Source of the DNA: Oligoflexia bacterium
Lineage (GTDB): Bacteria; Bdellovibrionota; UBA1018
DNA length: 64,000 bases
Assembly: GCA_903895855.1 (NCBI GenBank)
Contig: CAITVN010000072.1
Location: forward strand, 67,932-131,931
Direction: 5' to 3'
Part shown: in pieces, positions 1 through 64,000 of the stretch
Layout: the number at the start of each line of letters is the position of its first letter
How positions within the stretch are numbered: position 1 is the stretch's first letter
Translations under genes and position numbers: made by a program
The notes under the pieces: model-generated
Told to the model about the DNA's origin: nothing
The model's database searches: none
What the model saw: the letters and a program-made list of their open reading frames with translations, nothing else

Positions 1-30
1 TTACCGATAAGGATAGACTGAATGATTTTC

Positions 31-1482
31 CTATCGGCGAGTTTGGTGCTGGGTAGCCATTACCGCCTCACCTACGCGGCTGATAGCGGCCATTTCTTGA
101 ATGCACTCAGAAAAACTCGTTTTTTCGTCAATACCCTGGCGTAAGAAGGTTTCCATTCGATCATGAACCACAATCGCCTGGTCAATTTTGGGGTTGGCCC
201 CTTTTGAATAAGCCCCAATATTAATCAAATCTTCGGCCTGGCTATACAACGCCAGCCACTCGCGAAAACGACCCGCAACATCGTAGTGATCGCGCTCAAT
301 CACCGATCGCATAACCCGGCTTGCACTCTGAAGAATGTCAATAGCCGGATAGTGATTGCGCTGAGCGAGTCGCCGGCTCAAGACAATATGGCCATCTAAT
401 ATTGAACGCGAGGCATCGGCGATAGGGTCATCCATGTCATCGCCTTCAACTAAAACTGTGTATAATCCAGTGATACTGCCCTTACCTTGTGTCGTGCCCG
501 CTCTTTCGAGCAATTTAGGCAAGGTCGCAAAAACACTGGGAGTGTACCCCTTAGAAGCTGGAGGCTCTCCTTGTGAAAGACCGATCTCACGCTGAGCCAT
601 GCAAAAACGGGTGACCGAATCCATAAGCAGAAGCACATCTTTACCCTGCTCCCGAAAATACTCAGCAATCGAAGTGGCTAAAAAGGCCCCCCGCATCCGC
701 AAAAGTGGCGATTTTTCAGACGTGGCAACCACAACTACAGACCTCGCTAATCCCTCAGGGCCAAGGTCACGTTCGATAAATTCACGAACCTCGCGGCCAC
801 GCTCGCCGATTAACGCAATCACATTAACATCGGCAGCCGTTTGTCTCGCCATCATTCCCAACAAAACTGACTTACCGACACCAGAGCCGGCCATGATGCC
901 GACGCGTTGACCTTTACCACAAGTGAGTAATCCGTTGATTGCCCGAACGCCCAGATCAAGAGGCTCACGAATCATTTCACGAAGCAATGGGTGCGAAGGA
1001 CTTTGGTAGAGGCTTCGTTCTTCCCAGTTACCTGATTGTTTACCCAAATCACCAAGTCCATCTAACGGATTTCCGCGGGCATCTAAAACTCGACCTAGCA
1101 ACTCAGGGCCCACTTTTATGTGGGAAGCCCGTTCGCGCAAAATAACCAAACTATCAGTATTCACGCCGTAAGCATCTTCGTAAGGCATTAAAACAATTTT
1201 TTTGTCGCGAAACCCAATCACTTCAGCGTCAACACCGTCTTCAATTTTTCCGTCTTGATTTCTCAATATCCGACAGATTGACCCGACTGCCGCCCCCGGC
1301 AGGTGAGCCTCAAATACAATGCCCAGTGACTTAGTAATCTTACCGGCCTCATGATAGACCAGTGCATGACGCATTCTCTCATCATACAAAGCAGTGTTCA
1401 TTTGAAACGGGCTCGGTGCACCAAACACATTATCGTTTTCCACGCTAAGCACCAGCCCCGGGCGAACCCTTCGAGTCATCAA
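31..1482 (-). CDS. fliI: flagellum-specific ATPase FliI
   Basis: 483-aa ORF with Walker A GSGVGKS and an F1/T3SS-ATPase-like core, last gene of the flgB-fliI block. The true start may be an internal Met. Confidence 0.9.
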   Translation of the reverse strand: MMTRRVRPGLVLSVENDNVFGAPSPFQMNTALYDERMRHALVYHEAGKITKSLGIVFEAHLPGAAVGSICRILRNQDGKIEDGVDAEVIGFRDKKIVLMPYEDAYGVNTDSLVILRERASHIKVGPELLGRVLDARGNPLDGLGDLGKQSGNWEERSLYQSPSHPLLREMIREPLDLGVRAINGLLTCGKGQRVGIMAGSGVGKSVLLGMMARQTAADVNVIALIGERGREVREFIERDLGPEGLARSVVVVATSEKSPLLRMRGAFLATSIAEYFREQGKDVLLLMDSVTRFCMAQREIGLSQGEPPASKGYTPSVFATLPKLLERAGTTQGKGSITGLYTVLVEGDDMDDPIADASRSILDGHIVLSRRLAQRNHYPAIDILQSASRVMRSVIERDHYDVAGRFREWLALYSQAEDLINIGAYSKGANPKIDQAIVVHDRMETFLRQGIDEKTSFSECIQEMAAISRVGEAVMATQHQTRR

Positions 1483-2425
1483 CAGTCGCTGAATCGAGTG
1501 AAGTCAAGTTCGAAGTTTGAGTGACACCCACATCACTGATGCCAAAAATACTTCTGTACAGACCGTCTAGTTGCGTTTCAATTCTGGCATCAATTCGATT
1601 CCATTGAGTTTCAACTTCAACACCTCCGCGAGGCACTGACTCAGTCGCTTCTACATGCAAGTTCTTGAGTGCACCAATTTGAGTAGCGAGAGCGTCAGAT
1701 AGAATCTGCGTGGTTTCAAATTCGGCCGGATTGATTCTCACTCGAATATTTTCGCGGACTCCAATGTTTTCAATGATTTCGCGAGTCAGGCGGGTTACAT
1801 ATTCGCGGTCGGCAGACAAGTCTTTCAAAAAAAGCATCTTTCCGATTCGAAAAATAAGTTCAATTAAGAACCGCTCGTTTGCCCTAAATAGTTCGCTTTT
1901 TGCGTTGTCTAACTGTTTGATCCATTCCTCTAAATACTCAAGGCGGTTCTTAGATTCAGACCTGAACTCTTCGTACGCTTGCACATGGCCCCTTTTTAGG
2001 CCTTCTTGAAAACCCCTCTCTGCCCCTTGAATTTTGGCCGCTTCTGAAAGCGAGTCGATCTCTTTCTTGACTTCGGCTTGCATGAGGCGTTTCTCTTCTT
2101 CTTGTATAGCCAAGGCCTCTTTGACAGCAGTGTTTACCCGAAATCGATTATTTTTTTGTTCAAGTTTTCGACTGCCGACATCTTCAGCATCGAGTGATGA
2201 AAGTGAACCATACTTCTCGCGATTTGCAGAGTAATCGCGCTCACCGGGCCTAATGATACGGTCAAACTGATAAGTTTCAATGGTAGGAGAACCTGAAAGA
2301 TCTAACTTAAAAACCCGGACTTCTGATTTATCAGTCGCGTTTCGAATTTCGGTTGGCTGGTATTTCTCTATTCTCACTTCAGACATTCTTAGTTTTCCTT
2401 TTCGCCCACCCGAGGTAGCATTCAA
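1445..2425 (-). CDS. fliH: flagellar assembly protein FliH
   Basis: Glu/Lys-rich coiled-coil protein between fliG and fliI. The C-terminal GGVEVETQWNRIDARIETQL is FliH-like. The start is probably M14. Confidence 0.7.
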   Translation of the reverse strand: MNATSGGRKGKLRMSEVRIEKYQPTEIRNATDKSEVRVFKLDLSGSPTIETYQFDRIIRPGERDYSANREKYGSLSSLDAEDVGSRKLEQKNNRFRVNTAVKEALAIQEEEKRLMQAEVKKEIDSLSEAAKIQGAERGFQEGLKRGHVQAYEEFRSESKNRLEYLEEWIKQLDNAKSELFRANERFLIELIFRIGKMLFLKDLSADREYVTRLTREIIENIGVRENIRVRINPAEFETTQILSDALATQIGALKNLHVEATESVPRGGVEVETQWNRIDARIETQLDGLYRSIFGISDVGVTQTSNLTSLDSATVDDSKGSPGAGA

Positions 2426-2454
2426 TCATTGCCAGTTAGTGTTTCTAACCGACA

Positions 2455-3462
2455 TCAAACGAGAGCATCTGAGTCTCCACCACGACTAATCATGATCTTA
2501 CCTTCGCCCTCAAGTCGTTTTGCCACATTGACGATTTCTTGTTGGGCATTTTCGACGTCTGACAAGCGCACTGGGCCAAGATTTTCGAGGTCTTCTTTCA
2601 GCAGATCTCCAGCACGTTTTGAAAGATTTCTGAAAATCTTTTCTTTGATTTCGTCTGGCGCAGTTTTCAAGGCCACGACCAACTTGTCATTAGGCACATC
2701 TTTGAGCAGAGTCTGCATTCCTCGGTCATCAATGAAGATAATGTCTTCGAAGACGAACATGAGTTTTCTGATCTCTTCTGCCAACTGGGGATCTTTTTCC
2801 TCGACCCTGGCCATGATATTTTGTTCGCTCGACTTGTCCATGATATTGAGCATTTCGGCAATCGGAGGCACACCGCCGAGTTGTTGAGTGTCGATAGAAC
2901 CCAACGTTGCCAATTCTTGTTTGAGAACTTCGTCGACTTGTGCGATGAGGCTCGGCGAGATAAAATCGAGATTTGAAATTCTGAGCACAACTTCGGTTTG
3001 TATGGCCTCTGGAAGGCGTTTCAATACGTCGCACTTCTTACCGGCGTCTAAATGCGCTAAAATCAATGCAATCGTCTGTGGATGTTCATTGACTAAGAAA
3101 TTCGATAGAGTTCTTGAATCGACCAATTCTAATGCCTCGAGAGTTCGACTACCATCAATGACCGACAATTGCCCAAGTACCGTTTTTGCGCGCTCTTCGC
3201 CCAGAGTTTGCAAGACGAAGTCTCGGCCAGCGGCCTGTCCAAAAATCAGGGTGTCTTCTTCAGAAATCTCGCCGTAAAAGCTTTCGAGTACCTGCTTTGC
3301 TACATTGACTGGCACTTTTGAAACGTTACCCATGGCTGTCACAAGGCGTTTCACATCATTATCTTTCATTTTCGAAAAGATTTTCGCTGTGATTTGATTG
3401 CCTAAAAGATTGAGAAGCAGCGCTGCTCGGTCAATCCCACCCATTTCTTCATATACGCCCAT
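2455..3462 (-). CDS. fliG: flagellar motor switch protein FliG
   Basis: 335 aa with a GGIDRAALLLNLLG N-terminus and FliG middle and C-terminal domain signatures. Position is between fliF and fliH. Confidence 0.9.
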   Translation of the reverse strand: MGVYEEMGGIDRAALLLNLLGNQITAKIFSKMKDNDVKRLVTAMGNVSKVPVNVAKQVLESFYGEISEEDTLIFGQAAGRDFVLQTLGEERAKTVLGQLSVIDGSRTLEALELVDSRTLSNFLVNEHPQTIALILAHLDAGKKCDVLKRLPEAIQTEVVLRISNLDFISPSLIAQVDEVLKQELATLGSIDTQQLGGVPPIAEMLNIMDKSSEQNIMARVEEKDPQLAEEIRKLMFVFEDIIFIDDRGMQTLLKDVPNDKLVVALKTAPDEIKEKIFRNLSKRAGDLLKEDLENLGPVRLSDVENAQQEIVNVAKRLEGEGKIMISRGGDSDALV

Positions 3463-3491
3463 GATCTTTTGCCCTCACTGACTACAAAGCC

Positions 3492-5189
3492 TTATGCTGA
3501 TTTTGACTTGCCACTGCCGCCTTCATCTTTAGGTGCCCTGGTGCTCGAACTACTGTGCAGCCACTCACGCAAAATAAGAGCAGCTTTGTGTGGATTGGAA
3601 TCGACCAAAGTCACAATCTTTTCTTTGATCATTTCGCCTTCGACCTTTTCTGGATCTACCCGTTCAGGAAGTACGGGTACAACCTCTTCTAAACCAGGTA
3701 ATGTCGCACCTCTTTGCATTTTTTCAAGTTCTTCAAGAGTCTGAGGCAAGAACGAATCGACACTGTCGATGGTATTTTCTGTAACCCACTTGACGAATGG
3801 TCGAATCACAAACAAGAAGAATAGTGCGACGATCATGCCAATCACTGAATACGTAATGAGGTTCTGAACATACGCTTTTCGCTCGTTAGCGGCAATCATA
3901 CGTTCGGCTTCGTCGAAGTCTTCTCTCGCAAATTCCATATTACGAATTTCAAGAGAATCTCCGCGCTTCTTATCAATACCCACTGCACTGGCGACGATCT
4001 GTTCGAATTCTTTAAGTTTCTCAGCCGGCCACGGATCTACTTTAGAGAGTACTTTGCCATCTTTATCGGTCGTCTTGACCGTTTTGCCGTCAACCACTAC
4101 CGCGACTGAAATTTTCTGCAAGGTCCCAGACTGCTTTTGAGTCTTTCGAATCGTTTGAGGCACCTCGTAGTTTTTTACTTCTGAATTTCGTTTCGTATCA
4201 GTTTTAGAGGCAATTGCTACGGGGGCTGGCTGCCCTGGGGTGTTTGATTGCACACCAGGTAACCCGGCCGGTCCTGGCCTTGTGCCCTCTGCCGAGGTGC
4301 TATCAGTCTGCTGAGACTTGACGGCTGAGCCGTCACCATCGAACACCGTCTGAGTTTCATTGACTTGAGAAAAATCTACCGTGGCATTTACTTTAGCCAC
4401 CACGTGCCCTTCACCCACCACTCGCGACAGCATTTCTTCAACTCTCGTCTCTAAGTCGCGCTCAACTTTCTGCCTGAAGTCTAATTGGCCCATGGTTGCG
4501 CCAGAAATTGAGTCTGAATGATTTTTCGACAGAGTTTTACCACTCGAGTCGACAATCGCAACGTCGCTCAACTCTAGACCCTCAACCGCTTTAGCAATAA
4601 GGTTACCTACCCCATAAACCTGTTTTTCAGTCAGCACCGTTCCAGGCTCAAGATCAACGATCACTGAGGCCGAAGGCTTTTTCTGATCTTCAACAAAAGC
4701 ACTTTTTTGAGGCAAAGCCAAATGCACCCTAGCTCTTTTGACTCCCTTAATCGTGTTGATTGTTCGAATCAGTTCACCCTCAAGGGCGCGTTTTTGGTTC
4801 AGTTTTTGAACAAAACTAGTCGTACCAAGAGTTTGTTTATCGAAGACTTCGTATCCCACTACTGATGCTTGGGGCATGCCCATACTCGCCAGTTCAAGCC
4901 TAAACTCGTACAGCGACTCTTGCGGTACTGAAACATTTCTGCCGCTCGAGTCGACAATAAATGGGATTTTCTTTTCTCTCAAAACTCGAATCACATTGGC
5001 GGCATCTTCAGGATTGAGGTTTCCCATCAGAGGCTTGAACGTGGTTTCGCCGGCCCAGCGAAACATAAAGAAGGTACCTAGAACCACGCCAATGGTCGTG
5101 ACAACTAATCCCGCTTTTTTTCCAGGGGTCAGATTCTTAACGAACTCAAAAATCTGTCCGAGAACCTTTCCAAAAAATCCTTGATTCAT
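3492..5189 (-). CDS. fliF: flagellar MS-ring protein FliF
   Basis: 565 aa with an N-terminal TM segment, a large periplasmic part and a C-terminal TM segment. Synteny is fliE-fliF-fliG. Confidence 0.9.
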   Translation of the reverse strand: MNQGFFGKVLGQIFEFVKNLTPGKKAGLVVTTIGVVLGTFFMFRWAGETTFKPLMGNLNPEDAANVIRVLREKKIPFIVDSSGRNVSVPQESLYEFRLELASMGMPQASVVGYEVFDKQTLGTTSFVQKLNQKRALEGELIRTINTIKGVKRARVHLALPQKSAFVEDQKKPSASVIVDLEPGTVLTEKQVYGVGNLIAKAVEGLELSDVAIVDSSGKTLSKNHSDSISGATMGQLDFRQKVERDLETRVEEMLSRVVGEGHVVAKVNATVDFSQVNETQTVFDGDGSAVKSQQTDSTSAEGTRPGPAGLPGVQSNTPGQPAPVAIASKTDTKRNSEVKNYEVPQTIRKTQKQSGTLQKISVAVVVDGKTVKTTDKDGKVLSKVDPWPAEKLKEFEQIVASAVGIDKKRGDSLEIRNMEFAREDFDEAERMIAANERKAYVQNLITYSVIGMIVALFFLFVIRPFVKWVTENTIDSVDSFLPQTLEELEKMQRGATLPGLEEVVPVLPERVDPEKVEGEMIKEKIVTLVDSNPHKAALILREWLHSSSSTRAPKDEGGSGKSKSA

Positions 5190-5192
5190 AAA

Positions 5193-5582
5193 CTACACCT
5201 GCATTCTCATAATTTCTCGATAGGCTTCGAGAACTTTGTTTCGAACTTGCATCATCATCTTTAAAGAGGAATCTGCCCGTTCAATGGCCAACATGGTTTC
5301 GTGAATATTCTTATTCTTTCCGGCGACGAACTCTTTGATTGCTTTGTCGGCTTGATGTTGCTGAACATTGACCTGATCCATCGAGCTTTCTAAGAGTTCG
5401 GCGAATGTTTTTCCACCTTGGGTATCAGGAGCGGTCGCCGTACCTGCAGCTTGATCAAATTGCGTAATTTGCCGATCAATTTGCCGTTCCATTCGATCGA
5501 TTCGATTTGTCGGCGCGTCTGTCACCCGCTCTATCGGTGCAATGCTACGTGACAGGTTTTCAAACTGTAGCGAAGTAGCCAT
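5193..5582 (-). CDS. fliE: flagellar hook-basal body protein FliE
   Basis: 129 aa. The C-terminus ...VRNKVLEAYREIMRMQV is the canonical FliE tail. Confidence 0.85.
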   Translation of the reverse strand: MATSLQFENLSRSIAPIERVTDAPTNRIDRMERQIDRQITQFDQAAGTATAPDTQGGKTFAELLESSMDQVNVQQHQADKAIKEFVAGKNKNIHETMLAIERADSSLKMMMQVRNKVLEAYREIMRMQV

Positions 5583-5585
5583 CTA

Positions 5586-6023
5586 TTACCTGCCTATTTC
5601 TAGCGCTTTTTGCGCCATTGCTTTAGCCGCCCCTAGTGCATTGACATTCGCCTCATAAGACCGCTGAGTGCTGATCATGTTCGACATTTCTTCGACTGGA
5701 TTCACATTCGGCTTGGCCACATACCCCTCAGCATTGGCGTCTGGATGTGAGGGTTCATAGACCATTCGAGGCGCCCTCACATCTTGTTGAACCCCTTCAA
5801 CTTCGACTCCTTGAATGGCTTGGTCCATTTGACTCTTCATCACATCATCAAACGACTCAGCATCAATAGCTGCCCGAAAAACTGGATCCTGTCGTCGATA
5901 AGGGCCCCCTTCGGCGGTTCTTGTTGTCTCTGAGTTAGCGATGTTGCTCGAGATCGTATTCATGCGTTTCATTTGAGCATCAAGCCCTGAGGCGCTCACT
6001 CGCATAGAAGAAAAGAAATCCAT
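5586..6023 (-). CDS. flgC: flagellar basal-body rod protein FlgC
   Basis: 145 aa with an N-terminal rod motif ISSNIANSETT and a C-terminal rod heptads region. Confidence 0.9.
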   Translation of the reverse strand: MDFFSSMRVSASGLDAQMKRMNTISSNIANSETTRTAEGGPYRRQDPVFRAAIDAESFDDVMKSQMDQAIQGVEVEGVQQDVRAPRMVYEPSHPDANAEGYVAKPNVNPVEEMSNMISTQRSYEANVNALGAAKAMAQKALEIGR

Positions 6024-6436
6024 TATCTACCTCCCCCGCCTTCTGATATTGCGTATTTGAGCATTCCCAGTTTTCTCTTGAGCATTTCGACAGAACCGTC
6101 ATAAATGAGCTGATTTTCAGCCATTTTTGCCATTTCTGACGAACGATTGACGGTATTGCCATCAAGCGACTCGATGCCGTTAGGGTCATCATAGATAACC
6201 GGATTAACCGGATCAGTGGGCTTTCGAGATATGTGCAGCGGCGAATTTACCTCTGGTTTCAACCCGTCGCCCACATCAAGAGCATCGCGTAACGCTGCCT
6301 CAAATTCGACAGCCTTGGCCTTGTACCCGGGCGTATCGGCGTTTGCAATATTTGAAGAAATGACATTTTGATTGAGGAGGCGAAGATTCAAAGATGTATT
6401 AAGGGCCCCAATCACTGGATCAAAACCATTATCCAT
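6023..6436 (-). CDS. flgB: flagellar basal-body rod protein FlgB
   Basis: 137 aa with ISSNIANADTPGYKA. The stop overlaps the flgC start (ATGA). Confidence 0.85.
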   Translation of the reverse strand: MDNGFDPVIGALNTSLNLRLLNQNVISSNIANADTPGYKAKAVEFEAALRDALDVGDGLKPEVNSPLHISRKPTDPVNPVIYDDPNGIESLDGNTVNRSSEMAKMAENQLIYDGSVEMLKRKLGMLKYAISEGGGGR

Positions 6437-6508
6437 AATGCACCCCTATGCGACAGTTTGACATAAATCACCCCCCGTGAACAATAGGCAGAGACTACCC
6501 ACTCGCAA

Positions 6509-7495
6509 CTACACTCGAATTCCTAACCCACGATAGTCAGCCAATTTATTTCTCAACGTACGAATCGAAATGCCCAGCGCTTTTGCCGTGTGGGTTCGAT
6601 TTCCTTGATGATAATTGAGGGCCTCTAAAATAACTGTGCGCTCAATATCATCTAAAGTGCGGCCAGGCACCCAACCTTGAACTTGTGAGGCCACAATTGA
6701 TCGCGAAGTTTGAGTGTCATACCTTTCGATCTGAATGTCGCGTTCGCTGATCATGGCTTCCTGGCAGGTAATCATCGCCCTTTCGATCGCGTGCTCTAAC
6801 TCGCGAACATTGCCCGGCCAGATGTGGGCACCGAGTAAACTTGCGGCACCCTCACTCATGCTGACCAGCGGTCTTTTATCTTGTTCACACTGTGTTTTCA
6901 AAAAATGTTCAGCGAGTAGTTTCACGTCACCAATGCGATCTCGCAGAGCGGGCAACGTCAGATTCACCACATTTAGACGATAGTACAGGTCTTCGCGAAA
7001 GGTTCCCGCCTTAACGCATTCTGCGAGATTGCGATTCGTCGTCGCAATGATTCTCACATCAACCGGAATTGGCTTGCGACCACCAATGCGATCAACCTCA
7101 CACTCTTGAATCACCCGCAAAAGTTTAGCTTGAAGTCGAATGTCCATCTCTGAAATTTCATCAAGAAGTATGGTGCCACTGTTGGCGAATTCAAATTTTC
7201 CAGCCTTGCTATTGACGGCGCCGGTGAACGCTCCACGTTCGTACCCGAATAGCTCACTTTCGAGAAGATTCTCTGGAATTGCTGCGCAATTAATCGCTAC
7301 AAAAGCGCGGCTAGATCGGGTGCTATTCTGATGAATCAACTGAGCCAATAGCTCTTTACCTGTGCCGCTCTCACCTTGAATGAGAACAGTAGCCTTGCTC
7401 TGTGCCACCGTCTTTGCGAGCTGAATCAGATCTAATACTTTCTTGTCTCCAGTGATGATACTATCGAGTTCCATTTTACGTGCCCTCCTTGGCAT
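6509..7495 (-). CDS. sigma-54-dependent transcriptional activator (AAA+ plus HTH, no receiver domain)
   Basis: GESGTGKE Walker A, GAFTGA motif and a C-terminal Fis-type HTH. Only about 20 aa precede the AAA+ core, so it is PspF-like. It lies immediately upstream of flgB. Confidence 0.85.
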
Positions 7496-7507
7496 TCTTT
7501 TTTATCG

Positions 7508-10387
7508 CTATTTTTTACCCAGCGCTTTGCGCGCCAATTCACACCAAAAATCTACCGTCTTACTTTCTGACAACTCCTCCAAAATTTCTTTCGCCCTTTT
7601 CTGATCATCAAGACTAGGCAACCGATTCAAAGCTTTATGATATTCATAAAGCGCCTGATTACCGCCTACACCTTTCTCAATACTGCTAGAATAGAGCGAA
7701 GCCACTTCACCCCATCTGCCCGTTTTCGCGAGAATGTCTGCTTCTGAAAACAACCTCATTGAGTCATCACCGAGCGCGGGCAGGCCAAGCATTGTGCAGA
7801 TAGGTGCGTTAACCGAAGTAAAGGTTGCTGGCGCCTTTGCAACGAGATCGCGAATTTTGGCCAGGCCTTGTTGGGCTGCCTTAGGATCGCCAGATCGCCC
7901 GTTTAACTCAGCCACCCAATTCAGCACGAAAGCGAATTCAACATTATTCGATTTTATTTTTTTCGGAACCAAAAGCTCAGCTCGAACGGCGTGTTTTAGG
8001 GCTGAAGCGTCTTTTTTGTGACTTTCATCGATCAAGCCGAGTATCACTTCTTTTTCGAATGACCTTTCGGATTCTTCAACCACGTCATTTAAGAGCTCTT
8101 TGATTTTTGCCTGCTTTTTTTGATCGTGTCGGGCCTTCGGATCAGACCAAATAGCGATGGCGTCGGTATAAGCTTCTTCTGATTTCTTTAACCTCAAGTC
8201 AACATCTTCGAGTTGTGCGGCAATTTTTCGATCACCCTCACCCGCTTGTACACCCGACATTTTCTTTTTAACCGCTGAGTGAAAGTCTGCAGTCAATTCC
8301 TGGGCGGTGCCGCTGAGGGCGAATTCTGAGGCAACTTGAGCAAGCTTCAGTAAGTAGTCGACATTTTCGTAACCGCCTCGAACGCGAACCTCTGGAACCT
8401 CTTTCATCTTTTCGTGATAAAAGCTAAGCGCATCGAATTGATGTCCACTGTCGAGCAAGGCTAGAACACGTTTTCGGAGCACTTTTCTAAAAGTTTCGTC
8501 GACTGTCTGCCGAAGTTTTGAACTGGGATTGGTTTCAATCTCTTCGATTGATGCGTCAATAGCTTCATCTTCTTCACCCATCGAAATCCAAGTTCGAATT
8601 TCAGTGATGCCACGGAGGTCTCGAAATCCCTCTAAGGCCACCTGCTCGGCTCCCGTGAATTTTACGGCCTCAGAGTCAAAAAATGATTTGGCTGTCGTTA
8701 CGTCAAATCCACCATGTCGGCCGCACGGTAGCAGCCTCAGACGCGCCAGTGTCGCACCAGGAGAAAAGGGTCCGTGATTGATCGTGTCTTCATATTTGGC
8801 GACTGCGACCTCCCACTGTTTAGGGTCATTCTTTCGATGCGCAATTTCACCCATACGGAAGTGAGCCCGCCACCCCTGCGTGTGCCCAGGAAATAACTTC
8901 AAAAATTCTAGGTAGGCCTTATTGGCAACGTCATATTGCCCTAACCAATACATCGCCTCTGCACGATTCAAGTACAGCGATGGAAAATTCTTTGCCTCTG
9001 ATCCGAAATCAGTAAGAGCCCTAAAATAAGAAGCGAGGGCTTGTTCATACTGACTGCGAAACATGAAAAGGTCGCCAATTCTGACGGCCCCCTCAGCTCT
9101 TTGTGCCCTCAGCTTAGCATTCTCGGTGACCCACTGATACTCACCTGCTGCGCGCTGAGTTTGCTTAAGGGCATAAAGGGTTTCTGCTGCCCCTATGTGA
9201 AATACCCAATTCAATCGATGAGAGGGATACTGCTTGATCAACCACATGAAATTTTCTAGCGCTGCCAGATATGACTTCTTATCTAGATTCTTAGCAGCCA
9301 AATACATTCCGATTTGAAGAGCAACCGTAGAAGCAGCGGGTGTCTGAATCAGATCGTTGAAAATTTTGAGTGCGACTGCCTCTTGCCCTAGTCTGAGCAA
9401 ACAGTTGGCTCTAAGAAACCGCATCTCGTACCTAAAAGTAGAATCTGGGTGTTCTTCATCAAGAAAATCTAAGGTGCGAACGACCAGTGCCCATTTGCTC
9501 TGCCGGTAAAGCCCCAATGCTTTGCGAACATAAGCGGCATCTTTTCCTGGAGAGCTGGGCTCAAGATAGTCGTATTCGCGGTCTGGAGCGGCAGTCGAAA
9601 ACCACTTGGCTAGGTCTAAGCCCTCATGAAAGGGAATGAACCGAACAAAGACGTCTTTTCCCTCTCGCAAGGGCTCTCGACAGTATTTTCCAATATCATC
9701 AGCATCTTCTCTTGCTTTTTCACTGGCAATTCTACGAATCTTTCGCTCTTTTGCCCGATCTTCACTTTCTTTAATCAACAAATCTCGTTCTTTTCGGCGC
9801 TGATCAGCAACGGCCTCCGCTACCGTCAGGCCCTTTTTCGGCCAAAAATCGACCAGATACCGAGGCGGTGACTCTTGTCTGAAATCGAAGAACTCCATTT
9901 TTGGATTGGCTGGTGCTTGATCGCCCTTCGGAAATTTCCACTTTCCTTCAATCAAGACATCTTCACCGGCGACCCTCACCCTCAAACTTTCGACGTGATT
10001 GTCTGAAATGCTGTCAAACTGTTTTCTCCAAGCCTCGTCGCCACCTAGAGGCGCTCCTAGATCTTCGAGACCGATTCCCTTCAGACGAAGAACAAACCCT
10101 TGAGCATCGTCCTTCCATTGGGTCGGCACGCCCTGATCGATCTTGATAACAATACGACTATGAGAACTGAATGTTTGAAGTTCGATTGGACGATCCGACT
10201 GCATCGCCAATGCATTGACAGACCCATTAATCGCCAGAACACACATAGCAGCGCAGGCTGCTAAAAGCCAATTTCTCAGGTTCTGATTTGCCATCTTGAA
10301 CTCAATCCTTGAGCCAGATGTCGATCGAAAATCGGTCATCGTTTGTACAGATTTCTGCTTGCCATCTTGGCTCACAGACTCTCCCAC
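7508..10387 (-). CDS. large TPR-repeat protein with N-terminal signal/anchor
   Basis: 959 aa with a hydrophobic N-terminus LLAACAAMCVLAING and many TPR-like helical repeats. It sits 12 nt upstream of the activator gene. Confidence 0.6.
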   Translation of the reverse strand: MGESVSQDGKQKSVQTMTDFRSTSGSRIEFKMANQNLRNWLLAACAAMCVLAINGSVNALAMQSDRPIELQTFSSHSRIVIKIDQGVPTQWKDDAQGFVLRLKGIGLEDLGAPLGGDEAWRKQFDSISDNHVESLRVRVAGEDVLIEGKWKFPKGDQAPANPKMEFFDFRQESPPRYLVDFWPKKGLTVAEAVADQRRKERDLLIKESEDRAKERKIRRIASEKAREDADDIGKYCREPLREGKDVFVRFIPFHEGLDLAKWFSTAAPDREYDYLEPSSPGKDAAYVRKALGLYRQSKWALVVRTLDFLDEEHPDSTFRYEMRFLRANCLLRLGQEAVALKIFNDLIQTPAASTVALQIGMYLAAKNLDKKSYLAALENFMWLIKQYPSHRLNWVFHIGAAETLYALKQTQRAAGEYQWVTENAKLRAQRAEGAVRIGDLFMFRSQYEQALASYFRALTDFGSEAKNFPSLYLNRAEAMYWLGQYDVANKAYLEFLKLFPGHTQGWRAHFRMGEIAHRKNDPKQWEVAVAKYEDTINHGPFSPGATLARLRLLPCGRHGGFDVTTAKSFFDSEAVKFTGAEQVALEGFRDLRGITEIRTWISMGEEDEAIDASIEEIETNPSSKLRQTVDETFRKVLRKRVLALLDSGHQFDALSFYHEKMKEVPEVRVRGGYENVDYLLKLAQVASEFALSGTAQELTADFHSAVKKKMSGVQAGEGDRKIAAQLEDVDLRLKKSEEAYTDAIAIWSDPKARHDQKKQAKIKELLNDVVEESERSFEKEVILGLIDESHKKDASALKHAVRAELLVPKKIKSNNVEFAFVLNWVAELNGRSGDPKAAQQGLAKIRDLVAKAPATFTSVNAPICTMLGLPALGDDSMRLFSEADILAKTGRWGEVASLYSSSIEKGVGGNQALYEYHKALNRLPSLDDQKRAKEILEELSESKTVDFWCELARKALGKK

Positions 10388-10509
10388 CTAGAATTAGTAT
10401 CAGCAACGTTAGTGCCAAACTTTTCCTCGCGGACGAATTTAGCCCGTCTTTTTTTTACATGGGTAGAAGTTTCCGTTAGTCCTAGCCTTTTTTTTGCCGA
10501 TAAGCACTT

Positions 10510-11331
10510 TTGGAAGATCCCAGAGTACCTAGCGGACTTCTGCAAAAAAATTCAGCGTCAGAAAAAGCAACGGTTTACGCCGGAGCCTTGACAGTTTACA
10601 TTAGAAAAATGACGCTTATGCCGAAATACAACCCCACCGACAATCGATCGAAAAGTGCCCGTTTTCGACACCCTATTTTTTACACTGGGAGTCTTTATTT
10701 ATTATTTTCAGTGGCCACTTTGGGGTCTTACCTCACATCGGGGTGCAGCCTATTGATCGGCAATGTGAAACCAATCGCCGAAAAATCTGAGAGCTATGAA
10801 TACCTCGATCTCTCAAGCCAGTCAAAATCCTGGAAAAAACTGAGTGATTCTAGCGCTGGTGGTTCAAAGCCGGTGGCGACGGCCCACGCAATAACCACCC
10901 CTCAAGTGATTGAGAGCGATTCAAACATCGAGCCTTCCAATAACGACGATGCGCAGTCAAATGACAATACCGATTTAGCTTTTCAATCAAAAAATAATTC
11001 TTCAATCATTTCACTTAATAGTGCCTGCCGAGTGTCATTTTCTGATGACCTCAGTCAGAGCCAAGCTCAACTGAGAGCGAAGGCCAATGAACTGCTGCTC
11101 GGAATCACACACATTACTGAGCGCGATGAAAAAATGATTGAAGTTCAAAAAACTCCCGCTCTGGAGACGACTATTCAAGGCGAGCTCAATCAAGAATCTG
11201 TCAGAATTCGGACGATCGTCCTGAATGCCAAAGGTTGCCTTTACGACCTGATGTACATTGCAAAACCAGAACACTTCAATGAGTCAGAGTCTGACTTTAA
11301 AAAGTTTGTTCTCGGTTTCAAGCTGAAGTAA
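10510..11331 (+). CDS. hypothetical lipoprotein
   Basis: Lipobox LTSGC after a hydrophobic stretch. The likely true start is the internal Met near 10609. Ser/Asn/Asp-rich with no recognised domain. Confidence 0.5.
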   Translation: MEDPRVPSGLLQKNSASEKATVYAGALTVYIRKMTLMPKYNPTDNRSKSARFRHPIFYTGSLYLLFSVATLGSYLTSGCSLLIGNVKPIAEKSESYEYLDLSSQSKSWKKLSDSSAGGSKPVATAHAITTPQVIESDSNIEPSNNDDAQSNDNTDLAFQSKNNSSIISLNSACRVSFSDDLSQSQAQLRAKANELLLGITHITERDEKMIEVQKTPALETTIQGELNQESVRIRTIVLNAKGCLYDLMYIAKPEHFNESESDFKKFVLGFKLK

Positions 11332-11346
11332 TCTATACTAACTAAG

Positions 11347-12153
11347 ATGTCACTTCAGTTATTTCGCAACTTCGCTACCAATGTCGGAAATCGCGTGCTC
11401 TCAGTTGTCGCCACTTCAGGGGGCATTGCCCGACTTTCGATACAAATCGTGCGTGAACTTTTTACTCCTCCATTTTATCCGAGACTGGTGATTGAACAGC
11501 TTCAACAAATCGGAACAAAATCGTTTTTGCTTGTCGTGATCGCTGGACTGGCGAGCGGCTCAGTGATGGCTTTGCAGTTTGGATATGGTCTCGCTAAATT
11601 TGGCGGTAAGCTCTATGTGCCGAAAATTGTGGTCTTAGCAATTTTGCGTGAGATGGGTCCGGTGTTTACTTCTTTACTAGTTGCTGGGCGCATTGGCTCA
11701 GGCATCGCATCAGAAGTATCATCAATGAAGGTCACTCAGCAAATAGATGCCATTCGGGCACTCGGCACTAGCCCTATTAAGCGAATTGTGATTCCGCGAC
11801 TACTGGCAAGCATGATTGCACTTCCGATCTTGACCCTATTTGCCGACTACATCGGACTCTTAGGTGCCATGGTGGTTGCGTCAACTGAGCTCGGAATTTC
11901 GAGCGAATACTTTATCGCGAAATCAATTGAAACCCTACGCCCCTATGACCTGTTTACTGGAATGGCGAAGACGATGGTTTTTGCTTATTTTATTTCGGTG
12001 GCAGCCTGCTGGAAGGGACTCAATACAGAAGGGGGCACACAAGGAGTCGGAAATACGACAACTTGGGTTGTGGTCACGACTAGCATTTTCATCATGATTT
12101 CAGACTTCTTTTTAACCAAATTTTTTATTTTAACCGTTTTTCCGAAGTACTAA
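11347..12153 (+). CDS. mlaE: MlaE-family ABC permease
   Basis: 268 aa polytopic membrane protein with MlaE/YrbE-like conserved segments. Followed by mlaF and mlaD. Confidence 0.8.
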   Translation: MSLQLFRNFATNVGNRVLSVVATSGGIARLSIQIVRELFTPPFYPRLVIEQLQQIGTKSFLLVVIAGLASGSVMALQFGYGLAKFGGKLYVPKIVVLAILREMGPVFTSLLVAGRIGSGIASEVSSMKVTQQIDAIRALGTSPIKRIVIPRLLASMIALPILTLFADYIGLLGAMVVASTELGISSEYFIAKSIETLRPYDLFTGMAKTMVFAYFISVAACWKGLNTEGGTQGVGNTTTWVVVTTSIFIMISDFFLTKFFILTVFPKY

Positions 12154-12159
12154 AGAGAT

Positions 12160-12927
12160 ATGACAATAACGCCAGATCGGAAAATTGCACTTGAAGTCAG
12201 TGACCTAAAAAAATCTTTCGGTGACAAGCAGGTTCACCAGGGCGTTTCATTTACCCTTTACGAGGGTGAGATACTGGGCCTGTTTGGGGGTTCTGGCAGT
12301 GGCAAGAGCGTTATTCTGCGATCAATCATCGGTCTAGAAAAGCCCGACAGTGGTCAGATTTTATTTGAAGGCAAAGACATCACCAAGTTGAGCGAAAAAG
12401 AGTTGATCAATATTCGAACTAAGGTCGGCTATGTGTTTCAAAATGGCGCACTCTTTGATTCGTTCACGGTCGAAGAAAATCTGTCTTATCCGCTTCAAGA
12501 ACACACCAAACTAAAACCGGCAGAAATCAAGGCGAAAGTTGAAGCCATGCTTGAGCTGATTGCCATGAAAGGGTCAAATAACCTTTTGCCCGCAGAACTG
12601 TCAGGCGGCATGCAAAAGCGTGCAGGACTAGCTCGGGCAATTATTATGGAGCCAAAGATCATTTTATTCGACGAGCCCACTGCGGGATTGGACCCTTCAA
12701 ATACCAAACGTCTTCTAGATAATATTCATTTACTTAAGAAAAAAGGAATCACCGGTATTTTTGTTACTCACGATATTCCGAGCGCATTAGATATCGCCGA
12801 TCGCATTGCGATTTTGCATCAAGGAAAAATTCCAATTATTGACACAGTTGCAAACATCATTCAATCAACTGATCCCTTAGTACAATCTTTTACCAGTGAG
12901 TCGAGGAGCAAGAATGGCCACCAATAA
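12160..12927 (+). CDS. mlaF: MlaF-family ABC ATPase
   Basis: Walker A GGSGSGKS, signature LSGGMQKRAGLARA, Walker B ILFDEPTAGLD. Confidence 0.9.
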   Translation: MTITPDRKIALEVSDLKKSFGDKQVHQGVSFTLYEGEILGLFGGSGSGKSVILRSIIGLEKPDSGQILFEGKDITKLSEKELINIRTKVGYVFQNGALFDSFTVEENLSYPLQEHTKLKPAEIKAKVEAMLELIAMKGSNNLLPAELSGGMQKRAGLARAIIMEPKIILFDEPTAGLDPSNTKRLLDNIHLLKKKGITGIFVTHDIPSALDIADRIAILHQGKIPIIDTVANIIQSTDPLVQSFTSESRSKNGHQ

Positions 12928-13750
12928 AACACTTCAGATGGATCTCAAAGTGGGAGTTTTCGTAACCATCGGCCTCGGCCTGATTCTTTTTGCGATTCTC
13001 ATTCTCGGGGGCGCCGAGTCGCTACTCACCCGTCAGTCTCACTTTCAAATGCACTTCAAGTCAGTTGAAGGACTCATTCCAGGGGCCAAAGTGGTTCTTG
13101 GAGGCTTGAGTGTGGGGACCGTCGAACAGGTCGATTTTGACCAAAAAGCGCGAGACATTAGGGTCGGCATCATCGTCAACCGCAAGTACGAAGGTTGGAT
13201 AAAAGAAGACACCCAGGCTGAAATTTCAACCCAAGGGGTTCTCGGCGATAAATACATTGCCTTAAACCCGGGAACTGAAGAATCTCCGCTTCTCAAGCCG
13301 GGGGCCGATATTACGACAAGACCGGTAAAAGATATTTCACAGATGTTTTCTAAGGGCGATCAATTGATGGTAAACCTCAACGTGATTGCCTCAAGCATTG
13401 AACGACTGCTGCGCTCTTTCGAAGTAGGAAATCGTAATGAAATCTTTTTTCAAGGAATGGCTTCGACCGCAAAAAATCTTTCAGAAGCAACCGTCAAACT
13501 CAATCGCGAACTCGATCAACTGAAGCTGAGAAGCTCGATTGGCCACTTGCATGACATTCTCGAAAAGATTAACAACGGCACTGGTACTCTGGGTGCGCTC
13601 ATCAATGACCCTAACCTATACTACGATGCGAGGTCTCTCATGGGTGGCGCCAATCGCAATCGAATCGTCAGAAATCTGGTTAGACAGACTGTCAAAGACG
13701 CAGAAGAAGCCGAAGCCAAAGAAAATAAGAGTGCTCCGAAAAAGAAGTGA
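12896..13750 (+). CDS. mlaD: MCE-domain protein (MlaD-like)
   Basis: N-terminal TM helix followed by an MCE domain. The start is probably M7 (about 12914). Confidence 0.8.
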   Translation: MSRGARMATNKTLQMDLKVGVFVTIGLGLILFAILILGGAESLLTRQSHFQMHFKSVEGLIPGAKVVLGGLSVGTVEQVDFDQKARDIRVGIIVNRKYEGWIKEDTQAEISTQGVLGDKYIALNPGTEESPLLKPGADITTRPVKDISQMFSKGDQLMVNLNVIASSIERLLRSFEVGNRNEIFFQGMASTAKNLSEATVKLNRELDQLKLRSSIGHLHDILEKINNGTGTLGALINDPNLYYDARSLMGGANRNRIVRNLVRQTVKDAEEAEAKENKSAPKKK

Positions 13751-13751
13751 A

Positions 13752-16205
13752 CTAATTTTCTTCAGGCTCTGGTGGATCTAGCACCGGATTCGGATCTTTT
13801 TCACCTGGCGGATGCCCCGAAGTCGGGTGAGTTGGAGTCACAGAACCGCCATTGGAGTGCGTCGAAGGAGTCACTGGCGCTTCATCTTCCCACCAATTGA
13901 CTGTGCCACTTCCCGAACCGCCGTTTGGAGGTGTCGTTCCTGTGCCACCGGTTTCTGGAGTTTCTTCTTCTGAATCATCACCGCCCGCAGCAGGTCTTGT
14001 CGGCTTGTTGTTTTGATTTTGCTGGCCTCCGCCTCCACCACCGCCGCCGGTTGTCGGCTCAGTCGTGTCACCCGTGTTTTCATCGCCTGTCGATTCACTT
14101 GGTGCAGGCCCCATTCCTAGCCAGAACAAGAATTTTGCGGTGTAGTGCGACTGAAAGAGTAAATAGTCGGCCGATTCTGCACCCAAGACAGCAGCAATAC
14201 CCAATTTTTTTGCGGCATACTTTACGACCCCTTCAGCGTAACCGACATAGCGCTTCCCGGTTTCAGTCGTCGTGAAGCCTTTGCCTTTGCCGAAAATGGC
14301 CTCGCTCATTTTGTCGAGGTTGTTGATCATGATGCGATTTCTAAATGAATACGTCGAAACGGCAACTTTGAGTTCACGCCAAACGAGCTCGTTGGTCGAC
14401 ACACTCAAACCCTGCCGATACAGTTGGTACCAAGAATCAACTTCTTGCTGACTCACCAAGAAAGCGGTTGGCAACAGAACTGGAGAACCGATCAAATCAT
14501 TTTTCAAAACTCCATGGGGCAAGTTAATGAAAAGTTCTAGCTTTTCATAGTCATCAATGAATTGAATGAGAGAGTCTTCGAGATCTTTTGCCTTAATTGA
14601 AATCTCCTTAGTCAGATTGGCTAGCTTCGCATCGATCAAATCAAGCTGGGTCTTCTTAGTATAAATTTTCGTTTTGATTTCTTCTCTAGTGACTGGACTC
14701 TCTAATTGTTTCAGCTCGCCTTTATCAATAATGATTTGAATTTTGGTTTCGTCAGCCGCAGACGTCAAAGCCTTCACTTGTCCCTGCAGAGACTTAATTG
14801 CCTTCACTTCGTTGATCACTTCGCCGTGTTTGCCACCGACACCACCCATGCCTCGCAGGCGTCCGGTGATACCCAACATCTCATTTTCAACGTAAGTCCA
14901 AATTTTCTCAGTTTTCAGCTCAGTCTTCTTGATCAGCTTTTTTAGCGCTTCATTTCTCACTTTTTCGTCGTTAGCAAGTAGACCAAGACTGGCAGTCACT
15001 TCGTCTTGTGCATCTGCTTGAATCAATCCTTCGAGTGAACGCTTTCGATCGTACATCAAAGTCTCAGGGGTCATGCCGCCGTCTGAAAATTTGACTAATG
15101 ATTCAGAGCTATCAGAATTGAGCTGACCGTAAAGCACCGGATTTCGCTTAACCGCCTCAACGTATGCCATCACTTCCAATCGAAACTGACCGTAAGAGTT
15201 GACCCCGTCCATCTGTCTCACTCGGGAGCGTATAATATTGAGATCATATTCACTATAGGGTGTCGTTCCTTTAACTCCAACCCAAGTCGTGACATCGAAC
15301 TTTGAACGCACGAGCGCTCGAAGCACACCAATCTGACCTTTTTGGCGAATGACCATTTTTTTAATAGGATTCAACTGCAGCGTATCGGGGTCGATAATGT
15401 CGTTGAGATCTCCTAGGTTTTTATCTTTCAAAGGATCTTTTAATTTGATTTTTCTAGCACCATCAGAGGTGTAAGTATCGGCAGCGGGTTCGGCACCCAC
15501 AGCCCCCGGCACTGTGCCGGTAGTCCCCTCAGCAGACAAGCTTTCAGTCGTTTCACCTGCGGTGCCTTCACCAGTAGGCGATTCTCCCGATGTGGCAGTC
15601 GGCTTATTAGCACCAGTAGGTTTATGTCCAAGAATGTCAGCCAATTCTCCGGTTTCACCGCTGGCGCTGCCCACGCCTTCTGAAACGGTTGCGACTTTAT
15701 TGACCTTAATCAAGTGAGGATTTTGACTTTTTGCTAGTGCCGACAGTTCTTTCAACCAGTTTGCATCAGCAGCAAAAGAATTCTCAAAGTAGTCGCGAAT
15801 GAATCTATCTTGTTTACTGCCAACCCCTTCTTTTTGTACTTCATCAAAACTTTTCTTGAATTCGACTGAAAATTTTTCGTCAAGCTCTCGAATGAGGTCG
15901 TAAAGTTCGCCTTTTTTTGACGAATAAACAGATTTGCGAAATTCGCCAATAAACGCCAGGTATTCGCTTTCAGAAATTTTTGGTAACGCCGTCGAAATGA
16001 AGAGTTCTGCGATTCTCTTTCCTACCGGAGTGTTTCGAATCAGGTATTGCCCTAGCTTTTGATCGAGAAGATCAGCCGCCTCAGCATTATGGTAGGGCGC
16101 CACAAGCGCCACAACCGAAACCGTGGTGAGCGTTGCCACCGTCAACGGAGCTGAACATAGGCTGATGAACACTGCTGCTAAAACTCGATTTTTTTGATTT
16201 TTCAC
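13752..16205 (-). CDS. large secreted hypothetical protein with low-complexity tails
   Basis: 817 aa, GTG start, signal-like N-terminus. The C-terminus contains a GGGGGGGG run and a Pro/Thr/Gly-rich segment. No recognised catalytic motif. Confidence 0.55.
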   Translation of the reverse strand: MKNQKNRVLAAVFISLCSAPLTVATLTTVSVVALVAPYHNAEAADLLDQKLGQYLIRNTPVGKRIAELFISTALPKISESEYLAFIGEFRKSVYSSKKGELYDLIRELDEKFSVEFKKSFDEVQKEGVGSKQDRFIRDYFENSFAADANWLKELSALAKSQNPHLIKVNKVATVSEGVGSASGETGELADILGHKPTGANKPTATSGESPTGEGTAGETTESLSAEGTTGTVPGAVGAEPAADTYTSDGARKIKLKDPLKDKNLGDLNDIIDPDTLQLNPIKKMVIRQKGQIGVLRALVRSKFDVTTWVGVKGTTPYSEYDLNIIRSRVRQMDGVNSYGQFRLEVMAYVEAVKRNPVLYGQLNSDSSESLVKFSDGGMTPETLMYDRKRSLEGLIQADAQDEVTASLGLLANDEKVRNEALKKLIKKTELKTEKIWTYVENEMLGITGRLRGMGGVGGKHGEVINEVKAIKSLQGQVKALTSAADETKIQIIIDKGELKQLESPVTREEIKTKIYTKKTQLDLIDAKLANLTKEISIKAKDLEDSLIQFIDDYEKLELFINLPHGVLKNDLIGSPVLLPTAFLVSQQEVDSWYQLYRQGLSVSTNELVWRELKVAVSTYSFRNRIMINNLDKMSEAIFGKGKGFTTTETGKRYVGYAEGVVKYAAKKLGIAAVLGAESADYLLFQSHYTAKFLFWLGMGPAPSESTGDENTGDTTEPTTGGGGGGGGQQNQNNKPTRPAAGGDDSEEETPETGGTGTTPPNGGSGSGTVNWWEDEAPVTPSTHSNGGSVTPTHPTSGHPPGEKDPNPVLDPPEPEEN

Positions 16206-16220
16206 GATACCAGATTTAAC

Positions 16221-16237
16221 CTATATGACGCATATAG
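16221..16237. promoter_or_regulatory. 17-bp palindrome CTATATGACGCATATAG just upstream of the 817-aa gene start
   Basis: Perfect 7-bp arms with a 3-nt spacer, 16-32 nt upstream of the GTG start at 16205. The position is operator-like. Confidence 0.4.
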
Positions 16238-16295
16238 TCAAAGCGAAACTATTCTAACATCTGAATTGATATCTGCTCGTAATTATTGTGTTTTT

Positions 16296-17390
16296 TTAGC
16301 AAATTCGAGGCAACTGCTCGCCGCTCGGCATATCAAGAACCCGAGTCACCCCAATCAATCCCTCGATCAAAACCCGAGACCGCCCACCTGATTCAACAGC
16401 CCCAATTTCGCAACTTTGTTCACCCACTTCGAAGCGTTTCATCACCTGAAGGGCTCTTTCAACATCACTTTCAGGCACAAAGGCCACTAGCCTACCCTCA
16501 TTAGCCACCGACAAAACATCTAAACCCAACATCTCGCATGTGCCCCTCACCTCAGCCAAAACTGAGACCGCACTCTCGCGAATTTTGATTTCAACTCGAG
16601 CCTTTTGGGAGATCTCATTGAGTGCACTCACCAACCCACCTCGAGTCAAGTCTCTCAAACAATGTATTTGAACTCCCGCCTCAACTAACGCCAAAACCAT
16701 CGGCGATAACGGCGCACAATCACTTCTAATGGTAGTCTCAAATTGAAGTCCTGACCGCGCTGCCATGATGGCAATGCCGTGGCGGCCGAGATCACCACTA
16801 ATTAGCACACGATCTCCCACGCAAACGCTACTCGGCTCAATTTTCAGTGAATGCTCAATTACTCCTACACCAGCCGTATTGATGTACACTCCGTCGCCTT
16901 TGCCTTTTTCGACAACTTTAGTATCACCAGTAACTATTTTAACACCCGAAAGGTCTGCCGCGATTTTCATCGAGCGCACAACTTTAATCAAACTCTCTAT
17001 TGAAAATCCTTCTTCTAAAATAAACCCAGCACTCAAATACTGGGGCCGAGCGCCACTCATCGCGAGATCGTTTACCGTTCCAAAAACCGCAAGCCGACCG
17101 ATGTCTCCACCCGGAAAAAAAAGTGGGTTCACCACATAAGAATCAGTCGTAAACGCAATGCGCCCCGAAGGCATCGGTAGCTGTGCACTGTCGTGCTCAT
17201 TTGACAAAAATTCATTCGTGAACTCTTTGGCAAAGAGTTCTTGTATGAGTTTTTGCATCGTGCGACCGCCGCCGCCATGAGCCATCACGATTTTTTCTTG
17301 AGCAGAAAACCCGGTGTGAAAAGGAATGGGGCAATTGAGAAATTCAGTCATGACTCGACACTCCTTCGATAGCGATAATAAGCCGAACAC
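16296..17390 (-). CDS. hypE: hydrogenase maturation protein HypE
   Basis: 364 aa AIR-synthase-related fold. The C-terminus ends in the PRIC motif characteristic of HypE. Confidence 0.9.
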
Positions 17391-18448
17391 GCACCTTCTG
17401 ACGAAACCATCGGCGCTCCCATCGGATTCTCAGGATTACACGAAACACCAAATGAAGGGCACTGCGAAGGTTTTCTCACCCCCTGAAGAATCAAGCCACT
17501 CATGCACTGAGGATTTTCTAAGCTCGTTTCATCTCTTAAATTAAATTTCTTTTCAGCATCAAATTTTTCGTATTTTCGAGCCAGCCTAAGTCCACTTTCA
17601 GGAATGGTACCTATGCCTCTCCAATTCTTGTGAAACACTTCAAAGACTTCACCTAAGAGTTTTTGTGCGTGAAGGTTTCCCTCAGCTCTCACCGAACGCG
17701 TGTACTGATTTTCGAGGGCAAAATTTCCTGACTCTAACTGAAGCACACACATCAAGAGTCCCTGCAAAATATCAAGAGGTTCAAACCCCGTAACGACAAT
17801 CGGCACTCGGTACTTGGTCACCAATGGCTCATAGCCTGCCATACCCATCACCGTACACACATGCCCCGGAGCGAGAAACCCCTGCACTCGATTTTCAGGC
17901 GACGACAAAATCGCGTCAATTGCAGGCGGTACCAAGACCTGTGACACGAGCAATGAAAAATTCGTTAACCCAAGTTGAGCGGCGTTCATCGCAGCCATCG
18001 CATTCGCCGGGGCGGTGGTCTCGAAACCAACGGCTAGAAAAACCACTTCTCGCTCACGATTGTCTTGTGCCACTTTGACAGCATCAAGCGGAGAGTAGAC
18101 AACTCGCACATCAGCACCCTCGGCTTTTGACTTCAACAAATCGGTTGAAGTACCGGGCACCCGAAGCATGTCACCGAACGAGCACAGAATAACATTCTTA
18201 TTCAAAGCGAGGTCTATCGCCGAATCAATCACAGAAACTGGAGTCACACAGACCGGACAGCCGGGACCGTGTATGAGATTGACTTGGTTCTTTAGAAGCT
18301 CATCAATGCCATACTTAACTATTGAATGGGTCTGTCCTCCGCAGATTTCCATGATATTCCACGACCGGGTCGCAGCACGAGAAATCGCATTCACATACTC
18401 TTTGGCCAGCGAAGCATCTCGATACTCGTCAATGAATTTCAAATTCAT
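17348..18448 (-). CDS. hypD: hydrogenase maturation protein HypD
   Basis: 366 aa with conserved GPGCPVC and CGxH-type cysteine motifs. Overlaps hypE by 43 nt. Confidence 0.9.
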
Positions 18449-18720
18449 AAAGGCATACCTGCCTTTTTTTCGGCAAACTCTTCATTTTGAGATTTGAGAT
18501 AGTCAAAAACAAATTGAGCTTCAACTTCGTCAATGACCGAAAGGGCAAACCCAACGTGAATGAGCACGTAATCACCGACTCTGGCCTCGGGCACAAAAGC
18601 CAAACTCACTTCTTTGACTACGCCGCCGATACTCACCCGTCCAACGGCAGTCAACTCACTTTCATTACCCAACTCAGGAAGCGAAATTTCAATGAGCTTT
18701 GCAGGAACTGAAAGACACAT
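18445..18720 (-). CDS. hypC: hydrogenase maturation protein HypC
   Basis: 91 aa beginning MCLSVP, the HypC MC(L/I)(A/G)(I/V)P motif. Confidence 0.85.
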
Positions 18721-18751
18721 GATTAAAACCTCTTTATTCTATACTCACCAC

Positions 18752-21088
18752 TCAACCCACCGAACACCCAAATGCCCGACTGGCCGCCTGGCCAACAGAA
18801 AGGCCCCCATCATTGGGAGGCACCCGATGGTGCCAATAGGCAGCAAACCCCATTTGCTGAAGCCGATCAATAGCCAGTTCAGAAAGTACGCGATTTTGAA
18901 AGCACCCTCCCGTCAACAAGATACGGCTAACCTTTGAACGCTGAGCCATGACGCCAATCGCATGAGCGAGAGTCAGATGAAACTTCAGTGAGATTTCAGA
19001 AACATGAACCCCAAGTTCTTGATCTTTGATGACTTCCTGAATGAACGAACCCCAGTCAACTGTACCATCAGTACCGATTGACACCGAGTAGGGCCGAGGC
19101 AAATCGCCGCCGGCTAACAAAACCTGCGCAGCCAATGCCTCAATTCTCATTGCAGCTTCGCCTTCATAGCGACTCACCTGCACCACACCGAGTAGAGCAG
19201 CCACGCCGTCAAAGAGTCTACCCACACTGCTCGTTAAGGGCGAATTGATTTTTTTCTCTATCATCGTATGAATGAGCACGAGGTCGTGATCACTTAACCC
19301 GTGACCGAACCGCGAGCAAAGCGCAAGAAACCGGTCAAGATCTCCGCACGCAAGCTCTCGCATCATGCTCACGGCCGAAAGCCTCGGCTCTTTCACCGCC
19401 TTTTCGCCCCCAGGAAGCGCAAACTGCCGAAGACTGCCCACGTGTTCGAATCCTTGTGAATGAACGACCAAGAACTCTCCACCCCAAATCGAACCGTCGA
19501 GCCCGTAGCCACTTCCATCCCAAGCGACACCGAAAACAGCCTCGGCCTTCTCACGAGCCAGACCAAGCGCTAGTTCATTATCTACCAAACACGATAAAAC
19601 ATGAGCGTGGTGATGTTGAACCAAAACCCGAGTTAGCCCCACCCATTCTCGCGATTCGAGAATTTGGCTCGTGAAATATTCCGGGTGGCGATCACAGGCA
19701 AACTGAACTCGGTCAGCACCAAAATTTTCTACAGCTTTCGATAGGCCCGTTTCATAATCATCACGAGCGTTGACCGAATCGAGATTACCAAAGTGGGGCA
19801 TTAAATTTATATATCTATTATTTAATAATGATAAGGTGTTTTTTTCCTGGCCACCCAAACCAATGATGAAGTTTCCCGGAACCTTCAACCCCAATTCTAA
19901 CTTCAAGGGGGCATAACCACGCCCAGCCCGAAAAACGGTTTCTTGACCCGATATTTCGCGCACAACCGAATCGTCGACACGAGAAACGATTTTGCGATCA
20001 TGAACTAAAAACCCATCAGCAACACCAAAGAGAACACGCAAGGCTTCAGATTTTTCAAAACAAATCGGCTCGTCAGCAATGTTTGCGCTCGTCACCACTA
20101 ATGGCCTACCAAACGCTTTCATGATCAGGTGGTGAAGCGGCGTATAGGGCAATAAAACGCCCAAAGTAGAAAGCCCTGGTGCGACAGTATCAGCTATAAA
20201 GCGATACTCACCCACTCGGTTCAACAGAACAATCGGAGCCCCCACGCTCGCGAGCATTCGCGACTCAACATCAGACAATGCACAGAGTGCTCGCACTTCA
20301 CTCACACTCGCAATCATGACTGCAAACGGTTTACTCTCTCGCTTCTTTCGTTCTCGAAGTCGCTGCACGGTCTTGTTGGCCCCAGCATCACAAACTAAAT
20401 GAAATCCACCAATACCTTGAATGGCTAGAATTTGGCCCGCATTCAAGGCATCAACCACACCTAGCAGGGCTTGTTCGCGAGTTGAGACCACACCACCGCC
20501 ACCATCTATCAACGTCAATGACGGCCCGCACTCAGGGCAAGCGTTGGGTTCGGCATGAAAACGCCGATCACTCGGATCATCGTACTCAGCTTGGCAGCTG
20601 TCGCACATTTTGAACTCACCCATACTGGTATTCGCCCGATCGTAAGGCAGCGCCTTTATGATGCTATACCTCGGACCACACTCAGTACAATTCGTGAACG
20701 GATACTGAAAACGCCGATTTTTGGGATCAAAAATCTCTAAACAGCATTTCCCACAGGTCGCCAAATCGGGCAAAATTTCTGCATCAGATTCACCGTCGGG
20801 CACCGCAACAACACTCGAAGTCAGAATGCTGAACTCGTGATCATTTTGAAGTTCGATTTGCCAGCTCTCATTTTTTCGCAAACTCGCATTTCGCGGAAGC
20901 TCACTACTCAAGCGCGAACTGAATGCATCGACTGAAGTCAGTAGCCCCTCAACTTCAATTTGGACACCTTTTTTCGTATTTTTGACAAACCCAGAGAGGC
21001 TTAACTCGCACGCTAGCCGATAGACAAAGGGCCGAAACCCAACCCCCTGAACTCGCCCCTGCAGGTTAAATACTTTTCGAATCTTCAT
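18752..21088 (-). CDS. hypF: carbamoyltransferase HypF
   Basis: 778 aa with an acylphosphatase-like N-terminus, two Cys-rich zinc-finger repeats, and YrdC-like and Kae1-like domains. Confidence 0.9.
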   Translation of the reverse strand: MKIRKVFNLQGRVQGVGFRPFVYRLACELSLSGFVKNTKKGVQIEVEGLLTSVDAFSSRLSSELPRNASLRKNESWQIELQNDHEFSILTSSVVAVPDGESDAEILPDLATCGKCCLEIFDPKNRRFQYPFTNCTECGPRYSIIKALPYDRANTSMGEFKMCDSCQAEYDDPSDRRFHAEPNACPECGPSLTLIDGGGGVVSTREQALLGVVDALNAGQILAIQGIGGFHLVCDAGANKTVQRLRERKKRESKPFAVMIASVSEVRALCALSDVESRMLASVGAPIVLLNRVGEYRFIADTVAPGLSTLGVLLPYTPLHHLIMKAFGRPLVVTSANIADEPICFEKSEALRVLFGVADGFLVHDRKIVSRVDDSVVREISGQETVFRAGRGYAPLKLELGLKVPGNFIIGLGGQEKNTLSLLNNRYINLMPHFGNLDSVNARDDYETGLSKAVENFGADRVQFACDRHPEYFTSQILESREWVGLTRVLVQHHHAHVLSCLVDNELALGLAREKAEAVFGVAWDGSGYGLDGSIWGGEFLVVHSQGFEHVGSLRQFALPGGEKAVKEPRLSAVSMMRELACGDLDRFLALCSRFGHGLSDHDLVLIHTMIEKKINSPLTSSVGRLFDGVAALLGVVQVSRYEGEAAMRIEALAAQVLLAGGDLPRPYSVSIGTDGTVDWGSFIQEVIKDQELGVHVSEISLKFHLTLAHAIGVMAQRSKVSRILLTGGCFQNRVLSELAIDRLQQMGFAAYWHHRVPPNDGGLSVGQAASRAFGCSVG

Positions 21089-21093
21089 CTCAT

Positions 21094-21825
21094 CTAATTC
21101 GCAACCGAACCCAGTCGAACGTAGTCAAGCCACGCATCTAAGCCCTGGCCAGTCTTCGCACTCAAACACAAAATCGGAGCGGCTGCGTTCACACCGCGTA
21201 TGTGCTGAACACAGGTCGCAAAACTGAACTCTAGATACTGAACCAGGTCGATCTTAGTGATGACAATGAGATCAGCCTCATGAAAGAGTAACGGGTACTT
21301 CGATGGTTTGTCTTCACCCTCGGTTGTCGATAGTATGGCAACTTTTCGGCTTTCTCCCAAATCAAACGACGCTGGACACACCAAATTACCCACATTCTCA
21401 ATGATCAGGTGACTAAACTCTGGCTTCACAAATTCACCCAACTCGCCTCGAATCATCGCAGCGTCTAAATGGCACGAACTTGCTGTATTCAATTGCTTGA
21501 CCTTCGCGCCAGCGGCCTCAAGCCTCTTAGCATCAAAGTCTCGTTCTTGATCTCCAACCAGAATGCCAAGGTTGATCGAGTCCTTCAAGCGAGTACTCGT
21601 TTTTTCTAAGAGCAGCGTTTTTCCAGAGCCCGGAGCACTCATCAAGTTGAACACCAACAGCTTGTGATCTAAAAACCATTGGCGATTGGTTTCTGCAATT
21701 TTGTTATTCTTATCTAAGATCGACGTCTTAACTTCAATTTTTCGAAATTTTAAATTTTCTTTTTCTCTTCGAATCTCTTCAAATGCGACTTTATTGGCTT
21801 GTTGGCAACCGCAGTCTATACACAT
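21094..21825 (-). CDS. hypB: hydrogenase nickel-incorporation GTPase HypB
   Basis: N-terminal MCIDCGCQ metal-binding motif and GSGKT P-loop. Confidence 0.9.
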   Translation of the reverse strand: MCIDCGCQQANKVAFEEIRREKENLKFRKIEVKTSILDKNNKIAETNRQWFLDHKLLVFNLMSAPGSGKTLLLEKTSTRLKDSINLGILVGDQERDFDAKRLEAAGAKVKQLNTASSCHLDAAMIRGELGEFVKPEFSHLIIENVGNLVCPASFDLGESRKVAILSTTEGEDKPSKYPLLFHEADLIVITKIDLVQYLEFSFATCVQHIRGVNAAAPILCLSAKTGQGLDAWLDYVRLGSVAN

Positions 21826-21854
21826 AAATCAACCTTTCTCAGCGTTCAACTCTG

Positions 21855-22100
21855 TCACAGAACATCTAAGTCAATGATTCGAAAGTCTCGACCCAGTTTC
21901 ACAAAATCTAAAATCAATTGAGCTTCTTCTAAGATCGACCCTTTGCAAACTTCTGGAAAGCAAAATTCAAAACAGTGCCGATCGACACCGCTCAATTCTC
22001 CGAGCTCTAAATGAATTTTGACCACCCGCTCAAATTTTTCTCGCACCGCAATTTCGGCAACCTGTTCGACAAGCGCCGTTGCTAATGAAAGCTCATGCAT
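21855..22100 (-). CDS. hypA: HypA-like nickel insertion protein, truncated (no zinc-finger domain)
   Basis: 81 aa with an MHE N-terminus (Ni site) and a HypA-like helical N-domain. The ORF stops 29 nt before hypB, and no CxxC...CxxC zinc motif is present. Confidence 0.7.
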   Translation of the reverse strand: MHELSLATALVEQVAEIAVREKFERVVKIHLELGELSGVDRHCFEFCFPEVCKGSILEEAQLILDFVKLGRDFRIIDLDVL

Positions 22101-22566
22101 CGAACACCTTCGACACTTCGTTGAGTGCAGCCGCTAAGTTCAATCTTGCTGCTGGCGTCAAACCTTCTTCTAGATTCCATTCGTAACCCAAAACTGCCAA
22201 TAGAAAGGTTCGAGGCATTCGTCCATATAACTTCTGACACAAATTCAACACAGCACCAGGGCTCATCGAGTGGCTGGTAAACGCGAATTCGTCTTCGGGG
22301 GTCACCTCTCGAAACTGGTATGGCCAACTAACCCCTTTTTCTTGGCTAGCGTCAACAAAGACCACGATCTCATACTCAGAAATAAGCAGGGCGTCTTCAA
22401 CGTTGAGTTGATAATTCGAATCAAACGCCGCCCAAGCAGGTAAACTCTTCTTCTGAAGCTGCTCAATCACTTCGACCCCCAACGCATCGTCTCGACGCCC
22501 CGGGTTGCCGATTCCGTAAAATAAGACACGGTCACTAGGCTTTCGAGCCAATACTTCGAGGTTCAA
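22093..22566 (-). CDS. hoxW: hydrogenase maturation endopeptidase (HoxW/HybD family)
   Basis: 157 aa with VLFYGIGNPGRRDDALG, the HycI/HybD protease signature. Confidence 0.8.
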   Translation of the reverse strand: MNLEVLARKPSDRVLFYGIGNPGRRDDALGVEVIEQLQKKSLPAWAAFDSNYQLNVEDALLISEYEIVVFVDASQEKGVSWPYQFREVTPEDEFAFTSHSMSPGAVLNLCQKLYGRMPRTFLLAVLGYEWNLEEGLTPAARLNLAAALNEVSKVFDA

Positions 22567-24038
22567 GTGCCTGCTCCGTCAAAGTCACCCACATTTTTAA
22601 TTCTGCGGTCAAGTTGATTGCCGTCCAAATCCTGCAAGACCAGCTCTAAAGGCATCTGCCCAACTGCATGAGTCGCACAACTGAGACAAGGGTCGTAGGC
22701 ACGGATAGCAACTTCGACTTGGTTCAGCATTCCCTCAGGAATTTCCTTATGACCGTTGATCACCTTTTGTGCAACCCAAGTCACCCCGCGATTCATGGCC
22801 TCATTATTACTCGTCGTTGAAACAATCAAATTACATAGGGTGATCTGGTCATTTTGGTCGACACGGTAATGGTGAAATAAAGTGCCTCGCGGGGCCTCAA
22901 GAACCCCAACCCCTTCGCCCGACCTCTCACCGGTTTTGACCAGTTCTCCGTGAATGATATCGGGATCTTTCAAAAGCTCGCGAATCATCTCAATGGCATG
23001 CAACGCTTCAATGAGCCTTGCCCAGTGCATGTGCATCGACATGCCATTGGGTTTACCTTGAGTATAGGCTTTGTACTGCTCAAATTCTTTTTGTGCTAAC
23101 GGAGTCGGAATGAAGTCACAAGTGTTGAGCCGCGCTAGTGGGCCCACTCGATACCAACCCTTTTCAGAGCCCAGCGAAATAATGTGTGGAAACTTCATGT
23201 AAGTCCAACTGCGAACTTCTTCTGTGATGTAGTCGGAATAGTTTTGATAATCGACTTGATCAAAAATCTTTGCGCCGTCGCTATCAACGGCTCGCAAAAC
23301 GCCGTGATACAAATCAAGAGCCCCATCTTTTCGTACTAAGCTCAAGTAATTTGATGAAAATGCGGCAAAACCATCAATGAATTCGTGGTTCTTCTTGTGA
23401 TAACCTTTGAACAATTCAAGACCCTCTTGAATCCAGTCAACCATCAGGTCAACGTTAAATTCTGGAGTCCCCACCAACAACTGGTCGCGCTCTTCGGGCG
23501 TCAGTCTCTTATTCACTCCCCCCGGAATGGCTCCGGTGCCATGAATTTTCTTTCCAGCCGTCAGGTGAATCACAACTTGGCCAAATTTTCGCATCAAAAC
23601 AGCTTTTTTAGCAATCTCGGGAAATGCACCAATCACGCCGATGATATTTCGCTTGAGAGGATCTGAATTGACACCGAACAAGAGATCGGGCGAAGCCAAA
23701 TGAAAAAAATGTAAAACATGAGACTGAAAAAACTGACCGTAATGCATGAGTCGGCGCATTTTGTCAGCCGTAGCAGTTAACTCACCCGATGAGGTGCCCA
23801 CTATCACATCCATTGCTTTTGAGGCACACAACTGATGACTGACCGGACAAATGCCACAGAGCCTTTGCACAAGCACTGGCGCTTCCCAAAAGGGACGCCC
23901 CTGCACAAAGCGCTCAAACCCTCGAAATTCAACGATATGAAGCCTACTTTGAACGACCTGATTATTGTCATCAAGCTTGATCGTGACCTTGCCATGCCCT
24001 TCGACTCGAGTAATCGGTTCTATGGTTATTTTTCTCAT
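22563..24038 (-). CDS. hoxH: [NiFe]-hydrogenase large subunit, NAD-reducing/bidirectional type (HoxH)
   Basis: N-terminal RVEGHG and RLCGICPVSH motifs. C-terminal DPCLSCATH is followed by a cleavable extension. 491 aa is typical of group 3 enzymes. Confidence 0.9.
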   Translation of the reverse strand: MRKITIEPITRVEGHGKVTIKLDDNNQVVQSRLHIVEFRGFERFVQGRPFWEAPVLVQRLCGICPVSHQLCASKAMDVIVGTSSGELTATADKMRRLMHYGQFFQSHVLHFFHLASPDLLFGVNSDPLKRNIIGVIGAFPEIAKKAVLMRKFGQVVIHLTAGKKIHGTGAIPGGVNKRLTPEERDQLLVGTPEFNVDLMVDWIQEGLELFKGYHKKNHEFIDGFAAFSSNYLSLVRKDGALDLYHGVLRAVDSDGAKIFDQVDYQNYSDYITEEVRSWTYMKFPHIISLGSEKGWYRVGPLARLNTCDFIPTPLAQKEFEQYKAYTQGKPNGMSMHMHWARLIEALHAIEMIRELLKDPDIIHGELVKTGERSGEGVGVLEAPRGTLFHHYRVDQNDQITLCNLIVSTTSNNEAMNRGVTWVAQKVINGHKEIPEGMLNQVEVAIRAYDPCLSCATHAVGQMPLELVLQDLDGNQLDRRIKNVGDFDGAGT

Positions 24039-24040
24039 TT

Positions 24041-24595
24041 TTAGTCGTACCTCACTAAATCAAAATTGAGTTCATCGAGAGATTTTCCGGCGATCAAAAG
24101 ATTCAAGGCTTCCCACAGGAGATCAGCTCTTGGTGGGCATCCAGGTAAGTACCCATCGATCTTCACAATCTCATGACAGGGGTAGACTCGATCGAGTAAC
24201 ATCGGAATTTCTTCATCGTTCGGTATTTGAGAACTTTTGCTGTCTACAGTCGGGCCAGTTAAGAAAGCCTCTTTAAATAATTCAGCTACCGGAATGCCAT
24301 TTCGAAGAGCGGGTAAACCACCAGTAATGGCACATTGGCCGACCGACACTAAAATTTTGCAGTGTTTTCTAAAGTCTCTCAACACCCTGACATTTTCGCT
24401 ATTGCAGCAACCGCCTTCAATCAGGCCAATGTCACACATTTGAGTGAACTCTTTAATATCGTCGATCGGTGATTTGTCGAAAGTGACCAACTCTACTAGA
24501 TCTAAGATTCGCTCATCAATATCGAGAAGTGACATATGGCATCCGAAACAGCCCGCAAGTGAAGTGGTCGCCAGCACTAATTTTTTCTTTTTCAT
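24041..24595 (-). CDS. hoxY: [NiFe]-hydrogenase small subunit (HoxY)
   Basis: 184 aa with Cys motifs for the proximal Fe-S cluster (GCFGCH, GCP). Short group 3 small subunit. Confidence 0.85.
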   Translation of the reverse strand: MKKKKLVLATTSLAGCFGCHMSLLDIDERILDLVELVTFDKSPIDDIKEFTQMCDIGLIEGGCCNSENVRVLRDFRKHCKILVSVGQCAITGGLPALRNGIPVAELFKEAFLTGPTVDSKSSQIPNDEEIPMLLDRVYPCHEIVKIDGYLPGCPPRADLLWEALNLLIAGKSLDELNFDLVRYD

Positions 24596-25290
24596 AGCTG
24601 TTTACCATCCTTCTCATGTTTGCGATCAAACCGCCTCTGACCAATGGGCACCCGAAAGCCAACACGTTTTTGAATCAATGCGCCTACCGGGCAAATTTCC
24701 ATCGCTTTTTTTGCCGTCGCTTCTGAGACCGCCTCCGGATCAGTGACATCCACGGTGATTCGAACATCACTTCCCCGGCGCATGAATCCGAAAATTTCAT
24801 GCCCATCTTTCGCACGAACCCCGCGAACACAGCGCAGGCACTGAATGCAACGCTTATGCTCGATAAATAAGTGCGCCATTCGCGCTTCAACCTTCTGAAC
24901 CGGAAACAAAAACGGATATCGAGGCACCACAATTCGATAGTGATGGGCCAACTCTTGCAATTCGCAATTACCGCTCTTTTCACAGCTAGGACACATGTGA
25001 TTGCCCTCGACAATGAGCATTTCTACTAGAGCTCGTCTAAGATCAGTGAGCTCAGCGGTTTCATTCTCTACGACCATGCCGTTGACCGCCGGACTCGTAC
25101 AACCAGGCACAAATCGCCCTCCAACCTTTACCGTACAAACGCGGCAAGTTCCGGCAGGACTCAAACTTCGAAAATCACAAAGGGTCGGAATAAATAGTCC
25201 ATTCTCGCGCGCGGCCTGAACAATGCTCTGGCCCTCTTTGGCAACACACTCTTTTCCGTCAATCGTTAGACTAATTTGGCCTTGTTCCAT
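24592..25290 (-). CDS. hoxU: diaphorase Fe-S subunit HoxU (NuoG N-terminal-like)
   Basis: 2Fe-2S ferredoxin N-terminus plus 4Fe-4S cysteine clusters (CIQCLRC). Confidence 0.85.
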   Translation of the reverse strand: MEQGQISLTIDGKECVAKEGQSIVQAARENGLFIPTLCDFRSLSPAGTCRVCTVKVGGRFVPGCTSPAVNGMVVENETAELTDLRRALVEMLIVEGNHMCPSCEKSGNCELQELAHHYRIVVPRYPFLFPVQKVEARMAHLFIEHKRCIQCLRCVRGVRAKDGHEIFGFMRRGSDVRITVDVTDPEAVSEATAKKAMEICPVGALIQKRVGFRVPIGQRRFDRKHEKDGKQL

Positions 25291-27142
25291 CTACCACCTC
25301 ACTATCAATTTCAAGATTGGGTTTTCGGTTAGCAGCTACGCAAGAATCAATCACAGCAAACTTCAAATCAAACTGCGACAAGAAGTCGACATCTGCTCGA
25401 ACTTTCTTTTGATAAATCTCAGTGAAATTTCGAATAGTACTCAACAACGGGTGCGGTGAGCTCTGACCCAATCCGCAGCGCGAGGTGGCTTTAATCGTTT
25501 TGCCGAGCTGCTTTATATTTTCAATATCAGCGGCGGTTCCGTTTCCAACCATGATTTTCTCTAGTGCCTTAATTAGAAGGGTATTGCCCGTTCGGCAGGG
25601 AACACAGAAACCACAGCTTTCATCTTCAAAAAACTCCATGTAGTTGTGAACAATCGACAGAAGATCGCGTTTTTGACCAAAAATAGTGACGGCGCCACCA
25701 GTCGATAGATCAGAAAAACAAAGTTTTCGATCGAATTCATTCTGCGAAATACACTGGCCTGATGGCCCCCCCACCTGAACCGCTAAAACATCTTTCGCGC
25801 CACAAATTGCCAAGAGCTCGCGAATCGACATTCCCCACTCCACTTCGTAAATCCCCGGTCGTTCACAATCACCCGCGACACTGAGAACTTTCACGCCACT
25901 CGATGCTGGGGTGCCCATTTTTCTAAACCAAGCAGCACCGTTTAAAATGATTTTTGCGGCGGCTCCGAAAGTCTCAACATTATTGACGATGGTTGGCCTT
26001 CGAAGGTATCCCGAAGTCACCGGATACGGCGGTCGATTTCTCGGCTGACCTCGCTTACCCTCAGCCGACTCAATGAGCGCCGACTCTTCGCCACAGATGT
26101 ATGCACCAGCTCCAACTTTAATCTGAATATCAAAACTAAACCGAGTGCCTAATATTCGGCGGCCCAACAAATGTTCTTGGCGCATCTTTGTCAGAACATT
26201 CTCTAAATAATCCTTCAAATAGGCGTACTCGCCCCTCAAATACAAAATTCCGTGTTTGGCTTCGATAGCATAGCCAGCGACTGCCATTCCCTCAAAAATC
26301 AATTCAGGCATTTCGGTAAGCAGCACTCGATCTTTAAACGTACCGGGTTCACCTTCATCAGCATTGCACATGACATAGCGAGTTTCAGACTCGGCAGCCC
26401 GACAAAAACCCCATTTTTGGCCCGTATCAAAGCCAGCACCGCCGCGCCCTCTCAAACCAGACTGTTTGACTTCATCGATCACTTCGAGCGCTCCGTGATT
26501 CATCGCAGCTTTTAATGCGGTACCTGGTTCAAAATCGGTAAAGAACACTGGCCCTCGAACTCGAATGTGATTAGACACTTCAGCATGAATTTCTTCTAGT
26601 GCATTTTTACCATCGCCAAGCGACTCAACGAGATCTCGCACGGGCCGATTGGCTTTCATACCAGCGACTATTTTTGTGACTTTCGCGTCAGTCATTCGGG
26701 TGAAAACTACATCATTAATTAGAATCGCAGGCTCTTGATCGCACATGCCAATACAAGAAGTTGTTCTCAAACCGATCTGCCGATCACTCGTCGTTTCTCC
26801 GAATGAGATGCCCACCTCTCTTTCGAATGCCTTGACTATCGCATGAGAACCCGCCATCTCGGCAGTCGCACTAGTGTTCACATAAACTGTGTAATTACCC
26901 CGATGAGTGCGCGAAAGAAAATGATAGAATGTAGCAACTCCCTCAACATGAACGCGCGAGAGATCCATTTCTTCGGCGATGAGAGTGATTACTTGCGGCG
27001 ACAAGTGCCGCCATCTACTCTGACATTCGCGCAAAACAGCCAAAAGTTGTGTTCTATCACCGCGAACCTGATCAATGATTTCGATGATGACATTTCGAGT
27101 TTCGTTCAAATCAAGAATCGTTCTCTCGTTCATGCAGAACAT
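25271..27142 (-). CDS. hoxF: diaphorase flavoprotein HoxF (fused NuoE-like and NuoF-like)
   Basis: 623 aa with an N-terminal thioredoxin-like 2Fe-2S domain and a C-terminal NADH/FMN-binding domain (GAGAYICGEESAL) with a 4Fe-4S site. Confidence 0.9.
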   Translation of the reverse strand: MFCMNERTILDLNETRNVIIEIIDQVRGDRTQLLAVLRECQSRWRHLSPQVITLIAEEMDLSRVHVEGVATFYHFLSRTHRGNYTVYVNTSATAEMAGSHAIVKAFEREVGISFGETTSDRQIGLRTTSCIGMCDQEPAILINDVVFTRMTDAKVTKIVAGMKANRPVRDLVESLGDGKNALEEIHAEVSNHIRVRGPVFFTDFEPGTALKAAMNHGALEVIDEVKQSGLRGRGGAGFDTGQKWGFCRAAESETRYVMCNADEGEPGTFKDRVLLTEMPELIFEGMAVAGYAIEAKHGILYLRGEYAYLKDYLENVLTKMRQEHLLGRRILGTRFSFDIQIKVGAGAYICGEESALIESAEGKRGQPRNRPPYPVTSGYLRRPTIVNNVETFGAAAKIILNGAAWFRKMGTPASSGVKVLSVAGDCERPGIYEVEWGMSIRELLAICGAKDVLAVQVGGPSGQCISQNEFDRKLCFSDLSTGGAVTIFGQKRDLLSIVHNYMEFFEDESCGFCVPCRTGNTLLIKALEKIMVGNGTAADIENIKQLGKTIKATSRCGLGQSSPHPLLSTIRNFTEIYQKKVRADVDFLSQFDLKFAVIDSCVAANRKPNLEIDSEVVDGTRPN

Positions 27143-27186
27143 TTAACCACAAAATTGCGTACGGCTCTATTATTTTGAGAAATTAA

Positions 27187-28323
27187 TTACCGACGCCAAC
27201 AGAATTTTGCTCCGTTCAAGTAATCGATCACATAATCTAAGCGACAGAGATGGCGCAATCTGTGTTTGAAATATGGCAATACCATCCTGATCACAGCAGG
27301 TGTGTGTTTCTTGATATCGTGAAAAAGAACGATACCGCGGTTTTGCGATTTTGCCAATTCTAACACTCTTGTCGCGACTGATTGAGGATCAGGGTCTGCC
27401 CAATCCAGCGAGTCAATGTTCCAATAAATGTGAACCATTCGATTGTCGGCAATTCTGTCTCGTATGACGGGATCTTCATCTCCTTCTCCATAAGGCAAGC
27501 GAAACAATCCGACACGCGCTTGAATGATCTCTTCTAGTTTATTTTTTGCCTGCGTAATCTCTAACTCAAGATCAGCACCAGCCTCCATCAAATTGGCATG
27601 CGACCAAGAGTGACAAGCAACCAGGTGCCCCTCTGACAACTCAGCCGAAACTTTATCAGGCAGCGCGACGCTCGACGAAACCACTTGAAAAAAGGTAGTT
27701 TTTTGGCCATTTTCTTTCATGATTGAGATAATCGCCTCGGTGGTTTCGCCAAAATCAGGTCCGTCATCAAAAGTGAAAGCAAAGGTTCTTCGCGGAAATT
27801 CTTCTCCCGACAGATTTCCATTTTCACCGGCTGAGGGATAGACAGTGAGCTCTGACCTCACCGACAGACGGTCAATTGACTGCCTGGCTACCGCCCTAGG
27901 TAACACCCGATCAAAAGCCAACCAACGTGCGTCGAGTTGAAATCTGTATAAATAGTCACTCCAAGACAACAAATGAGACGTTTCTGTCACCTGTTTTTTT
28001 TTCTTAATGCCTTGCGCCGGCAAAACTCGCGATAGGTGTTGTTCGTGAAGCAATGAACGCAAGAACTGCAATCTTCGATACTCAACCACTTGCCAAATAC
28101 TCTCGCTCGGCTCTAACCGCAAAAACCGAAGATCAGCGAGCTCTAACTGCTCTTTCACTTGCTCAAGGGTCCGATCCCGAAGCCCAGCACTCTCGCTCAC
28201 AACCGAAAGTACCGGTAAGCGCTCTGCTGAAACTTGCTGAATAGTGAAATAGGCAACCAGGCAACAACCGAAAAAAAAAGCTCTCATCACAAATTTGAAA
28301 CCCGCACAATCGCTAGCAGTCAT
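27187..28323 (-). CDS. polysaccharide deacetylase (CE4, NodB homology)
   Basis: TFDDGP and HSWSH motifs with an N-terminal signal/TM segment. 44 nt upstream of hoxF on the same strand. Confidence 0.75.
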   Translation of the reverse strand: MTASDCAGFKFVMRAFFFGCCLVAYFTIQQVSAERLPVLSVVSESAGLRDRTLEQVKEQLELADLRFLRLEPSESIWQVVEYRRLQFLRSLLHEQHLSRVLPAQGIKKKKQVTETSHLLSWSDYLYRFQLDARWLAFDRVLPRAVARQSIDRLSVRSELTVYPSAGENGNLSGEEFPRRTFAFTFDDGPDFGETTEAIISIMKENGQKTTFFQVVSSSVALPDKVSAELSEGHLVACHSWSHANLMEAGADLELEITQAKNKLEEIIQARVGLFRLPYGEGDEDPVIRDRIADNRMVHIYWNIDSLDWADPDPQSVATRVLELAKSQNRGIVLFHDIKKHTPAVIRMVLPYFKHRLRHLCRLDYVIDYLNGAKFCWRR

Positions 28324-28346
28324 TTCTACCCCCTTTGCCCACAGCT

Positions 28347-29432
28347 CTATCGATGACTCTGACCTGAACGTGAACTGAACTCGTCTCGCAAAAATTCGAA
28401 CCCATCAAGTCCATCACTGGTCTTAAAATATCTTGCGAAATCTGAAACCATGAACGCATGCCCGTAGGTCTGCGGCACCCAGGCCGCAAAACGGTCTGAG
28501 CGATCAAGAGACAATTGAAAAATTCCATCAGGCCCATAAACTAATTTTTCGTGTTCGACCGGCGATATGGTTCCAAACATCGACGACATCACAAAATCAC
28601 GGCTACCTTGTAAAATCGAGAATCGCCAACCCGGGTAATGCTTTGCCAACTCAACCACTGGCCTGGCCATCAAGCCCGAATGTTCACCCAGGCCTGCGCC
28701 GATTTCATTGAGTCCGGCCTTGAAATCGAGCTGCATTTGATCAGAGAACTTATCCCAAAAATGGTCACCAAAATGTAGTCCAGGTGAGTCGGCGATGAGA
28801 AATTTTTGAACATTCCGAGCTCGCGCCCCCAACTGCTCAGTTAGCCATCGATCAAATTCACCTAAGTTGACCAACGCTCCAATGGCTCCTGCAGAAGAGC
28901 CCGCCAAAACTACACGGCGAACACGTGACATTTCAAACCACTTCTCTTGCGCCCACTGAGCAATCGCCAATCGAAAATTATTTCTTCCTACATGGTGTAC
29001 CTGACCAAAGGCATAGTTCGCCACATGGGTACCGATATGAACATCACCCGTACAATACGGGAAATAAACGAGAGTCGCTTCGGCTAACGGATTGAGTTCT
29101 GGGTCTTCAGAGAGAAACCCTCCAGGCTCAATCGGAAACGGCAACTGGTGAATCCAGGCCATGGGCGTCGGTCCAAAGCAAGTAGTCGAGTTCCAGCACG
29201 CCCCTCCCCCCATTAAATCAACGGCAATCAGATCTGACCTACCTGGACGAACAAAAACGCTATAAGGCGTTCCATCTCCACAAACTGCACCATCGATTTC
29301 ATGTTTTTCCCAATTGGCAAATGAGTTTGAGATTGTACAAAAAAAGACAAGACTACCCACCAGACCACCCAGCAGGCGCGCGTGCGCCCACTCGGCAAAG
29401 CCGTATTTTTTTATCATTAGTATTCCCCTCAC
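28347..29432 (-). CDS. pectin-acetylesterase/Notum-like alpha/beta hydrolase (CE13-like)
   Basis: GGGACW, YCTGD and GSSAG motifs with a signal-like N-terminus. The start is GTG at 29432, or alternatively ATG at 29417. Confidence 0.6.
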   Translation of the reverse strand: MRGILMIKKYGFAEWAHARLLGGLVGSLVFFCTISNSFANWEKHEIDGAVCGDGTPYSVFVRPGRSDLIAVDLMGGGACWNSTTCFGPTPMAWIHQLPFPIEPGGFLSEDPELNPLAEATLVYFPYCTGDVHIGTHVANYAFGQVHHVGRNNFRLAIAQWAQEKWFEMSRVRRVVLAGSSAGAIGALVNLGEFDRWLTEQLGARARNVQKFLIADSPGLHFGDHFWDKFSDQMQLDFKAGLNEIGAGLGEHSGLMARPVVELAKHYPGWRFSILQGSRDFVMSSMFGTISPVEHEKLVYGPDGIFQLSLDRSDRFAAWVPQTYGHAFMVSDFARYFKTSDGLDGFEFLRDEFSSRSGQSHR

Positions 29433-29546
29433 CTAAAAGTGTAGACGAAAAATGGGAGGGTGCAAGAATGGTCAGCGATTAAACAAAATAAATTTATCTA
29501 TATATGTCGTTTACTGGACAACGCAAAAGTCAGTTAGGTGCAGATG

Positions 29547-29590
29547 CAAAAAATAAAAAAGCCCCCACTCTCATCCTTGAGAGCAGAGGC
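29547..29590 (-). terminator. intrinsic terminator after the REC-less sigma54 activator gene
   Basis: On the minus strand, GCCTCTGCTCTCAAGGATGAGAGTGGGGGC forms a hairpin and is followed by TTTTTTATTTTTT. Confidence 0.7.
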
Positions 29591-29632
29591 TTAATCGGTT
29601 CAAACTCAACAAACGAGACTACTTACGTGCGA

Positions 29633-30691
29633 CTAGCTGTCGATCGTAGGCATCGAGCCCATCAAATCGTGTTCTCGTCGCGGAGCCGGCTTAATCATTC
29701 CACGCTTGCGAAGCTTTTCGACCAGAGTCGTGCGATTCATGTGCAGAAGTTCGCTTGCGCGATTTTTATTATTGCTAGTACGAGCCAGGGCTTGATCAAT
29801 TAAATGATTTTCAAAAGCATCAACAATTGCCTTCAAATCAAGACCCAAATTAGGAAGAACCATTCTCGGAAATTCCCAACCCGAGATGGCGCCAGTGGCC
29901 TGCGGCTGTTCTTCGACGAATTTTTGAAAAATCCTATGAGGAAGATCACCCAAATCAACAGTACCTTGGCCTTTTAGGATCACTAGGCGCTCCATCAAGT
30001 TTTCAAGTTCCCGCACATTGCCTGGCCAATCATAAGCCATCAAAGCATCAAGAATTTTTCCGACCGGAGCCTCAACTGTGTGCCCAGTGAGATCGTTAAA
30101 TTGTTTTACGAAATGATTGATTAAAATAGAGACGTCAGTTCTACGCTCGCGAAGTGACGGAACGCGAATCGGTATCACATTCAAGCGATAATAGAGGTCT
30201 TCGCGAAATTCTTTCTTGCTGGCTGCGGCCTCAAGATCACGATTGGTAGCCGCGATAATTCGGACATCGACTTCCATCGTCTTCGATGAGCCAACTGGCT
30301 CAAATTGTCTGGTCTGAAGTACGCGCAACAATTTCGATTGCAGTTGAAGTGGCAGTTCGCCAACTTCATCTAAGAACAAAGTTCCACCGTGAGCCATCTC
30401 GAAACGACCGATTCGAGTTTGCATAGCACCAGTGAAAGCTCCTCTCATGTGGCCGAAAAGTTCGGCTTCTAAGAGTTCTGCCGGAATCGCGGCACAATTG
30501 ACGACGACAAGCGGCTGCGAAGCACGATTTGAATTTTCGTGAATGGCTCTTGCCACGAGTTCCTTGCCAGTTCCACTTTCTCCTGTTATCAGAACTGTGC
30601 TGTCAGTCTGTGCGACTTTTTCGATTGTGTTAATGACGTTTTGGATTGCTTGACTTTCCCCGACTAGAGGCGACTTGAACGTGAGCATCAA
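29633..30691 (-). CDS. sigma-54-dependent transcriptional activator (AAA+ plus HTH, no receiver domain)
   Basis: [14 protein letters not shown] and a C-terminal HTH, with no N-terminal sensory domain. It is followed by its own intrinsic terminator. Confidence 0.85.
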
Positions 30692-30747
30692 TGCTCCTCC
30701 TTTGTTGACCCATCCTTGAGTACATGAGTTTGTTGAACCGTTTTATT

Positions 30748-30766
30748 AGATACCCCCCGGGTATCT
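30748..30766. promoter_or_regulatory. palindrome AGATACCC-CCC-GGGTATCT upstream of the sigma54 activator gene
   Basis: Perfect 8-bp arms. It is located in the promoter region between the outer-membrane protein gene end and the activator start. The flanks do not fit a terminator. Confidence 0.35.
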
Positions 30767-30850
30767 GATAATAAAAAGGCTAAGCAAGTTTTGCCGCTCT
30801 GTCAAAATTTTTTCTAAGATATTATAAGATAAGAAAAAAAAACCAATGAT

Positions 30851-31408
30851 CTAGAAGGCATAGCCAAAACTAAATCCCGCCCAGAGCGACAAATTACTGC
30901 TGATCATTGCGTAAGCGGTCGCCCGAAACAGAAAACCGGCATCGCCGCGGTCTTCAAAACCTAATCCGGCCGTCGGAATAACCGCTCCCGACGAAAATGT
31001 GACGTTGCCAACTTTTGGGCTCGTGCCCACGACCGAATTCGCATTTGCCAACAAAGTAATTCCGCCAGTAGCAAAAACTGAAGACTCATCTTTGGCAAAA
31101 TAATAATTAAAATACGCAGGAATTAAAAGTGCTGTTGAGCCCAAACTATTCGAAACAGTCCCGAACGAAAAGCCAGCAGCCGTCACATCACTCATCGCTC
31201 GATCATAAAAAATACCATAGAGAAGGCCTCGGCCCAAAATTTCGCCACCCACCACATTGGGATTACTGAGTCGCGTTTGCTCTCTCGCGACAGCAACCGT
31301 TGAAAACAAAGTAAATGCGGCCAAAATCACCAAAAACAAGCGCAAAACCGATGTTTTTTTCATATTCGTTTTCCTCACTGAAAGAGCCAAAGTACCGATC
31401 TTGTCCAT
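30851..31408 (-). CDS. small outer-membrane beta-barrel protein (OmpW/OmpA-like fold guess)
   Basis: 185 aa with a signal peptide, alternating hydrophobic beta-strand pattern and a C-terminal aromatic residue (...FGYAF). Confidence 0.5.
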   Translation of the reverse strand: MDKIGTLALSVRKTNMKKTSVLRLFLVILAAFTLFSTVAVAREQTRLSNPNVVGGEILGRGLLYGIFYDRAMSDVTAAGFSFGTVSNSLGSTALLIPAYFNYYFAKDESSVFATGGITLLANANSVVGTSPKVGNVTFSSGAVIPTAGLGFEDRGDAGFLFRATAYAMISSNLSLWAGFSFGYAF

Positions 31409-31602
31409 TTTTCTGAATTCAGATCACCACGAAAAATACCCCACGCTAGAGTCAAAATTCCCAAGAAGCCGCCGGTACTCAAGCAGATCCACTGCCATTT
31501 ACTTTTCTTACGCCGAAAATGAAAAGTCAGGTCAGCTAGCACAATCATCGCGGGTACAGCAATATAGGGAAACGCTTTCACGCCAATAAAAAGATAGTAC
31601 AT
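31375..31602 (-). CDS. possible small two-TM membrane protein
   Basis: 75-aa ORF with two hydrophobic helices. It overlaps the start of the outer-membrane protein gene by 34 nt. Coding status is uncertain. Confidence 0.3.
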   Translation of the reverse strand: MYYLFIGVKAFPYIAVPAMIVLADLTFHFRRKKSKWQWICLSTGGFLGILTLAWGIFRGDLNSEKWTRSVLWLFQ

Positions 31603-31700
31603 TTCGACTTGATTGTAACGTGAAGCGAAAACGATAGCAAATCATTGCCATCACCCGTGCAGTCCAAAGGCCGCCAAGAATTCGACTTACACTCAATAGA

Positions 31701-31737
31701 AATAAAAATGGCGCCACCGATAATTCGATGGCGCCAT
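31701..31737 (-). terminator. intrinsic terminator downstream of metK
   Basis: GC-rich hairpin ATGGCGCC...GGCGCCAT (31708-31737). On the minus strand it is followed by a TTTTATT run. It lies 30 nt past the metK stop. Confidence 0.7.
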
Positions 31738-31768
31738 AAATGTAAATTCAGCCGCTTTCGACTAGTAA

Positions 31769-32935
31769 CTATTTTACCGATTTCAGGGCGTTCACTTTAT
31801 CAGTTCGTTCCCAAGTAAATTCAGAATCAGTGCGACCAAAGTGTCCGTACGCAGCAGTTTTAGAATAAATAGGTCTCAACAAATCGAGACTTTCGATGAT
31901 TCCGGCTGGTCGAAGCTGAAACACTTCTCTAGCTGCCGCTTCAAGTTTTGAAATAGCCACTTTTTCAGTTCCATAGCCATTAACCATCACACTGACTGGT
32001 TCAGCCACGCCGATAGCGTAAGCTAATTGAACCAAACAACGATCAACCAAGCCAGCTGCTACCAAATTCTTGGCAACATATCGAGCCATGTAACAAGCTG
32101 ATCGATCGACCTTCGATGGATCTTTGCCTGAAAAAGCACCACCACCGTGCGCGCCATGGCCTCCGTAAGTGTCGACGATAATTTTGCGGCCAGTTAAACC
32201 ACAATCACCCATCGGACCCCCCACCACGAATCGGCCAGTCGGATTGATTAAATATTTCGTTTTTGAATCTAAGAAGCTTGAAGGAATGACCTTCTTAATC
32301 ACTTCTTCTCTCACCACTTCTTCGATTTGACGATGAGTCGCTTTTTCATCATGTTGTGAGCTGACGACAACGGCATCAACACGCTTTGCTTTTCCATTTT
32401 CGTATTCGATCGTGACTTGAGTTTTTCCGTCAGGTCGTAACCAAGCAGCGGTTCCGTTTTTTCTGACATCGGTCAGGCGCATGGCAAGCTTATGCGACCA
32501 ATCAATCGTCAACGGCATGAACTCTTCGCTTTCACGAACCGCATAACCGAACATGATGCCTTGATCGCCTGCACCTTGCTCGCGACTGTTGTGCATACCT
32601 TCGCCAGCCGTCACACCTTGAGAAATGTCTGGAGACTGACGATCTAGTGTGACCATCACTCCACAAGTCTTGTAATCGAACCCTTTATCTGAAGAGTCGT
32701 ACCCAATTTTTTTGATCGTTTCGCGAGCAATGTGGGCGTAATCAACGCGTGCATTCGTGGTGACTTCACCGGCAACTACCACCAAGCCAGTTGTCACTAA
32801 AGTCTCACAAGCCACACGAGACCTTGGGTCTTGTGTTAAAAGGGCGTCTAATACTGCATCTGAAATCTGATCTGAAATCTTGTCTGGGTGCCCTTCGGTG
32901 ACTGACTCAGAGGTAAAAAGGTAATTTCCATTCAT
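31769..32935 (-). CDS. metK: S-adenosylmethionine synthetase
   Basis: 388 aa with GHPDK, GAGDQG and DxGxTGRKII motifs. Confidence 0.95.
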
Positions 32936-33157
32936 ATGTTATTGTCTCTTTCCTTTAAAAAAAATCCGAATCTGCTGTCTAATAACCCCAACAAGGCCCC
33001 AGAATAACCAAGATAAGCAAAGTGAGAACCACTTCGACTTGGCTTGGCTAAATCAGAGATCACGGATTTTTCGCGATGATTTAACTTCACTTCTTGCTAA
33101 CGACAAACGAACTAAACCCCAAAGCCTGGCACCTAAAACGCCCCCAGCTTCGTTAAA

Positions 33158-33283
33158 TTAGTCTTTATGTATCGCAAACTTAGGCGTTGTTCCTTTGTTT
33201 TGCTGTTCTTTTTTTCGACCCTTGCCTTTATTGCGTTTTTTCACATTGCGGGCGTTACGAGTTTTTCCGGTTCTTGATGACAT
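33158..33283 (-). CDS. candidate 41-aa highly basic peptide (MSSRTGKTRNARNVKKRNKGKGRKKEQQNKGTTPKFAIHKD)
   Basis: Hand-translated ATG..TAA ORF in the A-rich metK upstream region. It is below the ORF-track length cut-off. It could be a chance ORF in AT-rich DNA. Confidence 0.2.
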   Translation of the reverse strand: MSSRTGKTRNARNVKKRNKGKGRKKEQQNKGTTPKFAIHKD

Positions 33284-33372
33284 GACATTCTCACTTTCTA
33301 AATTGCCTTCCTCGAATAGCCTTGGCCTAAGCGTTTTGTCAACACCAACAACGCACGAAGCGGGTATTCTTA

Positions 33373-34965
33373 TTGCAGAAATTCACCAAACCTATGGCAA
33401 ACCAAACTATCGAAAAGCCCTCACGACGGTCATTATTCATTTCACTTAGCCTGAGACTACCCCTCGCCCTACTGAGCACAGGCCAAATAGACCTAGCCTA
33501 TTCAGCCGAGCAGGCCCCAGTTCAAGCCACTAGTCAGCGATTACCCGCATTGCGAATTTCAATCGGCGAACAGCGGCTTCTGCATTTTGAAAAAATCCAT
33601 CAGTACACGATCGGCTCTGAGTCCGTAATTCATGCTAAGCGCCTCGAAAAAAGCGATCACCTCATGATCAAGGGCATTTCAGTCGGAAAAACCGACCTCT
33701 GGGTTTGGACTGAACCCAACCTTGTGAAAATGCGGTCGGTCATCGTTAATCCTTTGAGATACCCCTCACAAAATTCGAGAAGAAGCTCAAATCAGACAGG
33801 GCAAGACGAATCATTAGATTCAGTCAACTTGCCCGAAAGCCTACTCGCCGAAACCGAAAGCTTGCAAGAAATCGAGGTTACCTATGGCAAATCGACCCTT
33901 TTACTCACCGGAGAGCTGAATACCGAAGAAGAAGCAAAAAAAATCGCCACTCTCAAGCTAGCTTTTCCATCAATGATCGACGACCAAACAACCGTATCGT
34001 CAAAACTTGCTAGGATCGGAAAAAATAAACTCGAAAACTGGCTTGCCGACTCAAAAAATCCTTATCAACTGAAAGTGACGGTCACAGATCAGAGGCTCAA
34101 AATTGAGGGCGATGTGCTCAAATCTGACTCAAAGAAGACCTTAGAAAAAACCGTTCACCAACTGGTTCCGTGGTGTGACATCGACTTTGACTCACCGCCA
34201 GACAGAGCCCCAACCGTGCACTTGAAGGCCACGATACTAGAACTCGAAACCCACGCATTCAAAAAAATCGGCAGCCAACTTTCACAGACCTCCCCCATTC
34301 AGGCGCAGATTTTCTCTCAAGTCTCACTTTCACCAGCCGAATTTGATCTCTGGCTAAGCACCATCGAGGCCGACGGTCAGGCTAAGGTACTTTCAAAACC
34401 CGACCTTGTACTCAGAGTACCTGGCGAAGCTGAACTCTTTTCAGGCGGCGAGCTTCCGATACTCAAAAAAAACCACGTGAGCTCAGACATCGAATGGAAG
34501 CCCTTCGGCCTTCAACTCAAAGTCAAAATGCAGTCTGAATCGGGCTCTTACCTTCGCCTCGACATTCAAGGCGAAGTTTCAAGCCTAGCGCCTGAGATTT
34601 CTTCAACTGAAAACACACCGGGTATTAAAACCAACCGATTTCACTCTCAAGTTGACGCCAAATACGGAGTTCCGCTCCTGCTTTCAGGCCTTCTGCAAAA
34701 CCGTTCACACTCGCTGAACCAGGGAATACCTTGGTTTCGAAAAATTCCGTTAATAGGGGCGTTTTTCGGCACTGACGAAGAAAAATCTGAAAATACTGAG
34801 ATTGTGGCCATTCTCTTAATCGAAAAAAACTTGCCCCACGTGAGGCCCGATTCGGTGCGTGTTCGATCTGATCTCACCGAAGCAGCTGCCCGAGAATCAG
34901 AGACTGCAGCACCCACTCTATCCCCCGGGCGATTGTGGATTGAACGAAAGGCGATCATTCAATGA
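33373..34965 (+). CDS. secretin (CpaC/RcpA-like, Tad/T2SS family)
   Basis: TTG start and a signal peptide. The C-terminal secretin domain is GVPLLLSGLLQNRS...IPWFRKIPLIGAFFG...TEIVAILL. Confidence 0.75.
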   Translation: MQKFTKPMANQTIEKPSRRSLFISLSLRLPLALLSTGQIDLAYSAEQAPVQATSQRLPALRISIGEQRLLHFEKIHQYTIGSESVIHAKRLEKSDHLMIKGISVGKTDLWVWTEPNLVKMRSVIVNPLRYPSQNSRRSSNQTGQDESLDSVNLPESLLAETESLQEIEVTYGKSTLLLTGELNTEEEAKKIATLKLAFPSMIDDQTTVSSKLARIGKNKLENWLADSKNPYQLKVTVTDQRLKIEGDVLKSDSKKTLEKTVHQLVPWCDIDFDSPPDRAPTVHLKATILELETHAFKKIGSQLSQTSPIQAQIFSQVSLSPAEFDLWLSTIEADGQAKVLSKPDLVLRVPGEAELFSGGELPILKKNHVSSDIEWKPFGLQLKVKMQSESGSYLRLDIQGEVSSLAPEISSTENTPGIKTNRFHSQVDAKYGVPLLLSGLLQNRSHSLNQGIPWFRKIPLIGAFFGTDEEKSENTEIVAILLIEKNLPHVRPDSVRVRSDLTEAAARESETAAPTLSPGRLWIERKAIIQ

Positions 34966-35927
34966 CCCCTTCGAACACCACAACTGAAGGCCTGCAACAG
35001 CTCATCGAAACAGGAATTTTCAACCACTTGCCAATCTGTGATGTGTGCATCACCCCTGTGGTCAACGGCACTACCGCGCAAGTCTTTGTCGACACTGGCG
35101 AAGGAATGGTAGAACTGCCCAGCCAAATTTCTCACAGTCAGGTTCAACAATGGGCACTGGGTCTCATGAACAAATCGGGCAGAAGCTGGGATGCCAAGTA
35201 TCCGTTCATGGATTTTCGCCACATCGATCAATGCGGAGCCTGGCGGGTGCACATCGCCTTTCAACCTGCCTCGGTACATGGGCCCAGCATTTCACTTCGC
35301 CGTCTTTCAGTAGGCTCTTCAAGCGCCCGAAACTGGCAACCGACATCACATTTTGAACTCTTGAAAAAAGCTGTCGATAACAAAGAAAGTATTCTGATCG
35401 CTGGGGCCACCGGATCTGGAAAAACAACCTTACTCAGTGATCTACTGGGTTATGCCGCGGCCAGCGAGCGCATTTTAGTTCTCGAAGACACTCCAGAAAT
35501 TTCTACCGCCCACCCCCATGTTTTGAATTTGTCGGCGCGCCCCCCTAATTCAGACGGCATGGGTGAAATCACCTTGCGACATCTCGTTCGTGAATCTCTT
35601 CGCATGAGGCCAGATCGAATCATTCTGGGCGAATGCCGAGGTGGAGAAGTTCTCGATTTGCTTCAAAGCCTCAACACTGGACACCGCGGCTCGCTTGCGA
35701 CACTTCACGCCAACAGCGCAAGAGATGCGTTGCGTCGACTTGAATTACTTTGCTACCTTCAAGCCACCAACCCGCCACCTCATTCTATCATTCGGGATCT
35801 CATTGTACACGGCGTTCAGTGGGTGGTGCACTTGCGTCGAAATAACGGTTCGAGAGTGATTTCTGAAATTCTTCGAATTGAGGGGCGCGAAGGAGATACC
35901 ATCTTGGCTAGGCCCATGTTAGACTAG
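34962..35927 (+). CDS. CpaF/TadA/VirB11-family secretion ATPase
   Basis: Walker A GATGSGKTT, Asp box VLEDTPE and His box LGECRGGE. It overlaps the secretin stop by 4 nt. Confidence 0.8.
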   Translation: MTPSNTTTEGLQQLIETGIFNHLPICDVCITPVVNGTTAQVFVDTGEGMVELPSQISHSQVQQWALGLMNKSGRSWDAKYPFMDFRHIDQCGAWRVHIAFQPASVHGPSISLRRLSVGSSSARNWQPTSHFELLKKAVDNKESILIAGATGSGKTTLLSDLLGYAAASERILVLEDTPEISTAHPHVLNLSARPPNSDGMGEITLRHLVRESLRMRPDRIILGECRGGEVLDLLQSLNTGHRGSLATLHANSARDALRRLELLCYLQATNPPPHSIIRDLIVHGVQWVVHLRRNNGSRVISEILRIEGREGDTILARPMLD

Positions 35928-35932
35928 GGCCC

Positions 35933-36382
35933 ATGTTGCATCCGAAGACTTTCTCAAAACAATTTCACTTAGTGATGTCAGTTGTCTACTTAGTTGGCGG
36001 GTTAATCTTTTTCTTTTTACCCAAAGAGCTCTTCTACTTCATTAATGTCGTGCCGACGGTTTTTCACATCGGAAACCCGGTTTCTGAATCAAGCGAATAC
36101 TTCTGGCTAGCGCTGGCGACCTCGATGATGATCATGCTCAGTTTGATTAGTTTTCTCAGCTACAAAACCAAGTCAGCTGAAACGTTAAAAGCCTTGATGA
36201 GCGTTCACGCCCTTTCGAAGATAACGTCAACGCTAGGATTTTTATTGTTAGCACTCAAAGGCCATGTGTTCGCCTATTGGTCTGGAATCATCACCGATTT
36301 TCCGCTTTTCTTGATCGTCATTTGGCTGATAACGAAGGTCGACGTAATTACCGAGACTTCGAAAGGTTCTCCTGAAGCATGA
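35933..36382 (+). CDS. small four-TM membrane protein, hypothetical
   Basis: 149 aa with four hydrophobic helices and no recognised motif. Confidence 0.45.
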   Translation: MLHPKTFSKQFHLVMSVVYLVGGLIFFFLPKELFYFINVVPTVFHIGNPVSESSEYFWLALATSMMIMLSLISFLSYKTKSAETLKALMSVHALSKITSTLGFLLLALKGHVFAYWSGIITDFPLFLIVIWLITKVDVITETSKGSPEA

Positions 36383-37392
36383 GCTCAATTTCAAATCAGC
36401 CATTCTGGAATCGACCCGACACCAACCTTTCTCGAGGTTTTCAAGAAGTTTGGTACCTCAAATTTAATATTCCCAATACGCAGTCGGCTCTTTGGCTTCG
36501 ATTCACTTTGCTCAGCTCTTCGAACCAATTCAGACAAGTCGCCGAACTTTGGGGAATTTACTTTGACCACCAAAATGGAGCGACTTCAAAACTCGCCCTC
36601 AAACAAACGTTCGCAATGAGTGCCGCATCTTTCGACCCCCCAGTTATCAAGATCGGACAGTCTACTTTATCGAATCAGGCAACTGACGGGGTGATTCAAT
36701 CTCGCGGCAAATCGATTGCGTGGAGCCTAAAAACAACCCAGCGCTCGGTAGCATCGTGCAACCTGGTACCCAAACCGCTTTCACAACTAAAACTGGTGAA
36801 AAATACGGTTGAGTCGGTCTACGAAGACCTGCTGTTTTCTGGCTGGATCGAAATCGATGGAAATCGAATTGAAATCGACAAAGCCCTCGGAATGCAAGCA
36901 CACCTGGCTGGCCCAAAGAATGGCCACAACTGGGTCTGGGCCCACTGCAATTCATTCACTGACGAAAAAAATCACCTCAAAGATTTTGTCTTCGAAGGCT
37001 TGGCAGCAAGAGCCCGACTTCCGGGTGGCTTGCCCACACCAACGATCACCAGCCTCTATTTTTGGTACCAAGGCAAACCGTACTTTTTTAGCACTCCCAC
37101 CGATTGGTTTCGCTGCCATCAGAAATTGAAACCAAACTGTTGGGAAATTCAGGCTGAACGAGGCAAGTTGCGATTTCAAGGCACCATCGAATTTGAACTG
37201 CGCGATTTTGCGGGAGTCACTTACGAAGACACCGATGGATCACTCTTGTATTGCTCAAATTCAAAACTCTCGAACGCCCGATTTTCGGTTTATGAAAATG
37301 GGCGGTTGATTGAAAATTTCGTTTCGAAGCGATCGGCCGCACTTGAAATCGTGAGCCGAGAGAAAAATCTATACACCCCACTACTCGTGTAG
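36379..37392 (+). CDS. hypothetical protein
   Basis: 337 aa soluble protein with no motif I can assign. Translationally coupled to the preceding gene. Confidence 0.5.
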   Translation: MSSISNQPFWNRPDTNLSRGFQEVWYLKFNIPNTQSALWLRFTLLSSSNQFRQVAELWGIYFDHQNGATSKLALKQTFAMSAASFDPPVIKIGQSTLSNQATDGVIQSRGKSIAWSLKTTQRSVASCNLVPKPLSQLKLVKNTVESVYEDLLFSGWIEIDGNRIEIDKALGMQAHLAGPKNGHNWVWAHCNSFTDEKNHLKDFVFEGLAARARLPGGLPTPTITSLYFWYQGKPYFFSTPTDWFRCHQKLKPNCWEIQAERGKLRFQGTIEFELRDFAGVTYEDTDGSLLYCSNSKLSNARFSVYENGRLIENFVSKRSAALEIVSREKNLYTPLLV

Positions 37393-37553
37393 CTGCATCA
37401 GTTTGCGAATCGCCGAATAGCTCGAGTGCTTTGAAAAGTGATGAACTCTGCCAAAAACCAAGGTCATCATGATCGCCCACATACCGATGACCTCAAAAAT
37501 CATTTTGGAGATTTCATGAGTCGATTTAGTCGCCTGATGAGTCGTCTTATTTT

Positions 37554-38597
37554 TCATGTCGATTCTTTCATCACCAAAGCCATTGCGACCACCAGGAGCG
37601 AGAGAACAGAGGGTAAAACAAAGAGAAACAAAGGCTTGATCGCCCGAGTGGGTAGCGTCGATAACCCCTTCTTGAGCTCTGAACTCCAATTGATTTGAAA
37701 CGCCTGAATTGAAGCCCCAATGCGATCTAGGCAGGGCCGCCCATCAAAAAGGCTCGCCCGAATCGAAATGAGCAATTGCTCACGAAAATCGCTCACCCAG
37801 AAAGGAAGTGATTTAAACTCGTCGGTTTCATAAGAATGACGCGTTTCAAATCGAAAGGGCCCCCAAAAATCAGCGAGCAAACTCGAATGTTGGGCTAGGG
37901 TTTCTAGCGTTTGATTCCAACCTCGGTCGGCGGGCTCACCCGCTTTGATTTGACTCATCAATTTCTCGGCACCTGCCATCAACCAAATCGGCCAATCTTT
38001 TTGTGAAGCATTCAAGCCGACTGAAAAAATCAGGTCGATTTCGCGACTAAGAAAATAGGCACCTAACACCGACCAACTCATCGAAAACAGAACAACGCAA
38101 AACCACAAGGCACTGTCAGCCGAAATCACATCCAGGAGCGCATAGAGCCCGGCTCCAGTGATCGGAACCAACAAGAAACAAATCCAGATCTGAGCACGAG
38201 CTGGCGCCGCTAACGCGTGAGCCTCAGCTAGAGTTTGGTGACTCAGCTCAATCAGCCCTTTGAATCGGTCAAAAACAGGAATGATCGAAGCCCCTCTTTT
38301 TCGCAGTTGATCGACACACTCAAAAAGCACCCCACCCCAGGGAGTAGGTAACGACTGAACCGCACTGCCCCAGTTCTCAGGCAGACTCAAGCCCACTTCG
38401 AGTCTCGATTTCAGATCTCTGATCACTTCTCGCACTTGCTCAAGCTTTGTTAGCGCGACGAAACTCGGGTTCTCTTTTCTAAAAATGAAGCTACGGAGAG
38501 CTGAAACCGAGAACCAGCTCTTTGCTGCCAAGATTAATAGTGCCACCGCGACTGACCAGGCAAAGTAAGATGAAGCCATAAGGTCTTTGCTATTCAA
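37554..38597 (-). CDS. polytopic membrane protein, hypothetical
   Basis: 347 aa with about four TM helices and two soluble loops. TTG start. It might be a TadB/GspF-like platform protein, but I cannot support that from motifs. Confidence 0.4.
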   Translation of the reverse strand: MNSKDLMASSYFAWSVAVALLILAAKSWFSVSALRSFIFRKENPSFVALTKLEQVREVIRDLKSRLEVGLSLPENWGSAVQSLPTPWGGVLFECVDQLRKRGASIIPVFDRFKGLIELSHQTLAEAHALAAPARAQIWICFLLVPITGAGLYALLDVISADSALWFCVVLFSMSWSVLGAYFLSREIDLIFSVGLNASQKDWPIWLMAGAEKLMSQIKAGEPADRGWNQTLETLAQHSSLLADFWGPFRFETRHSYETDEFKSLPFWVSDFREQLLISIRASLFDGRPCLDRIGASIQAFQINWSSELKKGLSTLPTRAIKPLFLFVLPSVLSLLVVAMALVMKEST

Positions 38598-38725
38598 GAG
38601 CTATTCCAGCCGGAGAGGACTCGCCTACGGTTGCACTCGGCACTTCTGTTGGCCAAAGCAACTCCAGGCTCTGAGAGAAGGGGCGGCTCCATGCCTGACC
38701 AGCCCCTCACAAATGGAGATTACAT

Positions 38726-38813
38726 GGGAACTGAAATTTTTGGAGCTCCCGCGTCGCACGATGCGACATGGCGGGCGACAACACGATGTTGGTCTCTAAA
38801 AATTTCAGTTCCC
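38726..38813. repeat. 16-bp perfect inverted repeat (GGGAACTGAAATTTTT / AAAAATTTCAGTTCCC) enclosing a 56-nt palindrome-rich core
   Basis: The arms are at 38726-38741 and 38798-38813. The core contains GGAGCTCC, GTCGCACGATGCGAC and CAACACGATGTTG palindromes, and two CACGATG heptamers. Confidence 0.8.
38774..38813 (+). repeat. copy 1 of a repeated intergenic element (GGCGACAACACGATGTTGGTCTC plus AAAAATT(T)CAG tail)
   Basis: The 23-nt core is identical to 42030-42052. The tails are similar (TAAAAATTTCAGTTCCCATTTAAT versus AAAAATTCAGAGTTCAATTTTTAAT). Confidence 0.8.
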
Positions 38814-38909
38814 ATTTAATCTCTATTTGTGGAGGAAGCCTCAGGCTGGTAGATAACCCCACGCAACCGTCGAATGACTCTCTCTACGCGCCACGCGCTC
38901 GCGAGTTCA

Positions 38910-39191
38910 TCAAATTTTTGACTGTACAGGTGGTCTGCCTGGCAAGCGAAACACCAAATCACCTAGGCTACCCAGAAGCCGATCGCACTCCTCGAGGTAT
39001 TTTTCAGGAACCTGAAGCTCCATATCGCGAAAATGGTCGGTAATCGGACCCGGTAGCGTCGAATAACTGACGATTCCATCTTGAGCTTCGAGAACCGTGT
39101 AGAAAAAGGCTGAATCCTCTTTTTTTACACGAACGAAAACCCAATAGACTCCTTTTGAAAATTCTGGGGCTGGATGCAGTTTTTCAGGCAT
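38910..39191 (-). CDS. small hypothetical protein
   Basis: 93 aa with balanced composition, divergent from the cpoB-like gene. Confidence 0.4.
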   Translation of the reverse strand: MPEKLHPAPEFSKGVYWVFVRVKKEDSAFFYTVLEAQDGIVSYSTLPGPITDHFRDMELQVPEKYLEECDRLLGSLGDLVFRLPGRPPVQSKI

Positions 39192-40164
39192 GTTCTTTCC
39201 AAGCGTGTTATTTTTTAACTATATGATGGCTTCGACAATTATCGGTAAACAAGAAAAAATTCGAGTACAAACGCTCAGCTCACTCAATCTTTTACTCTCG
39301 ACTCTGTTTTTAGTGGTCGTTTTGAGTGCCTGTGCAGGTTCTGCGAAAAAACCTGACGAAAAAGAAGCGGCCCCCGCTGCCCCCGCTGCCACTGCCGCCG
39401 CGCCAGCTGCCCAGACGCAAAATGACGAGCTGCGAGCCATGCTCCAAAATCTGAACACTCGAATCGACTCGCTCGAAACAAAACTAGGATCATTGAATGA
39501 AAAAGTAGATCAGACCAAAGGTCGGGTAGACCAGTCGGTCGCTGCACAAATGATGACGCCTGTTAACAGCCCTGCGAATTCAAAAAAAGGAATTTCTCCC
39601 GAAGTCGCAAAACGAAGCGAAGACCCTGAGTTCGGATTCATCACCGATCAAGCGGTCACTGAATTTCGTCGCGGCATGATTTTATTTGAAGGTAGTAAGT
39701 ACCCAGAAGCCGTTCTGCAGTTCACGTCGTTTCTTGAGCAATTTGCTGATCACGCCCTTGCCGGCAATGTACAGTACTACATTGGCGAATCTTATTTTCG
39801 CCAAAAAGAGTACAAACTAGCAGCTCAAGAATTTCAACGAGTCTTGACTTCATACGATCGCAGCCCCGCGATCTCAATGGCTCTGAAAGGGTTAGTACAA
39901 ACTTCAGATTCTCTCAAAAACGAAAAAGAAGCCTCACACTATCGACAAACACTGCTTTCATTGTTTCCGCAGTCACCGGCCGCCGGAGAACTCGCCAACG
40001 TAAAAATCAGTGCAACACCAGCGCCCGCGGCCGTTTCAGCGGCAGCCGCTCCCACAGCATCGGGCGGAGCCTCAGCCGCCGCCATGCCTGAAACTGCGCC
40101 GATTAAGGCTCAACCAAATGAAGCTTCACCCACGCATCCAGAAAAATCAGGAGCTCAACATTGA
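39190..40164 (+). CDS. CpoB/YbgF-like lipoprotein (coiled coil plus TPR)
   Basis: Lipobox LSAC, an Ala/Pro linker, a coiled-coil segment LQNLNTRIDSLETKLGSLNEKVDQ and C-terminal TPR repeats resembling CpoB. Confidence 0.6.
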   Translation: MFFPSVLFFNYMMASTIIGKQEKIRVQTLSSLNLLLSTLFLVVVLSACAGSAKKPDEKEAAPAAPAATAAAPAAQTQNDELRAMLQNLNTRIDSLETKLGSLNEKVDQTKGRVDQSVAAQMMTPVNSPANSKKGISPEVAKRSEDPEFGFITDQAVTEFRRGMILFEGSKYPEAVLQFTSFLEQFADHALAGNVQYYIGESYFRQKEYKLAAQEFQRVLTSYDRSPAISMALKGLVQTSDSLKNEKEASHYRQTLLSLFPQSPAAGELANVKISATPAPAAVSAAAAPTASGGASAAAMPETAPIKAQPNEASPTHPEKSGAQH

Positions 40165-42026
40165 AATCGACACCGAAAATCAAGCTGATCTTAGTCGCAG
40201 TTACCGCGGTGAATTTTTCTCAAGCAACTGCGGCTATCGCAGCCACTTCGGCAACAGTGAGTCAAGAACAAGAGGCCGCGAGGCTGGCTAAGCAACTCAA
40301 GCCCATTAACGATGCCACTTGGAGCACCGTCGCTTCAGCGAAAGCTACCGATCGGTACACCGTTACCAAAGGCGATACCCTTTACGATTTATCAAAAAAA
40401 CTTTTCAACGATTCAAAATACTGGCCGAAGCTTTGGGCGGTCAACAATGGCAATATTTTAAATCCTCACCTGCTCAAGCCAGGAATGACGATCACCTTTT
40501 CAAGCGGTACGGCGACCCAATTGCCCGAGGTCTCTGTTAATGATCCGAACGCTCTCATCACCCGTAGCGGATCAGCAACCAAGAACAGCACGGCGTCTGC
40601 TGCTACAGCGATGGCTTCGGCAGGCGAAACGAAGTCTGACGCTTCGGGATCGAGTGAGGCATCACCTTCAGTTTCAGGTGACTCAGGTGACACTCCAAAA
40701 AAGCGCTCCGAAGAATGGAAAACTCTGCCCGTTCAGTCTTGGGAATCAACCAACTTGAAACTGCCAGCAGGCGTCGACCGCGATGGGTTTGACGGCCGAA
40801 ACGCTCGCTTTAAGATTGCCCGAAAAACTGGGTTTGAAATTGAAGCGATTGCGGCGACTGATCGACTTGCTCACCTGGGGCGAATCATCGGGTCGCGCAC
40901 TGAAGCCTCGTTTCTCTCAATTGGCGATACCGTTTACATTGAAGCAGACGAAGAAATCAAAATCGGCGAGACTTATGTCATCACTAATGACCCCCAAAAA
41001 CTCAAATCTCGCAAATCTGACCGAACTGGCTACTCGTACAATATTTTAGGCCAAGTTCGAATATTGGGTGTTCGAGACAACCTTTATATTGGCACGATCA
41101 TTTCAGGCAAAGACGTCAGCTTTCGCGGAGCCGTTCTGATCAAGAATCAACTGAGAATTCCACAGATGGATGCCATCGCCGGCCCTGAATCAATTGAGGG
41201 CGTCTTGATGCTGAATAAAACCATTTCAACCTACGCGACGGCTCAGCACAAACTAGTCTTCATCGATAAAGGTTCAGACGATAAAGTGCGGCCGGGAATG
41301 GTCTTTCGGGCCTACCAGCATTACGATCCGGGAAATGACAAGAAACTCACCAACGCCGATTTCATCATCGCCGCTGACATTCAAGTGGTTCAAGTGAGTG
41401 AAATGTTCAGCTCTGGAATTGTGATTCGAACGATGATGCCGATAACAGAAAATACGAGTGTCGTGCTACTCACCGATGTCGCTGACCTGAAGTCTAACAA
41501 GGGTTTCAGAGATCGTAGCCCAGAAGATCGACGAAAAGATCAGGAGCTCGACGACCTCGACAAGCTAGACGGTGGCGCCGCTCTGAAAAAAGACGAACAA
41601 AAAGAATTGAAACAGCTTGAACAGTGGAAGCAAAACCCGGGAGAAGCCCCCGCAGCCCCTGGAGTACCCGCCGGTGAAACCAAAGGCAGTGAAACTAAAG
41701 TTGACGACACGAAAGGCACTCAGAAGCCCGAGCCAAAATCTGACTCAAACTCAGACGCTGCACTCGACTCTCTGGCTCCGCCTTCGGGAGATAGCCCGAG
41801 CCCCGCTGCGACTCCCCCCGCTGCGGCCACACCGCCAGAGACGGCGCCGCCATCGGGCGCAGGAACTGAGTCGCTTGCACCGCCGCCTTCGGCACCTGCT
41901 TCTAGTGAAGCCGTACCCCCAGCGCCGGCAGCGCCCGCAACTGAGACGGCGCCACCAGCACCAGCAACTCCAACGCCGGGAACTCCGCCCCCAGGGGCAG
42001 AAGACTTGGCTCCGCCATCGAATTAG
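40161..42026 (+). CDS. LysM-domain protein with Pro/Ala-rich repetitive C-terminus
   Basis: Signal peptide, LysM (YTVTKGDTLYDLSKKLF...WPKLWAVNN) and a C-terminal PAPA-rich tail with the SLAPPS motif three times. Confidence 0.7.
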   Translation: MKSTPKIKLILVAVTAVNFSQATAAIAATSATVSQEQEAARLAKQLKPINDATWSTVASAKATDRYTVTKGDTLYDLSKKLFNDSKYWPKLWAVNNGNILNPHLLKPGMTITFSSGTATQLPEVSVNDPNALITRSGSATKNSTASAATAMASAGETKSDASGSSEASPSVSGDSGDTPKKRSEEWKTLPVQSWESTNLKLPAGVDRDGFDGRNARFKIARKTGFEIEAIAATDRLAHLGRIIGSRTEASFLSIGDTVYIEADEEIKIGETYVITNDPQKLKSRKSDRTGYSYNILGQVRILGVRDNLYIGTIISGKDVSFRGAVLIKNQLRIPQMDAIAGPESIEGVLMLNKTISTYATAQHKLVFIDKGSDDKVRPGMVFRAYQHYDPGNDKKLTNADFIIAADIQVVQVSEMFSSGIVIRTMMPITENTSVVLLTDVADLKSNKGFRDRSPEDRRKDQELDDLDKLDGGAALKKDEQKELKQLEQWKQNPGEAPAAPGVPAGETKGSETKVDDTKGTQKPEPKSDSNSDAALDSLAPPSGDSPSPAATPPAAATPPETAPPSGAGTESLAPPPSAPASSEAVPPAPAAPATETAPPAPATPTPGTPPPGAEDLAPPSN

Positions 42027-42029
42027 GTT

Positions 42030-42078
42030 GGCGACAACACGATGTTGGTCTCAAAAATTCAGAGTTCAATTTTTAATG
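42030..42078 (+). repeat. copy 2 of the repeated intergenic element, 3 nt after the LysM gene stop
   Basis: Same orientation as copy 1. It lies between the convergent LysM and rdgB genes. Confidence 0.8.
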
Positions 42079-42176
42079 TAGTCTGGAAGACGCGTCACGC
42101 TAGCCGGAAACCTACTCCCAAGTTTCTCACCGAAAGCTGATCAGTTGACCAAAGGTGATAGGCCTATTTTGAAAGG

Positions 42177-42860
42177 TCAAGGCTTCGAAAGGATGATGCC
42201 CTTAGGGCCCAACTGAGCCATCAGACCTTGAATGGCCTTGGCTCGGTGGGACATCGAATTTTTTTCTGTTGCAGTCATTTCTGCCAGCGTTTTCGAATGA
42301 CCTTCGGGAATAAAAACACCGTCGTACCCAAATCCCATTGAACCTCTCGGCTCACTTGAAATCGTGCCTTCAAGCACGCCCTGAGCATGAATCAAAATAC
42401 CTTCCATACAAAGGCTGACGACACACACGAACCGAGCTGTTCTAGGAGCACCCGGCGATTTTTTCATCTCGCTTAACAAAAGTTCAATATTCGCTCGGTT
42501 TTGCTCTTCTCTTGAGACAGCATAAGGGCCAACCTTGGCAAATCGAAAGCTATGAACCCCCGGTTTTCCGTTCAAACTGTCAACTTCAAGTCCGGTATCG
42601 TCAGCAAGCGACGGAAAATGAGTCGCATGATTAATCAATCTGGCCTTAGCCATCGAATTTTCGAGGTAGGTTTGGTGATTCTCAACCTGGCCAATTTTGT
42701 CTGAATTTCTCACCAAATCAGCAACTTTCACCAAGGTTACATTGGGAAATGCCGAGAAAATGGCTTTCATTTCCTCAAATTTATCAGAATTATTGGACGC
42801 AAAGACAACTTGTTTTACCAATCTCACTCGAATTAACCCCTTTTTGTGTTCGTAATCCAA
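42177..42860 (-). CDS. rdgB: non-canonical purine NTP pyrophosphatase (RdgB/Ham1)
   Basis: VVFASNNSDKFEEMK N-terminal motif and the Ham1 fold. Confidence 0.8.
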   Translation of the reverse strand: MDYEHKKGLIRVRLVKQVVFASNNSDKFEEMKAIFSAFPNVTLVKVADLVRNSDKIGQVENHQTYLENSMAKARLINHATHFPSLADDTGLEVDSLNGKPGVHSFRFAKVGPYAVSREEQNRANIELLLSEMKKSPGAPRTARFVCVVSLCMEGILIHAQGVLEGTISSEPRGSMGFGYDGVFIPEGHSKTLAEMTATEKNSMSHRAKAIQGLMAQLGPKGIILSKP

Positions 42861-43934
42861 TTTAGGCTTAGGATTTGCTTTTGTCTACTGCTCACCATGC
42901 CTAGAATTGAAATCACCCCCTCTACCCACCCAGAGTTTTTTTCACTGCTCGCTCAAGTCGAGAGAGCCCCGACCCAACTATGGATCGAATCTGAACGTTC
43001 GATTTCTCATTGGACCGAAAATCTCCCAGAAAAAGGCCTCGCCATCGTCGGCACAAGAGAACCCACGACCAAATCGGCTCAACTCATCAAAGACAGTCTC
43101 GGCCAACTGAGCACTCTATCTCAGCTTTCAATTAAAAACAGCGTACCCAATATTATCGTGTCGGGCTTCGCCCGCGGCATCGATTACCTCGCACACACCG
43201 CTGCAGTCGACTGCGGACTTGAAACCATTGCCATTCTTGGCGCTGGTTTAGACACTGAATATCCGGCCCATTACCGTACCCTAAAAAGGCAAATTCTAGG
43301 CTCGGGCGGGGCGCTCATCACCGAATTTTCGTCACACACCAAAACAGCAGGCTGGCACTTTATTCTCAGAAATCGACTCATTGCCGCACTGGCAAAGGCG
43401 ACCTGGGTGGTCGAAGCCCCTTCTCGTTCGGGAGCCCTCAACACCGCCCACTGGGCGTTCGGACTTGATCGTGATGTGTATGCGACTCCTCAGTTCCCGG
43501 GAGGCGTCTATCTGATGGGTTGCCAAAAACTACTCTCACAAACTCAGGCCAGAGCATTTTGGGACCTCGAATCTCTCGGTGAAACCTGGCTTTCGCTCTC
43601 AACTGCAAATCAGTTGACTCGTCCAAAAGCTGGGCTCTCGGGCGATCAGAATGCCTATTTGCCGCAACTCAAACTACTGACACCGCTCGAGAAAGAATTT
43701 TTGAAACACTTGCTAGAAACTCTCGATACTACCCAAAACGTTCATTTCGAAGATCTCATCGATCTCGGAGACCGAATCAAAATCCCCCACCCTCAGTGGA
43801 TCAGAATTGTCCAAGACCTCAGGGCCCAGGGCTTGGTCGATCTAAAAAAAGATCGCTATTTTTTGAATTCGGCGAAATGCCAGGAAATTGGCGTTTTACT
43901 CGGTAAAAACAGAGAAAACCAACTGAATGGGTAG
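42846..43934 (+). CDS. dprA: DNA-processing protein DprA (Smf)
   Basis: Rossmann-like DprA core (GFARGIDYLAHTAA...GALNTA) and a C-terminal winged-helix-like domain. It sits upstream of topA, a conserved smf-topA arrangement. The start is probably the internal MPRIEI. Confidence 0.85.
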   Translation: MFVIQFRLRICFCLLLTMPRIEITPSTHPEFFSLLAQVERAPTQLWIESERSISHWTENLPEKGLAIVGTREPTTKSAQLIKDSLGQLSTLSQLSIKNSVPNIIVSGFARGIDYLAHTAAVDCGLETIAILGAGLDTEYPAHYRTLKRQILGSGGALITEFSSHTKTAGWHFILRNRLIAALAKATWVVEAPSRSGALNTAHWAFGLDRDVYATPQFPGGVYLMGCQKLLSQTQARAFWDLESLGETWLSLSTANQLTRPKAGLSGDQNAYLPQLKLLTPLEKEFLKHLLETLDTTQNVHFEDLIDLGDRIKIPHPQWIRIVQDLRAQGLVDLKKDRYFLNSAKCQEIGVLLGKNRENQLNG

Positions 43935-46362
43935 CCGCTACCCCCCTCAGATAATGAACTCACGAAAAATCGAGGTTGATCAATTGCCTGACCTACCGCT
44001 AAATAATGCTATGGCCAAAAAAGCACTAGTAGTCGTCGAGTCACCTTCGAAGGCTAAGACCATTCAAAAATACTTAGGGCGAGACTACATTGTCAAAGCC
44101 AGCGTCGGCCACATTAAAGACCTGCCGAAGAGCAAATTGGGCGTCGACCCTGCAAAAGGTTTCAAACCCGAGTACCAAGTGATTCAGGGCAAAGCCAAAA
44201 TCATTGAAGAGCTAAAGAAGGCGGCAGCCAAAGTTCCAGAAATTTTTCTAGCCCCCGATCCTGACCGAGAAGGAGAAGCGATCGCCTGGCACATTCACGA
44301 AGAACTCAAGGGCAAAGGAAAAAAAATTCATCGCGTCTTGATCAATGCCATCACAAAGGTGGCCGTCAAAGAAGCACTCGATCACCCGCAAAAGTTAGAC
44401 ACTAAGAAATTCAATGCTCAACAAGCCAGACGCATTCTCGATCGATTAGTCGGTTATAAGATTAGCCCCCTACTCTGGGATAAAGTGCGCCGTGGAATTT
44501 CAGCAGGGCGAGTGCAGTCAGTGGCATTGCGTTTAGTCGTTGAGCGCGAAGTTGAAGTCAAAGCGTTTGTTCCTGAAGAATACTGGCAACTCGGTGCCGA
44601 CTTTGAAAAACAGAAAATCGAATTCACCACCCGACTTTTCAAAATTGCCGGAAAAGACCCTGAACTCAACACCCAAGCTGACGTGAAACCGCTAACTGAT
44701 GGGTTGCGATCGGCTGAGTTCAAAATTAAGGGCATCGAGCGCAAAGAGCGCTCACGTAAGCCACAACCACCGTTCATCACGAGCCGCATGCAGCAAGAAG
44801 CTGCCAGAAAATTAGGGTTTAGCGCTAAGAAAACGATGGCAATGGCCCAGCGGCTTTACGAAGGTATTGATCTTGGCGACATCGGCACGACCGGTTTGAT
44901 CACCTACATGAGAACCGATTCGACCAGAGTCGAGCCCGGAGCAATCAAAGAAGTGAGAGAATTTATTGCCACTGAGTACGGAAAAGATTTCGTGCCAGCT
45001 GAACCCAACCTCTATAAAACAAAAAAATCGGCGCAAGACGCCCACGAGGCGATTCGACCTACGTCATTAGAACTGATTCCGAGCCGAGTGATGCCGTTTC
45101 TCGAGAAAGACGAATTTCGCCTCTATCAGCTCATCTGGAATCGCTTCATTGCTTCACAAATGACCCCGGCCGTTTTAGATCAAACAGCGGTTGATGTCAT
45201 TGCCTTTGACAGCCAAAAGCGTGAAATCTGTTTTCGAGCCACGGGTTCGGTAGTCAAATTTGCGGGATTTACGGCAGTCTACTCTGAAGGCCACGACGAA
45301 AATACCGCAAAAAAAGGGCAAACGAGCGCAGAAGATGATGACGAAGATGCCCGGGCGTTGAAGCTTCCGCCACTCAAAGCCGGCGACACCGTCAACTGGG
45401 TTAGCTTCGCGCCCACTCAACACTTTACTCAACCACCTCCGCGCTTTACCGACGCCTCACTCATTCGAGAGCTTGAAGAACGTGGTATCGGTAGACCGTC
45501 GACCTACGCGACCATTTTGAGCAACCTTCAAGACCGCGAGTACGTCGAGAAACGTGAAAATAAGTACTACCCCAGTGAACTAGGCCAAGTCGTCACCGAA
45601 TTATTGGTCAAATCATTTCCTGATATTCTCAACTCTGAGTTTACAGCCGAAATGGAAAACAAATTAGACCAAATCGAAGAAGGCGACGCCAACTGGAAAG
45701 AAATTTTATCAGACTTCTGGAAGCCGTTTGAGAAGACTTTAGAAAAAGCTAAAGTTCAGATGAAAAACATCAAACAGCAGGAAGTTCCTACCAAAGTACC
45801 GTGCGAAAAATGTGGCAAGCACTACAATATTCGCTGGGGAAAAATGGGTTCATTTTTATCGTGTTCGCAATACCCTGAGTGCAAGAGCACCCAGGATTTC
45901 AAAAAAGATGAACAAGGCGAAATTGTCATTGTTCCAAAACAGTATAGCGATAAAAAATGCGAAAAATGCGGCAACTTGATGTTGGTAAAATCTGGCAAAT
46001 TTGGAAAATTTCTCGCCTGTAGCGACTATCCAGACTGCAAGTCAACTGCTGCGATCGGTACGGGCATACCTTGCCCTTCTTGCAAGGTCGGCGAAATCGT
46101 CGAACGCCAGTCTCGCTTTCGTCGCATCTTTTACTCATGTGGCAAGTGGCCAGCGTGTAATTACGCCATGTGGGACAAACCGGTCAGTCGGCCTTGCCCT
46201 AAGTGCCAATGGCCGATTCTGACTGAAAAAGTGACAAAAAAATTGGGCTTGATTGAAAAATGCCCACAAAAAGAGTGCGGCTATCAAGAGGTGATCGATC
46301 CGTTATTTGGCAAAGGTGAGCCGAAACCTGAGGGGGCAGCAGACGGTACGACTACCGCCTAA
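43927..46362 (+). CDS. topA: DNA topoisomerase I
   Basis: 811 aa with Toprim ALVVVESPSKAKTI, the catalytic domain and four C-terminal Cys4 zinc ribbons. Confidence 0.95.
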   Translation: MGSRYPPQIMNSRKIEVDQLPDLPLNNAMAKKALVVVESPSKAKTIQKYLGRDYIVKASVGHIKDLPKSKLGVDPAKGFKPEYQVIQGKAKIIEELKKAAAKVPEIFLAPDPDREGEAIAWHIHEELKGKGKKIHRVLINAITKVAVKEALDHPQKLDTKKFNAQQARRILDRLVGYKISPLLWDKVRRGISAGRVQSVALRLVVEREVEVKAFVPEEYWQLGADFEKQKIEFTTRLFKIAGKDPELNTQADVKPLTDGLRSAEFKIKGIERKERSRKPQPPFITSRMQQEAARKLGFSAKKTMAMAQRLYEGIDLGDIGTTGLITYMRTDSTRVEPGAIKEVREFIATEYGKDFVPAEPNLYKTKKSAQDAHEAIRPTSLELIPSRVMPFLEKDEFRLYQLIWNRFIASQMTPAVLDQTAVDVIAFDSQKREICFRATGSVVKFAGFTAVYSEGHDENTAKKGQTSAEDDDEDARALKLPPLKAGDTVNWVSFAPTQHFTQPPPRFTDASLIRELEERGIGRPSTYATILSNLQDREYVEKRENKYYPSELGQVVTELLVKSFPDILNSEFTAEMENKLDQIEEGDANWKEILSDFWKPFEKTLEKAKVQMKNIKQQEVPTKVPCEKCGKHYNIRWGKMGSFLSCSQYPECKSTQDFKKDEQGEIVIVPKQYSDKKCEKCGNLMLVKSGKFGKFLACSDYPDCKSTAAIGTGIPCPSCKVGEIVERQSRFRRIFYSCGKWPACNYAMWDKPVSRPCPKCQWPILTEKVTKKLGLIEKCPQKECGYQEVIDPLFGKGEPKPEGAADGTTTA

Positions 46363-46365
46363 CTC

Positions 46366-47697
46366 ATGGACATTTTGTTTGTTCACTCAAACCCTGAAAC
46401 CTGTCACGTCTTTTCTTTTGCGATCGAGGGCTCTTTCAGTGCGAGCGTCACTTGCGCAAACGATGCACACGAAGCTTTTGACTACCTAGTCGAAGACCAT
46501 AAAATTGATCTGATCATCTGCGAAAACTCAGCAGCGAATTTGAAACTTTTCAAGTTCTTACTCTCGGTCGATAGCCCTTTATCTTGCATTTTAATCAAGA
46601 GCCCAACGCCAAACACTCTGGCCTTTCCAGACCTAAAAATTTTAGGTGAAGTTTCGGCCGACCATATTGTTGATCAGATTCGCCCGATGTTAGATGCATT
46701 TCGAGAAACCCTCGCACAGTCGCCCGGCGAGGCTTCAGACTACGTTCGAATTAAAACAGAACTTTTGCTCAAAGTAGCCCCCCTTCAAGCTGACATTTTT
46801 ATTCAGCTCTCTCGCATTAAATTCGTACGCTTATTTCTCAAGGGCGATGTTTTTGATGAGGCAGACCTAAAACGAATACTAAAAGACAAGCAAGTCGAAT
46901 ACCTCTATGTCAAAATCGATAATGCGGCAGACTTCATCGCCCACTTTGGAGAGACGTTAACCAAGCTCTTGGCCGATAAAGGACTCAAAGAAAGTTCAAT
47001 ACCTACTCTGGCCACTTCGATTCACGAAGCGTGCATGGAGATCGGCAGTCAGCTCGGATTCACCCCTGAAGTGCAAAAACTAGTGAAACAAAACGTTCAA
47101 ACCGTCATTCAAGGCGCAACCGTCGCTCCGTCATTGAAGACGCTTTTGGCGCGCATGAGTACTGACAAGAAAAATTACATTCCGGCCCATAGCGTGATGG
47201 TGGCTCACATCGCTTGCTCGATCGCAATCAAGATGGGGTGGGAGTCTGACGCTACCTACGAAAAACTCACCTATGCCGGATTTTTACATGATGTCATGTT
47301 AAAAAACCCCGACATCGCCATCATCGACACTCCAGATGAGCTGAAACTGATAAAAAATAAGTTCACCCCTGAAGAAGTGCGAACGTTCTTGAGCCACGTA
47401 CAAGAATCGACAAACTATGTGTCGCAGTTTTCAGAACTGCCGCCCGATATTGAGACCATCATTTTTCAACACCATGAACGCCCTGATGGAACCGGATTTC
47501 CGCGCAAGCTCAGCGCCACCACCATCTCACCAATTTCAGCCGTTTTCATCGTCGCCCACGATATCGTGCAGACCTACTTCAAGCAAACGGGTACGATTGA
47601 TGACGTGATCGCGAACTACAAAATGAATTTCAAGGCCGGAAACTTTAAACGCGTCGTCGAAGTGCTTCTCGAGCTCAAGGCTGAGTGGGCAGAGTAG
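46366..47697 (+). CDS. HD-GYP-type phosphohydrolase with degenerate N-terminal receiver-like domain
   Basis: HD motif (GFLHDV) and HHERPDGTGFP, a GYP-to-GFP variant. The N-terminal roughly 120 aa are receiver-like but lack the canonical acidic pocket. Confidence 0.7.
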   Translation: MDILFVHSNPETCHVFSFAIEGSFSASVTCANDAHEAFDYLVEDHKIDLIICENSAANLKLFKFLLSVDSPLSCILIKSPTPNTLAFPDLKILGEVSADHIVDQIRPMLDAFRETLAQSPGEASDYVRIKTELLLKVAPLQADIFIQLSRIKFVRLFLKGDVFDEADLKRILKDKQVEYLYVKIDNAADFIAHFGETLTKLLADKGLKESSIPTLATSIHEACMEIGSQLGFTPEVQKLVKQNVQTVIQGATVAPSLKTLLARMSTDKKNYIPAHSVMVAHIACSIAIKMGWESDATYEKLTYAGFLHDVMLKNPDIAIIDTPDELKLIKNKFTPEEVRTFLSHVQESTNYVSQFSELPPDIETIIFQHHERPDGTGFPRKLSATTISPISAVFIVAHDIVQTYFKQTGTIDDVIANYKMNFKAGNFKRVVEVLLELKAEWAE

Positions 47698-47710
47698 AGC
47701 CGAATAGCCC

Positions 47711-49027
47711 TTACTTAGTAGTGCCCACTTCACTTCGCTTTGCAAAAGCCACACAAAACGCATCGGTGGCATGTGCGGCACAGTAATTGGTGTTGCACAG
47801 CACGGGCTCAAGCCACCCGCCCGTAACACAAGCTTGCGGCACTTGAAAGGCCGGAGGAGCGCTTGCGTGCGCATCAGTGGTACCATTAGTCACCGCGACG
47901 CTCATCGCCGGCATCATCGGATGCAAACCTTGATCACCATAAAAATCTGCTCCATAGCCGGGTCCAAGATCTAAAGTGCTCGAGTAAAAGGTCACACCGC
48001 TAGGAGCTGTGCCTTGTTCGCCAAACTGCATCGTGCCGGCAATATCGATCGTAATGTCGACATTGAAAAATTCGGTAATCTTCTCAGGAATCGTGAAAGA
48101 AGCCGGCAAAACTGCATTCACACCTCCTGCGGTTGAATGAGTGCCCACAATGATCGGTGTTCCATTGGTGTCATCGTAAGTCTCACTGGTGCCCCAAAAC
48201 GTATCGTCAGCAAAAAGGTCAATTGTGCTTTGGGTTCCACTACACGAGCTGTGGCCGCCAACCAGAGTATTCACACAAGTAGCCCCTGGATGATCATTAT
48301 CATCGACCGATAAGAAAAATGTTTTGTAGCCAGCAGTGTTCTCAACTTGCCGTCTCAACCAAAACCACTTGCCTGAATCAGGCACCATTTCAACCACAAA
48401 GTCTCGCTTCCAGTATTTGCCGATCGTATTAAAGTAAAGTCTGAAGTTTCGAGTGGTCTGCGCATTCAACACCGTGGTGTCAGTGAAGTCGGTCTCCCAA
48501 GAAGTATTAGGAACATGAAAGGCCGTCGGCAGTTTCATTTCTAAGTACAAAAACTGCATCTTGTAGCCACTATAGGTTCCGGCTGTGAAGGTGGTGCTCG
48601 AAAAGAGTTCACGAGCTGCACCCACCTGCGAAAAATCAAGAATCAACGGCCTCGATTCAGTGTAGGTCGGATTGGCCTCATCGGGGTTGATCACGTTAAC
48701 CTGAGTGCCATCTGACTTTAACAACCAAAAATTTACCAAAGCAATTTTATAACTCGATGGTGTCACCAGGCTTTCGCCTGATCGATTCAATTCGAAAGGC
48801 AAATCAAGCCCCAAAATAGACTCCAAGCGACTTGCATGCCCCGAAGGAGCCGTCTGAGCAATCGTATCTAGAACAGCAGTGAACTTGACACCGAGCGCTT
48901 CAGCCGGAACTACAGTGCTCGAAGCGGTGGTTCCGCAACCCGTCAGACCATTTACCAAACTAACCGAGAACGAAGCAATCAATAATGAGTCAAAAAATCT
49001 AGATCGAATTTTCATACGAGTCTCCAA
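47711..49027 (-). CDS. hypothetical lipoprotein (secreted)
   Basis: 438 aa with TTG start and lipobox LTGC. Thr/Ser/Gly-rich with no recognised domain. Confidence 0.5.
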   Translation of the reverse strand: METRMKIRSRFFDSLLIASFSVSLVNGLTGCGTTASSTVVPAEALGVKFTAVLDTIAQTAPSGHASRLESILGLDLPFELNRSGESLVTPSSYKIALVNFWLLKSDGTQVNVINPDEANPTYTESRPLILDFSQVGAARELFSSTTFTAGTYSGYKMQFLYLEMKLPTAFHVPNTSWETDFTDTTVLNAQTTRNFRLYFNTIGKYWKRDFVVEMVPDSGKWFWLRRQVENTAGYKTFFLSVDDNDHPGATCVNTLVGGHSSCSGTQSTIDLFADDTFWGTSETYDDTNGTPIIVGTHSTAGGVNAVLPASFTIPEKITEFFNVDITIDIAGTMQFGEQGTAPSGVTFYSSTLDLGPGYGADFYGDQGLHPMMPAMSVAVTNGTTDAHASAPPAFQVPQACVTGGWLEPVLCNTNYCAAHATDAFCVAFAKRSEVGTTK

Positions 49028-49202
49028 TTGAGTAAATTAATAATTGTTTAATTAAAGTTTAAGACGTCTCACGAAAATAGAACAGACTTTTCCGATAATC
49101 CAGCGCTCGACTTCAAGGCTACCCCGCCCGCGTAATACCCAGTTTAGACGGGTTTTTTTTTATAACAAGAATGGTGGCTTCTAGTGAGCTAAAGAGAGAT
49201 GA

Positions 49203-51155
49203 ATGAAGAACCCAATTGCGACCCGTTGTTTACTCAATGCACTGCCTATTCTAGCTCTCACGCTAGTTACTTCGCGTTTCACCTGGGCCAAAGCCGCATT
49301 GAAAGTCGACGATGAGGTCAAAAAAAATTACCAAGTCACGGTCTCATCAGATTTTCGAGTGACCATTCAGCGAGACAAAACCTTGACTCAAACAGGGGCA
49401 GAATCTATCACCCTGAAATTTAATTCTGCCTCTGAACTCGAGCACGCACTCAAAACTTACGACGCCCGCGAGCAACAACAAGAACTCGTCACGGCCACTG
49501 CACTCACCCACGCCATCACTTATGTTGCCAAAAATTCTACTGTGGCAGTCAACCCGAACCCTTCGCCAAACCCATCGAAAGAGTCTCAGTTCATTGACAA
49601 AAGAACCGGCGTGCCTCTGTCAACTCTTCAAGCAGCTGAACAGTTTGCGGCAGAAGCTCCAAAAAATCGCCATTTTTTGAGGGCATTTTCTGAAATATCA
49701 TTACTCATTGGTTTGGGCTGGGTCGGCTACAATTACCCTCTAGCCGAATTGAGCCTCGTCGACCACGATTTTAAAGATTCATTTGCTGGGCAGAAAGAAA
49801 AATACGGAAATCTCAAAGGCATGCGATTCGATAACAACCCGTTCATCATCAACCAGGGCCACGCCTTTGCCGGACTACTCTACTACTGGTCTGCACGCAC
49901 TAACGGATTTTCTACTTTCGAATCACTACTCTTTTCGTTTGCCGGTTCAGCAATGTGGGAAACTCTCGTCGAACGCCAAGAAGTCTTCGGAATCGGCGAC
50001 ATGATCACGACCCCGATGGGCGGCATGGCGATTGGCGAAACTTTCTATCAGTTAGGACAATTCTTCGACTCGGCTTCGCCGACCCTTGCTCACCGAATCT
50101 TAGGAGCCATCTTTGGCGGGCCTGAACACTTTCACCGTTGGCTCGACGATCGCGCACCGAACTCATCGAAGCATTACGACGCGCACGGGTTCAACTCACA
50201 AGTCTGGCACAAGTTAGGTTTAGATTTTGGCGTCGCCATCACAAAAGGCTTTTCAGGCCCGAACAATCAATTTAACCCGTTTGCTGCCCACCTAAAAGCC
50301 TCGTCCGAAATCATCAACGCCCCAAAATACGCAAAAGAAGGGCAGTTTTCTGGCATTCTTTCGAACGGTGAATTCACTAAGGCAGTGCTCTCGACTAATC
50401 TTGGCGAAGCCGGGTTGCAAGATTTTTGGTTCTTTGTCAAAACAGCCCTTGTTGGATACTATCACCACAATGCCACGCTCGACGAACAAGATCGCCTAAG
50501 TGGCTACTCTTACTTTGTTGGCCTATCGAGCGCTTTTGATCTGTCGATGCAGCAAAGCCCGCAGGGCCTAGATCAGATCGGTGCAGTTCACGTCGTCGGC
50601 TCTACTTTAGACACCACTTTCTATCATAAAGGAGTAAAAATTCGTGCCGTACTTGATGTCTACGGCGACTTCGCGCAGGTGCACTCGTATGCCGTCGACA
50701 AACTCTTTAACAAACTGGGTTGGACTGACATTCTAAAAGATGCCCGGGCCAAAGACGACCCGACTAACTATGATGAAGCGACTGATCACGGCACCGTTCT
50801 CGGCACAAAGTCGGTGTTAGAATACGATAAGACTTACATCGCTTACGGAATCACCGCTGAACTTCCGGTCGAAGTCGAATACTGCGGATTTTCAGCTGGA
50901 GCCAAAATCAAGGCTCAATCGTATCACTCAATTAACGGTCGCGATCGCTTTCAAGAGAAAATCAAACCTGGCCAAGATTTTAGCCTAAGCGATTCAAAAC
51001 TCATCGCCGGTGCGTGGATATCGTTTCCGTTGCCGATTGAATCGTCTGAGTTCAAATTCGAATATGAACACATCTGGCGCGACGGTACGGCAAAAGATGA
51101 AACCGTTGACGACGAAAGGTCTCAGTTTAAGGGCACGTTCAACTTGAGGTTCTAA
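49203..51155 (+). CDS. hypothetical outer-membrane/secreted protein
   Basis: 650 aa with a signal peptide and a C-terminal ...FNLRF, a beta-barrel-like terminal Phe. No recognised motif. Confidence 0.5.
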   Translation: MKNPIATRCLLNALPILALTLVTSRFTWAKAALKVDDEVKKNYQVTVSSDFRVTIQRDKTLTQTGAESITLKFNSASELEHALKTYDAREQQQELVTATALTHAITYVAKNSTVAVNPNPSPNPSKESQFIDKRTGVPLSTLQAAEQFAAEAPKNRHFLRAFSEISLLIGLGWVGYNYPLAELSLVDHDFKDSFAGQKEKYGNLKGMRFDNNPFIINQGHAFAGLLYYWSARTNGFSTFESLLFSFAGSAMWETLVERQEVFGIGDMITTPMGGMAIGETFYQLGQFFDSASPTLAHRILGAIFGGPEHFHRWLDDRAPNSSKHYDAHGFNSQVWHKLGLDFGVAITKGFSGPNNQFNPFAAHLKASSEIINAPKYAKEGQFSGILSNGEFTKAVLSTNLGEAGLQDFWFFVKTALVGYYHHNATLDEQDRLSGYSYFVGLSSAFDLSMQQSPQGLDQIGAVHVVGSTLDTTFYHKGVKIRAVLDVYGDFAQVHSYAVDKLFNKLGWTDILKDARAKDDPTNYDEATDHGTVLGTKSVLEYDKTYIAYGITAELPVEVEYCGFSAGAKIKAQSYHSINGRDRFQEKIKPGQDFSLSDSKLIAGAWISFPLPIESSEFKFEYEHIWRDGTAKDETVDDERSQFKGTFNLRF

Positions 51156-51177
51156 TCACCAGCGGTTTTTACCCTAA

Positions 51178-52686
51178 CTATTCATCTGACTTAATTTCTG
51201 AATTATCTTTTGACTTTTCATCAAGTTTCTCGTCATCGGTCTTTCGCATGCCGAGGTCTTTCATTTTAATTTGAAGTCCTTTTCTGGACAACCCTAACTT
51301 ATCGGCAGCCTTGGTCACATTGCCGGCGGTTTCGTCAAGTGCTCGTTCAATGAGTTCTCGCTCGACTACCTGGGTCTGACGCTTCACAATTTCTTTGAAA
51401 CTTGAGGTTTCTAATGCAGACTCTTCGATAGGCTTCATCGCCCCAGTCAACCCCGAAACCGAAGCAATGTCTTCAGGCAAGTCTCTCACATCCAAAACAT
51501 CAGATTCACACATCAGAATCATGCGTTCGACTGCGTTCTCAAGCTGCCGAATATTTCCGGGCCACGAAAAATTTTTCAAAGCCATCAAAGCGGTCGGTGA
51601 CATTTTATCTATTTTCTTTTTTAGTTTTTCATTGAATCGCCCAATGAACTTTTTCACAATCAACTCAATGTCATTTTTTCGGTCACGAAGAGGTGGCAAG
51701 TGAATCGGCACCACATTGAGGCGATAGAACAGATCTTCTCGAAATCGACCCAGTTTGACTTCATTTTCAAGATCTTTATTGGTCGCAGCGATGATTCGAA
51801 CATTCACCTTGATCGTCGAAACTCCGCCCACTCGTTCAAATTCTTGTTCTTGAAGTGCCCTGAGCAACTTCACCTGCATCTCAAGTGGCATTTCAGCCAC
51901 CTCATCCAAAAACAGTGTGCCCTCGTCAGCCAACTCAAACCGCCCTGGCTTCGAGGTGACCGCGCCAGTAAACGCCCCTTTTTCATGGCCGAATAATTCA
52001 CTCTCTATCAGGGTCGCGGGTATCGCCGCACAATTGATTTTGATAAACGTTTTATCTTTGCGATCACTTCGACTGTGAATTTCTAGCGCAACCAATTCTT
52101 TTCCGGTTCCGCTTTCACCCCAAATTAAGACCGTCGTGGGTGATGCCGCTATTTTTCGAATCACCCGAAACACATCTTGAATGGCCTGAGAACTACCGAT
52201 AATAGAACTTTTATTCTCGAAGACCGAGTCAACTTCGGGCCCAGTCTCATCAGCCACCAAATTAACCGATGATTCTAGATCTTTTTCTCTTTCTTTTGCG
52301 GTTGCAACCGCTTTTTCAATTGAGCGCAAGAGTTCGGCCTGGTCAAACGGCTTAGTGATAAAATCAAAAGCACCTTGCTTGAGGGCTGACACCGCGGCCT
52401 CAACAGTACCGTAGGCTGTGATCATCACGACTGGCAAATTAGGTCGAACCGATTGCACTACTTTGAGTAAGCCCATTCCATCAAGGCCGGGCATGTAAAG
52501 ATCGGTAACCAAAGTGTCGATCGGCTTGTCAGACTCGATTATCTTGCGTGCTTCAAGCGGATCGTTCGTCGCCATGACTTCAAACCCGGCTCGCTCAAGC
52601 ACAGCCTTAACAATAAAGGTAAGGTTCTTTTCGTCGTCAACAACCAATACTCTACTTTTAGCTTTCGCATCACTAGCTTTTGTCAT
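51178..52686 (-). CDS. sigma-54-dependent response regulator (NtrC family)
   Basis: REC domain (VLVVDDE...DLYMPGLDG), AAA+ domain ([14 protein letters not shown]) and a Fis-type HTH. Overlaps the kinase gene by 4 nt. Confidence 0.9.
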
Positions 52687-54821
52687 TTCGCTTCAACCTT
52701 CATAGCGTAAGGTAGCACAATCGTAAAGCGAGCAAATCGCCCCTCTTCGCTGGTGACGTCAATTCTACCACGGTGAGCCTCAATGATACGACTGCAAATC
52801 GATAATCCAAGCCCAGTGCCACTAGAAGTGGTCGTGAAAAATGGAATAAAGATCTTATCGAGGTTTTCTTTCTTAATTCCAGGGCCATTATCTTCAATGC
52901 TCAAGAAAATTTCACGATTTAGGGCTTCACCCTCTAGCTCAATCGAAACTCGCACTTGACCGGCTGGCCTCCCCTCAAGTGCGCGGTAGCCATTCTGCAA
53001 TATATTGATGATCACTTGTTGAATTTGTTCGGGAGTACCGGTGATTCCAATCGATTCAGCCGATTCGGGTAGACTCACTTCGAGCTGCACAGCGGTAGAC
53101 AAACTCGGGCGCATGTGATCAACCGTCTTTACTAAGAGTTCTCTGAGATCAACCCACTTTTGCTCGATCGAGAAGGGCTTTGAATAGTCGAGAAACTGCG
53201 TGACCACGCGATTCAAGCGATCAACTTCTTCGATGATGATACGCAGAAAATGACTATCTGAACGCTCAACTCCCGGATCAAGGTATTGAGCCGCACCTTT
53301 TATCGCACCTAACGGATTTCTAATTTCATGGGCTAATCCTGCAGCCATTTCTCCCAAAGCGGCCAATCGCTCTTTTTCTCTCTGTCTGACGAAAATATCG
53401 AGGTTTCGCAACGCTTTTGCTGCTGCCTCAAAATAGGGATAAAGTATCTGTAAAAACCCCCAGTCTCCACCCCACGGTTCTGGAGGAGTGGGATTCTTAA
53501 AAATGACAAATCCGTATACTTTATCGCCGTCCATCAACGGTATCAAGAGATTAGCCTGAAATGACTTTAGGCCCTGAATTAGAATAGTCAACTGAGCTCG
53601 TTGAGTACGACTCGCCAATCGCTCTAATTCGCCCTCTAACAGAGCGTCTAACACCACAGGTATTTCACCCTTCTTTTTTTGCCTTTCACAAAACTCAACT
53701 AAAGGGTGATGCACCAACACTTCTCTGGGAATATCTCGGGCCAACCCTTCAGCCCGATCGGGTAAACGTACCTTACGAAATTTCGAGCCATCTCGCCGTA
53801 GTAAATACAGAGTCGACATTTCTGGTGCTAAGATTTGATCAATGACCCCAAATAGGTTTTGAAATAGCCCACCCAGATCAATCACATGGGTCAATCGCTG
53901 CTGCGACTCGAGCAGGGATTGTTCTAGTTTCTGGTATTTTTTACTCAACAAAGTTTGAGTAAGAACGCGTACGAAAGTTCGTAACGGGTCAAGAAGCATG
54001 AGTATTAAGAAAGAGGCAATGAACGAGTTGAGAAAGAACAATCCCGGACTGTTCTGAATCCACGCCACGAGTAACGAATAGACTCCAGTGAGAGTAAGAG
54101 CGACAACCAAGAGCACCAGAAATCTCGAAAAAAGTGCACCGAAGTTCAGCACCCGCTGCTGGGTAACCGCTTGACTGATAAAAAATAAATAGGCGGTTAA
54201 CCCCAAATTGCCGAACGAAGGTAGAACCTTGCCAAGACTCGGTACGTGATCCATCACTGACGTACAAAGAACCAATAGACCACCGATGTAAATAAAATGC
54301 CTTCGTTGAGTCAAACCCAGTACTGGAAGTTTCGCAATCTGACGAAAATCACGAGGAAGAGTTCGATCCTCCCACATTAAATGGGCCACTTCGAATACCA
54401 GCAATGCAGGCGAAAAATAGATGGTGTTCAGTACCCACGAAATAGAATCCATTCGAAGTACCCACAAGCCAGTCAACACGACAGCGAAAAGTAGAGAGAA
54501 CTCAAAAATTCGTTTCGACAGAGCGGCTGACTTTCTCGTCAAAACTTGCACGAAGGTCAAGCTACTGGGACCGATCCAGATACTAAAGAATAGATGCCAA
54601 CGGTACCAACCCACTCCTGGCCAAATTTTCTCTAACGAGAAAAATAGAGCCCAAAAGGTAATCACGCCACACATAACGGCAAATGCGACATAGAGTGTGT
54701 TTCGAACGTTCCTGGCTAGGGCTGAGAGGCCTAGGGCCAAACTAGACAAACAGACCCAAAGCGAAGATTGACCAAGGATATCCATAGAATCCACTTTTTC
54801 AGACAAATGCCCTACCGTCAA
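52683..54821 (-). CDS. membrane sensor histidine kinase
   Basis: About eight N-terminal TM helices, H-box HEIRNPL and HATPase_c motifs (NGxxA, G1/G2 boxes). Confidence 0.85.
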   Translation of the reverse strand: MTVGHLSEKVDSMDILGQSSLWVCLSSLALGLSALARNVRNTLYVAFAVMCGVITFWALFFSLEKIWPGVGWYRWHLFFSIWIGPSSLTFVQVLTRKSAALSKRIFEFSLLFAVVLTGLWVLRMDSISWVLNTIYFSPALLVFEVAHLMWEDRTLPRDFRQIAKLPVLGLTQRRHFIYIGGLLVLCTSVMDHVPSLGKVLPSFGNLGLTAYLFFISQAVTQQRVLNFGALFSRFLVLLVVALTLTGVYSLLVAWIQNSPGLFFLNSFIASFLILMLLDPLRTFVRVLTQTLLSKKYQKLEQSLLESQQRLTHVIDLGGLFQNLFGVIDQILAPEMSTLYLLRRDGSKFRKVRLPDRAEGLARDIPREVLVHHPLVEFCERQKKKGEIPVVLDALLEGELERLASRTQRAQLTILIQGLKSFQANLLIPLMDGDKVYGFVIFKNPTPPEPWGGDWGFLQILYPYFEAAAKALRNLDIFVRQREKERLAALGEMAAGLAHEIRNPLGAIKGAAQYLDPGVERSDSHFLRIIIEEVDRLNRVVTQFLDYSKPFSIEQKWVDLRELLVKTVDHMRPSLSTAVQLEVSLPESAESIGITGTPEQIQQVIINILQNGYRALEGRPAGQVRVSIELEGEALNREIFLSIEDNGPGIKKENLDKIFIPFFTTTSSGTGLGLSICSRIIEAHRGRIDVTSEEGRFARFTIVLPYAMKVEAK

Positions 54822-54879
54822 ATTCTGAACTCAAGCTGACCTATTTTGCATTCAACCTTAATTTTTTCCTCAAGAACTT

Positions 54880-55401
54880 TTGCACGATTCCGATCCGTTC
54901 ATTGGTATGACACACTCCGGGGCAAAACCCCGATTTCGAAGCAATCATGTCGAACTTGTGATCTTTTCAGCCGTAGGGCTGATCGTTCTGAGTTCGCTTC
55001 ACAGCCTACTGCAAGATTGGGGTAACCAGGCTCCCACCAGCCGACAGCCGAGCTCAATTGTCGAATCTCACACTCCCCCAATAGCAGCTAAAATCATTTC
55101 ACCCGAAGTTAACCTCAAATTCTACACTTCGCTCGAATTGCCCTGCGACGGTGAACCCCAGCTGCACGTGCAAACTCAGAAGGTACACTTTCACGGCGGT
55201 AACTGTTTTCCGGGAACGACTGAGATCAAAATTCTAAACCAAAAAGCGAGAAGATCGGCGTCTGTTTTTCTCGATGCTAAGAAAAATTCTTTTCAGACTG
55301 ACTACATTTCGCTTGAACCGGGTCAAAACACTCTGAGAGTCGAGCACCTCGGAGCCAACCACACCACCCAAGTTCAATTAATTCACATCGAACGCAACTA
55401 A
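54880..55401 (+). CDS. hypothetical membrane-anchored protein
   Basis: 173 aa with one TM helix. The start is probably internal (MTHSG). Confidence 0.4.
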   Translation: MHDSDPFIGMTHSGAKPRFRSNHVELVIFSAVGLIVLSSLHSLLQDWGNQAPTSRQPSSIVESHTPPIAAKIISPEVNLKFYTSLELPCDGEPQLHVQTQKVHFHGGNCFPGTTEIKILNQKARRSASVFLDAKKNSFQTDYISLEPGQNTLRVEHLGANHTTQVQLIHIERN

Positions 55402-55403
55402 CC

Positions 55404-56237
55404 TCAACGACTCACATTGAGATCAACTCGATCATTTTTTTTCATCATCTGCCAAATTTTCAGTTGGCGAATCACGCGCGCCACCCCTTCTAGTAGGGCA
55501 ATCACGACACCATGAATGCCATCTCGGTAGCCTTGATAATAGAACAGAGTTTTTAAGAAATGAGCAGGAAAGGCTGCAATCATCCGAAAGAGATGCGTTC
55601 TCTGCCCCTGCTCAAACCGATCTTTGGCTTCGATCGTGGTGTAGCGGTTCACCTTATCTAAAAATTTTTCAATCGTTAAATCTGACTTATGTAGTAATGG
55701 TTCATGAATTTCTCCTGGTGGCTTCAAAAATACCGGATACTCATGAACATCATTGATGTAGCGAACCCCCGTTTTACAAAAAAATCGGTCTTGATAGCTG
55801 GGATTCCACATTCCATGATGAATCGGTCTGCCCATGAAAAACTCACAGCGGCGCACTTTATAGGCTTGACGTTCGAGCGCCACCGAATCACTAAGAATTT
55901 CCCGAATTCGCGTGCGCAACTCTGGGGTACAGATTTCATCAGCATCGACCACGAAAACCCACTCATGCATCGACTGATCGAGTGAAAAATTTCGCTGATC
56001 TTTAAAGCCGGTCCAAGCCCGTTGAATAACCCTAATTCGTGCAGCCCAGGGTTTTGAGGGATCTAAGCACAGCTCGCGAGTTCGATCAGTGCTATTAGCA
56101 TCAACCACGATAATTTCGTCTGCCCAACCTAAACTTTCGAGGCAATTCGAAATTTTCATTTCTTCATTGAACGTGATGATAAGTGCAGAAACTGATTTCA
56201 TGTCGATTTTGTACCGCAAGCCGAAAGCTACAGTCAA
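55404..56237 (-). CDS. family 2 glycosyltransferase
   Basis: ALIITFNEE and VVDANSTD (DxD) motifs of GT2. Confidence 0.7.
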   Translation of the reverse strand: MTVAFGLRYKIDMKSVSALIITFNEEMKISNCLESLGWADEIIVVDANSTDRTRELCLDPSKPWAARIRVIQRAWTGFKDQRNFSLDQSMHEWVFVVDADEICTPELRTRIREILSDSVALERQAYKVRRCEFFMGRPIHHGMWNPSYQDRFFCKTGVRYINDVHEYPVFLKPPGEIHEPLLHKSDLTIEKFLDKVNRYTTIEAKDRFEQGQRTHLFRMIAAFPAHFLKTLFYYQGYRDGIHGVVIALLEGVARVIRQLKIWQMMKKNDRVDLNVSR

Positions 56238-56259
56238 AGGTGAACTGTCTGTCTTTGTT

Positions 56260-56913
56260 TTATTGAGATAATGACTGAAGCTTGACTAGCTCGAGATAAC
56301 AGTCCTGAAGAGTGTATACCATTCCTTCAACACGGCCTTGCAGGGCATAGCCGTAAAGTACGACCATCTTCTTAGCCACCATCGAAAGTTCAGCTTTACC
56401 TGAAACATTCGCGGGGCCCTTTGAAAGTTCGATCCGCTGTGCTTCATCGTCTAAGAAAGCCTGAGTCGTCGAAAGCAATTGCAATGACCATCGACTCCAG
56501 TAAACTCGATCTCGCTCTGCGAGAGGTAGCCAGTTTCGACCGGCCGCTGCTAGGGTGCGCCCTTTACCGGCTTTGTTAGGCTCAGGCTTGATCCAAATGT
56601 CGGCTACTTTTAGCTCGTTATTGGGGTCTTCTAATTCTGGCGCAAGCAAATCGGGATGAGACCAAGGCTTGAGCGCGAACAAGGCGGCCTCAATCTTCGA
56701 GAAAAGAAATCTCGAACTGCGAAGACTGAGCTCACTTTGATCATCTCTAGCCGTCTGTTGTCGACCAGACCCGCCGAGGGACCTGTGCGTTGCTGCAGAC
56801 GTGGCATCATTAAGGCTAGCGGTCTGACAGGCAACCAATGAGCATGAAGCTATCCAGCAGGTCAACGCCTGGCTAATCTGTCGGGTAGTAAGTCTCGTAG
56901 TCAGCTTCATCAC
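56260..56913 (-). CDS. hypothetical lipoprotein
   Basis: GTG start. Signal-like N-terminus with a possible lipobox LVAC. No recognised domain. Confidence 0.45.
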   Translation of the reverse strand: MMKLTTRLTTRQISQALTCWIASCSLVACQTASLNDATSAATHRSLGGSGRQQTARDDQSELSLRSSRFLFSKIEAALFALKPWSHPDLLAPELEDPNNELKVADIWIKPEPNKAGKGRTLAAAGRNWLPLAERDRVYWSRWSLQLLSTTQAFLDDEAQRIELSKGPANVSGKAELSMVAKKMVVLYGYALQGRVEGMVYTLQDCYLELVKLQSLSQ

Positions 56914-56961
56914 GAAGACCTATCGGCAAATAGTTCTGTAACCTTTTTACCGACTGTCATT

Positions 56962-57045
56962 TTTTCGAATTATTTCAATTTTTTCGACCGCCAGAATTTT
57001 TTCGAATTATTTTTAAAATTATTTTCGAATTATTTTCGAATTATT
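56962..57045. repeat. AT-rich tandem array of TTTTCGAATTAT(T) units with about 11-bp period
   Basis: Copies start at 56962, 56981 (TTTTCGACC variant), 56999, 57011 (TTTTAAAATTAT variant), 57022 and 57033. The last four are head-to-tail at 11-12 bp spacing. Each copy contains the palindrome TTCGAA. Confidence 0.8.
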
Positions 57046-57157
57046 TTTTGAAAAAAACAGATTCAACAAACTAAAATCACTACACAAACTAATTCACTCA
57101 GTTTTATCTCTGACTGTTTTAGTAAGATATAAGTACCCGGAAACGTTCATTTTTTCT

Positions 57158-57184
57158 TAAAGCTGCCAATTCTGTGACCGATAG
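57158..57184 (+). promoter_or_regulatory. sigma-28 (FliA)-type promoter for the flagellin gene
   Basis: TAAAG followed by 15 nt and then CCGATAG, against the consensus TAAA-N15-GCCGATAA. It lies about 90 nt upstream of the flagellin ATG. A GGAGA Shine-Dalgarno sits 8 nt before the ATG. Confidence 0.7.
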
Positions 57185-57273
57185 GATTGTTGTAAGCAGG
57201 CAGGGATTGCCGGCATACAAAAGAGGAAACAAAATTCACGGAGGAATTGATTCGATGAAACAAGGAGATTGAA

Positions 57274-58107
57274 ATGTCACTGCGTATCAATACAAATATT
57301 CAAGCAATCTCTGCTCAAAGACATTTGGCAAACAATGTCGGTAAGCAGAACGCGGCTCTAGAGCACCTAGCCTCTGGAACGAGAATCAACCGTGCTGGGG
57401 ACGATGCTGCCGGTTTAGCAATCAGCGAAAAGTTGAAGGCTAATATCAGAAGCATGAAGCAAGCAACTCGAAATGCCAACGATGGTATCTCGCTGGTGCA
57501 GGTGGCTGAAGGCGGAATGAATGAAGTTTCGAACATTCTTATCAGAATGCGCGAACTTTCAATTCAGAGTTCTTCTGACACGATAGCCCAGCCAGAACGA
57601 CAATTCGTTGACAAAGAAATTCAAAATCTCAAGAGTGAAATCGAACGTATCGGTCAAAGTTCAGAATTCAACGGCGTTAAACTGTTGAATGGAACCGCGG
57701 GTCCACTTGATATTCAAATCGGGATCAACAACGTTTCAGCTGAAGATCGCTTCGTTTTCGATACGTCGATTCTAACCACTACTCTGGGTTCGCTCAAAAT
57801 TGGTGATGTTTCGACAAAGAATAAAGAAGAAGCCCAAGGCAACATGGCAATGATTGACGCAGCCATGCAACAGCTCAACGAAAATCGTTCGAGTTTGGGT
57901 GCTCTTCAAAATCGACTCACCAGTTCGATCAGCAACTTGAATCTCTATCGTGAGAATTTAGAAGGCGCCAATAGCCGAATTCGCGATACTGACATGGCTG
58001 AAGAAACCAGTGAGCTCACTAAGCAAAACATCTTGACCCAAGCCAACGTCTCGGTGTTGTCGCAAGCGAATCAAAATCCACAGCTTGCGATCAAATTATT
58101 GAGCTAA
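57274..58107 (+). CDS. fliC: flagellin
   Basis: 277 aa with conserved flagellin N-terminus (MSLRINTNIQA...AGLAISEK) and C-terminus (LSQANQNPQLAIKLLS). The central domain is short. Confidence 0.9.
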   Translation: MSLRINTNIQAISAQRHLANNVGKQNAALEHLASGTRINRAGDDAAGLAISEKLKANIRSMKQATRNANDGISLVQVAEGGMNEVSNILIRMRELSIQSSSDTIAQPERQFVDKEIQNLKSEIERIGQSSEFNGVKLLNGTAGPLDIQIGINNVSAEDRFVFDTSILTTTLGSLKIGDVSTKNKEEAQGNMAMIDAAMQQLNENRSSLGALQNRLTSSISNLNLYRENLEGANSRIRDTDMAEETSELTKQNILTQANVSVLSQANQNPQLAIKLLS

Positions 58108-58354
58108 ACATGAGTTTCAGCGATGAGCACTTAACTCATTGCCACCTCATGTCTTCACCCTAGACGCACAAACGAAATCAAATCTGATCTACGCGGTGGT
58201 TAATCACAGCAAGCCAAAGGTCACAAATTTGAAACTCTGAGGTCTCGACGGTGAAGCTTAGTAATCGTGTTTCAAGTAATACGAATCAATCTTAACCTCT
58301 AAATTCTAGCAGAATTTGAGAGTACACTCGGAGAGTTTACTCTCGATACGCAGC

Positions 58355-58398
58355 AAACGGGAACCTTCTATCAAAAGAAGTGTTCCCGTTTGATTTTT
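58355..58398. terminator. bidirectional intrinsic terminator between the flagellin and DAHP synthase genes
   Basis: AAACGGGAAC, a 17-nt loop, GTTCCCGTTT (10-bp perfect stem), then GATTTTT. The A-run on the other side makes it usable from both strands. Confidence 0.8.
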
Positions 58399-58411
58399 AT
58401 TTCACCGAAAA

Positions 58412-59809
58412 CTATTTTGTTTTGCATAGCTGAAACGCCAGTTCTAACGCCTGCGTGGCATTGAGCCTCGGATCACAGAGAGTCTCATACCCCCCAGCGG
58501 CCAAATTTTCTTCAGTGATCACTCGATCGCCTCCCAAACACTCAACCACATCTTTTCCGGTCAATTCAAAATGAACGCCGCCGGCGTAGGTACCTTCTGA
58601 TTCGTGCACTTCTTTGAATGCATTAACTTCACCCAAAATATGGGCAAATTTTCGTGTTTTATAGCCGTTAGAGGTAGTGATCGTGTTTCCGTGCATCGGA
58701 TCGCAACACCAGACCACAGACCTTCCCTCTTTTCTCACTCGGCGAATTAACTTAGGTAAAAATTTCTCCAAATTTTGGTGTCCCATGCGAGTGATTAAAG
58801 TCAAGCGCCCTGCTTCATTCTCAGGACTCAACACATCGATCAGTTTTATCAAGTCATCAGGAGTCATTGAAGGGCCACACTTTAAACCGATAGGATTTTT
58901 TACGCCCCTCAAGAACTCAATCTGCGCACTGTCGATGTCTCTTGTTCTCTCGCCAATCCACAAAAAATGAGCCGCACACGCGTACCAGTCACCCTCATAA
59001 CCATCTTGTAATCTAGCCGTTGTACTGTCTTGTCGCAAAAGTGCCTGTTCATAGGGCAAGAGCAACGCTTCATGCGATGTGAAAAACTCTACCACCCGAA
59101 TCTGTGCTGACGATTCACTCGTGATGCCGATGGCTTCCATGAATGCCAAAGTTTCATCTAACCTTTTCGCAATCGATTCGTAATTTGAGTTCTGAACACT
59201 TTTTTTGACAAAATCAAGATTCCACGCATGCACTTGATGCAAATCGGCGTAGCCACCTTGCGAAAAAGCGCGCAGCAAGTTGAGAGTCGACGCCGCCTGC
59301 GTGTAAGCCCGCAGCATTCTCTCAGGATCAGGCGTACGATCTTGCTTAGCAAAATCAAAACCGTTGATGATGTCACCTCGGTAAGAGGGCAAACTCAACT
59401 CACCGCGCACTTCCTGATCGTTCGACCGAGGCTTCGCGAACTGCCCCGCAACTCTTCCTAGTTTGATCACCGGCCGTTTCTCGCTTAGAGTCAGAATAGC
59501 AGCCATTTGTAACAAAATGCGAAACGTGTCGCGAATCGAGTTCGCCTTGAAATCTTGAAAACTTTCGGCGCAATCGCCCCCTTGCAGCAAGAACGCTTTT
59601 CCTTCAGATACCTGCGCCAGGCGACGTTTCAGAATTCTCGTCTCACCCGCAAAAACCAAAGGCGGATACCCGCCCAATGTCTTTTCTACTTGACTCAGTT
59701 TCTCTAAATTTGGGTATACTGGAAGCTGAATTTGTTTTTTTTGCCTCCAGGAATCTGGGGCCCACATTCTTGCCTGCGCCGACTTATCCTTTTCACGATC
59801 GCTGCTCAC
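58412..59809 (-). CDS. 3-deoxy-7-phosphoheptulonate (DAHP) synthase, class II
   Basis: 465 aa with the KLGRVAGQFAKPRS motif, typical of plant-like AroA(II). Confidence 0.9.
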   Translation of the reverse strand: MSSDREKDKSAQARMWAPDSWRQKKQIQLPVYPNLEKLSQVEKTLGGYPPLVFAGETRILKRRLAQVSEGKAFLLQGGDCAESFQDFKANSIRDTFRILLQMAAILTLSEKRPVIKLGRVAGQFAKPRSNDQEVRGELSLPSYRGDIINGFDFAKQDRTPDPERMLRAYTQAASTLNLLRAFSQGGYADLHQVHAWNLDFVKKSVQNSNYESIAKRLDETLAFMEAIGITSESSAQIRVVEFFTSHEALLLPYEQALLRQDSTTARLQDGYEGDWYACAAHFLWIGERTRDIDSAQIEFLRGVKNPIGLKCGPSMTPDDLIKLIDVLSPENEAGRLTLITRMGHQNLEKFLPKLIRRVRKEGRSVVWCCDPMHGNTITTSNGYKTRKFAHILGEVNAFKEVHESEGTYAGGVHFELTGKDVVECLGGDRVITEENLAAGGYETLCDPRLNATQALELAFQLCKTK

Positions 59810-60171
59810 TTTAACGCTCTCTTTCGATTTCTTTCAACCTTCACTTTTTCTAAAGGTATTTGCTTCTGAAAACGAACCGATTCATCATGCAAAACACCGA
59901 ACAGTTTTTCGACGCCCTCACCCTTGAGACTGAGTTGCTTACCCCAACGTTTTCTCACCCGCAAAATCTCAGCCAACCGATTTTTTTGAACCCATGCAAT
60001 CGAATGCGCTTGTTTGACTTTTCCAATCATGAGGACGACATTCATGCGGCATCTCACGAGCAAAAGAATCTTCTTATCAATCAGATCGATACGTTTTCTT
60101 AGTTTTTGAATCTTCGCCTGGGCCTTCGCATTCGCGGTGGGCTTCGGCTGATTATTTGCTCTTTTTGCCAT
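59806..60171 (-). CDS. chorismate mutase (AroQ class)
   Basis: 121 aa with LRKRIDLIDKKILLLV, an AroQ helix-1 signature. Position is between tyrA and the DAHP synthase gene. Confidence 0.6.
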   Translation of the reverse strand: MAKRANNQPKPTANAKAQAKIQKLRKRIDLIDKKILLLVRCRMNVVLMIGKVKQAHSIAWVQKNRLAEILRVRKRWGKQLSLKGEGVEKLFGVLHDESVRFQKQIPLEKVKVERNRKRALK

Positions 60172-61066
60172 TGATTGATTCCTTTACTTGGCTCCTTCGA
60201 CGGTCGTTTTTTTGCCCTTTTAGGTTATCCAAAACCTTGCGAATGCGATTAGCATTTTGCATCGTCGCCTGAAGATGGCCCGAATTTTTTGCCTTCAATA
60301 ATTTCCGAAACTGTTCAAGAGATTCTATATAAGCATCTATCGCACTCAAGACGGCCACCCGATTCTGAAGAAATATGGGGCTCCACATTTGAGGCGAACT
60401 CTTTGCGAGACGCACGGTTGATTCGAAACCACCACCCGCCAAATCAAAAATAGCGTTCACATTTTTTTCTTTCTCTAGAACGGTATTCGCCAAAACAAAC
60501 GAACTCACATGTGAAAGGTGTGACACGAATGCAACGTGATAATCGTGTTCTGAAGAAGCCATCGAAACGATTCTCATTTTGAGGCAATCATAAAAACTCT
60601 CTACCCGCTCAACGGCCCAAGCTTGACTCGACCAACGATCACAGATAACTGCTGTTTTCTGGTCAAAAAGACCTCTAATCGCTGCTGCCGGCCCCGAATT
60701 TTCAGTACCCGCCATCGGATGCGACGCCACATACTGTGACCTTCGTGGGTGCTCGATCACCGCCTTACAGATCTCTTGTTTAGTTGAACCGACGTCAGTC
60801 ACAACAGCGCGATCGCCCATTTGATCGAGAATCTTGGGCAAGAGTTTCAAGATCATGTCGACTGGCACCGCTAAAACAATGAGATCAGCGGAGTGAATGG
60901 CCCTTTTAAGAGAAAGCACCTGATCAACGAGTTTTAGTTTCTTAGCGAGTCTTGCGTTCGTGGGGTTTGAATCAAATCCGACAACCGAAGTAGCAAACTT
61001 TCTAGTTTTCAAATCAAGCGCAACTGAACCACCAATGAGGCCCAAACCGATAACTGCAACCTTCAC
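60152..61066 (-). CDS. tyrA: prephenate/arogenate dehydrogenase
   Basis: N-terminal NAD fold VAVIGLGLIGGS and TyrA catalytic-region residues. Confidence 0.85.
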   Translation of the reverse strand: MKVAVIGLGLIGGSVALDLKTRKFATSVVGFDSNPTNARLAKKLKLVDQVLSLKRAIHSADLIVLAVPVDMILKLLPKILDQMGDRAVVTDVGSTKQEICKAVIEHPRRSQYVASHPMAGTENSGPAAAIRGLFDQKTAVICDRWSSQAWAVERVESFYDCLKMRIVSMASSEHDYHVAFVSHLSHVSSFVLANTVLEKEKNVNAIFDLAGGGFESTVRLAKSSPQMWSPIFLQNRVAVLSAIDAYIESLEQFRKLLKAKNSGHLQATMQNANRIRKVLDNLKGQKNDRRRSQVKESINGKKSK

Positions 61067-62217
61067 CCTCGCCCCCTCACTCTTTGAGTCGCAAGCTCAA
61101 TGGTTTCGACCGACGCACAAAGAGAAGCCCGCACATAGCCCTCTCCTTGGCTACCGAAAATCACACCTGGAGTTAGAAGAATTCGGTACTTATTCAGCGT
61201 AGAGTCGACGAATTTTTGCGATTCTTGCGCAGGACACTTTGCCCAAACAAAGAGGCCCACTTGATCTGACTGCACCACACAGCCGAGCTCACTCAATAGT
61301 TCGAGCACTTTCGCTTTTCTTTGCCGATAAATTGCATTTCTTTGCTCATGCCACACACTTGAATTGGCCAGTGCTGAGACAGCAGCTTGCTGAATTGGCA
61401 AAAACATTCCCGAATCGATATTGCTTTTGACTTTCACAATCTGATTAATCACTTCAGCAGAAGAGAGAACCGCCCCCACTCGCCAGCCGGCCATATTAAA
61501 CGACTTACTTAAAGAGTTCAACTCAAGTGAATGCTTAAAACCAGAATCAAAACGCAATAGACTTAAGGGTTTTGTTCGGTTCAAAACCATTGAATAGGGA
61601 TTGTCATGACAAAGAAGAATGTCATTTTTCACCGCGAATTCTAAGCATTCTCGCAAGAGCCCCTCAGAGGCAGGAGCCCCAGTCGGCATGTGAGGATAGT
61701 TAATCCACATGAGTTTAACCCGCTTACTCATTTTCGATTGCAGAGCTTCGAAGTCAGGGTACCAGCCACTTTCTGCCTTCAAATCGTAGTGCAAGACTTC
61801 AGCGCCAGCGAGTTTGGCGGCTGAAGAATAGGCAAGGTATCCGGGATTCGGAACCAACACTTGATCACCTGGATTGGTGAAGGCCAATGTAGTGTAGAAG
61901 ATGCCCTCTTTCGAGCCCAAAAGCGGCAAAACCTCTGATTCAGGACGAACCCGCACGTCATAATGGCGATCATAGAACTCAGCAAATGCCCGCCGAAGTT
62001 CGAGACTAGAGCGATACGATGAGTAGCCATGAGCGCCCGGCTGACTCAAACCCTTCACGCACGAGTCAACGGTCTGCTCTGATGGACTCAAATCGGGGCT
62101 GCCAATTCCTAGACTGATCACCCTTTCGCCCGACTGGTTCAACAGTGCAATTTCTTCGAGTTTTCGTGAAAAATAATACTCGCCGACTTCTTGAAGCCGA
62201 TCAGCTGCTTTCACCAT
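61063..62217 (-). CDS. class I (aromatic/aspartate-type) aminotransferase
   Basis: 384 aa with PLP-fold motifs (NYPHMPTGA and the SLSKSF lysine region). Confidence 0.8.
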   Translation of the reverse strand: MVKAADRLQEVGEYYFSRKLEEIALLNQSGERVISLGIGSPDLSPSEQTVDSCVKGLSQPGAHGYSSYRSSLELRRAFAEFYDRHYDVRVRPESEVLPLLGSKEGIFYTTLAFTNPGDQVLVPNPGYLAYSSAAKLAGAEVLHYDLKAESGWYPDFEALQSKMSKRVKLMWINYPHMPTGAPASEGLLRECLEFAVKNDILLCHDNPYSMVLNRTKPLSLLRFDSGFKHSLELNSLSKSFNMAGWRVGAVLSSAEVINQIVKVKSNIDSGMFLPIQQAAVSALANSSVWHEQRNAIYRQRKAKVLELLSELGCVVQSDQVGLFVWAKCPAQESQKFVDSTLNKYRILLTPGVIFGSQGEGYVRASLCASVETIELATQRVRGRG

Positions 62218-62238
62218 TTTGTTCCAATTTTCAGCTGA

Positions 62239-63381
62239 CTACTTCTCAAGCTTCACCGCCTGGTTTCTTAACCAATGATCAAGAATCGTTATTGCCGCCA
62301 TCGCTTCAACAATGGGCACCGCTCGCGGCACCACACAAGGGTCATGCCGCCCCTTCGGCTTCACTATTGCTTTTTTTCCTTTGATGTCGACGGTCGATTG
62401 ACTTTTTAAGAGTGTCGCAACCGGTTTAAACGCCACTCGAAACTCAATTTGCATTCCATTGCTAATACCCCCTTGAATTCCGCCAGAGTGATTGGTCGAA
62501 GTGAGTGTTTTTGAACCGCGCTTTTTAGTCGTCTCCACAAAGAGGTCATTCTGCTGAGAACCGAACTCTTGGGCTGAGGCAAAGCCATCGCCATACTCAA
62601 ATCCTTTAACAGCGTTAATACTCAGCATGGCCTTGCCAAGGTCAGCGTGAAGTTTATCAAACACGGGCTCGCCTAATCCAACAGGGCACCCTCGAATGAT
62701 TCCGGTGACCACTCCTCCGATCGTATCACCACTTGCCTTGACCGTCTCAATGAGCTCGATCATTTGCTTGGCAACACTTTGATTCGGGCATCGCACGATA
62801 TTTTTCTCAATTTCACCGGCTGAATACCACTTTTTCGCATCGAGCATTTCGATTCGACCCACTTGTGATACATAGGCTTGAATTTCAACTCCGACCCGAG
62901 CCAAAACTTGCTTAGCGATAGACCCAGCAATCACCCGGGCTGCCGTTTCACGCGCCGACGACCTACCGCCGCCACGATGATCGCGGTGGCCGTATTTTTG
63001 CGAATAAGTGAAATCAGCGTGAGAGGGCCTGAAAACACTAGCCAGATTTGCATAGTCATTCGACCGATGGTCTTGATTGAGAACAATCGCCGCGATCGGC
63101 GCACCCGTGGTTTTTCCCTCAAACAGGCCAGATAACACCTTAACACTGTCAGCTTCATTTCTCTGAGTGGTGATGCGTGACTGCCCGGGCCGCCGCCTGT
63201 CAAGATCGTCTTGAATCAGTTGTATGCTCATTTCAATTCCGGACGGGCAACCATCAACGACAACTCCGATGGCCTCACCATGCGATTCGCCAAAGGTCGT
63301 TAGCCTAAACACCTGGCCAAAGCTATTTCCTGCCACGTTTTGATCCTTTCGAAGGTGCCGATAAGCGACTGAGTTTATCAA
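62239..63381 (-). CDS. aroC: chorismate synthase
   Basis: [18 protein letters not shown] signature. The ORF track's 5' extension overlaps aroQ by 59 nt, so the real start is probably a downstream GTG or ATG. Confidence 0.9.
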
Positions 63382-63787
63382 TTGCCTTCACATAAGAAAG
63401 CGCGCCGTAACCTGAAATCTGAGCCAAGCAGACCGGCGCGATTACTGAAATGCGTCGAAAGGGTTCTCTCTTCTTAATGTCGCTCAAATGCACTTCAACA
63501 ACCGGAATTTGTATCGCACTCACCGCATCGCGAAGAGCATACGAATAATGCGTGTAGGCACCCGGGTTAAAGACCACAGCATCTACCTTCTTTCGAACGC
63601 GATGAAGAATGTCGATCAGCTCGCCTTCTGAATTACTCTGCGCAGTCATGATCACAATTTTCAGACTTTTACCGTGCTCACTGACCACTCGATTGAGTTG
63701 TGATAAACTCAAGGTGCCATAAACATCTGGCTCTCGCTCGCCTAACAGATTCAGATTTGGGCCATGAAGCACTAAGATTCTTTTCAT
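63323..63787 (-). CDS. aroQ: 3-dehydroquinate dehydratase, type II
   Basis: 154 aa with an [14 protein letters not shown]-terminus. Confidence 0.9.
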
Positions 63788-64000
63788 TGTTTTACCACCT
63801 TTGCGAGAGCCCTACGCAATTGAACCGGCGTTAAGCGCGAATCAGAAGACGCTTTTCCAATGCTACTCAGCAAAACAAAATGCAAACGACCTTTTCGAAT
63901 CTTCTTGTCATTCGCCATTACTGCCAAACATTCATCAATCGACAGTGCCGAGAGCTTTGGCACAGGTATCGCCCAGAGAACCCCCAAAACGCGAGCGGCC
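63784..64000 (-). CDS. aroB: 3-dehydroquinate synthase, C-terminal fragment (gene runs off window)
   Basis: The C-terminal sequence DKKIRKGRLHFVLLSSIGKA resembles the AroB tail. No start codon lies in the window. Confidence 0.55.
   Translation of the reverse strand, partial: AARVLGVLWAIPVPKLSALSIDECLAVMANDKKIRKGRLHFVLLSSIGKASSDSRLTPVQLRRALAKVVKQ

Follow-up and report, generated by a model that had tools for sequence, protein, structure and literature searches.

The question raised by this locus is whether two predicted esterase genes, situated directly upstream of a hydrogenase gene cluster, form one functional operon with it. The window, i.e. the entire analyzed stretch of 64,000 nucleotides from an Oligoflexia bacterium, was searched ORF by ORF with Pfam and NCBIfam profiles, and all 14 genes read from the sequence in an earlier note were recovered with their families, coordinates and order. 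They lie on the minus strand between 16296 and 30691, in the order REC-less sigma-54 activator, terminator, PAE esterase, CE4 deacetylase, hoxFUYHW and hypABFCDE (Table 1). The tight spacing held as well when the junctions were recomputed, with gaps of at most 44 nt and several overlaps. Gaps separate PAE/CE4 (23 nt), CE4/hoxF (44 nt, the largest inside the block), hoxY/H (2 nt), hypA/B (29 nt), hypB/F (5 nt) and hypF/C (31 nt), while hoxF/U (20 nt), hoxU/Y (4 nt), hoxH/W (4 nt), hoxW/hypA (8 nt), hypC/D (4 nt) and hypD/E overlap. The reading that we favor, with a probability of roughly 0.7, is that these genes make up two unrelated functional units, adjacent and co-directional by chance in one uncultured Bdellovibrionota lineage.

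Table 1. Predicted features of the block in minus-strand order, with positions counted from the first nucleotide of the window.
Feature	Position	Strand	Evidence
REC-less (PspF-like) sigma-54 enhancer-binding protein, 352 aa	29633..30691	-	Sigma54_activat (1.3e-76), AAA_lid_14, HTH_8
Intrinsic terminator closing the activator gene	29549..29592	-	15-bp stem with 7 GC pairs, loop of 4, then the T-tract TTTTTATTTTT
AT-rich intergenic region, ~130 nt	29418..29548	-	Only longer non-coding stretch at the upstream end of the block
PAE-family (CE13/Notum-type) alpha/beta serine esterase, predicted secreted, 356 aa	28347..29417	-	PF03283, 54.7 bits
CE4 (NodB-fold) metal-dependent deacetylase, 378 aa	27187..28323	-	PF01522 polysaccharide deacetylase
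hoxF, NADH/FMN-binding diaphorase subunit, NuoE-like and NuoF-like fusion	25271..27142	-	2Fe-2S_thioredx, Complex1_51K, NADH_4Fe-4S
hoxU, Fe-S diaphorase subunit (NuoG N-terminal type)	24592..25290	-	Fer2_4, NADH-G_4Fe-4S_3, Fer4_Nqo3
hoxY, short hydrogenase small subunit, 184 aa	24041..24595	-	Single Oxidored_q6
hoxH, [NiFe] large subunit, 491 aa	22563..24038	-	Ni-Fe ligand motifs; 5XF9_D, 517 bits
hoxW, large-subunit C-terminal endopeptidase	22093..22566	-	TIGR00072, 61.3 bits (cutoff 47.45)
hypA, 81 aa	21855..22100	-	Profile positions 1-68 of 112
hypB, nickel GTPase, N-terminal CxxCGC site	21094..21825	-	TIGR00073, 260.9 bits; CIDCGC2, GSGKT66
hypF, carbamoyltransferase	18752..21088	-	Five Pfam domains; two zinc fingers
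hypC	18445..18720	-	PF01455; N-terminal MC
hypD	17348..18448	-	PF01924, 507 bits; GPGCPVC61
hypE	16296..17390	-	AIRS, AIRS_C; C-terminal PRIC

The first unit, from 27142 down to 16296, is a standard, complete and intact hox-hyp cassette, with all cofactor and maturation motifs in place except for the zinc finger of HypA, and would encode a soluble [NiFe]-hydrogenase of the cytoplasm that is linked to NAD(H). The three Pfam domains of HoxF occur in a single protein, bearing out that HoxF is a NuoE-NuoF fusion and that no HoxE is encoded separately. Such a fusion is not unusual, as HoxF normally takes this form in the soluble hydrogenase (SH) of Hydrogenophilus, whose structure is solved and which is also the best solved relative of this HoxF (5XF9_A, 399 bits, aligned over residues 32-594). 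HoxF carries the motifs RGRGGAGF231, GAGAYICGEE344 and CGFCVPC510, its NuoE-like part has kept Cys130 and Cys134 only, and its start in public assemblies is ATG 27133 (620 aa). No additional C-terminal ferredoxin domain of the bifurcating type was found in the diaphorase module by Pfam and motif check. HoxU matched NF005745 best among the NCBIfam models, at 177.6 bits and thus under the curated cutoff of 333, while HoxY aligned with only the first 169 of the 286 positions of the VhuG model and shows the group 3d trait of a short small subunit with the proximal cluster region alone. HoxH contains RVEGH11, CGIC61 and DPCLSCATH449, followed by a C-terminal tail of 34 aa, and has 5XF9_D (517 bits) as its best solved relative, with a bifurcating NiFe enzyme not far behind (7T2R_D, 485 bits); it scored lower against MvhA (405 bits), and far lower against the F420-reducing and sulfhydrogenase enzymes of groups 3a/3b (~95-110 bits). 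An identical HoxH protein in a public collection carries the Pfam domain PF27537 (HoxH). These matches agree with the group 3 (3d-type) placement expected in the earlier note and support a soluble, NAD-linked, group 3d enzyme of the Hydrogenophilus/Cupriavidus type. HoxW had no Pfam match, and its gene directly follows hoxH in most of the loci compared.

The enzymes of Hydrogenophilus thermoluteolus (5XF9) and Cupriavidus necator share the same four-subunit plan, with a fused HoxF, a HoxU of ~230 aa, a HoxY of ~185 aa, a HoxH with a cleavable C-terminal tail and a HoxW protease gene after hoxH. The sequence identity is only moderate, however, and there are differences in the genes: hypABFCDE is joined directly behind hoxW, HypA lacks its zinc finger, and the window showed neither hoxI nor regulatory genes of the HoxA/HoxBC type. 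The hosts also differ, with Knallgas proteobacteria on the one side and a putatively predatory Bdellovibrionota on the other. By this plan, HoxFU would exchange electrons with NAD(H) in either direction via FMN and Fe-S clusters, HoxYH would interconvert H2 and protons, and HoxW together with the Hyp proteins would assemble the active site. The enzyme may allow a predator or heterotroph living at low oxygen to balance NADH/NAD+ by H2 evolution, or to use H2 as an extra reductant.

Among the maturation proteins, HypE probably starts at ~17351 (351 aa), as in the public gene call. HypA begins with the nickel site MHE (residues 1-3), of which H2 and E3 are invariant in alignment A2, and keeps its last strand, but its entire zinc finger is missing: a gap of 36 columns replaces CxxC...CxxC, and no CxxC motif occurs in the protein. 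HypA proteins of similar shortness recur as a subfamily, of which this 81-aa form is a member, a side finding that deserves attention.

The second unit (27187-29417) would be an exported pair, consisting of a PAE-family Ser-Asp-His esterase and a zinc-type CE4 deacetylase. Although the ORF of the former was first given as 28347-29432, ATG 29417, which is preceded by AGGTGAGGGG and also used by public assemblies of the same genome, is the likelier start. The protein exceeds the PF03283 cutoff of 26.6 bits, with only profile positions 17-176 of 355 matched, and its sole solved relative is Notum. It contains GSSAG at residue 173, where the nucleophile Ser175 aligns with the GxSxG motif of Notum; S175, D274, H320 and four cysteines are invariant in 25 homologues, and D274 and H320 are candidate triad partners of Ser175. 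A hydrophobic signal-like segment was read by eye at the N-terminus. The clade is bacterial and concentrated in Bdellovibrionota, no characterized bacterial member of it was found, and pectin is an unlikely substrate.

The CE4 protein consists of a signal-like N-terminus, an all-helical region of ~140 residues without a known fold, and a catalytic domain at ~175-370, in which all five catalytic motifs are kept (TFDDG184, HSWSH238, RLPY275, DSLDW304 and VLFHD332). The motif columns, including the Asp-His-His metal triad, are invariant in alignment A1. In the AF2 model the catalytic domain reaches a pLDDT above 90, and Foldseek places it on 4L1G (E 8e-14, TM to target 0.85) as a NodB distorted beta/alpha barrel; the N-terminal 170 residues are predicted to be helical at a pLDDT of 40-66. 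Peptidoglycan deacetylases, namely Bc1960, PdaC and SpPgdA, head the matches by fold and by sequence. Streptococcus pneumoniae PgdA gave the best sequence match (2C1G, 5e-20), and Bacillus Bc1960 and PdaC the best fold matches (4L1G and 6H8L, TM to target 0.80-0.86). All of these share the five CE4 motifs with the protein but differ in their accessory domains, and acetylxylan and chitin CE4 enzymes scored nearly as high. Bd3279 and Bd0468, which deacetylate GlcNAc in prey peptidoglycan in Bdellovibrio bacteriovorus (PMC4876506), are secreted CE4 enzymes that resemble the protein in length (383 vs 378 aa) and in having the catalytic domain in the C-terminal half, after an extra region that in the window protein is predicted to be helical. 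Bd3279 (PDB 5JP6), a 'gated' deacetylase with an all-alpha N-terminal cap, is the third-best sequence match, with 26% identity over 207 columns of the catalytic domain alone, at Foldseek rank 20. No similarity was detected in the N-terminal region, which is modeled at low confidence in the window protein; the CE4 protein is not an orthologue of Bd3279.

Both esterases appear to have intact catalytic sites, to be secreted and to be native in composition, and most plausibly they are cell-wall-modifying enzymes of the predation type. Among characterized proteins, peptidoglycan deacetylases stand closest, and by family resemblance the pair would strip acetyl groups, both O-linked and N-linked, from the glycan of the cell wall, of the prey or of the cell itself, in the manner of Bd0468/Bd3279 in Bdellovibrio.

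The pair could also be a horizontally transferred passenger, recently inserted behind the activator and in front of a hox operon that was already there. Both genes are missing at the hox site in relatives, and the CE4 protein is nearly an orphan, with only 36% identity to the next best relative, across 65% of the CE4 protein, and with best partial relatives that include proteins of Acidobacteriota (Geothrix). Such an insertion is nevertheless quite improbable, as GC, GC3 and synonymous-codon likelihood of both genes are mid-range for the window and indistinguishable from their neighbors, and neither flanking direct or inverted repeats nor an integrase or tRNA were found around them. Furthermore, PAE homologues are common across Bdellovibrionota, making the gene phylum-typical, and the differently arranged neighborhood in the Oligoflexia bin Kiruna3_bin-3974 (locus L002), with hox upstream of metK and the activator, offers no empty site for comparison. 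Of the two signs that the earlier note had combined into one of its objections to its own reading, absence of the esterases from this position is thus seen in the available relatives, while a clear recent insertion is not, given the native composition and the lack of flanking repeats.

Gene order was compared with related genomes, as the earlier note had proposed, over 80 hoxF loci. A hydrogenase had been called unexpected in a predatory lineage, but HoxFUYHW is present in at least eight MAGs of Bdellovibrionota, Oligoflexia or Pseudobdellovibrionaceae (L001-L004, L009, L021, L032 and L038; L001 ends within hoxU), and a published study of the nearest relatives, the MAGs FG-1 and FG-2 of the class 'Bdellonasia', reported hoxFUYH and read it as an NAD+-reducing hydrogenase (PMC13200544). 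FG-1, FG-2 and L002 have HoxF proteins 76-77% identical to that of the window (HoxH 86% in L002) and the same hoxFUYHW order, but they lack the upstream esterase genes; L002, with the order GNAT-hoxFUYHW-bolA-grx-metK-act, also lacks the downstream hyp genes. As the nearest available relatives reach only this level of HoxF identity, the absence of the esterases holds for a comparison among families rather than among strains, and it is conceivable that a fused operon functions in just this lineage. Two more distant MAGs (L006 and L008) have an identical hoxFUYHW-hypABFCDE order, and the conserved unit therefore begins at hoxF. Its upstream neighbor varies among the closest loci, e.g. GNAT (L002), a Na+/H+ antiporter (L003), a Rex-like regulator (L032), rhodanese (L021) and a divergent CN-hydrolase (L009), other loci having a divergent or unannotated ORF. 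No PAE or CE4 homologue occurs at any of the 80 hoxF loci, even at E<1, and the six PAE homologues (42-47% identity) adjoin proteases, transporters, kinases etc., but never CE4 or hox. The esterase genes hence look like lineage-specific neighbors and not like a part of the hydrogenase system.

By itself, the block is densely packed. A terminator scan of the region gave no convincing terminator between 29417 and 16296, only weak, chance-level sites, and the total of 24 terminator-like sites in the whole region does not exceed chance (18.8 +/- 4.1 in shuffles). One long transcript is for this reason physically possible. A promoter would most likely lie in the ~130 nt that precede the PAE gene, where the block has its one longer non-coding stretch, although nothing there passed a sigma-70 consensus scan. 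The CE4-hoxF junction (27143..27186, minus strand) contains no hairpin, terminator or recognizable promoter, and its Shine-Dalgarno sequence is weak. While 180-300 nt of non-coding DNA precede hoxF in relatives, with a leader conserved between L001 and L002, only 44 nt are found here and the leader is missing. Together, these features suggest that hoxF may depend on transcription from upstream.

All this would also fit a true functional operon, with the esterases and the hydrogenase co-transcribed, co-regulated and needed in the same phase of the life cycle, e.g. if attack on prey, or growth in it, under anoxia induced the de-acetylation of walls along with a hydrogenase that vents NADH or uses H2. 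The co-directional genes, the short gaps and the fact that the PAE-CE4-hox-hyp arrangement is the same in all contigs of the source species are in line with this. We still consider it unlikely, since the PAE-CE4-hoxF junction is kept in none of the 80 hoxF loci and none of the six PAE loci, and since the hox-hyp cassette stands alone, with its internal order unchanged, in L006 and L008. To our knowledge, moreover, no biochemical link exists between periplasmic acetyl-ester or amide hydrolysis and a cytoplasmic NAD-linked hydrogenase. The coupling of de-acetylation to H2 metabolism put forward in the earlier note accordingly finds no comparative support. If the two units are neighbors by chance, as we favor, some or all transcription of the hydrogenase genes may still be read-through that starts at a promoter in front of the PAE gene, since no terminator separates the units. 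Such co-transcription would be a by-product of gene order, and would imply neither coupling nor a shared pathway.

Lastly, the REC-less sigma-54 activator might control the esterase-hydrogenase block in the way that HoxA controls hydrogenase operons in Cupriavidus. The Sigma54_activat domain of this protein begins at residue 9, without a receiver domain, the GAFTGA loop is found at residue 84 and a Fis-type HTH at the C-terminus. The gene is co-directional and immediately upstream of the block, and a homologue (77% identity) lies within 3 kb of hoxFUYHW in L002. There, however, it is situated downstream of hox and adjoins metK, and in the window the activator gene ends in a strong terminator of its own, as claimed earlier and here among the two best in the region, and stands outside the downstream transcription unit. 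Control of this kind is highly improbable also because no GG-N10-GC sigma-54 promoter with up to three mismatches was found in front of PAE, CE4 or hoxF, nor in front of hoxF in the relatives from Bdellovibrionota. Near the activator, the best sigma-54-like sites precede metK and an ORF of 185 aa.

The 14 consecutive minus-strand ORFs between nucleotides 30691 and 16296 lie where the earlier note had placed them, and their family assignments were borne out by profile searches (see the table). The block opens with a sigma-54 enhancer-binding protein, which lacks any receiver or sensory domain, since its AAA+ domain begins already near the N-terminus. The intrinsic terminator ascribed to this activator gene is real; in the 16 kb covered by the consensus scan there is just one other strong terminator, 3' of metK. 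An AT-rich spacer of ~130 nt separates the terminator from the PAE-family esterase gene, whose likely start, an ATG at 29417, gives a product of 356 aa and is the same in public assemblies of this genome. A gap of 23 nt leads to the CE4 deacetylase gene and another of 44 nt to hoxF, after which hoxF-U-Y-H-W-hypA-B-F-C-D-E follow in order, adjacent genes either overlapping or lying no more than 31 nt apart. The terminator consensus scan gave no convincing site inside the block, and in the sigma-70 and terminator scans the counts of promoter-like and terminator-like elements were at the level of shuffled sequence. No Pfam match was obtained for the 817-aa ORF just 3' of hypE or the 185-aa ORF 5' of the activator; the former has a promoter-like element of its own.

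Features of the window and of related loci discussed in the text
Feature	Sequence	Position	Strand	Remarks
Second sigma-54 activator	window	6509-7495	-	328 aa, REC-less; after the TPR protein gene
TPR protein gene	window	7508-10387	-	959 aa, annotated GTG start
Sigma-54 promoter TGGCACTAACGTTGCT	window	10402-10417	-	perfect; ~15 nt 5' of the GTG start
817-aa ORF	window	13752-16205	-	TTGACT-N17-TAAATC in the 90-nt gap 3' of hypE
hypA	window	21855-22100	-	81 aa
hoxF	window	25271-27142	-	NuoE-like module, residues 1-165
CE4 deacetylase gene	window	27187-28323	-	
PAE-family esterase gene	window	28347-29417	-	
Activator terminator	window	29592-29549	-	15-bp stem, T-tract
Sigma-54 enhancer-binding protein	window	29633-30691	-	AAA+ from residue 9, GAFTGA, Fis-type HTH
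185-aa ORF	window	30851-31408	-	precedes the activator gene
Sigma-54-like site TGGCAGTGGATCTGCT	window	31482-31497	-	two mismatches; ~75 nt 5' of the 185-aa ORF
Sigma-54-like site TGGTTCTCACTTTGCT	window	33016-33031	-	two mismatches; ~80 nt 5' of metK
Third sigma-54 activator with histidine kinase	window	51178-54821		NtrC type, receiver domain
hoxF leader	L001	~2490-2560		
hoxF leader	L002	~8070-8140		
GNAT-hoxFUYHW-bolA-glutaredoxin-metK-activator	L002	7370-16932		no hyp genes 3' of hoxW
Rex-like regulator	L032	8636-9310		Put_DNA-bind_N and CoA_binding domains
PAE homologue and neighbor	L084 (FG-1)	5259-9074		divergent

By scanning species-representative genomes with HoxF, we obtained 80 hoxF loci, all of which were searched with the translated proteins of the window by tblastn, most of them including up to 10 kb of upstream sequence. 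The hoxFUYHW genes were conserved as a unit, and no PAE or CE4 homologue was found in any of the 80 loci, even at E<1. The gene directly 5' of hoxF varies among the closest relatives, i.e. a GNAT acetyltransferase in L002 (one of the two closest, an Oligoflexia bin), a Na+/H+ antiporter in L003, a Rex-like redox-sensing regulator in L032 (Bdellovibrionales), a rhodanese protein in L021 and a divergent CN-hydrolase in L009; the remaining close loci have a divergent or unannotated ORF there. Two MAGs at a greater distance, L006 and L008 (64% HoxF identity), display the hoxFUYHW-hypABFCDE order exactly as in the window, which places the start of the conserved unit at hoxF; this unit is probably mobile. 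Among the closest PAE homologues (42-47% identity), none of the six contexts inspected had a CE4 gene or a hydrogenase beside it, the neighbors being proteases, transporters, kinases and a formate-dehydrogenase-like gene. In the Bdellovibrionota MAG FG-1, the PAE homologue adjoins a formate-dehydrogenase-like molybdopterin/Fe-S oxidoreductase, probably by coincidence. For the CE4 protein, almost an orphan, the best non-self match has 36% identity over 65% of the length, and others cover the catalytic domain only. Every contig with an identical CE4 or HoxF protein has the same gene order. Judged from these gene orders, the esterase-hydrogenase junction is lineage-specific and stable within its lineage. 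The proposed coupling of de-acetylation to H2 metabolism is left without comparative support by the hoxF loci and PAE contexts alike, although still conceivable for this one lineage, and on present evidence the junction is a single-lineage idiosyncrasy. For anaerobic or microaerophilic Bdellovibrionota, a functional adjacency would connect the remodelling of cell walls in predation with hydrogen and redox metabolism.

The esterase genes might also have been clearly recently inserted, a scenario considered in the earlier note, and for this we found no support. Their GC (0.465 and 0.489), GC3 (0.459 and 0.454) and synonymous-codon likelihood (-1.165 and -1.160) are mid-range among the 47 ORFs of the window, i.e. 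native, and there are no repeats flanking the pair and no tRNA or integrase near it. With the composition, flanking-repeat and tRNA tests all negative, recent horizontal insertion was rejected. The activator homologue adjoins metK also in L002, and in both L002 and the window this pair lies next to the hox genes, in opposite relative order. Since the L002 arrangement is thus different, the two genomes differ by local rearrangement and not by a simple insertion.

Control of the block by the neighboring activator is unlikely, as this gene has its own terminator and as no relevant sigma-54 promoter (TGGCAC-N5-TTGCW, with GG and GC fixed) was found 5' of the PAE-family gene, CE4 or hoxF; nor was any found 5' of hoxF in 13 relatives. 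A search for Rex operators (TTGTGAA-N4-TTCACAA, at most three mismatches) gave none at the block head, and a total of 8 matches compared to 5.6 expected. The CE4-hoxF gap contains no hairpin and no recognisable promoter, and the ribosome-binding site in it is weak. In the relatives, hoxF is preceded by 180-300 nt, in which the two closest of them, L001 and L002, share a conserved leader of ~60 nt (…GATAAGAGTCAGGTGTCTTTTTGTGT…GAGGAGTAT…) that is missing in the window. Alignment by eye gave no motif common to the window and the relatives upstream of hoxF, and no Rfam family matched anywhere in the window. Transcription of the hox genes could possibly occur by read-through from a promoter 5' of the PAE-family gene, or from a promoter within the 3' part of CE4. 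The comparative data argue that such read-through, if any, would be a by-product of chance gene order and no sign of a shared pathway. We consider it unlikely that the hydrogenase genes of this Bdellovibrionota lineage have been left without a promoter and leader of their own and now sit captured downstream of two genes for exported wall de-acetylating enzymes, so that H2 metabolism would be part of a predation or attack-phase transcript; if true, this would be the first predatory bacterium to link redox venting or H2 use with prey-wall modification.

Sigma-54 elements are found elsewhere in the window. The two sites with two mismatches, upstream of metK and of the 185-aa ORF, are possible candidate targets of the activator. 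The perfect promoter precedes the TPR protein gene, which is followed by another activator of the REC-less kind, and the third activator is adjoined by a histidine kinase.

The hydrogenase is predicted to be intact and to belong to group 3d ('SH' type). HoxH has the motifs RVEGH, CGIC and, C-terminally, DPCLSCATH, followed by a 34-residue tail predicted to be of the kind cut off by a dedicated protease; HoxW matches the hydrogenase maturation protease superfamily. The best solved relative of HoxH is 5XF9_D, the large subunit of the NAD-reducing soluble hydrogenase of Hydrogenophilus thermoluteolus (517 bits), followed by 7T2R_D of an electron-bifurcating NiFe enzyme (485 bits) and MvhA (405 bits), and group 1, 2, 3a and 3b enzymes all score far below 5XF9_D. 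In a public collection, an identical HoxH is assigned to the Pfam family 'HoxH'. HoxF, with 5XF9_A as best match (residues 32-594), combines NuoE-like and NuoF-like modules in a single chain according to Pfam; its FMN, NADH and 4Fe-4S motifs are intact, and an extra C-terminal ferredoxin domain was absent in the motif check. As only C130 and C134 are left of the usual four-Cys [2Fe-2S] motif, the NuoE-like module probably binds no cluster. The lack of HoxE and the fused HoxF, remarked on before, are both there but not peculiar, being the normal state for the SH type. HoxY is a single-domain small subunit of 184 aa, and signature motifs are present in HypB, HypC, HypD, HypE and HypF. Functionally, the genes would apparently provide a complete hydrogenase of group 3d together with its whole maturation set.

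The closest HoxF sequences are from the Bdellovibrionota MAG FG-2 (77% identity) and L002 (76%), the latter also having MetK and activator proteins 83% and 77% identical to those of the window, followed by further Pseudobdellovibrionaceae and Bdellovibrionales MAGs. PAE-family homologues likewise come mainly from Bdellovibrionota, among them Halobacteriovorax, Bacteriovorax and Bdellovibrio. The Tad-type or type II-like secretin with T2SSE ATPase and the LysM-domain protein noticed previously are indeed present (33373-35927 (+) and 40161-42026 (+)), in agreement with a predatory-lineage context. Together, these data identify the host as an uncultured member of Bdellovibrionota. Magnetosome genes, sought because the nearest relatives are magnetotactic, were not seen among the ORFs scanned. 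The hydrogenase had been called unexpected in this setting, which does not hold, as group 3d enzymes are already described in Bdellovibrionota. This phylum was long held to be strictly aerobic, and to our knowledge the energy metabolism of its anaerobic or microaerophilic members is almost unknown. The present enzyme adds one more complete group 3d hydrogenase to the phylum, in agreement with recent reports of low-oxygen Bdellovibrionota.

The CE4 protein has all five CE4 motifs and a catalytic domain modelled at pLDDT >90. It is closest in sequence to SpPgdA and in fold to Bc1960 and PdaC, all three being peptidoglycan deacetylases. The Bdellovibrio prey-wall deacetylase Bd3279 (5JP6; PMC4876506) is matched too, through the catalytic domain only. 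An orthologue of Bd3279 with the same 'gating' N-terminal domain was therefore rejected, the N-terminal model also being unreliable, with 170 helical residues modelled too poorly for a comparison with the Bd3279 cap domain. The PAE-family protein has a GSSAG nucleophile motif aligned with that of Notum, and Ser, Asp, His and four Cys are invariant across 25 homologues. Hydrophobic, signal-like N-terminal segments were read by eye in both proteins, which are most reasonably seen as an exported de-acetylating pair with cell-wall glycan as putative substrate.

Lastly, a 'mini' HypA with an MHE nickel motif and no zinc finger is found in the window and also at loci L092-L096. The HypA of the window retains its nickel site and final beta-strand, and its CxxC...CxxC zinc finger is wholly missing, leaving a gap of 36 alignment columns. 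A strain-level variant (P0230, 95% identity) is of the same length. Our literature search, a poor one, found no published account of a short, zinc-less HypA subfamily. Such a natural subfamily deserves attention since the zinc site of Helicobacter pylori HypA is reported to be required for hydrogenase activity (PMC5557546), and it may interest researchers on hydrogenase maturation more than the esterase-hydrogenase adjacency. When 1.84 billion representative proteins were scanned in full, at least 13 further 50%-identity clusters of HypA-like proteins of 80-87 aa were found, which align over their whole length and lack a CxxC zinc-finger motif. All three of these that were looked up are encoded directly 5' of hypB within hyp clusters.

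What the first reader, a model, noticed from the sequence alone, without database searches (positions are those of the whole stretch)
21826..22100. HypA lacks its zinc-finger domain
The hypA ORF is only 81 aa. It has the N-terminal MHE nickel-binding start and helical domain but stops (IIDLDVL*) 29 nt before the hypB start. The two CxxC pairs that form the structural Zn site in all characterised HypA/HybF proteins are absent, and the 29-nt gap cannot encode them. This is either a naturally minimal HypA that relies on HypB's MCxxCGC motif, a decaying gene, or a frameshift/assembly error.
Basis: seen in the sequence. Interest (0 to 1): 0.55.

Follow-up and report, generated by a model that had tools for sequence, protein, structure and literature searches.

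The report
Natural HypA without its zinc finger
The 81-residue hypA gene is real, intact and under purifying selection, and it belongs to a widespread but apparently undescribed class of nickel chaperones that have lost the zinc-finger domain reviews describe as universal.

Summary
hypA (21855-22100, minus strand) encodes 81 aa with an MHE start. It has no CxxC pair and ends 29 nt before hypB.

It is not an artefact or a decaying gene:
- The identical protein occurs on at least 10 contigs from at least 6 assemblies.
- A diverged strain variant keeps the frame, with dN/dS 0.09.
- No alternative frame, and nothing else in the 64 kb, encodes a HypA-type zinc ribbon.

Compared with its closest full-length relatives (114 aa, in the same hoxFUYH-hoxW-hypA-hypB-hypFCDE synteny), exactly 33 residues holding both CxxC pairs are missing. 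Both flanks are colinear. The AlphaFold2 model (pLDDT 88.9) superposes on the Ni-binding domain of solved HypA structures at 1.1-1.4 A.

The form is common. 101 of the best 120 clusters found with a profile of such proteins are complete 80-100 aa zinc-less HypAs. Named sources include Acidobacteriota, Alphaproteobacteria (including cultured Azospirillum) and Bdellovibrionota. They sit next to Hox-type, group-1h-like, group-3b-like and formate-hydrogenlyase-type gene sets. NJ trees suggest repeated loss.

Best reading: a functional single-domain nickel chaperone working with HypB on HoxH. The idea that it depends on HypB's CxxCGC motif is not supported as a general rule. I could not check for a second, full-length hypA elsewhere in the genome.

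The parts
21855..22100 (-). hypA, 81 aa, zinc-less single-domain HypA (MHE Ni motif; a1-b1-a2-b2-b3)
   Evidence: ORF. Pfam HypA 1-68/112. AF2 pLDDT 88.9. Foldseek top 14 hits are all HypA. Identical protein on >=10 contigs. dN/dS 0.09 against L001.
21826..21854 (-). 29-nt hypA-hypB spacer carrying a GAAAGG Shine-Dalgarno-like site 7 nt before the hypB ATG
   Evidence: Sequence read directly. Too short to encode a zinc ribbon, and no open frame.
21094..21825 (-). hypB, 243 aa GTPase with N-terminal MCIDCGC (CxxCGC) site and no His-rich stretch
   Evidence: TIGR00073 hypB 260.9 bits. N-terminus read. Ile30/Val32 fall on positions 78/80 of the E. coli-type HypB model, the HypA-docking residues of PMC3287977.
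22093..22566 (-). hoxW-type hydrogenase maturation endopeptidase, 157 aa; its stop overlaps the hypA start (ATGCATGA, 8-nt overlap)
   Evidence: TIGR00072 61.3 bits. Overlap read. The same overlap is seen in relatives with full-length hypA.
22563..24038 (-). hoxH, [NiFe] hydrogenase large subunit, 491 aa, with RLCGICPVSH and DPCLSCATH motifs and a 33-aa C-terminal extension
   Evidence: Translation. Pfam HoxH/NiFeSe_Hases on the identical protein in L002.
24041..24595 (-). hoxY, hydrogenase small subunit, 184 aa
   Evidence: PF01058 on the identical protein in L002.
24592..25290 (-). hoxU, diaphorase Fe-S subunit, 232 aa
   Evidence: PF13510/PF10588/PF22117 on the identical protein in L002.
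25271..27142 (-). hoxF (with fused NuoE/HoxE-like domain), NAD(P)-binding diaphorase subunit, 623 aa by ORF (gene call in L002: 620 aa)
   Evidence: PF01257+PF01512+PF10589 on the matching protein in L002.
18752..21088 (-). hypF, 778 aa
   Evidence: Pfam domains on the identical protein in L002. It holds the only CxxC-Xn-CxxC motifs of the window.
18445..18720 (-). hypC, 91 aa (MCLSVP... start)
   Evidence: Translation. PF01455 in L002.
17348..18448 (-). hypD, 366 aa
   Evidence: PF01924 in L002.
16296..17351 (-). hypE, 351 aa
   Evidence: PF00586/PF02769 in L002.

Best explanation
hypA here is an intact, selectively maintained gene for a single-domain 'mini-HypA'. It consists of the nickel-binding alpha/beta domain of the HypA metallochaperone with its N-terminal Met-His-Glu nickel site. 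The roughly 33-residue zinc-ribbon insert has been excised in frame and replaced by a tight beta-hairpin turn (K68-L-G-R-D72).

Proposed mechanism:
1. It is translated coupled to hoxW and sits just upstream of hypB.
2. It docks on HypB, a GTPase with an N-terminal CxxCGC site and the conserved aliphatic pair that binds HypA.
3. It receives Ni(II) at its N-terminus and delivers it to the open active site of the HoxH precursor of an NAD-linked Hox-type (group 3d-like) hydrogenase.
4. HoxW then removes the 33-residue C-terminal extension of HoxH.

Shown here: gene integrity, purifying selection, fold, synteny, and the wide distribution of the form. Inferred: Ni binding, HypB and HoxH docking, and that the zinc domain is dispensable for this job. 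The zinc-less form has probably arisen repeatedly in different HypA lineages.
For: - Independent recovery: the identical 81-aa protein occurs on >=10 contigs from >=6 assemblies made with different assemblers, always as hoxFUYH-hoxW-hypA-hypB-hypFCDE.
- Selection: the strain variant P0001/L001 has 15 nt differences, 11 of them at third codon positions. That is 11 synonymous and 4 non-synonymous changes, dN/dS 0.09.
- Clean excision: alignment A1 shows P0002 (114 aa) = 67 + 33 + 14 residues and the window protein = 67 + 14 residues. The flanks are colinear and both proteins end in IDLDVL.
- Same operon position: P0002 and P0003 occupy the same slot in the same operon.
- Fold: AF2 gives pLDDT 88.9 and pTM 0.71. 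The Foldseek top 14 PDB hits are all HypA, with rmsd 1.1-1.4 A over 63-68 columns to T. kodakarensis HypA, including its HypB and HyhL complexes.
- Conserved residues: M1, H2, E3, G34, F46 and L62 are conserved across 18 zinc-less HypAs.
- Census: 101 of the best 120 clusters are complete 80-100 aa proteins with no CxxC. About 20 of the best 150 representatives at 50% identity are end-to-end matches of about 80-92 aa.
- Contexts: they always lie beside hydrogenase or maturation genes.
- Rest of the system: all four HoxH Ni/Fe cysteines, HoxW and hypBFCDE are intact.
- Published structures: a review summarising them says the HyhL N-terminal tail contacts the nickel site of HypA (PMC7055735). 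HypB binds HypA through two aliphatic residues at the start of its G-domain (PMC3287977), and these are present here as I30/V32.
Against: - No experiment shows Ni binding or maturation activity for any zinc-less HypA.
- In H. pylori, Cys-to-Ala changes at the zinc site cut hydrogenase activity to 9-15% of wild type (PMC7055735 citing PMC5557546).
- In T. kodakarensis, the nanomolar Ni site of the HypA-HypB complex uses His98, which lies in the part missing here.
- A second full-length hypA elsewhere in this genome cannot be excluded. Only 64 kb was available, and the species is not among the GTDB representatives scanned.
- Cultured Azospirillum lipoferum 4B carries both forms.
- The protein scores below the NCBIfam HypA equivalog cut-off (54.2 against 88.1 bits).
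Confidence: 0.78

Rival explanations
1. Specialised auxiliary paralogue. The mini-HypA is functional, but only alongside a canonical two-domain HypA encoded elsewhere in the genome. It might act as a hydrogenase-specific adaptor, or form mixed complexes, as HybF and HypA divide labour in E. coli.
For: Azospirillum lipoferum 4B has an 80-aa zinc-less HypA next to fdhF/hyf genes on plasmid AZO_p3 and full-length 113-aa hypA genes on other replicons. HypA paralogues are known to confer hydrogenase specificity (PMC12134894). Some zinc-less hypA genes sit with only a protease and no hypB (L068, L069).
Against: In the window, the 81-aa gene is the hypA of a complete hypABFCDE set. It occupies exactly the slot held by full-length hypA in the closest relatives. 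No second hypA lies in the 64-kb window or within 10 kb of six other zinc-less loci.
Confidence: 0.13
2. Decaying or neutral relic. The zinc-finger deletion inactivated HypA, and nickel insertion proceeds through HypB alone, SlyD or high nickel. The ORF simply has not yet accumulated stops.
For: hypA/hypB defects can be bypassed by high nickel (PMC12134894 and PMC3287977). Zinc-site mutations cripple H. pylori HypA.
Against: dN/dS is 0.09. MHE and the core residues are conserved across zinc-less proteins only 36-51% identical to this one. Whole clades of zinc-less HypAs, with 11, 9 and 6 representatives, have diversified while keeping the architecture. The coupling overlap with hoxW is retained, and there are no pseudogenes in the operon.
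Confidence: 0.07
3. Sequencing or assembly error: a frameshift or collapsed region hides a normal 113-aa hypA.
For: Such artefacts do exist. L051, from a nanopore MAG, shows a frameshifted HypA read through into HypB.
Against: The same 81-aa ORF appears in >=6 independent assemblies and in a diverged strain. No frame of the region encodes Cys pairs. The 29-nt gap cannot hold 33 codons. The flanks are colinear with full-length relatives.
Confidence: 0.01

Closest known systems
Canonical two-domain HypA/HybF (E. coli HypA and HybF; H. pylori HypA, PDB 2KDX/6G81; T. kodakarensis HypA, PDB 3A43, 5AUN, 5YXY)
   Same: N-terminal MHE nickel motif. The same alpha/beta Ni-domain fold (rmsd 1.1-1.4 A). 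Pfam PF01155 match over profile positions 1-68. Gene position next to hypB in a hyp operon.
   Different: It lacks the whole CxxC-Xn-CxxC zinc ribbon. The missing part corresponds to H. pylori residues ~70-98, which hold Cys74/77/91/94. It therefore has no counterpart of T. kodakarensis His98. It scores below the NCBIfam equivalog cut-offs.
Full-length orthologues P0002 and P0003 (114 aa) from uncultured bacteria with the same hox-hyp synteny
   Same: The same operon order hoxF-U-Y-H-hoxW-hypA-hypB-hypF(-C-D-E) and the same 8-nt hoxW/hypA overlap in P0002 (18 nt in P0003). 53-54% identity in alignment A1 (38-39% by BLASTP). P0002 has an identical C-terminal IDLDVL.
   Different: They keep the 33-residue zinc ribbon with two CxxC pairs.
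Other zinc-less HypAs already in public databases under the name HypA (UniRef100_Q01S86; HEY1496909.1, Ca. Solibacter sp.; MCL2469499.1, Alphaproteobacteria; GAB4018817.1, Bdellovibrio sp.; WP_044552756.1, Azospirillum lipoferum 4B; WP_051658428.1, A. argentinense Az39)
   Same: 80-82 aa, MHE start, no CxxC, and a C-terminal G-x-[DE]-[LF]-x-[VIF]-x-x-[LM]-E-[VI] strand directly after strand 2.
   Different: Only 30-52% identical to the window protein. They are linked to other hydrogenase types: group-1h-like, group-3b-like and Hyf/formate hydrogenlyase. Their HypB partners may lack CxxCGC.

Membership tests
HypA/HybF nickel metallochaperone (Pfam PF01155) | Pfam HMM score above the gathering threshold | tested here: met
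   61.7 bits against 28.9, E 8.1e-17. Only profile positions 1-68 of 112 are matched.
HypA/HybF nickel metallochaperone | N-terminal Met-His-Glu nickel-binding motif at the very start of the protein | tested here: met
   The protein starts MHE. H2 and E3 are invariant in 18 zinc-less homologues.
HypA/HybF nickel metallochaperone | Ni-binding alpha/beta domain fold | tested here: met
   AF2 pLDDT 88.9. Foldseek top 14 PDB hits are all HypA, TM (query) 0.70-0.77, rmsd 1.1-1.4 A.
HypA/HybF nickel metallochaperone | Structural zinc site formed by two CxxC pairs (CxxC-Xn-CxxC) | tested here: not met
   No CxxC in the protein or in the other frames. A 33-residue gap lies exactly over the ribbon.
HypA/HybF nickel metallochaperone | NCBIfam equivalog TIGR00100 score above the curated cut-off | tested here: not met
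   54.2 bits against a cut-off of 88.1. All other HypA models are also below their cut-offs.
HypA/HybF nickel metallochaperone | Encoded with hypB and the other hyp genes, next to a [NiFe] hydrogenase | tested here: met
   hoxFUYH-hoxW-hypA-hypB-hypF-hypC-hypD-hypE.
HypA/HybF nickel metallochaperone | Binds Ni(II), interacts with HypB and the large-subunit precursor, and is required for hydrogenase activity at low nickel | not testable with these tools
   Needs biochemistry or genetics. The only indirect support is the HypB docking residues I30/V32.
Hox-type (group 3d-like) NAD-linked bidirectional [NiFe] hydrogenase (the presumed client) | HoxH large subunit with both Cys pairs and a C-terminal extension, plus HoxY and the diaphorase subunits HoxF/U and a HoxW protease | tested here: met
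   Pfam HoxH (PF27537), PF01058, and PF01512/PF10589/PF10588 on the identical proteins. RLCGICPVSH and DPCLSCATH+33 aa read. TIGR00072 protease. The class was assigned from Pfam and gene order only, not by phylogeny.

The most novel reading that the evidence does not exclude
The zinc ribbon of HypA is an accessory module rather than part of the nickel-insertion mechanism, and bacteria have discarded it many times independently. The NJ/parsimony estimate is 16-29 changes, which is inflated by noise, but a single origin is never recovered.

A possible selective reason is that the loss removes an oxidation-sensitive, zinc-dependent Cys4 site. The zinc-less forms seen here cluster with cytosolic or oxygen-associated hydrogenases (Hox-type, group-1h-like, group-3b-like) in largely aerobic lineages (Bdellovibrionota, Ca. 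Solibacter, Azospirillum). Maturation could then proceed under oxic or zinc-limited conditions.

If so, the natural 81-aa protein defines the minimal nickel insertase. The paired 114-aa and 81-aa orthologues in the same operon would be a ready-made experiment on what the zinc domain is for.
Probability: 0.2. Interest if true: 0.72.

Novelty: new variant of a known kind. Interest (0 to 1): 0.57.

Why it matters
[quoted passage not shown] What the zinc domain actually does (structural, regulatory, or partner selection) remains open.

A large natural class of HypAs lacking it shows that nickel delivery can very probably be done by the Ni-domain alone. These proteins sit in otherwise complete maturation operons and evolve under purifying selection.

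It also offers matched natural pairs (81 aa and 114 aa in the same operon slot) and tractable cultured hosts (Azospirillum lipoferum 4B, A. argentinense Az39) for testing this directly.

There is a practical side. A smaller, zinc-independent chaperone could simplify heterologous production of Hox-type hydrogenases. Annotation models such as TIGR00100 currently score these proteins below their cut-off.

Tried and rejected
- Frameshift or hidden exon: three-frame translation of 21780-22130 shows no Cys-pair coding potential. Rejected.
- Zinc ribbon supplied in trans by a small neighbouring ORF: a six-frame scan of the whole window for CxxC-X8-30-CxxC finds only HypF's own zinc fingers. Rejected for this window.
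- Second hypA nearby: an HMM of full-length HypAs against six-frame translations of the window and of nine related loci finds one hypA each.
- Finding the genome in GTDB representatives, to look for a second hypA: the scan returned 54 loci. None was close to the window. All carried a zinc finger except one frameshift artefact.
- Strict link between zinc-less HypA and Hox hydrogenases: this was suggested by the first six contexts. It was then contradicted by group-1h-like, group-3b-like, orphan and Hyf/FdhF contexts.
- Dependence on the HypB CxxCGC motif: contradicted by L066 and L067.
- Literature: seven full-text searches and six papers read found no description of a zinc-less HypA. The two key structure papers (PMC4485131, PMC6142260) are not held, so their content is cited through the review PMC7055735 or from memory.
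- AFDB fold search: the library was unavailable.
- Rfam scan of the window: no hits.

Full report
**1. The observation**

The minus-strand ORF 21855-22100 encodes 81 residues: MHELSLATALVEQVAEIAVREKFERVVKIHLELGELSGVDRHCFEFCFPEVCKGSILEEAQLILDFVKLGRDFRIIDLDVL. Its stop lies 29 nt upstream of the hypB ATG at 21825, and HypB begins MCIDCGC. Its start overlaps the stop of the preceding protease gene by 8 nt (ATGCATGA).

Pfam HypA (PF01155) matches residues 1-68 to profile positions 1-68 of 112, at 61.7 bits against a gathering score of 28.9. The NCBIfam HypA equivalog scores 54.2 bits against a cut-off of 88.1, because a third of the model is unmatched. An HMM I built from 27 full-length relatives gives a strong match to positions 1-68 and a second, statistically insignificant one to positions 99-112 (2.1 bits, flagged '?'), consistent with the last strand being present and the middle missing.

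There is no CxxC in the protein. The other two frames of the region are closed and Cys-poor.

**2. It is not an artefact and not decaying**

- The identical 81-aa protein is called on at least 10 contigs. These come from at least six ENA assemblies built with different assemblers. The gene order is always hoxF-hoxU-hoxY-hoxH-hoxW-hypA-hypB-hypF-hypC-hypD-hypE.
- A seventh assembly (L001) carries a variant of the same length with four substitutions.
- At the DNA level, L001 is identical to the window for 838 nt. It then differs at 15 positions, all inside hypA, and 11 of them are third codon positions.
- Nei-Gojobori counting gives 11 synonymous and 4 non-synonymous differences: dS 0.23, dN 0.022, dN/dS 0.09. 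The frame is therefore being read and is under purifying selection.

**3. What exactly is missing**

The closest full-length relatives are P0002 and P0003, both 114 aa. They are 38-39% identical by BLASTP and 53-54% in alignment A1.

| Protein | N-terminal part | Middle segment | C-terminal part |
|---|---|---|---|
| P0002 | 67 aa | 33 aa, GVELYCDLCHKISFPEDPSAIFCIYCHSGEVVI | RQGKEFKVIDLDVL |
| Window | 67 aa | none | KLGRDFRIIDLDVL |

The difference is one clean in-frame removal of the 33 residues that carry both CxxC pairs. Both flanks are colinear and even the C-terminal hexapeptide is shared.

P0002 and P0003 sit in the same operon slot: hoxW-hypA-hypB within hoxFUYH...hypFCDE. P0002 has the same 8-nt overlap with hoxW; in P0003 the overlap is 18 nt. 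So the event happened in situ in an otherwise conserved cluster.

Against solved structures, a profile of zinc-less HypAs aligns positions 1-68 to H. pylori HypA 1-69 and positions 64-79 to H. pylori 99-114. The gap therefore covers the zinc ligands Cys74, Cys77, Cys91 and Cys94 (numbering from PMC7055735).

**4. Fold**

AlphaFold2, run on an alignment of 18 zinc-less HypAs, gives mean pLDDT 88.9 and pTM 0.71. The topology is helix 2-21, strand 26-34, helix 41-52, strand 61-67, a five-residue turn, then strand 73-80.

In a Foldseek search of the PDB, the 14 hits with E <= 0.001 are all HypA structures: 3A43, 3A44, 5AUN, 5AUP, 5YXY, 5YY0, 6G81 and 2KDX. The superposition on the Ni-domain of T. 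kodakarensis HypA is 1.1-1.4 A over 63-68 columns. The next hit has E = 0.12. The protein is thus predicted to be a complete HypA Ni-domain whose zinc excursion has been closed off by a hairpin.

**5. It is one of many**

- A phmmer search of 1.84 billion cluster representatives gave 668 hits at E <= 0.001. Among the best 150, about twenty are 80-92 aa proteins that align end to end with the query. They have an MHE start, no CxxC, and the C-terminal G-x-[DE]-[FL]-x-[VIF]-x-x-[LM]-[ED]-[VI] strand directly after strand 2.
- A profile of 18 such proteins retrieved 5321 HypAs at E <= 1e-5. Of the best 120 clusters at 90% identity, 101 are complete proteins of 80-100 aa with zero CxxC motifs.
- Named examples include UniRef100_Q01S86, a Ca. 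Solibacter MAG, an Alphaproteobacteria MAG and a Bdellovibrio MAG. From memory, not checked, Q01S86 is from Solibacter usitatus Ellin6076.
- A tblastn search of PLSDB found 80-aa zinc-less HypAs in two cultured strains. They are Azospirillum lipoferum 4B (WP_044552756.1) and A. argentinense Az39 (WP_051658428.1), both annotated by RefSeq simply as HypA.
- By contrast, a pattern-based scan of GTDB representative genomes returned 54 HypA loci. All carried a zinc ribbon (three Acetobacteraceae with a CxxC + CxC variant) except one obvious frameshift. The form is therefore common in absolute terms but a minority.

**6. Contexts**

| Context | Zinc-less HypA loci |
|---|---|
| Hox-type hoxFUYH-hoxW clusters | window, P0046, P0073, P0078; P0029 has hoxW-hypA-hypB on short contigs |
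| Group-1h-like operons (large and small subunit with DUF5947/DUF6084, protease) | L066 (Ca. Solibacter), L067 |
| Group-3b-like cluster | L068 |
| Protease only | L069 |
| fdhF plus hyf genes | Azospirillum |

My early impression of a Hox-specific form was therefore wrong. No locus has a second hypA within 10 kb. However, A. lipoferum 4B has full-length hypA genes on other replicons.

**7. One loss or many**

For most zinc-less proteins, the nearest neighbour over the first 66 residues is a full-length HypA. Examples are P0029-P0003 at 67% and P0062-P0021 at 68%. For the window protein, the nearest neighbour is P0006 at 59%.

I built a neighbour-joining tree of 211 representatives, 50 of them zinc-less, on the 81 shared columns. 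It needs 19 short/long changes by Fitch parsimony. The range is 16-29 over 100 bootstrap replicates, against 37-49 when labels are shuffled. The zinc-less state is thus clustered on the tree, with clades of 11, 9 and 6 representatives, but it is never monophyletic. With 81 columns the count is noisy and surely inflated. I take it as support for several independent losses, some of them old enough to have diversified.

**8. Partners**

HypB (243 aa; TIGR00073, 260.9 bits) has the N-terminal CxxCGC site and no His-rich stretch. Its residues 28-237 align to positions 76-285 of the E. coli-type model. Ile30 and Val32 therefore fall on positions 78 and 80. These are the two aliphatic residues whose mutation abolishes HypA binding and maturation in E. 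coli (PMC3287977). This mapping is an inference.

HypB partners of zinc-less HypAs carry CxxCGC in the Hox-linked loci. They lack it in the group-1h-like loci, and full-length HypAs pair with both kinds. There is therefore no general dependence on that motif.

HoxH has both Cys pairs (RLCGICPVSH, DPCLSCATH) and a 33-residue C-terminal extension. A HoxW-type protease is present. The client and the nickel-dependent checkpoint thus look normal.

**9. Mechanism proposed**

Shown: an intact, conserved Ni-domain with its MHE motif, embedded in a complete maturation operon.

Inferred from established work:
- Ni(II) binds to the N-terminal amine, His2 and Glu3.
- The HypB-HypA interaction runs through the start of the HypB G-domain.
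- The large-subunit precursor contacts the nickel site of HypA through its N-terminal tail (PMC7055735 summarising Kwon et al. 2018).
- From my memory of that paper's abstract, the contact is with the Ni-binding domain.

None of these steps is known to need the zinc ribbon in bacteria. The T. kodakarensis nanomolar site uses His98, which lies in the missing segment. If a high-affinity state exists here, it must be built differently.

**10. Novelty**

The sequences are in public databases under the name HypA, so the object is not unseen. [quoted passage not shown] The 2025 minireview and a 2026 JBC paper describe the zinc domain as part of the conserved architecture, the latter calling it essential for partner interaction. 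Seven full-text searches found no description of a zinc-less form. The library lacks most subscription papers, so an earlier mention cannot be excluded. I rate it a new variant of a known kind.

**11. Organism and limits**

TopA in the window is about 71% identical to proteins of MAGs named Bdellovibrionales, Oligoflexia or Bdellovibrionota. The window therefore comes from an uncultured member of Bdellovibrionota.

The main gap is that I could not inspect the rest of this genome for a second hypA. No functional data exist for any member of the class.

Noticed in passing
L001 1-1023 (= window ~21845-22867, minus strand): The contig is 100% identical to the window for 838 nt (hoxH end, hoxW, first 71 nt of hypA). 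It then shows 15 mismatches in 172 nt, all inside hypA, and ends 10 nt after the stop. This is either a strain recombination breakpoint or a chimeric assembly junction inside hypA.
   Followed up: partly
L051 10001-11059; L067 throughout: In L051, from a nanopore-derived Solirubrobacterales MAG, HypA reads through into HypB as a 352-aa product. L067, from a long-read-style contig of an unnamed organism, has many hydrogenase and hyp genes split into fragments. These are indel artefacts that mimic domain loss.
   Followed up: partly
L021, L024, L025 (Acetobacteraceae / Alphaproteobacteria MAGs): These 108-aa HypAs have one CxxC pair plus a 'C-x-C-G-G' second motif instead of CxxC. This looks like a variant zinc site.
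   Followed up: no
L071 9001-9243 (Azospirillum lipoferum 4B plasmid AZO_p3); L072 6001-6243 (A. argentinense Az39): These cultured strains carry an 80-aa zinc-less HypA directly downstream of fdhF and opposite a hyf-type (group 4) hydrogenase cluster. Strain 4B also has a full-length 113-aa hypA on plasmid AZO_p2 (L073).
   Followed up: partly
window 13752-16205 (-): An 817-aa ORF lies immediately downstream of hypE and has no NCBIfam or Pfam match. It is present at the same place in L002 and, truncated by the contig end, L003. Function unknown.
   Followed up: no
window 25271-27142 (-): HoxF carries an N-terminal NuoE/HoxE-like 2Fe-2S thioredoxin-like domain (PF01257) fused to the 51K domain, and no separate hoxE gene is present. 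The relatives P0002 and P0003 additionally have a HupE/UreJ nickel transporter gene upstream of hoxF, which the window lacks.
   Followed up: no
L068 10001-20243; L069 9525-12188: Two zinc-less hypA genes follow a protease gene with no hypB next to them. They share downstream methyltransferase and HTH neighbours. L068 continues into a prophage-like block (terminase, portal, capsid).
   Followed up: no
L063 9377-9880; L064 1672-2175: In one Hox cluster, a cNMP-binding-domain protein (167 aa) is inserted between hoxW and the zinc-less hypA.
   Followed up: no

Follow-up and report, generated by a model that had tools for sequence, protein, structure and literature searches.

The locus lies in a 64-kb stretch of DNA (the window) and contains genes for a secretin, a secretion ATPase, two proteins that we designate p149 and p337 and, on the opposite strand, a membrane protein that we designate p347 (Table 1). 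The five open reading frames delimited in the first-pass annotation were confirmed; gene callers start the secretin gene at the ATG rather than at the upstream TTG and start the p347 gene at 38579 (341 aa). As read directly from the sequence, the secretin stop and the ATPase start overlap (caATGAcc, 34962–34965), the ATPase and p149 genes are separated by a 5-nt spacer, and the p149 and p337 genes overlap by ATGA (36379–36382). The GC content of the locus is close to that of the surrounding window.

Table 1. Genes of the locus, with window coordinates, strands, and lengths.
Feature	Position	Strand	Length and remarks
RcpA/CpaC-type outer-membrane secretin (predicted)	33394..34965	+	523 aa from ATG; 530 aa from TTG at 33373
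Short TadA/CpaF-family secretion ATPase (predicted)	34962..35927	+	321 aa
p149, four-TM membrane protein	35933..36382	+	149 aa; first gene of two-gene module
p337, soluble, predicted all-beta	36379..37392	+	337 aa; second gene of two-gene module
p347, candidate inner-membrane platform protein	37554..38597	-	347 aa; convergent to secretin-ATPase operon
DUF4911-like small cytoplasmic protein	38910..39191	-	93 aa; weak PF16256 match

The gene for the small DUF4911-like protein is located immediately upstream of the p347 gene in the window, on the same strand, as well as in five related loci (L006, L011, L089, L090, and L091; L numbers designate related loci). In L013 the two genes overlap by 4 nt; in L008 the small gene is still found beside a TPR gene, and the platform gene (that is, the p347 homolog, vide infra) has been relocated. 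The small protein may be an operon partner of the platform gene, with its membership of the system uncertain. In the window, dprA is located 4 kb downstream, as it is in several related loci.

The first-pass annotation paired a secretin with a CpaF-like ATPase, and the Pfam and PDB matches show both assignments to be correct. The secretin has a signal peptide, an N-terminal domain of the RcpA/CpaC type (PF13629, 3.6e-05), and a C-terminal secretin domain (PF00263, 9.5e-27); its best PDB sequence matches are 8jvb (an unnamed Type II/III secretin) and then RcpA (8odn). The ATPase matches PF00437 (4.2e-39), and its best PDB match is CpaF (1.7e-49); residues 31–317 align with residues 162–450 of CpaF, so the N-terminal ~130 residues of CpaF are missing. 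The nucleotide-binding and catalytic motif columns are invariant in an alignment of 35 homologs. The best family match of the ATPase is TIGR03819 (4e-74); the score, 249.8 bits, is below the curated cut-off of 373.15 bits, so by the curated rule the ATPase is not a member of that family. Identity is 48–58% among orthologs, 36–39% to the ~700-aa ATPases of Bacteriovoracaceae (which we read as TadZA-like), and 36–44% to actinobacterial TadA. Judged by these sequence matches, the secretin is RcpA/CpaC-type and the ATPase is a member of the TadA/CpaF family. In 13 of the 13 related loci examined first, the secretin is present and is overlapped by the start of the ATPase gene.

The convergent gene had been suspected to encode a divergent TadB/GspF-like platform, and this suspicion is supported by the T2SSF matches of its homologs, hhalign comparisons, AF2 modeling, and synteny. 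Among 1.84e9 proteins, the p347 family is represented by 186 sequences of about 330–345 aa. PF00482 (T2SSF) is matched by 33 of 88 family members (best, 9.7e-10); p347 from the window has no match to PF00482 at E ≤ 1, so its link to this Pfam family runs via the homologs. The N-terminal half of p347 matches TadB-like proteins (hhalign, 93.5%) and the C-terminal half matches TadB/TadC-like proteins (72–73%), with reversed controls at ≤1.1% for each half; the C-terminal repeat alone gives no Pfam matches (0/30), and no internal repeat is detectable in p347. The full-length profile aligns collinearly with an actinobacterial fused TadB-TadC protein (hhalign probability, 92%; E, 6.5e-7; 249 columns), the halves of which match TadB at 99.8% and TadC at 99.2%; across the related loci, an HMM for actinobacterial TadB matches the p347 homologs and nothing else.

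The AF2 model of p347 (pLDDT 93.2) is all-helical, with two units that each combine a bundle with TM segments; PDB fold searches with the model were uninformative. In the predicted architecture, a TM helix at the N terminus precedes two T2SSF-like repeats, each made up of a helical bundle and TM segments; two marks of the T2SSF family, a cytoplasmic helical bundle with TM helices after it (AF2) and location of the gene beside that of its ATPase (synteny), are both found. Thus, profile comparisons and modeling support the assignment of p347 as a T2SSF-type platform with two repeats, TadB-like and then TadC-like, and, from the order of these repeats, p347 would be a fused version of the two canonical platform genes. 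The claim that the locus has no canonical platform genes therefore needs qualification: canonical tadB and tadC are indeed absent, but one non-canonical, fused platform gene is present. The p347 protein resembles GspF/PilC (T2SS and type IVa pili) in being one chain predicted to carry two T2SSF repeats along with three core TM helices. It differs from them in its smaller size (347 aa vs about 400), in an additional TM helix at the N terminus, as in TadB/TadC, and in repeats whose profile matches are to Tad-type proteins; the ATPase with which it is paired belongs to the TadA rather than the GspE/PilB type. With p347 as the platform, the core of the system would therefore consist of the secretin, the short ATPase, and one two-repeat platform.

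Homologs of p347 adjoin the secretin-ATPase pair in 10 of the 12 informative loci examined first, including three of the three that were retrieved with p347 itself. A p347 homolog is also adjacent in 12 of the 16 p337-anchored metagenome loci that carry, or end within, the secretin-ATPase pair (a species may be represented more than once among these loci). Most often, the platform gene is convergent with the operon; in three related loci it is co-directional, overlapping the ATPase stop in L008 and located downstream of the operon in L098 and L130. No p347 homolog was found within the examined flanks of L004, L012, L097, and L103–L105. HMM scans of the window and the related loci identify one ATPase and one platform-like gene per locus. 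The core is located beside metK in MAGs of Bdellovibrionia, Oligoflexia, and Bacteriovoracia alike; that three classes share this position suggests an ancient unit that has been maintained separately.

Of the two genes downstream of the secretin-ATPase pair, p149 matches no Pfam or NCBIfam family, and p337 has a weak match to PF14249 (tocopherol cyclase; 1.3e-05, 24.9 bits vs a cut-off of 26.6) that covers the C-terminal half of the profile only. PF14249 is also matched weakly by 6 of 6 p337 homologs (best, 3.1e-06), which weakly suggests that p337 is remotely tocopherol-cyclase-like; single-sequence AF2 (pLDDT 32) gave no usable model. That p149 and p337 are not Tad components was borne out; that they are novel partners of the machine was not: 7 of the 13 related loci examined first lack them (p337 is present in 6), and in unrelated contexts the two genes also stand alone as a pair. 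Homologs of p149 are found in some loci only (the window, L006, L009, L010, and, weakly, L004); the p149/p337 pair is missing from L007, L008, L011, and L089–L091, L004 has no p337, and in L004 and L091 other small membrane proteins fill the slot. Overall, about half of the related loci lack p149/p337 and keep the secretin, ATPase, and platform. Furthermore, p149/p337 occur without a secretin or ATPase in at least eight metagenome loci with unrelated contexts; in such loci p149 homologs also precede p337 homologs, and the neighbors of p337 include a CHASE2 cyclase, PLD, peptidase M1, and oxidoreductases.

The annotation also stated that no pilin, prepilin peptidase, CpaB, or TadZ is encoded in the window, and our scans agree. 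Among all non-overlapped ORFs of ≥120 aa in the 64 kb, there is no pilin, A24 peptidase, CpaB/RcpC, TadZ, or additional T2SSF protein; in a motif scan that took in all six frames of the window and of nine related loci, no conserved Flp-like ORF was identified, and the Flp Pfam label is absent from the seven related loci with gene calls. The TadV/CpaA, TadZ, and RcpC/CpaB families are absent from the window ORFs of ≥120 aa and from the labeled related loci, and pilin, prepilin peptidase, RcpC/CpaB, and TadZ are absent from the flanks of the related loci (up to 10 kb on each side). Such parts therefore would act in trans or be dispensable and, because they were not found in the window or the related loci, filament assembly is something that we can only infer.

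The locus shares with the Tad/Flp systems (type IVc; Aggregatibacter tad, Caulobacter cpa, P. aeruginosa rcp-tad) an RcpA/CpaC-type secretin with PF13629, a TadA/CpaF-family ATPase, a probable T2SSF-type platform, and adjacent, coupled secretin and ATPase genes. However, one two-repeat platform gene takes the place of separate tadB and tadC, the ATPase is without the N-terminal region of CpaF, local flp, tadV, rcpC/cpaB, tadZ/cpaE, tadD, and tadE/F/G are absent, and the platform gene mostly lies convergent to the operon instead of within it. The Tad/Flp systems are defined with tadB and tadC as separate genes that encode one T2SSF domain each (Denise et al., 2019; PMC6668835); of the components in that definition, the TadA/CpaF-family ATPase and the RcpA/CpaC-type secretin are present here, and separate tadB/tadC, flp, TadV/CpaA, TadZ, and RcpC/CpaB were not found in the window or the related loci.

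The actinobacterial TIGR03819-type Tad loci provide the closest curated ATPase family and are among the closest relatives outside the clade, and those of Microbacteriaceae with a single fused TadB-TadC have a compact platform collinear with p347; these, however, are monoderm systems without a secretin. The TIGR03819-type loci further include flp, tadE-like, and CpaE-like genes and a nearby DEAH helicase gene, none of which is found among the Pfam labels of the Bdellovibrionota loci.

Within the same phylum, Bdellovibrio bacteriovorus HD100 has an isolated secretin-TadA pair away from its main tad locus (‘tad locus 2’, rcpA2-tadA2). A preprint (Tesseur et al., bioRxiv 2026, 10.64898/2026.07.08.737194) reports that rcpA2-tadA2 has an expression profile unlike that of the main Tad genes, that its deletion gives no predation phenotype, and that the tad genes of this organism are dispersed, with Flp processed by the T4aP peptidase PilD; unlike for our locus, it reports no platform gene for the module. 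The core described here may correspond to rcpA2-tadA2; in the HD100 proteome tables, which give indirect hints, the neighborhoods of metK (Bd0850) and topA (Bd0964) contain no obvious secretin-ATPase pair.

We consider it fairly probable that a reduced but separate envelope machine of the Tad type (type IVc filament family), conserved in uncultured Bdellovibrionota, has its core encoded at this locus, and that p149/p337 constitute an independent, optional two-gene module outside that core; this judgment applies jointly to the machine and its passenger module. The secretin would provide the channel in the outer membrane, with the short ATPase in the cytoplasm and p347 in the inner membrane. By analogy with TadA/CpaF-TadB/C machines, the ATPase, presumably a hexamer, would dock on the cytoplasmic helical bundles of p347, and ATP-driven conformational changes would extract pilin-like subunits from the inner membrane and add them to a filament or a short pseudopilus, which would traverse or gate the secretin. 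The pilins, prepilin peptidase, and RcpC/TadZ-type proteins would be supplied in trans (e.g., by flp genes and a shared PilD-type peptidase encoded elsewhere, as in B. bacteriovorus), or the machine would work without them. In one sub-lineage, the p149/p337 module would have entered between the genes for the ATPase and the platform, and it would be co-transcribed with the machine. We also offer, tentatively, a more specific possibility, namely that the three genes define a subtype of their own within the type IV filament superfamily, restricted to Bdellovibrionota, in which a Tad-derived, monoderm-style core (short TadA and re-fused TadB-TadC, as in some Actinobacteria) gained a secretin, uses borrowed pilins or none, and has a function other than that of the predation-linked Tad pilus.

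The pair might instead be a spare copy from a complete tad locus that uses the TadB/TadC, pilins, and accessory proteins of that locus, with p347 an unrelated neighbor. The sole published description of such a pair, in the Bdellovibrio preprint, presents it as a ‘duplicated rcpA-tadA module’ not needed for predation, and the missing local pilin and accessory genes, as well as the few related loci without p347 in their examined flanks, would be explained. However, the T2SSF-type platform is kept beside the pair in most loci, and in three it is overlapping or co-directional; because the platform gene thus appears dedicated, the position beside metK is fixed across three classes, and the ATPase is as distant from the TadZA-like ATPases as the identities given above indicate (36–39% vs 48–58% among orthologs), partial duplication is unlikely on the evidence of the window and the related loci.

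We are also doubtful that the secretin, ATPase, and platform act independently of a filament as a transport device (protein or polymer export, or DNA uptake) whose pseudopilus, if any, would be very short and whose substrates might be novel. The B. bacteriovorus authors propose ‘accessory or Tad-unrelated functions’ for rcpA2-tadA2 (bioRxiv 10.64898/2026.07.08.737194). Such a device would fit the absence of pilin, peptidase, RcpC, and TadZ genes from every locus and the proximity of dprA. Some bacteria take up DNA by means of Tad-type systems; the connection with dprA is weak, however, because the dprA-topA adjacency is gone in L089–L091. Against this proposal, we know of no TadA/T2SSF machine that works without pilin-like subunits, and no candidate substrate gene is conserved at the locus.

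Very unlikely, in our judgment, is a single functional unit of all five genes in which p149 and p337 are true new partners (e.g., replacing TadZ or RcpC, or modifying a handled lipid or substrate). The tight packing (the 5-nt gap and then the 4-nt overlap) would suit it, the short ATPase is encoded directly upstream of p337 in 18 of 40 p337-anchored metagenome loci, and the p337 gene is translationally coupled to the ATPase gene in L012 and L013 (overlapping its stop in L013), so a functional tie of p337 to the machine is possible. Nevertheless, the machine genes persist without the module in about half of the related loci, the slot can be filled by other small membrane proteins, and the pair, or p337 alone, is found in unrelated contexts without any T4P-type gene.

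Canonical Tad platforms have been described as always split into TadB and TadC, and this split, attributed to fission of an ancestral two-domain gene, serves both as a defining trait of the family and as a basis for reconstructing its history (PMC6668835). An exception to the split would be a conserved diderm system that combines a Tad-type secretin and ATPase with a single two-repeat platform, and the similar fused platforms of the Microbacteriaceae type would be another; both bear on how the platform works, that is, on whether a heterodimer is equivalent to a pseudo-dimeric single chain. Detectors that require both tadB and tadC would miss or misclassify such systems. For Bdellovibrio, our analysis suggests the hypothesis that rcpA2-tadA2 may be a machine in its own right, with an as yet unrecognized platform gene, and not a spare copy.

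The five open reading frames of the first-pass annotation are all present in the window, and its assignment of the leading two to a secretin and a TadA/CpaF-type ATPase is borne out by domain and structure matches. The secretin (an ORF of 530 aa, or 523 aa if begun at the ATG at 33394, as the gene callers do) matches in Pfam PF00263 (9.5e-27) together with PF13629, an N-terminal domain of the RcpA/CpaC type; by PDB sequence comparison its best solved relatives are 8jvb (an unnamed Type II/III secretin) and RcpA (8odn). The 321-aa ATPase matches PF00437 (4.2e-39, Pfam) and the structures of CpaF (1.7e-49); because its residues 31-317 align to CpaF 162-450, it has no counterpart of CpaF's first ~130 residues. 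Its nucleotide-binding and catalytic motifs lie in columns that do not vary in an alignment of 35 homologues. Read directly in the sequence, ATGA overlaps join the secretin to the ATPase (at 34962) and p149, the 149-aa gene that follows, to p337, the 337-aa gene after it (at 36379); a 5-nt spacer (35928-35932) lies between the ATPase and p149.

The convergent 347-aa membrane protein, p347, is probably a T2SSF-type platform, as the first-pass annotation had suspected in calling it possibly a divergent TadB/GspF-like platform; T2SSF matches in homologues, profile alignment (hhalign), a structural model and synteny point the same way. The window protein itself has no Pfam or NCBIfam match, and word-indexed searching is nearly blind to it (3, then 7 matches), so that an exhaustive search of representatives was needed; this profile search of 1.84 billion proteins identified a narrow family of 186 representatives, nearly all 320-350 aa long. 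PF00482 (T2SSF) matches 33 of the 88 aligned family members (best 9.7e-10), the matches sitting in their N-terminal halves; no other family recurs among these 88. The AlphaFold2 model from the family alignment is all-helical and confident (pLDDT 93.2), with an N-terminal TM helix, a bundle leading to a TM hairpin (~44-191), and a second bundle leading to a final TM helix (~202-346). Against hhalign profiles made from the T2SSF genes located behind related ATPases of other loci, the N-terminal half matches TadB-like proteins (93.5%, E 2e-7) and the C-terminal half TadB/TadC-like proteins (72-73%, E 3e-5, ~120 columns); reversed-sequence controls for the halves gave at most 1.1%. Several searches returned nothing: the C-terminal half alone has a Pfam match in 0/30, comparison of the two halves revealed no internal repeat (probability 0.3%), profile searches of PDB sequences with p347 or its C-terminal half found nothing, and fold searches of the PDB with p347 were uninformative.

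The platform gene is linked to the pair across genomes. In a first set of 13 loci (the window, L004, L006-L013 and L089-L091), the secretin gene overlaps the ATPase gene in every locus, metK adjoins the pair in the opposite direction in 12, and a p347-family gene adjoins it in 10 of the 12 informative loci, including 3/3 of those retrieved with p347 homologues. Convergent orientation is usual for this gene; the L008 copy lies on the same strand and overlaps the ATPase stop. A second set comprised 40 metagenome loci retrieved with p337, some perhaps from the same species as earlier loci; 16 of these carry the pair, or are truncated within it, with enough downstream sequence, and a p347 homologue is adjacent in 12, in L098 and L130 following p337 co-directionally. 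Each locus has one ATPase and one T2SSF-like gene only. The conserved core is thus shown to comprise three linked genes, encoding an outer-membrane secretin, a TadA-type ATPase and a predicted platform with two T2SSF repeats. The annotated pair "without canonical platform genes" is therefore no orphan, since one unusual, fused platform gene adjoins it.

In the survey of Denise et al. 2019 (PMC6668835), a split platform (tadB and tadC, with one T2SSF domain each) is a systematic trait of Tad systems that arose by gene fission; the window system lies outside this split-platform criterion. The first repeat of p347 is the TadB-like one (93.5% and 90% against the gene directly following tadA), so the order of its repeats is that of the tadB-tadC genes; the order of the archaeal platform domains is the opposite (Denise et al. 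2019, PMC6668835). Because the TadB-first order matches the gene order and opposes the archaeal one, the sequences hint that p347 arose by secondary re-fusion of TadB and TadC; such an event can only be inferred, because the C-terminal half discriminates poorly (73.2% vs 72.5%).

Single-gene platforms also occur in Microbacterium, Cryobacterium, Okibacterium and other actinobacterial loci, where one gene of 307-362 aa lies downstream of a TIGR03819-type ATPase and has halves that are TadB-like (99.8%) and TadC-like (99.2%) by hhalign. Judged by these profiles, the gene encodes an actinomycetotal platform in which TadB and TadC are fused; the actinobacterial systems without TadC described by Denise et al. 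2019 (PMC6668835) carry a one-domain TadB. The strongest result in favor of p347 as a predicted platform is its collinear match to this actinobacterial protein (92%, E 6.5e-7, 249 columns; query 49-345, template 23-301, with the full-length p347 profile).

Homologues of the ATPase number in the thousands; the 120 nearest to it are without exception ~300-385 aa long (most ~305-340) and 48-58% identical, and the named ones among them come from Bdellovibrionales, Bdellovibrionia, Oligoflexia or Bacteriovoracia MAGs. Its best curated family is TIGR03819 (actinobacterial short TadA; 4e-74), of which it is not a member by the curated rule (249.8 bits, cut-off 373.15). A scan of one genome per species, seeded with the ATPase alignment (the p347 alignment being too divergent as a seed), placed orthologues in five MAGs (48-52% identity), none of them from cultured Bdellovibrio or Bacteriovorax; Actinomycetota TadA came next (36-44% identity to the window ATPase), and ATPases of ~700 aa from Bacteriovoracaceae and Halobacteriovorax were at 36-39%. 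These large ATPases match the window ATPase over residues 73-314, and a 296-aa T2SSF protein comes after each of them; we interpret them as TadZA-type fusions like that of B. bacteriovorus tad locus 1. The pared-down Tad-like core with a fused platform is so far confined to uncultured Bdellovibrionota.

The first-pass annotation also proposed that p149 and p337 might be novel partners of the machine, and this half of its interpretation, which stands as regards the platform, is not supported: the two genes are passengers. Both are absent from six loci (L007, L008, L011, L089-L091), p337 is present without p149 in L012 and L013, and other small membrane proteins fill the slot in L004 and L091. 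At least eight metagenome loci have p149-p337 or p337 alone and lack a secretin or ATPase within 4-6 kb, the neighbors of such machine-free p337 encoding CHASE2 adenylate cyclase, Usp, PLD, peptidase M1, GMC/FAD oxidoreductases, CoaE and pseudouridine synthase. Given this patchy presence and the machine-free occurrences, p149-p337 is a self-contained module, carried within the operon in one sub-lineage and lying outside the conserved core. A functional tie of p337 to the machine is conceivable because it overlaps the ATPase stop in L013. p149 has four TM helices and no Pfam or NCBIfam match; p337 is predicted to be all-beta (its single-sequence model, pLDDT 32, is unusable), and PF14249 (tocopherol cyclase) weakly matches it (24.9 bits, cut-off 26.6) and all five homologues tested. 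Five of the stand-alone p337 loci share tandem-Usp and PLD-family proteins, a recurrent context unrelated to pili.

As the first-pass annotation had it, the window is without other Tad parts: among all non-overlapped ORFs of 120 aa or more across the 64 kb there is no pilin, A24 peptidase, RcpC/CpaB, TadZ, second platform or second ATPase. Flp, peptidase A24, RcpC and ParA/TadZ-like proteins are likewise absent from 7/7 Pfam-labelled loci (L004, L006-L008, L089-L091). Two candidates for a hidden pilin were rejected: homologues of p149 do not share its G..SSEYFWLALA stretch, which lies inside a four-TM protein, and a class III signal peptide is missing from the 75-aa two-TM ORF that follows metK. 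By analogy with what is established for TadA/CpaF and T2SSF proteins, filament assembly powered by the TadA-type ATPase is the inferred candidate function of the core: the ATPase, presumably a hexamer, would dock on the cytoplasmic bundles of the platform and extract pilin subunits from the membrane to build a filament, for which the secretin would be the conduit, and pilins and peptidase would be supplied in trans. For B. bacteriovorus, a preprint documents tad genes that are scattered over the genome and a PilD that is shared (bioRxiv 10.64898/2026.07.08.737194).

Features of the window and of comparison loci (L-numbers; loci from other genomes or metagenomes)
Feature	Locus	Coordinates	Strand	Remarks
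NAD-linked (Hox-type) [NiFe] hydrogenase cluster, complete	window	16296-27142	-	NuoE/F-like, HoxU-like, small and large subunits
Receiver-less sigma-54 activator	window	29633-30691		2.7 kb away
75-aa two-TM ORF	window	31375-31602	-	directly downstream of metK; no family
Sigma-54-like element TGGCAC-N5-ACGC	window	33127-33141	+	~265 nt upstream of secretin start
41-aa extremely basic ORF MSSRTGKTRNARNVKKRNKGKGRKKEQQNKGTTPKFAIHKD	window	33158-33283	-	between metK and secretin; no Pfam match
Secretin	window	33394-34965	+
ATPase	window	34962-35927	+
p149	window	35933-36382	+
p337	window	36379-37392	+
p347	window	37554-38597	-
DUF4911-like 93-aa ORF	window	38910-39191	-	immediately upstream of p347, same strand
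CpoB/YbgF-like TPR lipoprotein and 621-aa LysM protein	window	39190-42026	+	lipobox LSAC, coiled coil and TPR; translationally coupled
Other genes	window			flagellar; Mla; hyp; sigma-54 activators; metK; Ham1, DprA, TopA; two-component; aromatic amino-acid biosynthesis
Putative fused TadB-TadC, Microbacteriaceae-type	L052	10855-11778
Putative fused TadB-TadC, Microbacteriaceae-type	L028	10861-11889		also L030, L031, L054, others
~700-aa ATPase ORFs	L024, L026, L033, L035, L036, L039, L041, L049, L050, L061	~8.8-10.9 kb
Stand-alone p337 with or without p149	L108, L116, L118, L119, L120	~3.1-7.0 kb		divergent from 778-aa CHASE2 adenylate/guanylate cyclase

Several neighbors recur around the locus. 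At the position of the 41-aa ORF, L001 and L089-L091 have a called gene of that length, and L008, which is without metK, has a 46-aa gene just upstream of the secretin. All related loci retain the 75-aa ORF, which runs into the metK stop in L089 and L090 and is kept beside the secretin region in L008. The DUF4911-like ORF may be co-transcribed with the platform gene, with which it shares 4 nt in L013 and from which it is separated by 11-36 nt in L011 and L089-L091. The TPR lipoprotein-LysM pair, whose LysM member has a long Pro/Ala-rich tail, adjoins the secretin locus in most related genomes and may serve the secretin (as pilotin or FimV-like peptidoglycan anchor) or Tol-Pal. The sigma-54-like motif was rejected as a secretin promoter and is probably chance, since related loci do not share it; a link to dprA (DNA uptake) is weak, the adjacency being lost in L089-L091. 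The Hox-type hydrogenase, with hypB, hypD, hypE and hypF alongside, would be a surprising possession for an obligate predator, should the organism be one.

A possible counterpart of the window locus is rcpA2-tadA2, the isolated secretin-TadA module of B. bacteriovorus HD100; the available text of the preprint reports that its deletion leaves predation unimpaired and does not mention a platform for it (bioRxiv 10.64898/2026.07.08.737194). The unusual expression profile of rcpA2-tadA2 is shared in HD100 by flp3. In papers and proteome tables, the HD100 metK and topA neighborhoods have no obvious secretin-ATPase pair; Bd0793 looks like the isolated tadA3, and Bd3510 is a small, late-expressed secretin. 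The component families of the pared-down core are all familiar; its fused platform revises the view of the secretin-ATPase pair as an orphan, supplies an exception to the TadB/TadC rule, and provides a testable hypothesis for the uncharacterised rcpA2-tadA2 of Bdellovibrio.

Follow-up and report, generated by a model that had tools for sequence, protein, structure and literature searches.

An element of ~181 nt, lying in an intergenic spacer of the 64-kb stretch of DNA that was analysed as a whole (the window), is probably one member (copy 1) of a new and lineage-specific repeat family of the REPIN/ERIC/MITE class, made up of dispersed nested palindromes. Each copy consists of an invariant, GC-rich core of 56 nt that caps a more AT-rich stem of 50-65 bp. 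It is a fairly ordinary bacterial intergenic repeat with one unusual feature, namely that the tip of the hairpin is conserved instead of its ends.

A nested hairpin between two genes on the minus strand

The spacer extends from 38580 to 38909 and separates an upstream gene for a 93-aa DUF4911-like protein (38910-39191, minus strand; weak Pfam hit, and 55% identity with its DUF4911 counterpart in a relative, L033) from a downstream gene for a 341-aa membrane protein (37554-38579, minus strand). A reading of this DNA made from sequence only had set the spacer at 38598-38909. Its right end was kept and its left limit was moved to 38580, since the downstream gene most likely begins with the ATG at 38579, where it was also called in other assemblies. 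The two overlapping ORFs with TTG starts that had been described in the spacer are present in the ORF list. The high GC content that had also been pointed out is real, but modest (0.57 for 38600-38799 versus 0.47 for the whole window); the excess stems from the core (0.64), the arms of the hairpin lying below the window average (0.45 and 0.39). The window itself is ordinary chromosome, with flagellar genes, Mla, hyp/Hox hydrogenase genes, metK, a secretin and an ATPase, dprA, topA and genes for aromatic amino-acid biosynthesis. Within its 64 kb, no transposase (HUH/Y1 enzymes included), integrase or reverse transcriptase is encoded, and a transposase was also absent from the further loci of this organism that were examined, that is, the extensions of the window ends and the HtpX locus.

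The long nested hairpin of the spacer is real. RNA folds of both strands, a DNA fold and homology with a half copy (see below) that reaches ~38858 place the whole element at 38680-38860. An inverted-repeat search identified two arms of 53 nt, the left one at 38693-38745 and the right one at 38794-38846, which are 81% complementary and separated by 48 nt; the right arm holds a U-rich stretch and is homologous, from end to end, to its counterpart in the half copy. At the base, GGGG/CCCC pairs (38680-38683 / 38857-38860) extend the closure of the hairpin. The perfect inverted repeat reported from the sequence is present and measures 18 bp rather than 16: the left side of this inner stem, 38724-38741, pairs with its right side, 38798-38815. 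Perfect inverted repeats of at least 14 nt within 120 nt were found in 0/30 shuffles of the window, and the element is the sole long inverted repeat across the 64 kb. Elsewhere in the window, a 51-nt quasi-palindrome at 17205-17255, which includes a 12-nt match to the core, sits inside the hypE coding sequence and looks like a chance resemblance.

The 56-nt core (38742-38797, 64% GC) folds into an apical three-way junction that is predicted on either strand and in which the arms form helix 1. The second helix, CCCGC/GCGGG, bears mini-hairpin 1, GTCGCA-CGA-TGCGAC (38753-38767; 6-bp stem, 3-nt loop), and the third helix is mini-hairpin 2, CAACA-CGA-TGTTG (38779-38791; 5-bp stem, 3-nt loop). The two mini-hairpins have a CACGATG centre in common and stand in direct orientation to each other. 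All the core palindromes named by the sequence-only reading were recovered, GGAGCTCC at 38742-38749, GTCGCACGATGCGAC at 38753-38767 and CAACACGATGTTG at 38779-38791. The additional AGGGGC/GCCCCT stem that it proposed can form only as a local alternative, in competition with the basal part of the long hairpin. As RNA, the 312-nt spacer folds with -141.3 kcal/mol on the plus strand (z = -8.2) and with -139.2 kcal/mol on the minus strand (z = -6.8), and the 181-nt element folded as single-stranded DNA gave z = -11.4.

Copies of the element and comparison with known palindromic repeats

In ~82 kb of DNA from this organism, which comprise the window, the HtpX locus and extensions beyond both window ends that were reached through proteins encoded near them, the element occurs as two full copies plus a half copy. 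Neither BLAST nor a covariance model derived from both full copies detected another one in these ~82 kb. The recurrence of part of the core downstream of the spacer, already seen in the sequence, is real: 28 nt match with 96% identity at 42030-42057, and the similarity continues to 42112 with 72% identity over 85 nt. This half copy (42030-42112), recognised by sequence similarity and by a weak hit of the covariance model, contains the 3′ half of the core followed by a diverged right arm. It begins 4 nt past the stop codon of a LysM gene, at the LysM/Ham1 junction. Its truncation point corresponds to ~38773/38774 of the window, ~4 nt from the symmetry centre of the palindrome (38769.5), and breakage at the hairpin tip would give such an end, though this is a single case. 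Copy 2 was located through the foreign sequence of contig L003, which encodes an HtpX/M48 protease, and then through the contigs of the HtpX gene itself. It occupies L018:3657-3806, downstream of the HtpX/M48 gene, and on its other side lies a convergent 442-aa gene without homology to PmbA. Its arms, 51 nt long and 48 nt apart, are 94% self-complementary and unlike those of copy 1 in sequence, and its fold reached z = -14.2. Every copy lies 4-50 nt from a stop codon, and the orientation of the core with respect to the flanking genes differs among copies. A six-frame translation of the core compared with protein sequences, which could have revealed more copies as spurious ORFs, gave no hit at E <= 10.

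The core is identical at 56/56 positions in copies 1 and 2 (L018:3704-3759 in copy 2) and at 23/23 positions in the half copy. The arms, in contrast, have diverged. Copies 1 and 2 share homology in the proximal ~22 nt (~70% identity), whereas their distal ~27 nt give an alignment no better than that of shuffled sequence. The half copy is homologous to copy 1 throughout the right arm (~68%). By our own arithmetic, the chance of finding 56 identical core positions at the ~30% divergence of the arms is ~2e-9. An invariant core on diverged arms indicates that something fixes the core, either selection or conversion between copies. Within this proximal stretch, all the differences, one indel included, have a matching change on the opposite arm, save the G/A ones, where copy 1 retains a G.U pair. 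The stems thus stay paired, either through selection on the folded strand or through arm-to-arm correction within a DNA palindrome. Wobble-type positions number three on the plus strand and two on the minus strand in copy 1, and one on each strand in copy 2; neither strand is favoured by the mismatch types. The pattern of an invariant tip on drifting arms is based on 2.5 copies in ~82 kb, and the invariance of the core could instead come from a role in the host, be it that of an RNA or of a site bound by protein.

The suggestion of a REP-like element holds insofar as this is a repeat element, with 2.5 copies in ~82 kb, contigs from several assemblies that break inside the core and no counterpart at the syntenic locus of the nearest relatives, but it is no canonical REP. 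The closest described precedent is that of the REP dimers embedded in long palindromes, GTAG-15 of Anabaena variabilis and CGTC-1 of Halothiobacillus neapolitanus (Di Nocera et al. 2013, PMC3733652). As in those elements, a pair of short stem-loops occupies the centre of a far longer palindrome, and the copies are intergenic, dispersed and near the 3′ ends of genes. Palindromes "empty" of the central REP pair were not found in that study (PMC3733652); likewise, no empty palindrome was seen here and 3/3 members of the arm family carry the core, and for this reason the idea that the core is a late invader of older palindromes was dropped for now. The REP dimers are arranged head-to-head, whereas the mini-hairpins described here are directly oriented. 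CGTC REPs have stems of 8-9 bp, loops of 4-5 nt and a CCA tail (PMC3733652), in contrast to stems of 5-6 bp, loops of 3 nt and no CCA tail in our element. The tetranucleotide CGTC does open mini-hairpin 1 (38752-38755) and GTAG is absent. Judged by eye, the arms bear no similarity to the published consensus sequences of REP-palindrome arms (PMC3733652).

REPINs (Bertels & Rainey 2011, PMC3116915) are REP doublets that form hairpins and owe their mobility to RAYT tyrosine transposases; compensatory changes preserve these hairpins (PMC3116915). The element resembles them in being a dispersed, non-coding unit of ~100-180 nt that is predicted to form a long hairpin in single-stranded DNA or RNA, in its hairpin-keeping compensatory changes and in the occurrence of singlet or half remnants. 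In REPINs, however, the conserved 16-mers and REPs are located at the ends, that is, at the base of the hairpin, and enclose a variable spacer, whereas the element described here is invariant at its centre and variable in its outer arms. Under the criteria of that work (PMC3116915), the element has no inverted REP pair with conserved ends. REPINs also have a RAYT, and the 64-kb window contains no RAYT gene.

Like ERIC/IRU, YPAL and the MITEs Correia and RUP (PMC3184786), the element is an imperfect palindrome of 100-200 bp in an intergenic region that is likely transcribed. Association with rearrangements is a further trait that ERIC/IRU, YPAL and MITE-type elements have in common with it, and no sequence relationship to any of the ERIC, YPAL or MITE families was established. 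ERIC and Correia elements give rise to long RNA hairpins that are open to RNase processing; no resemblance of our element to the ERIC consensus of 127 bp is known to us, and its host belongs to another phylum. As expected of a MITE, multiple dispersed copies exist (two full ones and one half in ~82 kb). MITEs, however, end in conserved inverted repeats that correspond to a transposase, and have target-site duplications. In the element, arm homology between copies 1 and 2 is limited to the inner ~22 nt, a clear target-site duplication was not seen, and the DNA examined encodes no transposase; it is no classical MITE. Copy 2 is not flanked by a direct repeat at any plausible boundary. In the L001 variant of copy 1, TTAA stands on either side of the inner stem and, being itself palindromic, is uninformative on a target-site duplication. 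Insertion of a ~92-nt MITE into a target that was itself palindromic, with duplication of TA/TTAA, agrees with copy 1 and not with copy 2, and was rejected. Among the available strains, no empty insertion site was found at the three loci.

The element also recalls attC sites in that the arm sequence differs in each copy while self-complementarity is kept, which suggests that structure, and not the sequence of the stem, is what matters. The attC sites are conserved at their base (R′′/R′ boxes, RYYYAAC ... GTTRRRY) and variable at their tip, whereas the tip of the element is invariant, and GTTRRRY is absent from the hairpin base of copies 1 and 2. An integron attC site was rejected on account of the missing GTTRRRY box, the invariant tip and the absence of both an integrase and a cassette array. 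We also rejected a retron msr-msd region: the window has no reverse transcriptase, the neighbours are the DUF4911 and membrane-protein genes, the element is multi-copy and 48 nt lie between its arms.

A repeat of this kind would have spread, in the past or to this day, as a non-autonomous element. Once single-stranded, the element would fold, and a trans-acting enzyme may recognise the folded form through its invariant apical core. Copies would survive at harmless insertion points, just 3′ of genes. In the transcript that would run from the DUF4911 gene to the 341-aa gene, copy 1 may form a long double-stranded RNA hairpin, a plausible target of RNase III or barrier to exonucleases, and at the DNA level it would be a fragile and recombinogenic palindrome. 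A conserved tip with variable ends is the reverse of the end conservation of MITEs and REPINs. If this pattern holds genome-wide, it would point to structure-specific recognition, unlike the recognition of ends in MITEs and REPINs, and would provide a compact natural case of palindrome-centred instability in an uncultured phylum of predatory bacteria.

Absence from relatives and the structured-RNA explanation

The host is an uncultured bacterium of Bdellovibrionota/Oligoflexia type, and its best relatives, with 71% identity in TopA and ~60% in HtpX, are named accordingly. In the two nearest ones with long contigs (L032 and L033), the locus begins with the secretin, T2SSE, a 144-aa and a 339-aa gene, all forward, continues with a 353-aa gene, PmbA/TldD and DUF4911, all reverse, and then with TPR, a 615-aa gene, DprA and TopA, again forward. 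The 341-aa protein is the orthologue of the 353-aa product of the gene after pmbA in these relatives (28% identity over 296 aa, E = 5e-20). The gene order of the window matches that of both relatives minus pmbA/tldD, and the hairpin spacer occupies exactly the place of this gene. A tblastn search for a pmbA remnant in the spacer gave no signal, and on this ground a pmbA pseudogene was rejected as the origin of the spacer. The syntenic loci of L032 and L033 contain neither the core nor a long hairpin. As for the other copies, the relatives lack Ham1 at the place that it takes beside the half copy, and synteny around HtpX in the 60%-identical relative L035 was uninformative.

An exact 20-mer of the core matched the GTDB species representatives and the JGI metagenomes only by chance, within coding sequences of unrelated organisms, and neither a 40-mer scan of viral contigs nor blastn against phages and plasmids gave a match. 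Because the relatives lack both core and hairpin at this locus and these collections gave no match beyond chance, we consider the element to be lineage-restricted and not a conserved non-coding RNA of the locus.

The proposal of a structured small RNA, made in the sequence-only reading, was not supported. When the whole window was searched with Rfam 15 at gathering thresholds, which was the check suggested there, zero families matched, and a permissive search returned only miRNA-precursor hairpin models, at 22-31 bits versus gathering thresholds of 79-100. No promoter-like or terminator-like site was found within the element. The U-rich stretch ATTTAATCTCTATTT (38816-38830), put forward as the 3′ end of such an RNA, is not free and pairs with AAATGGAGATTACAT of the left arm (38709-38723). 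Both strands, moreover, fold alike. The element is not a stand-alone sRNA gene, and 6S RNA, Y RNA, ribozyme and terminator identities were all dropped on their defining features. Classification of the spacer as a repeat averts a false sRNA annotation.

A broader form of the RNA explanation holds that the element is a functional structured RNA, in which the long helix presents the conserved apical junction as a platform for binding of protein or RNA, either in cis or as an sRNA; the cis role would be that of a processing or stability signal in the transcript from the DUF4911 gene to the 341-aa gene, and in 3′-UTRs. The very strong z-scores of the folds are consistent with this explanation, as are the invariant core on stems that vary with two-sided compensation, the position of all copies just downstream of genes, where they are likely transcribed, and the three G.U pairs on the plus strand of copy 1, which become A.C mismatches on the other strand. 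The wobble evidence is mixed, however, when the two positions on the minus strand of copy 1 and the single one on each strand of copy 2 are counted as well, and the two strands fold nearly equally well. Moreover, the arms of a DNA palindrome can stay complementary without any function as RNA. The lack of a promoter, of a terminator and of an Rfam match, together with the paired "U tail", argue against an RNA too, as do the inconstant orientation to the flanking genes, the persistence of a truncated half copy and the syntenic site without the element in relatives. On balance, we regard a functional structured RNA as unlikely, and favour a dispersed repeat.

Contig ends, hybrid joins and exchange at the core

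Among the contigs that carry the 93-aa gene, L001 and L004 agree with the window, L002 stops in the core and L003 turns foreign past the core. Four contigs (L002, L020, L021 and L025) terminate in or at the core, and their ends are the limits of the sequence shared between copies. In three others (L003, L023 and L024), the order is HtpX, left arm of copy 2, core, right arm of copy 1 and DUF4911 gene. One of these hybrids, L024, is set apart by its HtpX allele and by eight SNPs that cluster within the DUF4911 gene. The hybrid joins are confined to contigs of 1.8-1.95 kb, and the assemblies in which they occur probably draw repeatedly on the same samples. They could be real recombinants or assembly chimeras. 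The status of the element as a repeat accounts for the breaking, and possibly the mis-joining, of metagenome assemblies at these sites.

These joins bear on a second alternative, according to which the element is a site that acts at the DNA level: a dimeric regulator or recombinase would bind the palindromes of the core, the arms would aid extrusion of a cruciform, and exchange at the core would rearrange the genome. The core does hold two invariant palindromes with a common CACGATG centre, and the hybrid contigs swap their flanks exactly across it in two sequence backgrounds. The copies are also located at breakpoints of synteny (pmbA lost at copy 1, Ham1 inserted beside the half copy), and the half copy is cut ~4 nt from the symmetry centre. 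However, no gene for a recombinase or regulator lies nearby. To our knowledge, the 3-bp spacers and half-sites of 5-6 bp of the mini-hairpins are unlike the core sites of the known tyrosine and serine recombinases, which speaks against this alternative. In addition, hybrids that occur only in contigs of 1.8-1.95 kb from samples probably used more than once could be chimeras, or products of ordinary RecA recombination over 56 identical bp. We therefore consider a dedicated DNA-level site improbable.

It is very improbable that the spacer is a chance palindrome, a decayed pmbA remnant or an assembly artefact; this explanation, which draws on the position of the spacer exactly where a gene was lost, is effectively refuted by the second full copy at an unrelated locus and by the recovery of identical copy 1 sequence from several samples, in assemblies of the MEGAHIT, scaffold-based and Logan kinds alike, and neither comparable inverted repeats in shuffles nor leftover pmbA similarity were found.

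Within the preferred reading of a dispersed repeat family, a bolder and rather doubtful extension is a new architecture of hairpin mobile DNA, in which the invariant apical three-way junction with its direct CACGATG mini-hairpins is what is recognised, the paired stem being free to drift. An HUH-type or other structure-specific enzyme might mobilise it in folded, single-stranded form, and breakage or exchange at the tip would then drive the loss of pmbA, the Ham1 junction and the hybrid copies of this Bdellovibrionota lineage.

Two further contigs, L026 and L027, come from samples with hybrids, and both end at position 38661 of the window, 19 nt outside the hairpin base.

Genomic context of the hairpin and of its half copy

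In the two nearest relatives with long contigs (loci L032 and L033), pmbA/tldD has the 353-aa gene on one side and the DUF4911 gene on the other. When window 38580-38909 was compared with L032:1421-2973 and L033:4368-5939, we found that the place of pmbA/tldD is taken in this organism by the hairpin-bearing spacer (38580-38909). The gene is absent from this organism's locus, and a tblastn search of the spacer detected no remnant of it.

The half copy of the element (42030-42112) lies at the left junction of an inserted Ham1/RdgB gene (42177-42860, minus strand), which is located between the LysM-protein gene and dprA (region 42027-42860). Both relatives are devoid of Ham1/RdgB at this position. 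The half copy is cut off about 4 nt from the symmetry centre of the palindrome. Next to it, the region encoding the C-terminus of the LysM protein (41700-42026) has a GC content of 67-73%, the peak of the neighbourhood, and encodes a Pro/Ala-rich, low-complexity sequence.

Hybrid contigs, contig ends and variants among assemblies

Contigs of other assemblies (L003 and L023 over their whole length, and L024:1150-1310) showed a hybrid arrangement in which HtpX leads through the left arm of copy 2 into the core, and from there through the right arm of copy 1 into the DUF4911 gene. These joins were seen in two sequence backgrounds, in every case in a contig of less than 2 kb. Either copies 1 and 2 have truly recombined or the joins are assembly chimeras. 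The samples that hold hybrid contigs were also the source of L026 and L027, two contigs with the 341-aa gene that both begin exactly at window position 38661, which is 19 nt beyond the base of the hairpin. This common stop is not accounted for by known repeat boundaries; it could reflect reduced coverage at the hairpin or some other structural variant.

With respect to single positions, the window carries a C at 38723 that disrupts one stem pair of copy 1. Other assemblies with the same arm (L001, L004 and L025) have an A that pairs with T38816, so that the perfect stem reaches 26 bp. Eight SNPs separate L024 from the window in the DUF4911-like gene, all within 46 nt (39084-39129) and with nearly identical flanks. 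The cluster resembles either a short tract of recombination or a patch of hypervariable sequence.

A probably spurious ORF, a probable chance match to the core, and the hydrogenase genes

A 91-aa ORF (38768-39043, plus strand) annotated by gene callers in several public assemblies has its ATG start within the core and runs antisense across the DUF4911 gene. This ORF is almost certainly not a real gene. In region 17205-17266, inside hypE, a 12-nt stretch identical to part of the core (GTCGCACGATGC) adjoins a 51-nt quasi-palindrome (arms of 25 nt, 84% complementary). Because both lie within the conserved hypE N-terminus, the resemblance to the element is most likely a coincidence. The surrounding genes (16296-27142) encode a Hox-like NAD-coupled [NiFe] hydrogenase, with homologues of Nuo51/HoxF, HoxU and HoxY small subunits and a large subunit, together with the maturation genes hypB, hypF, hypD and hypE, a set that may be notable for a Bdellovibrionota-like genome.
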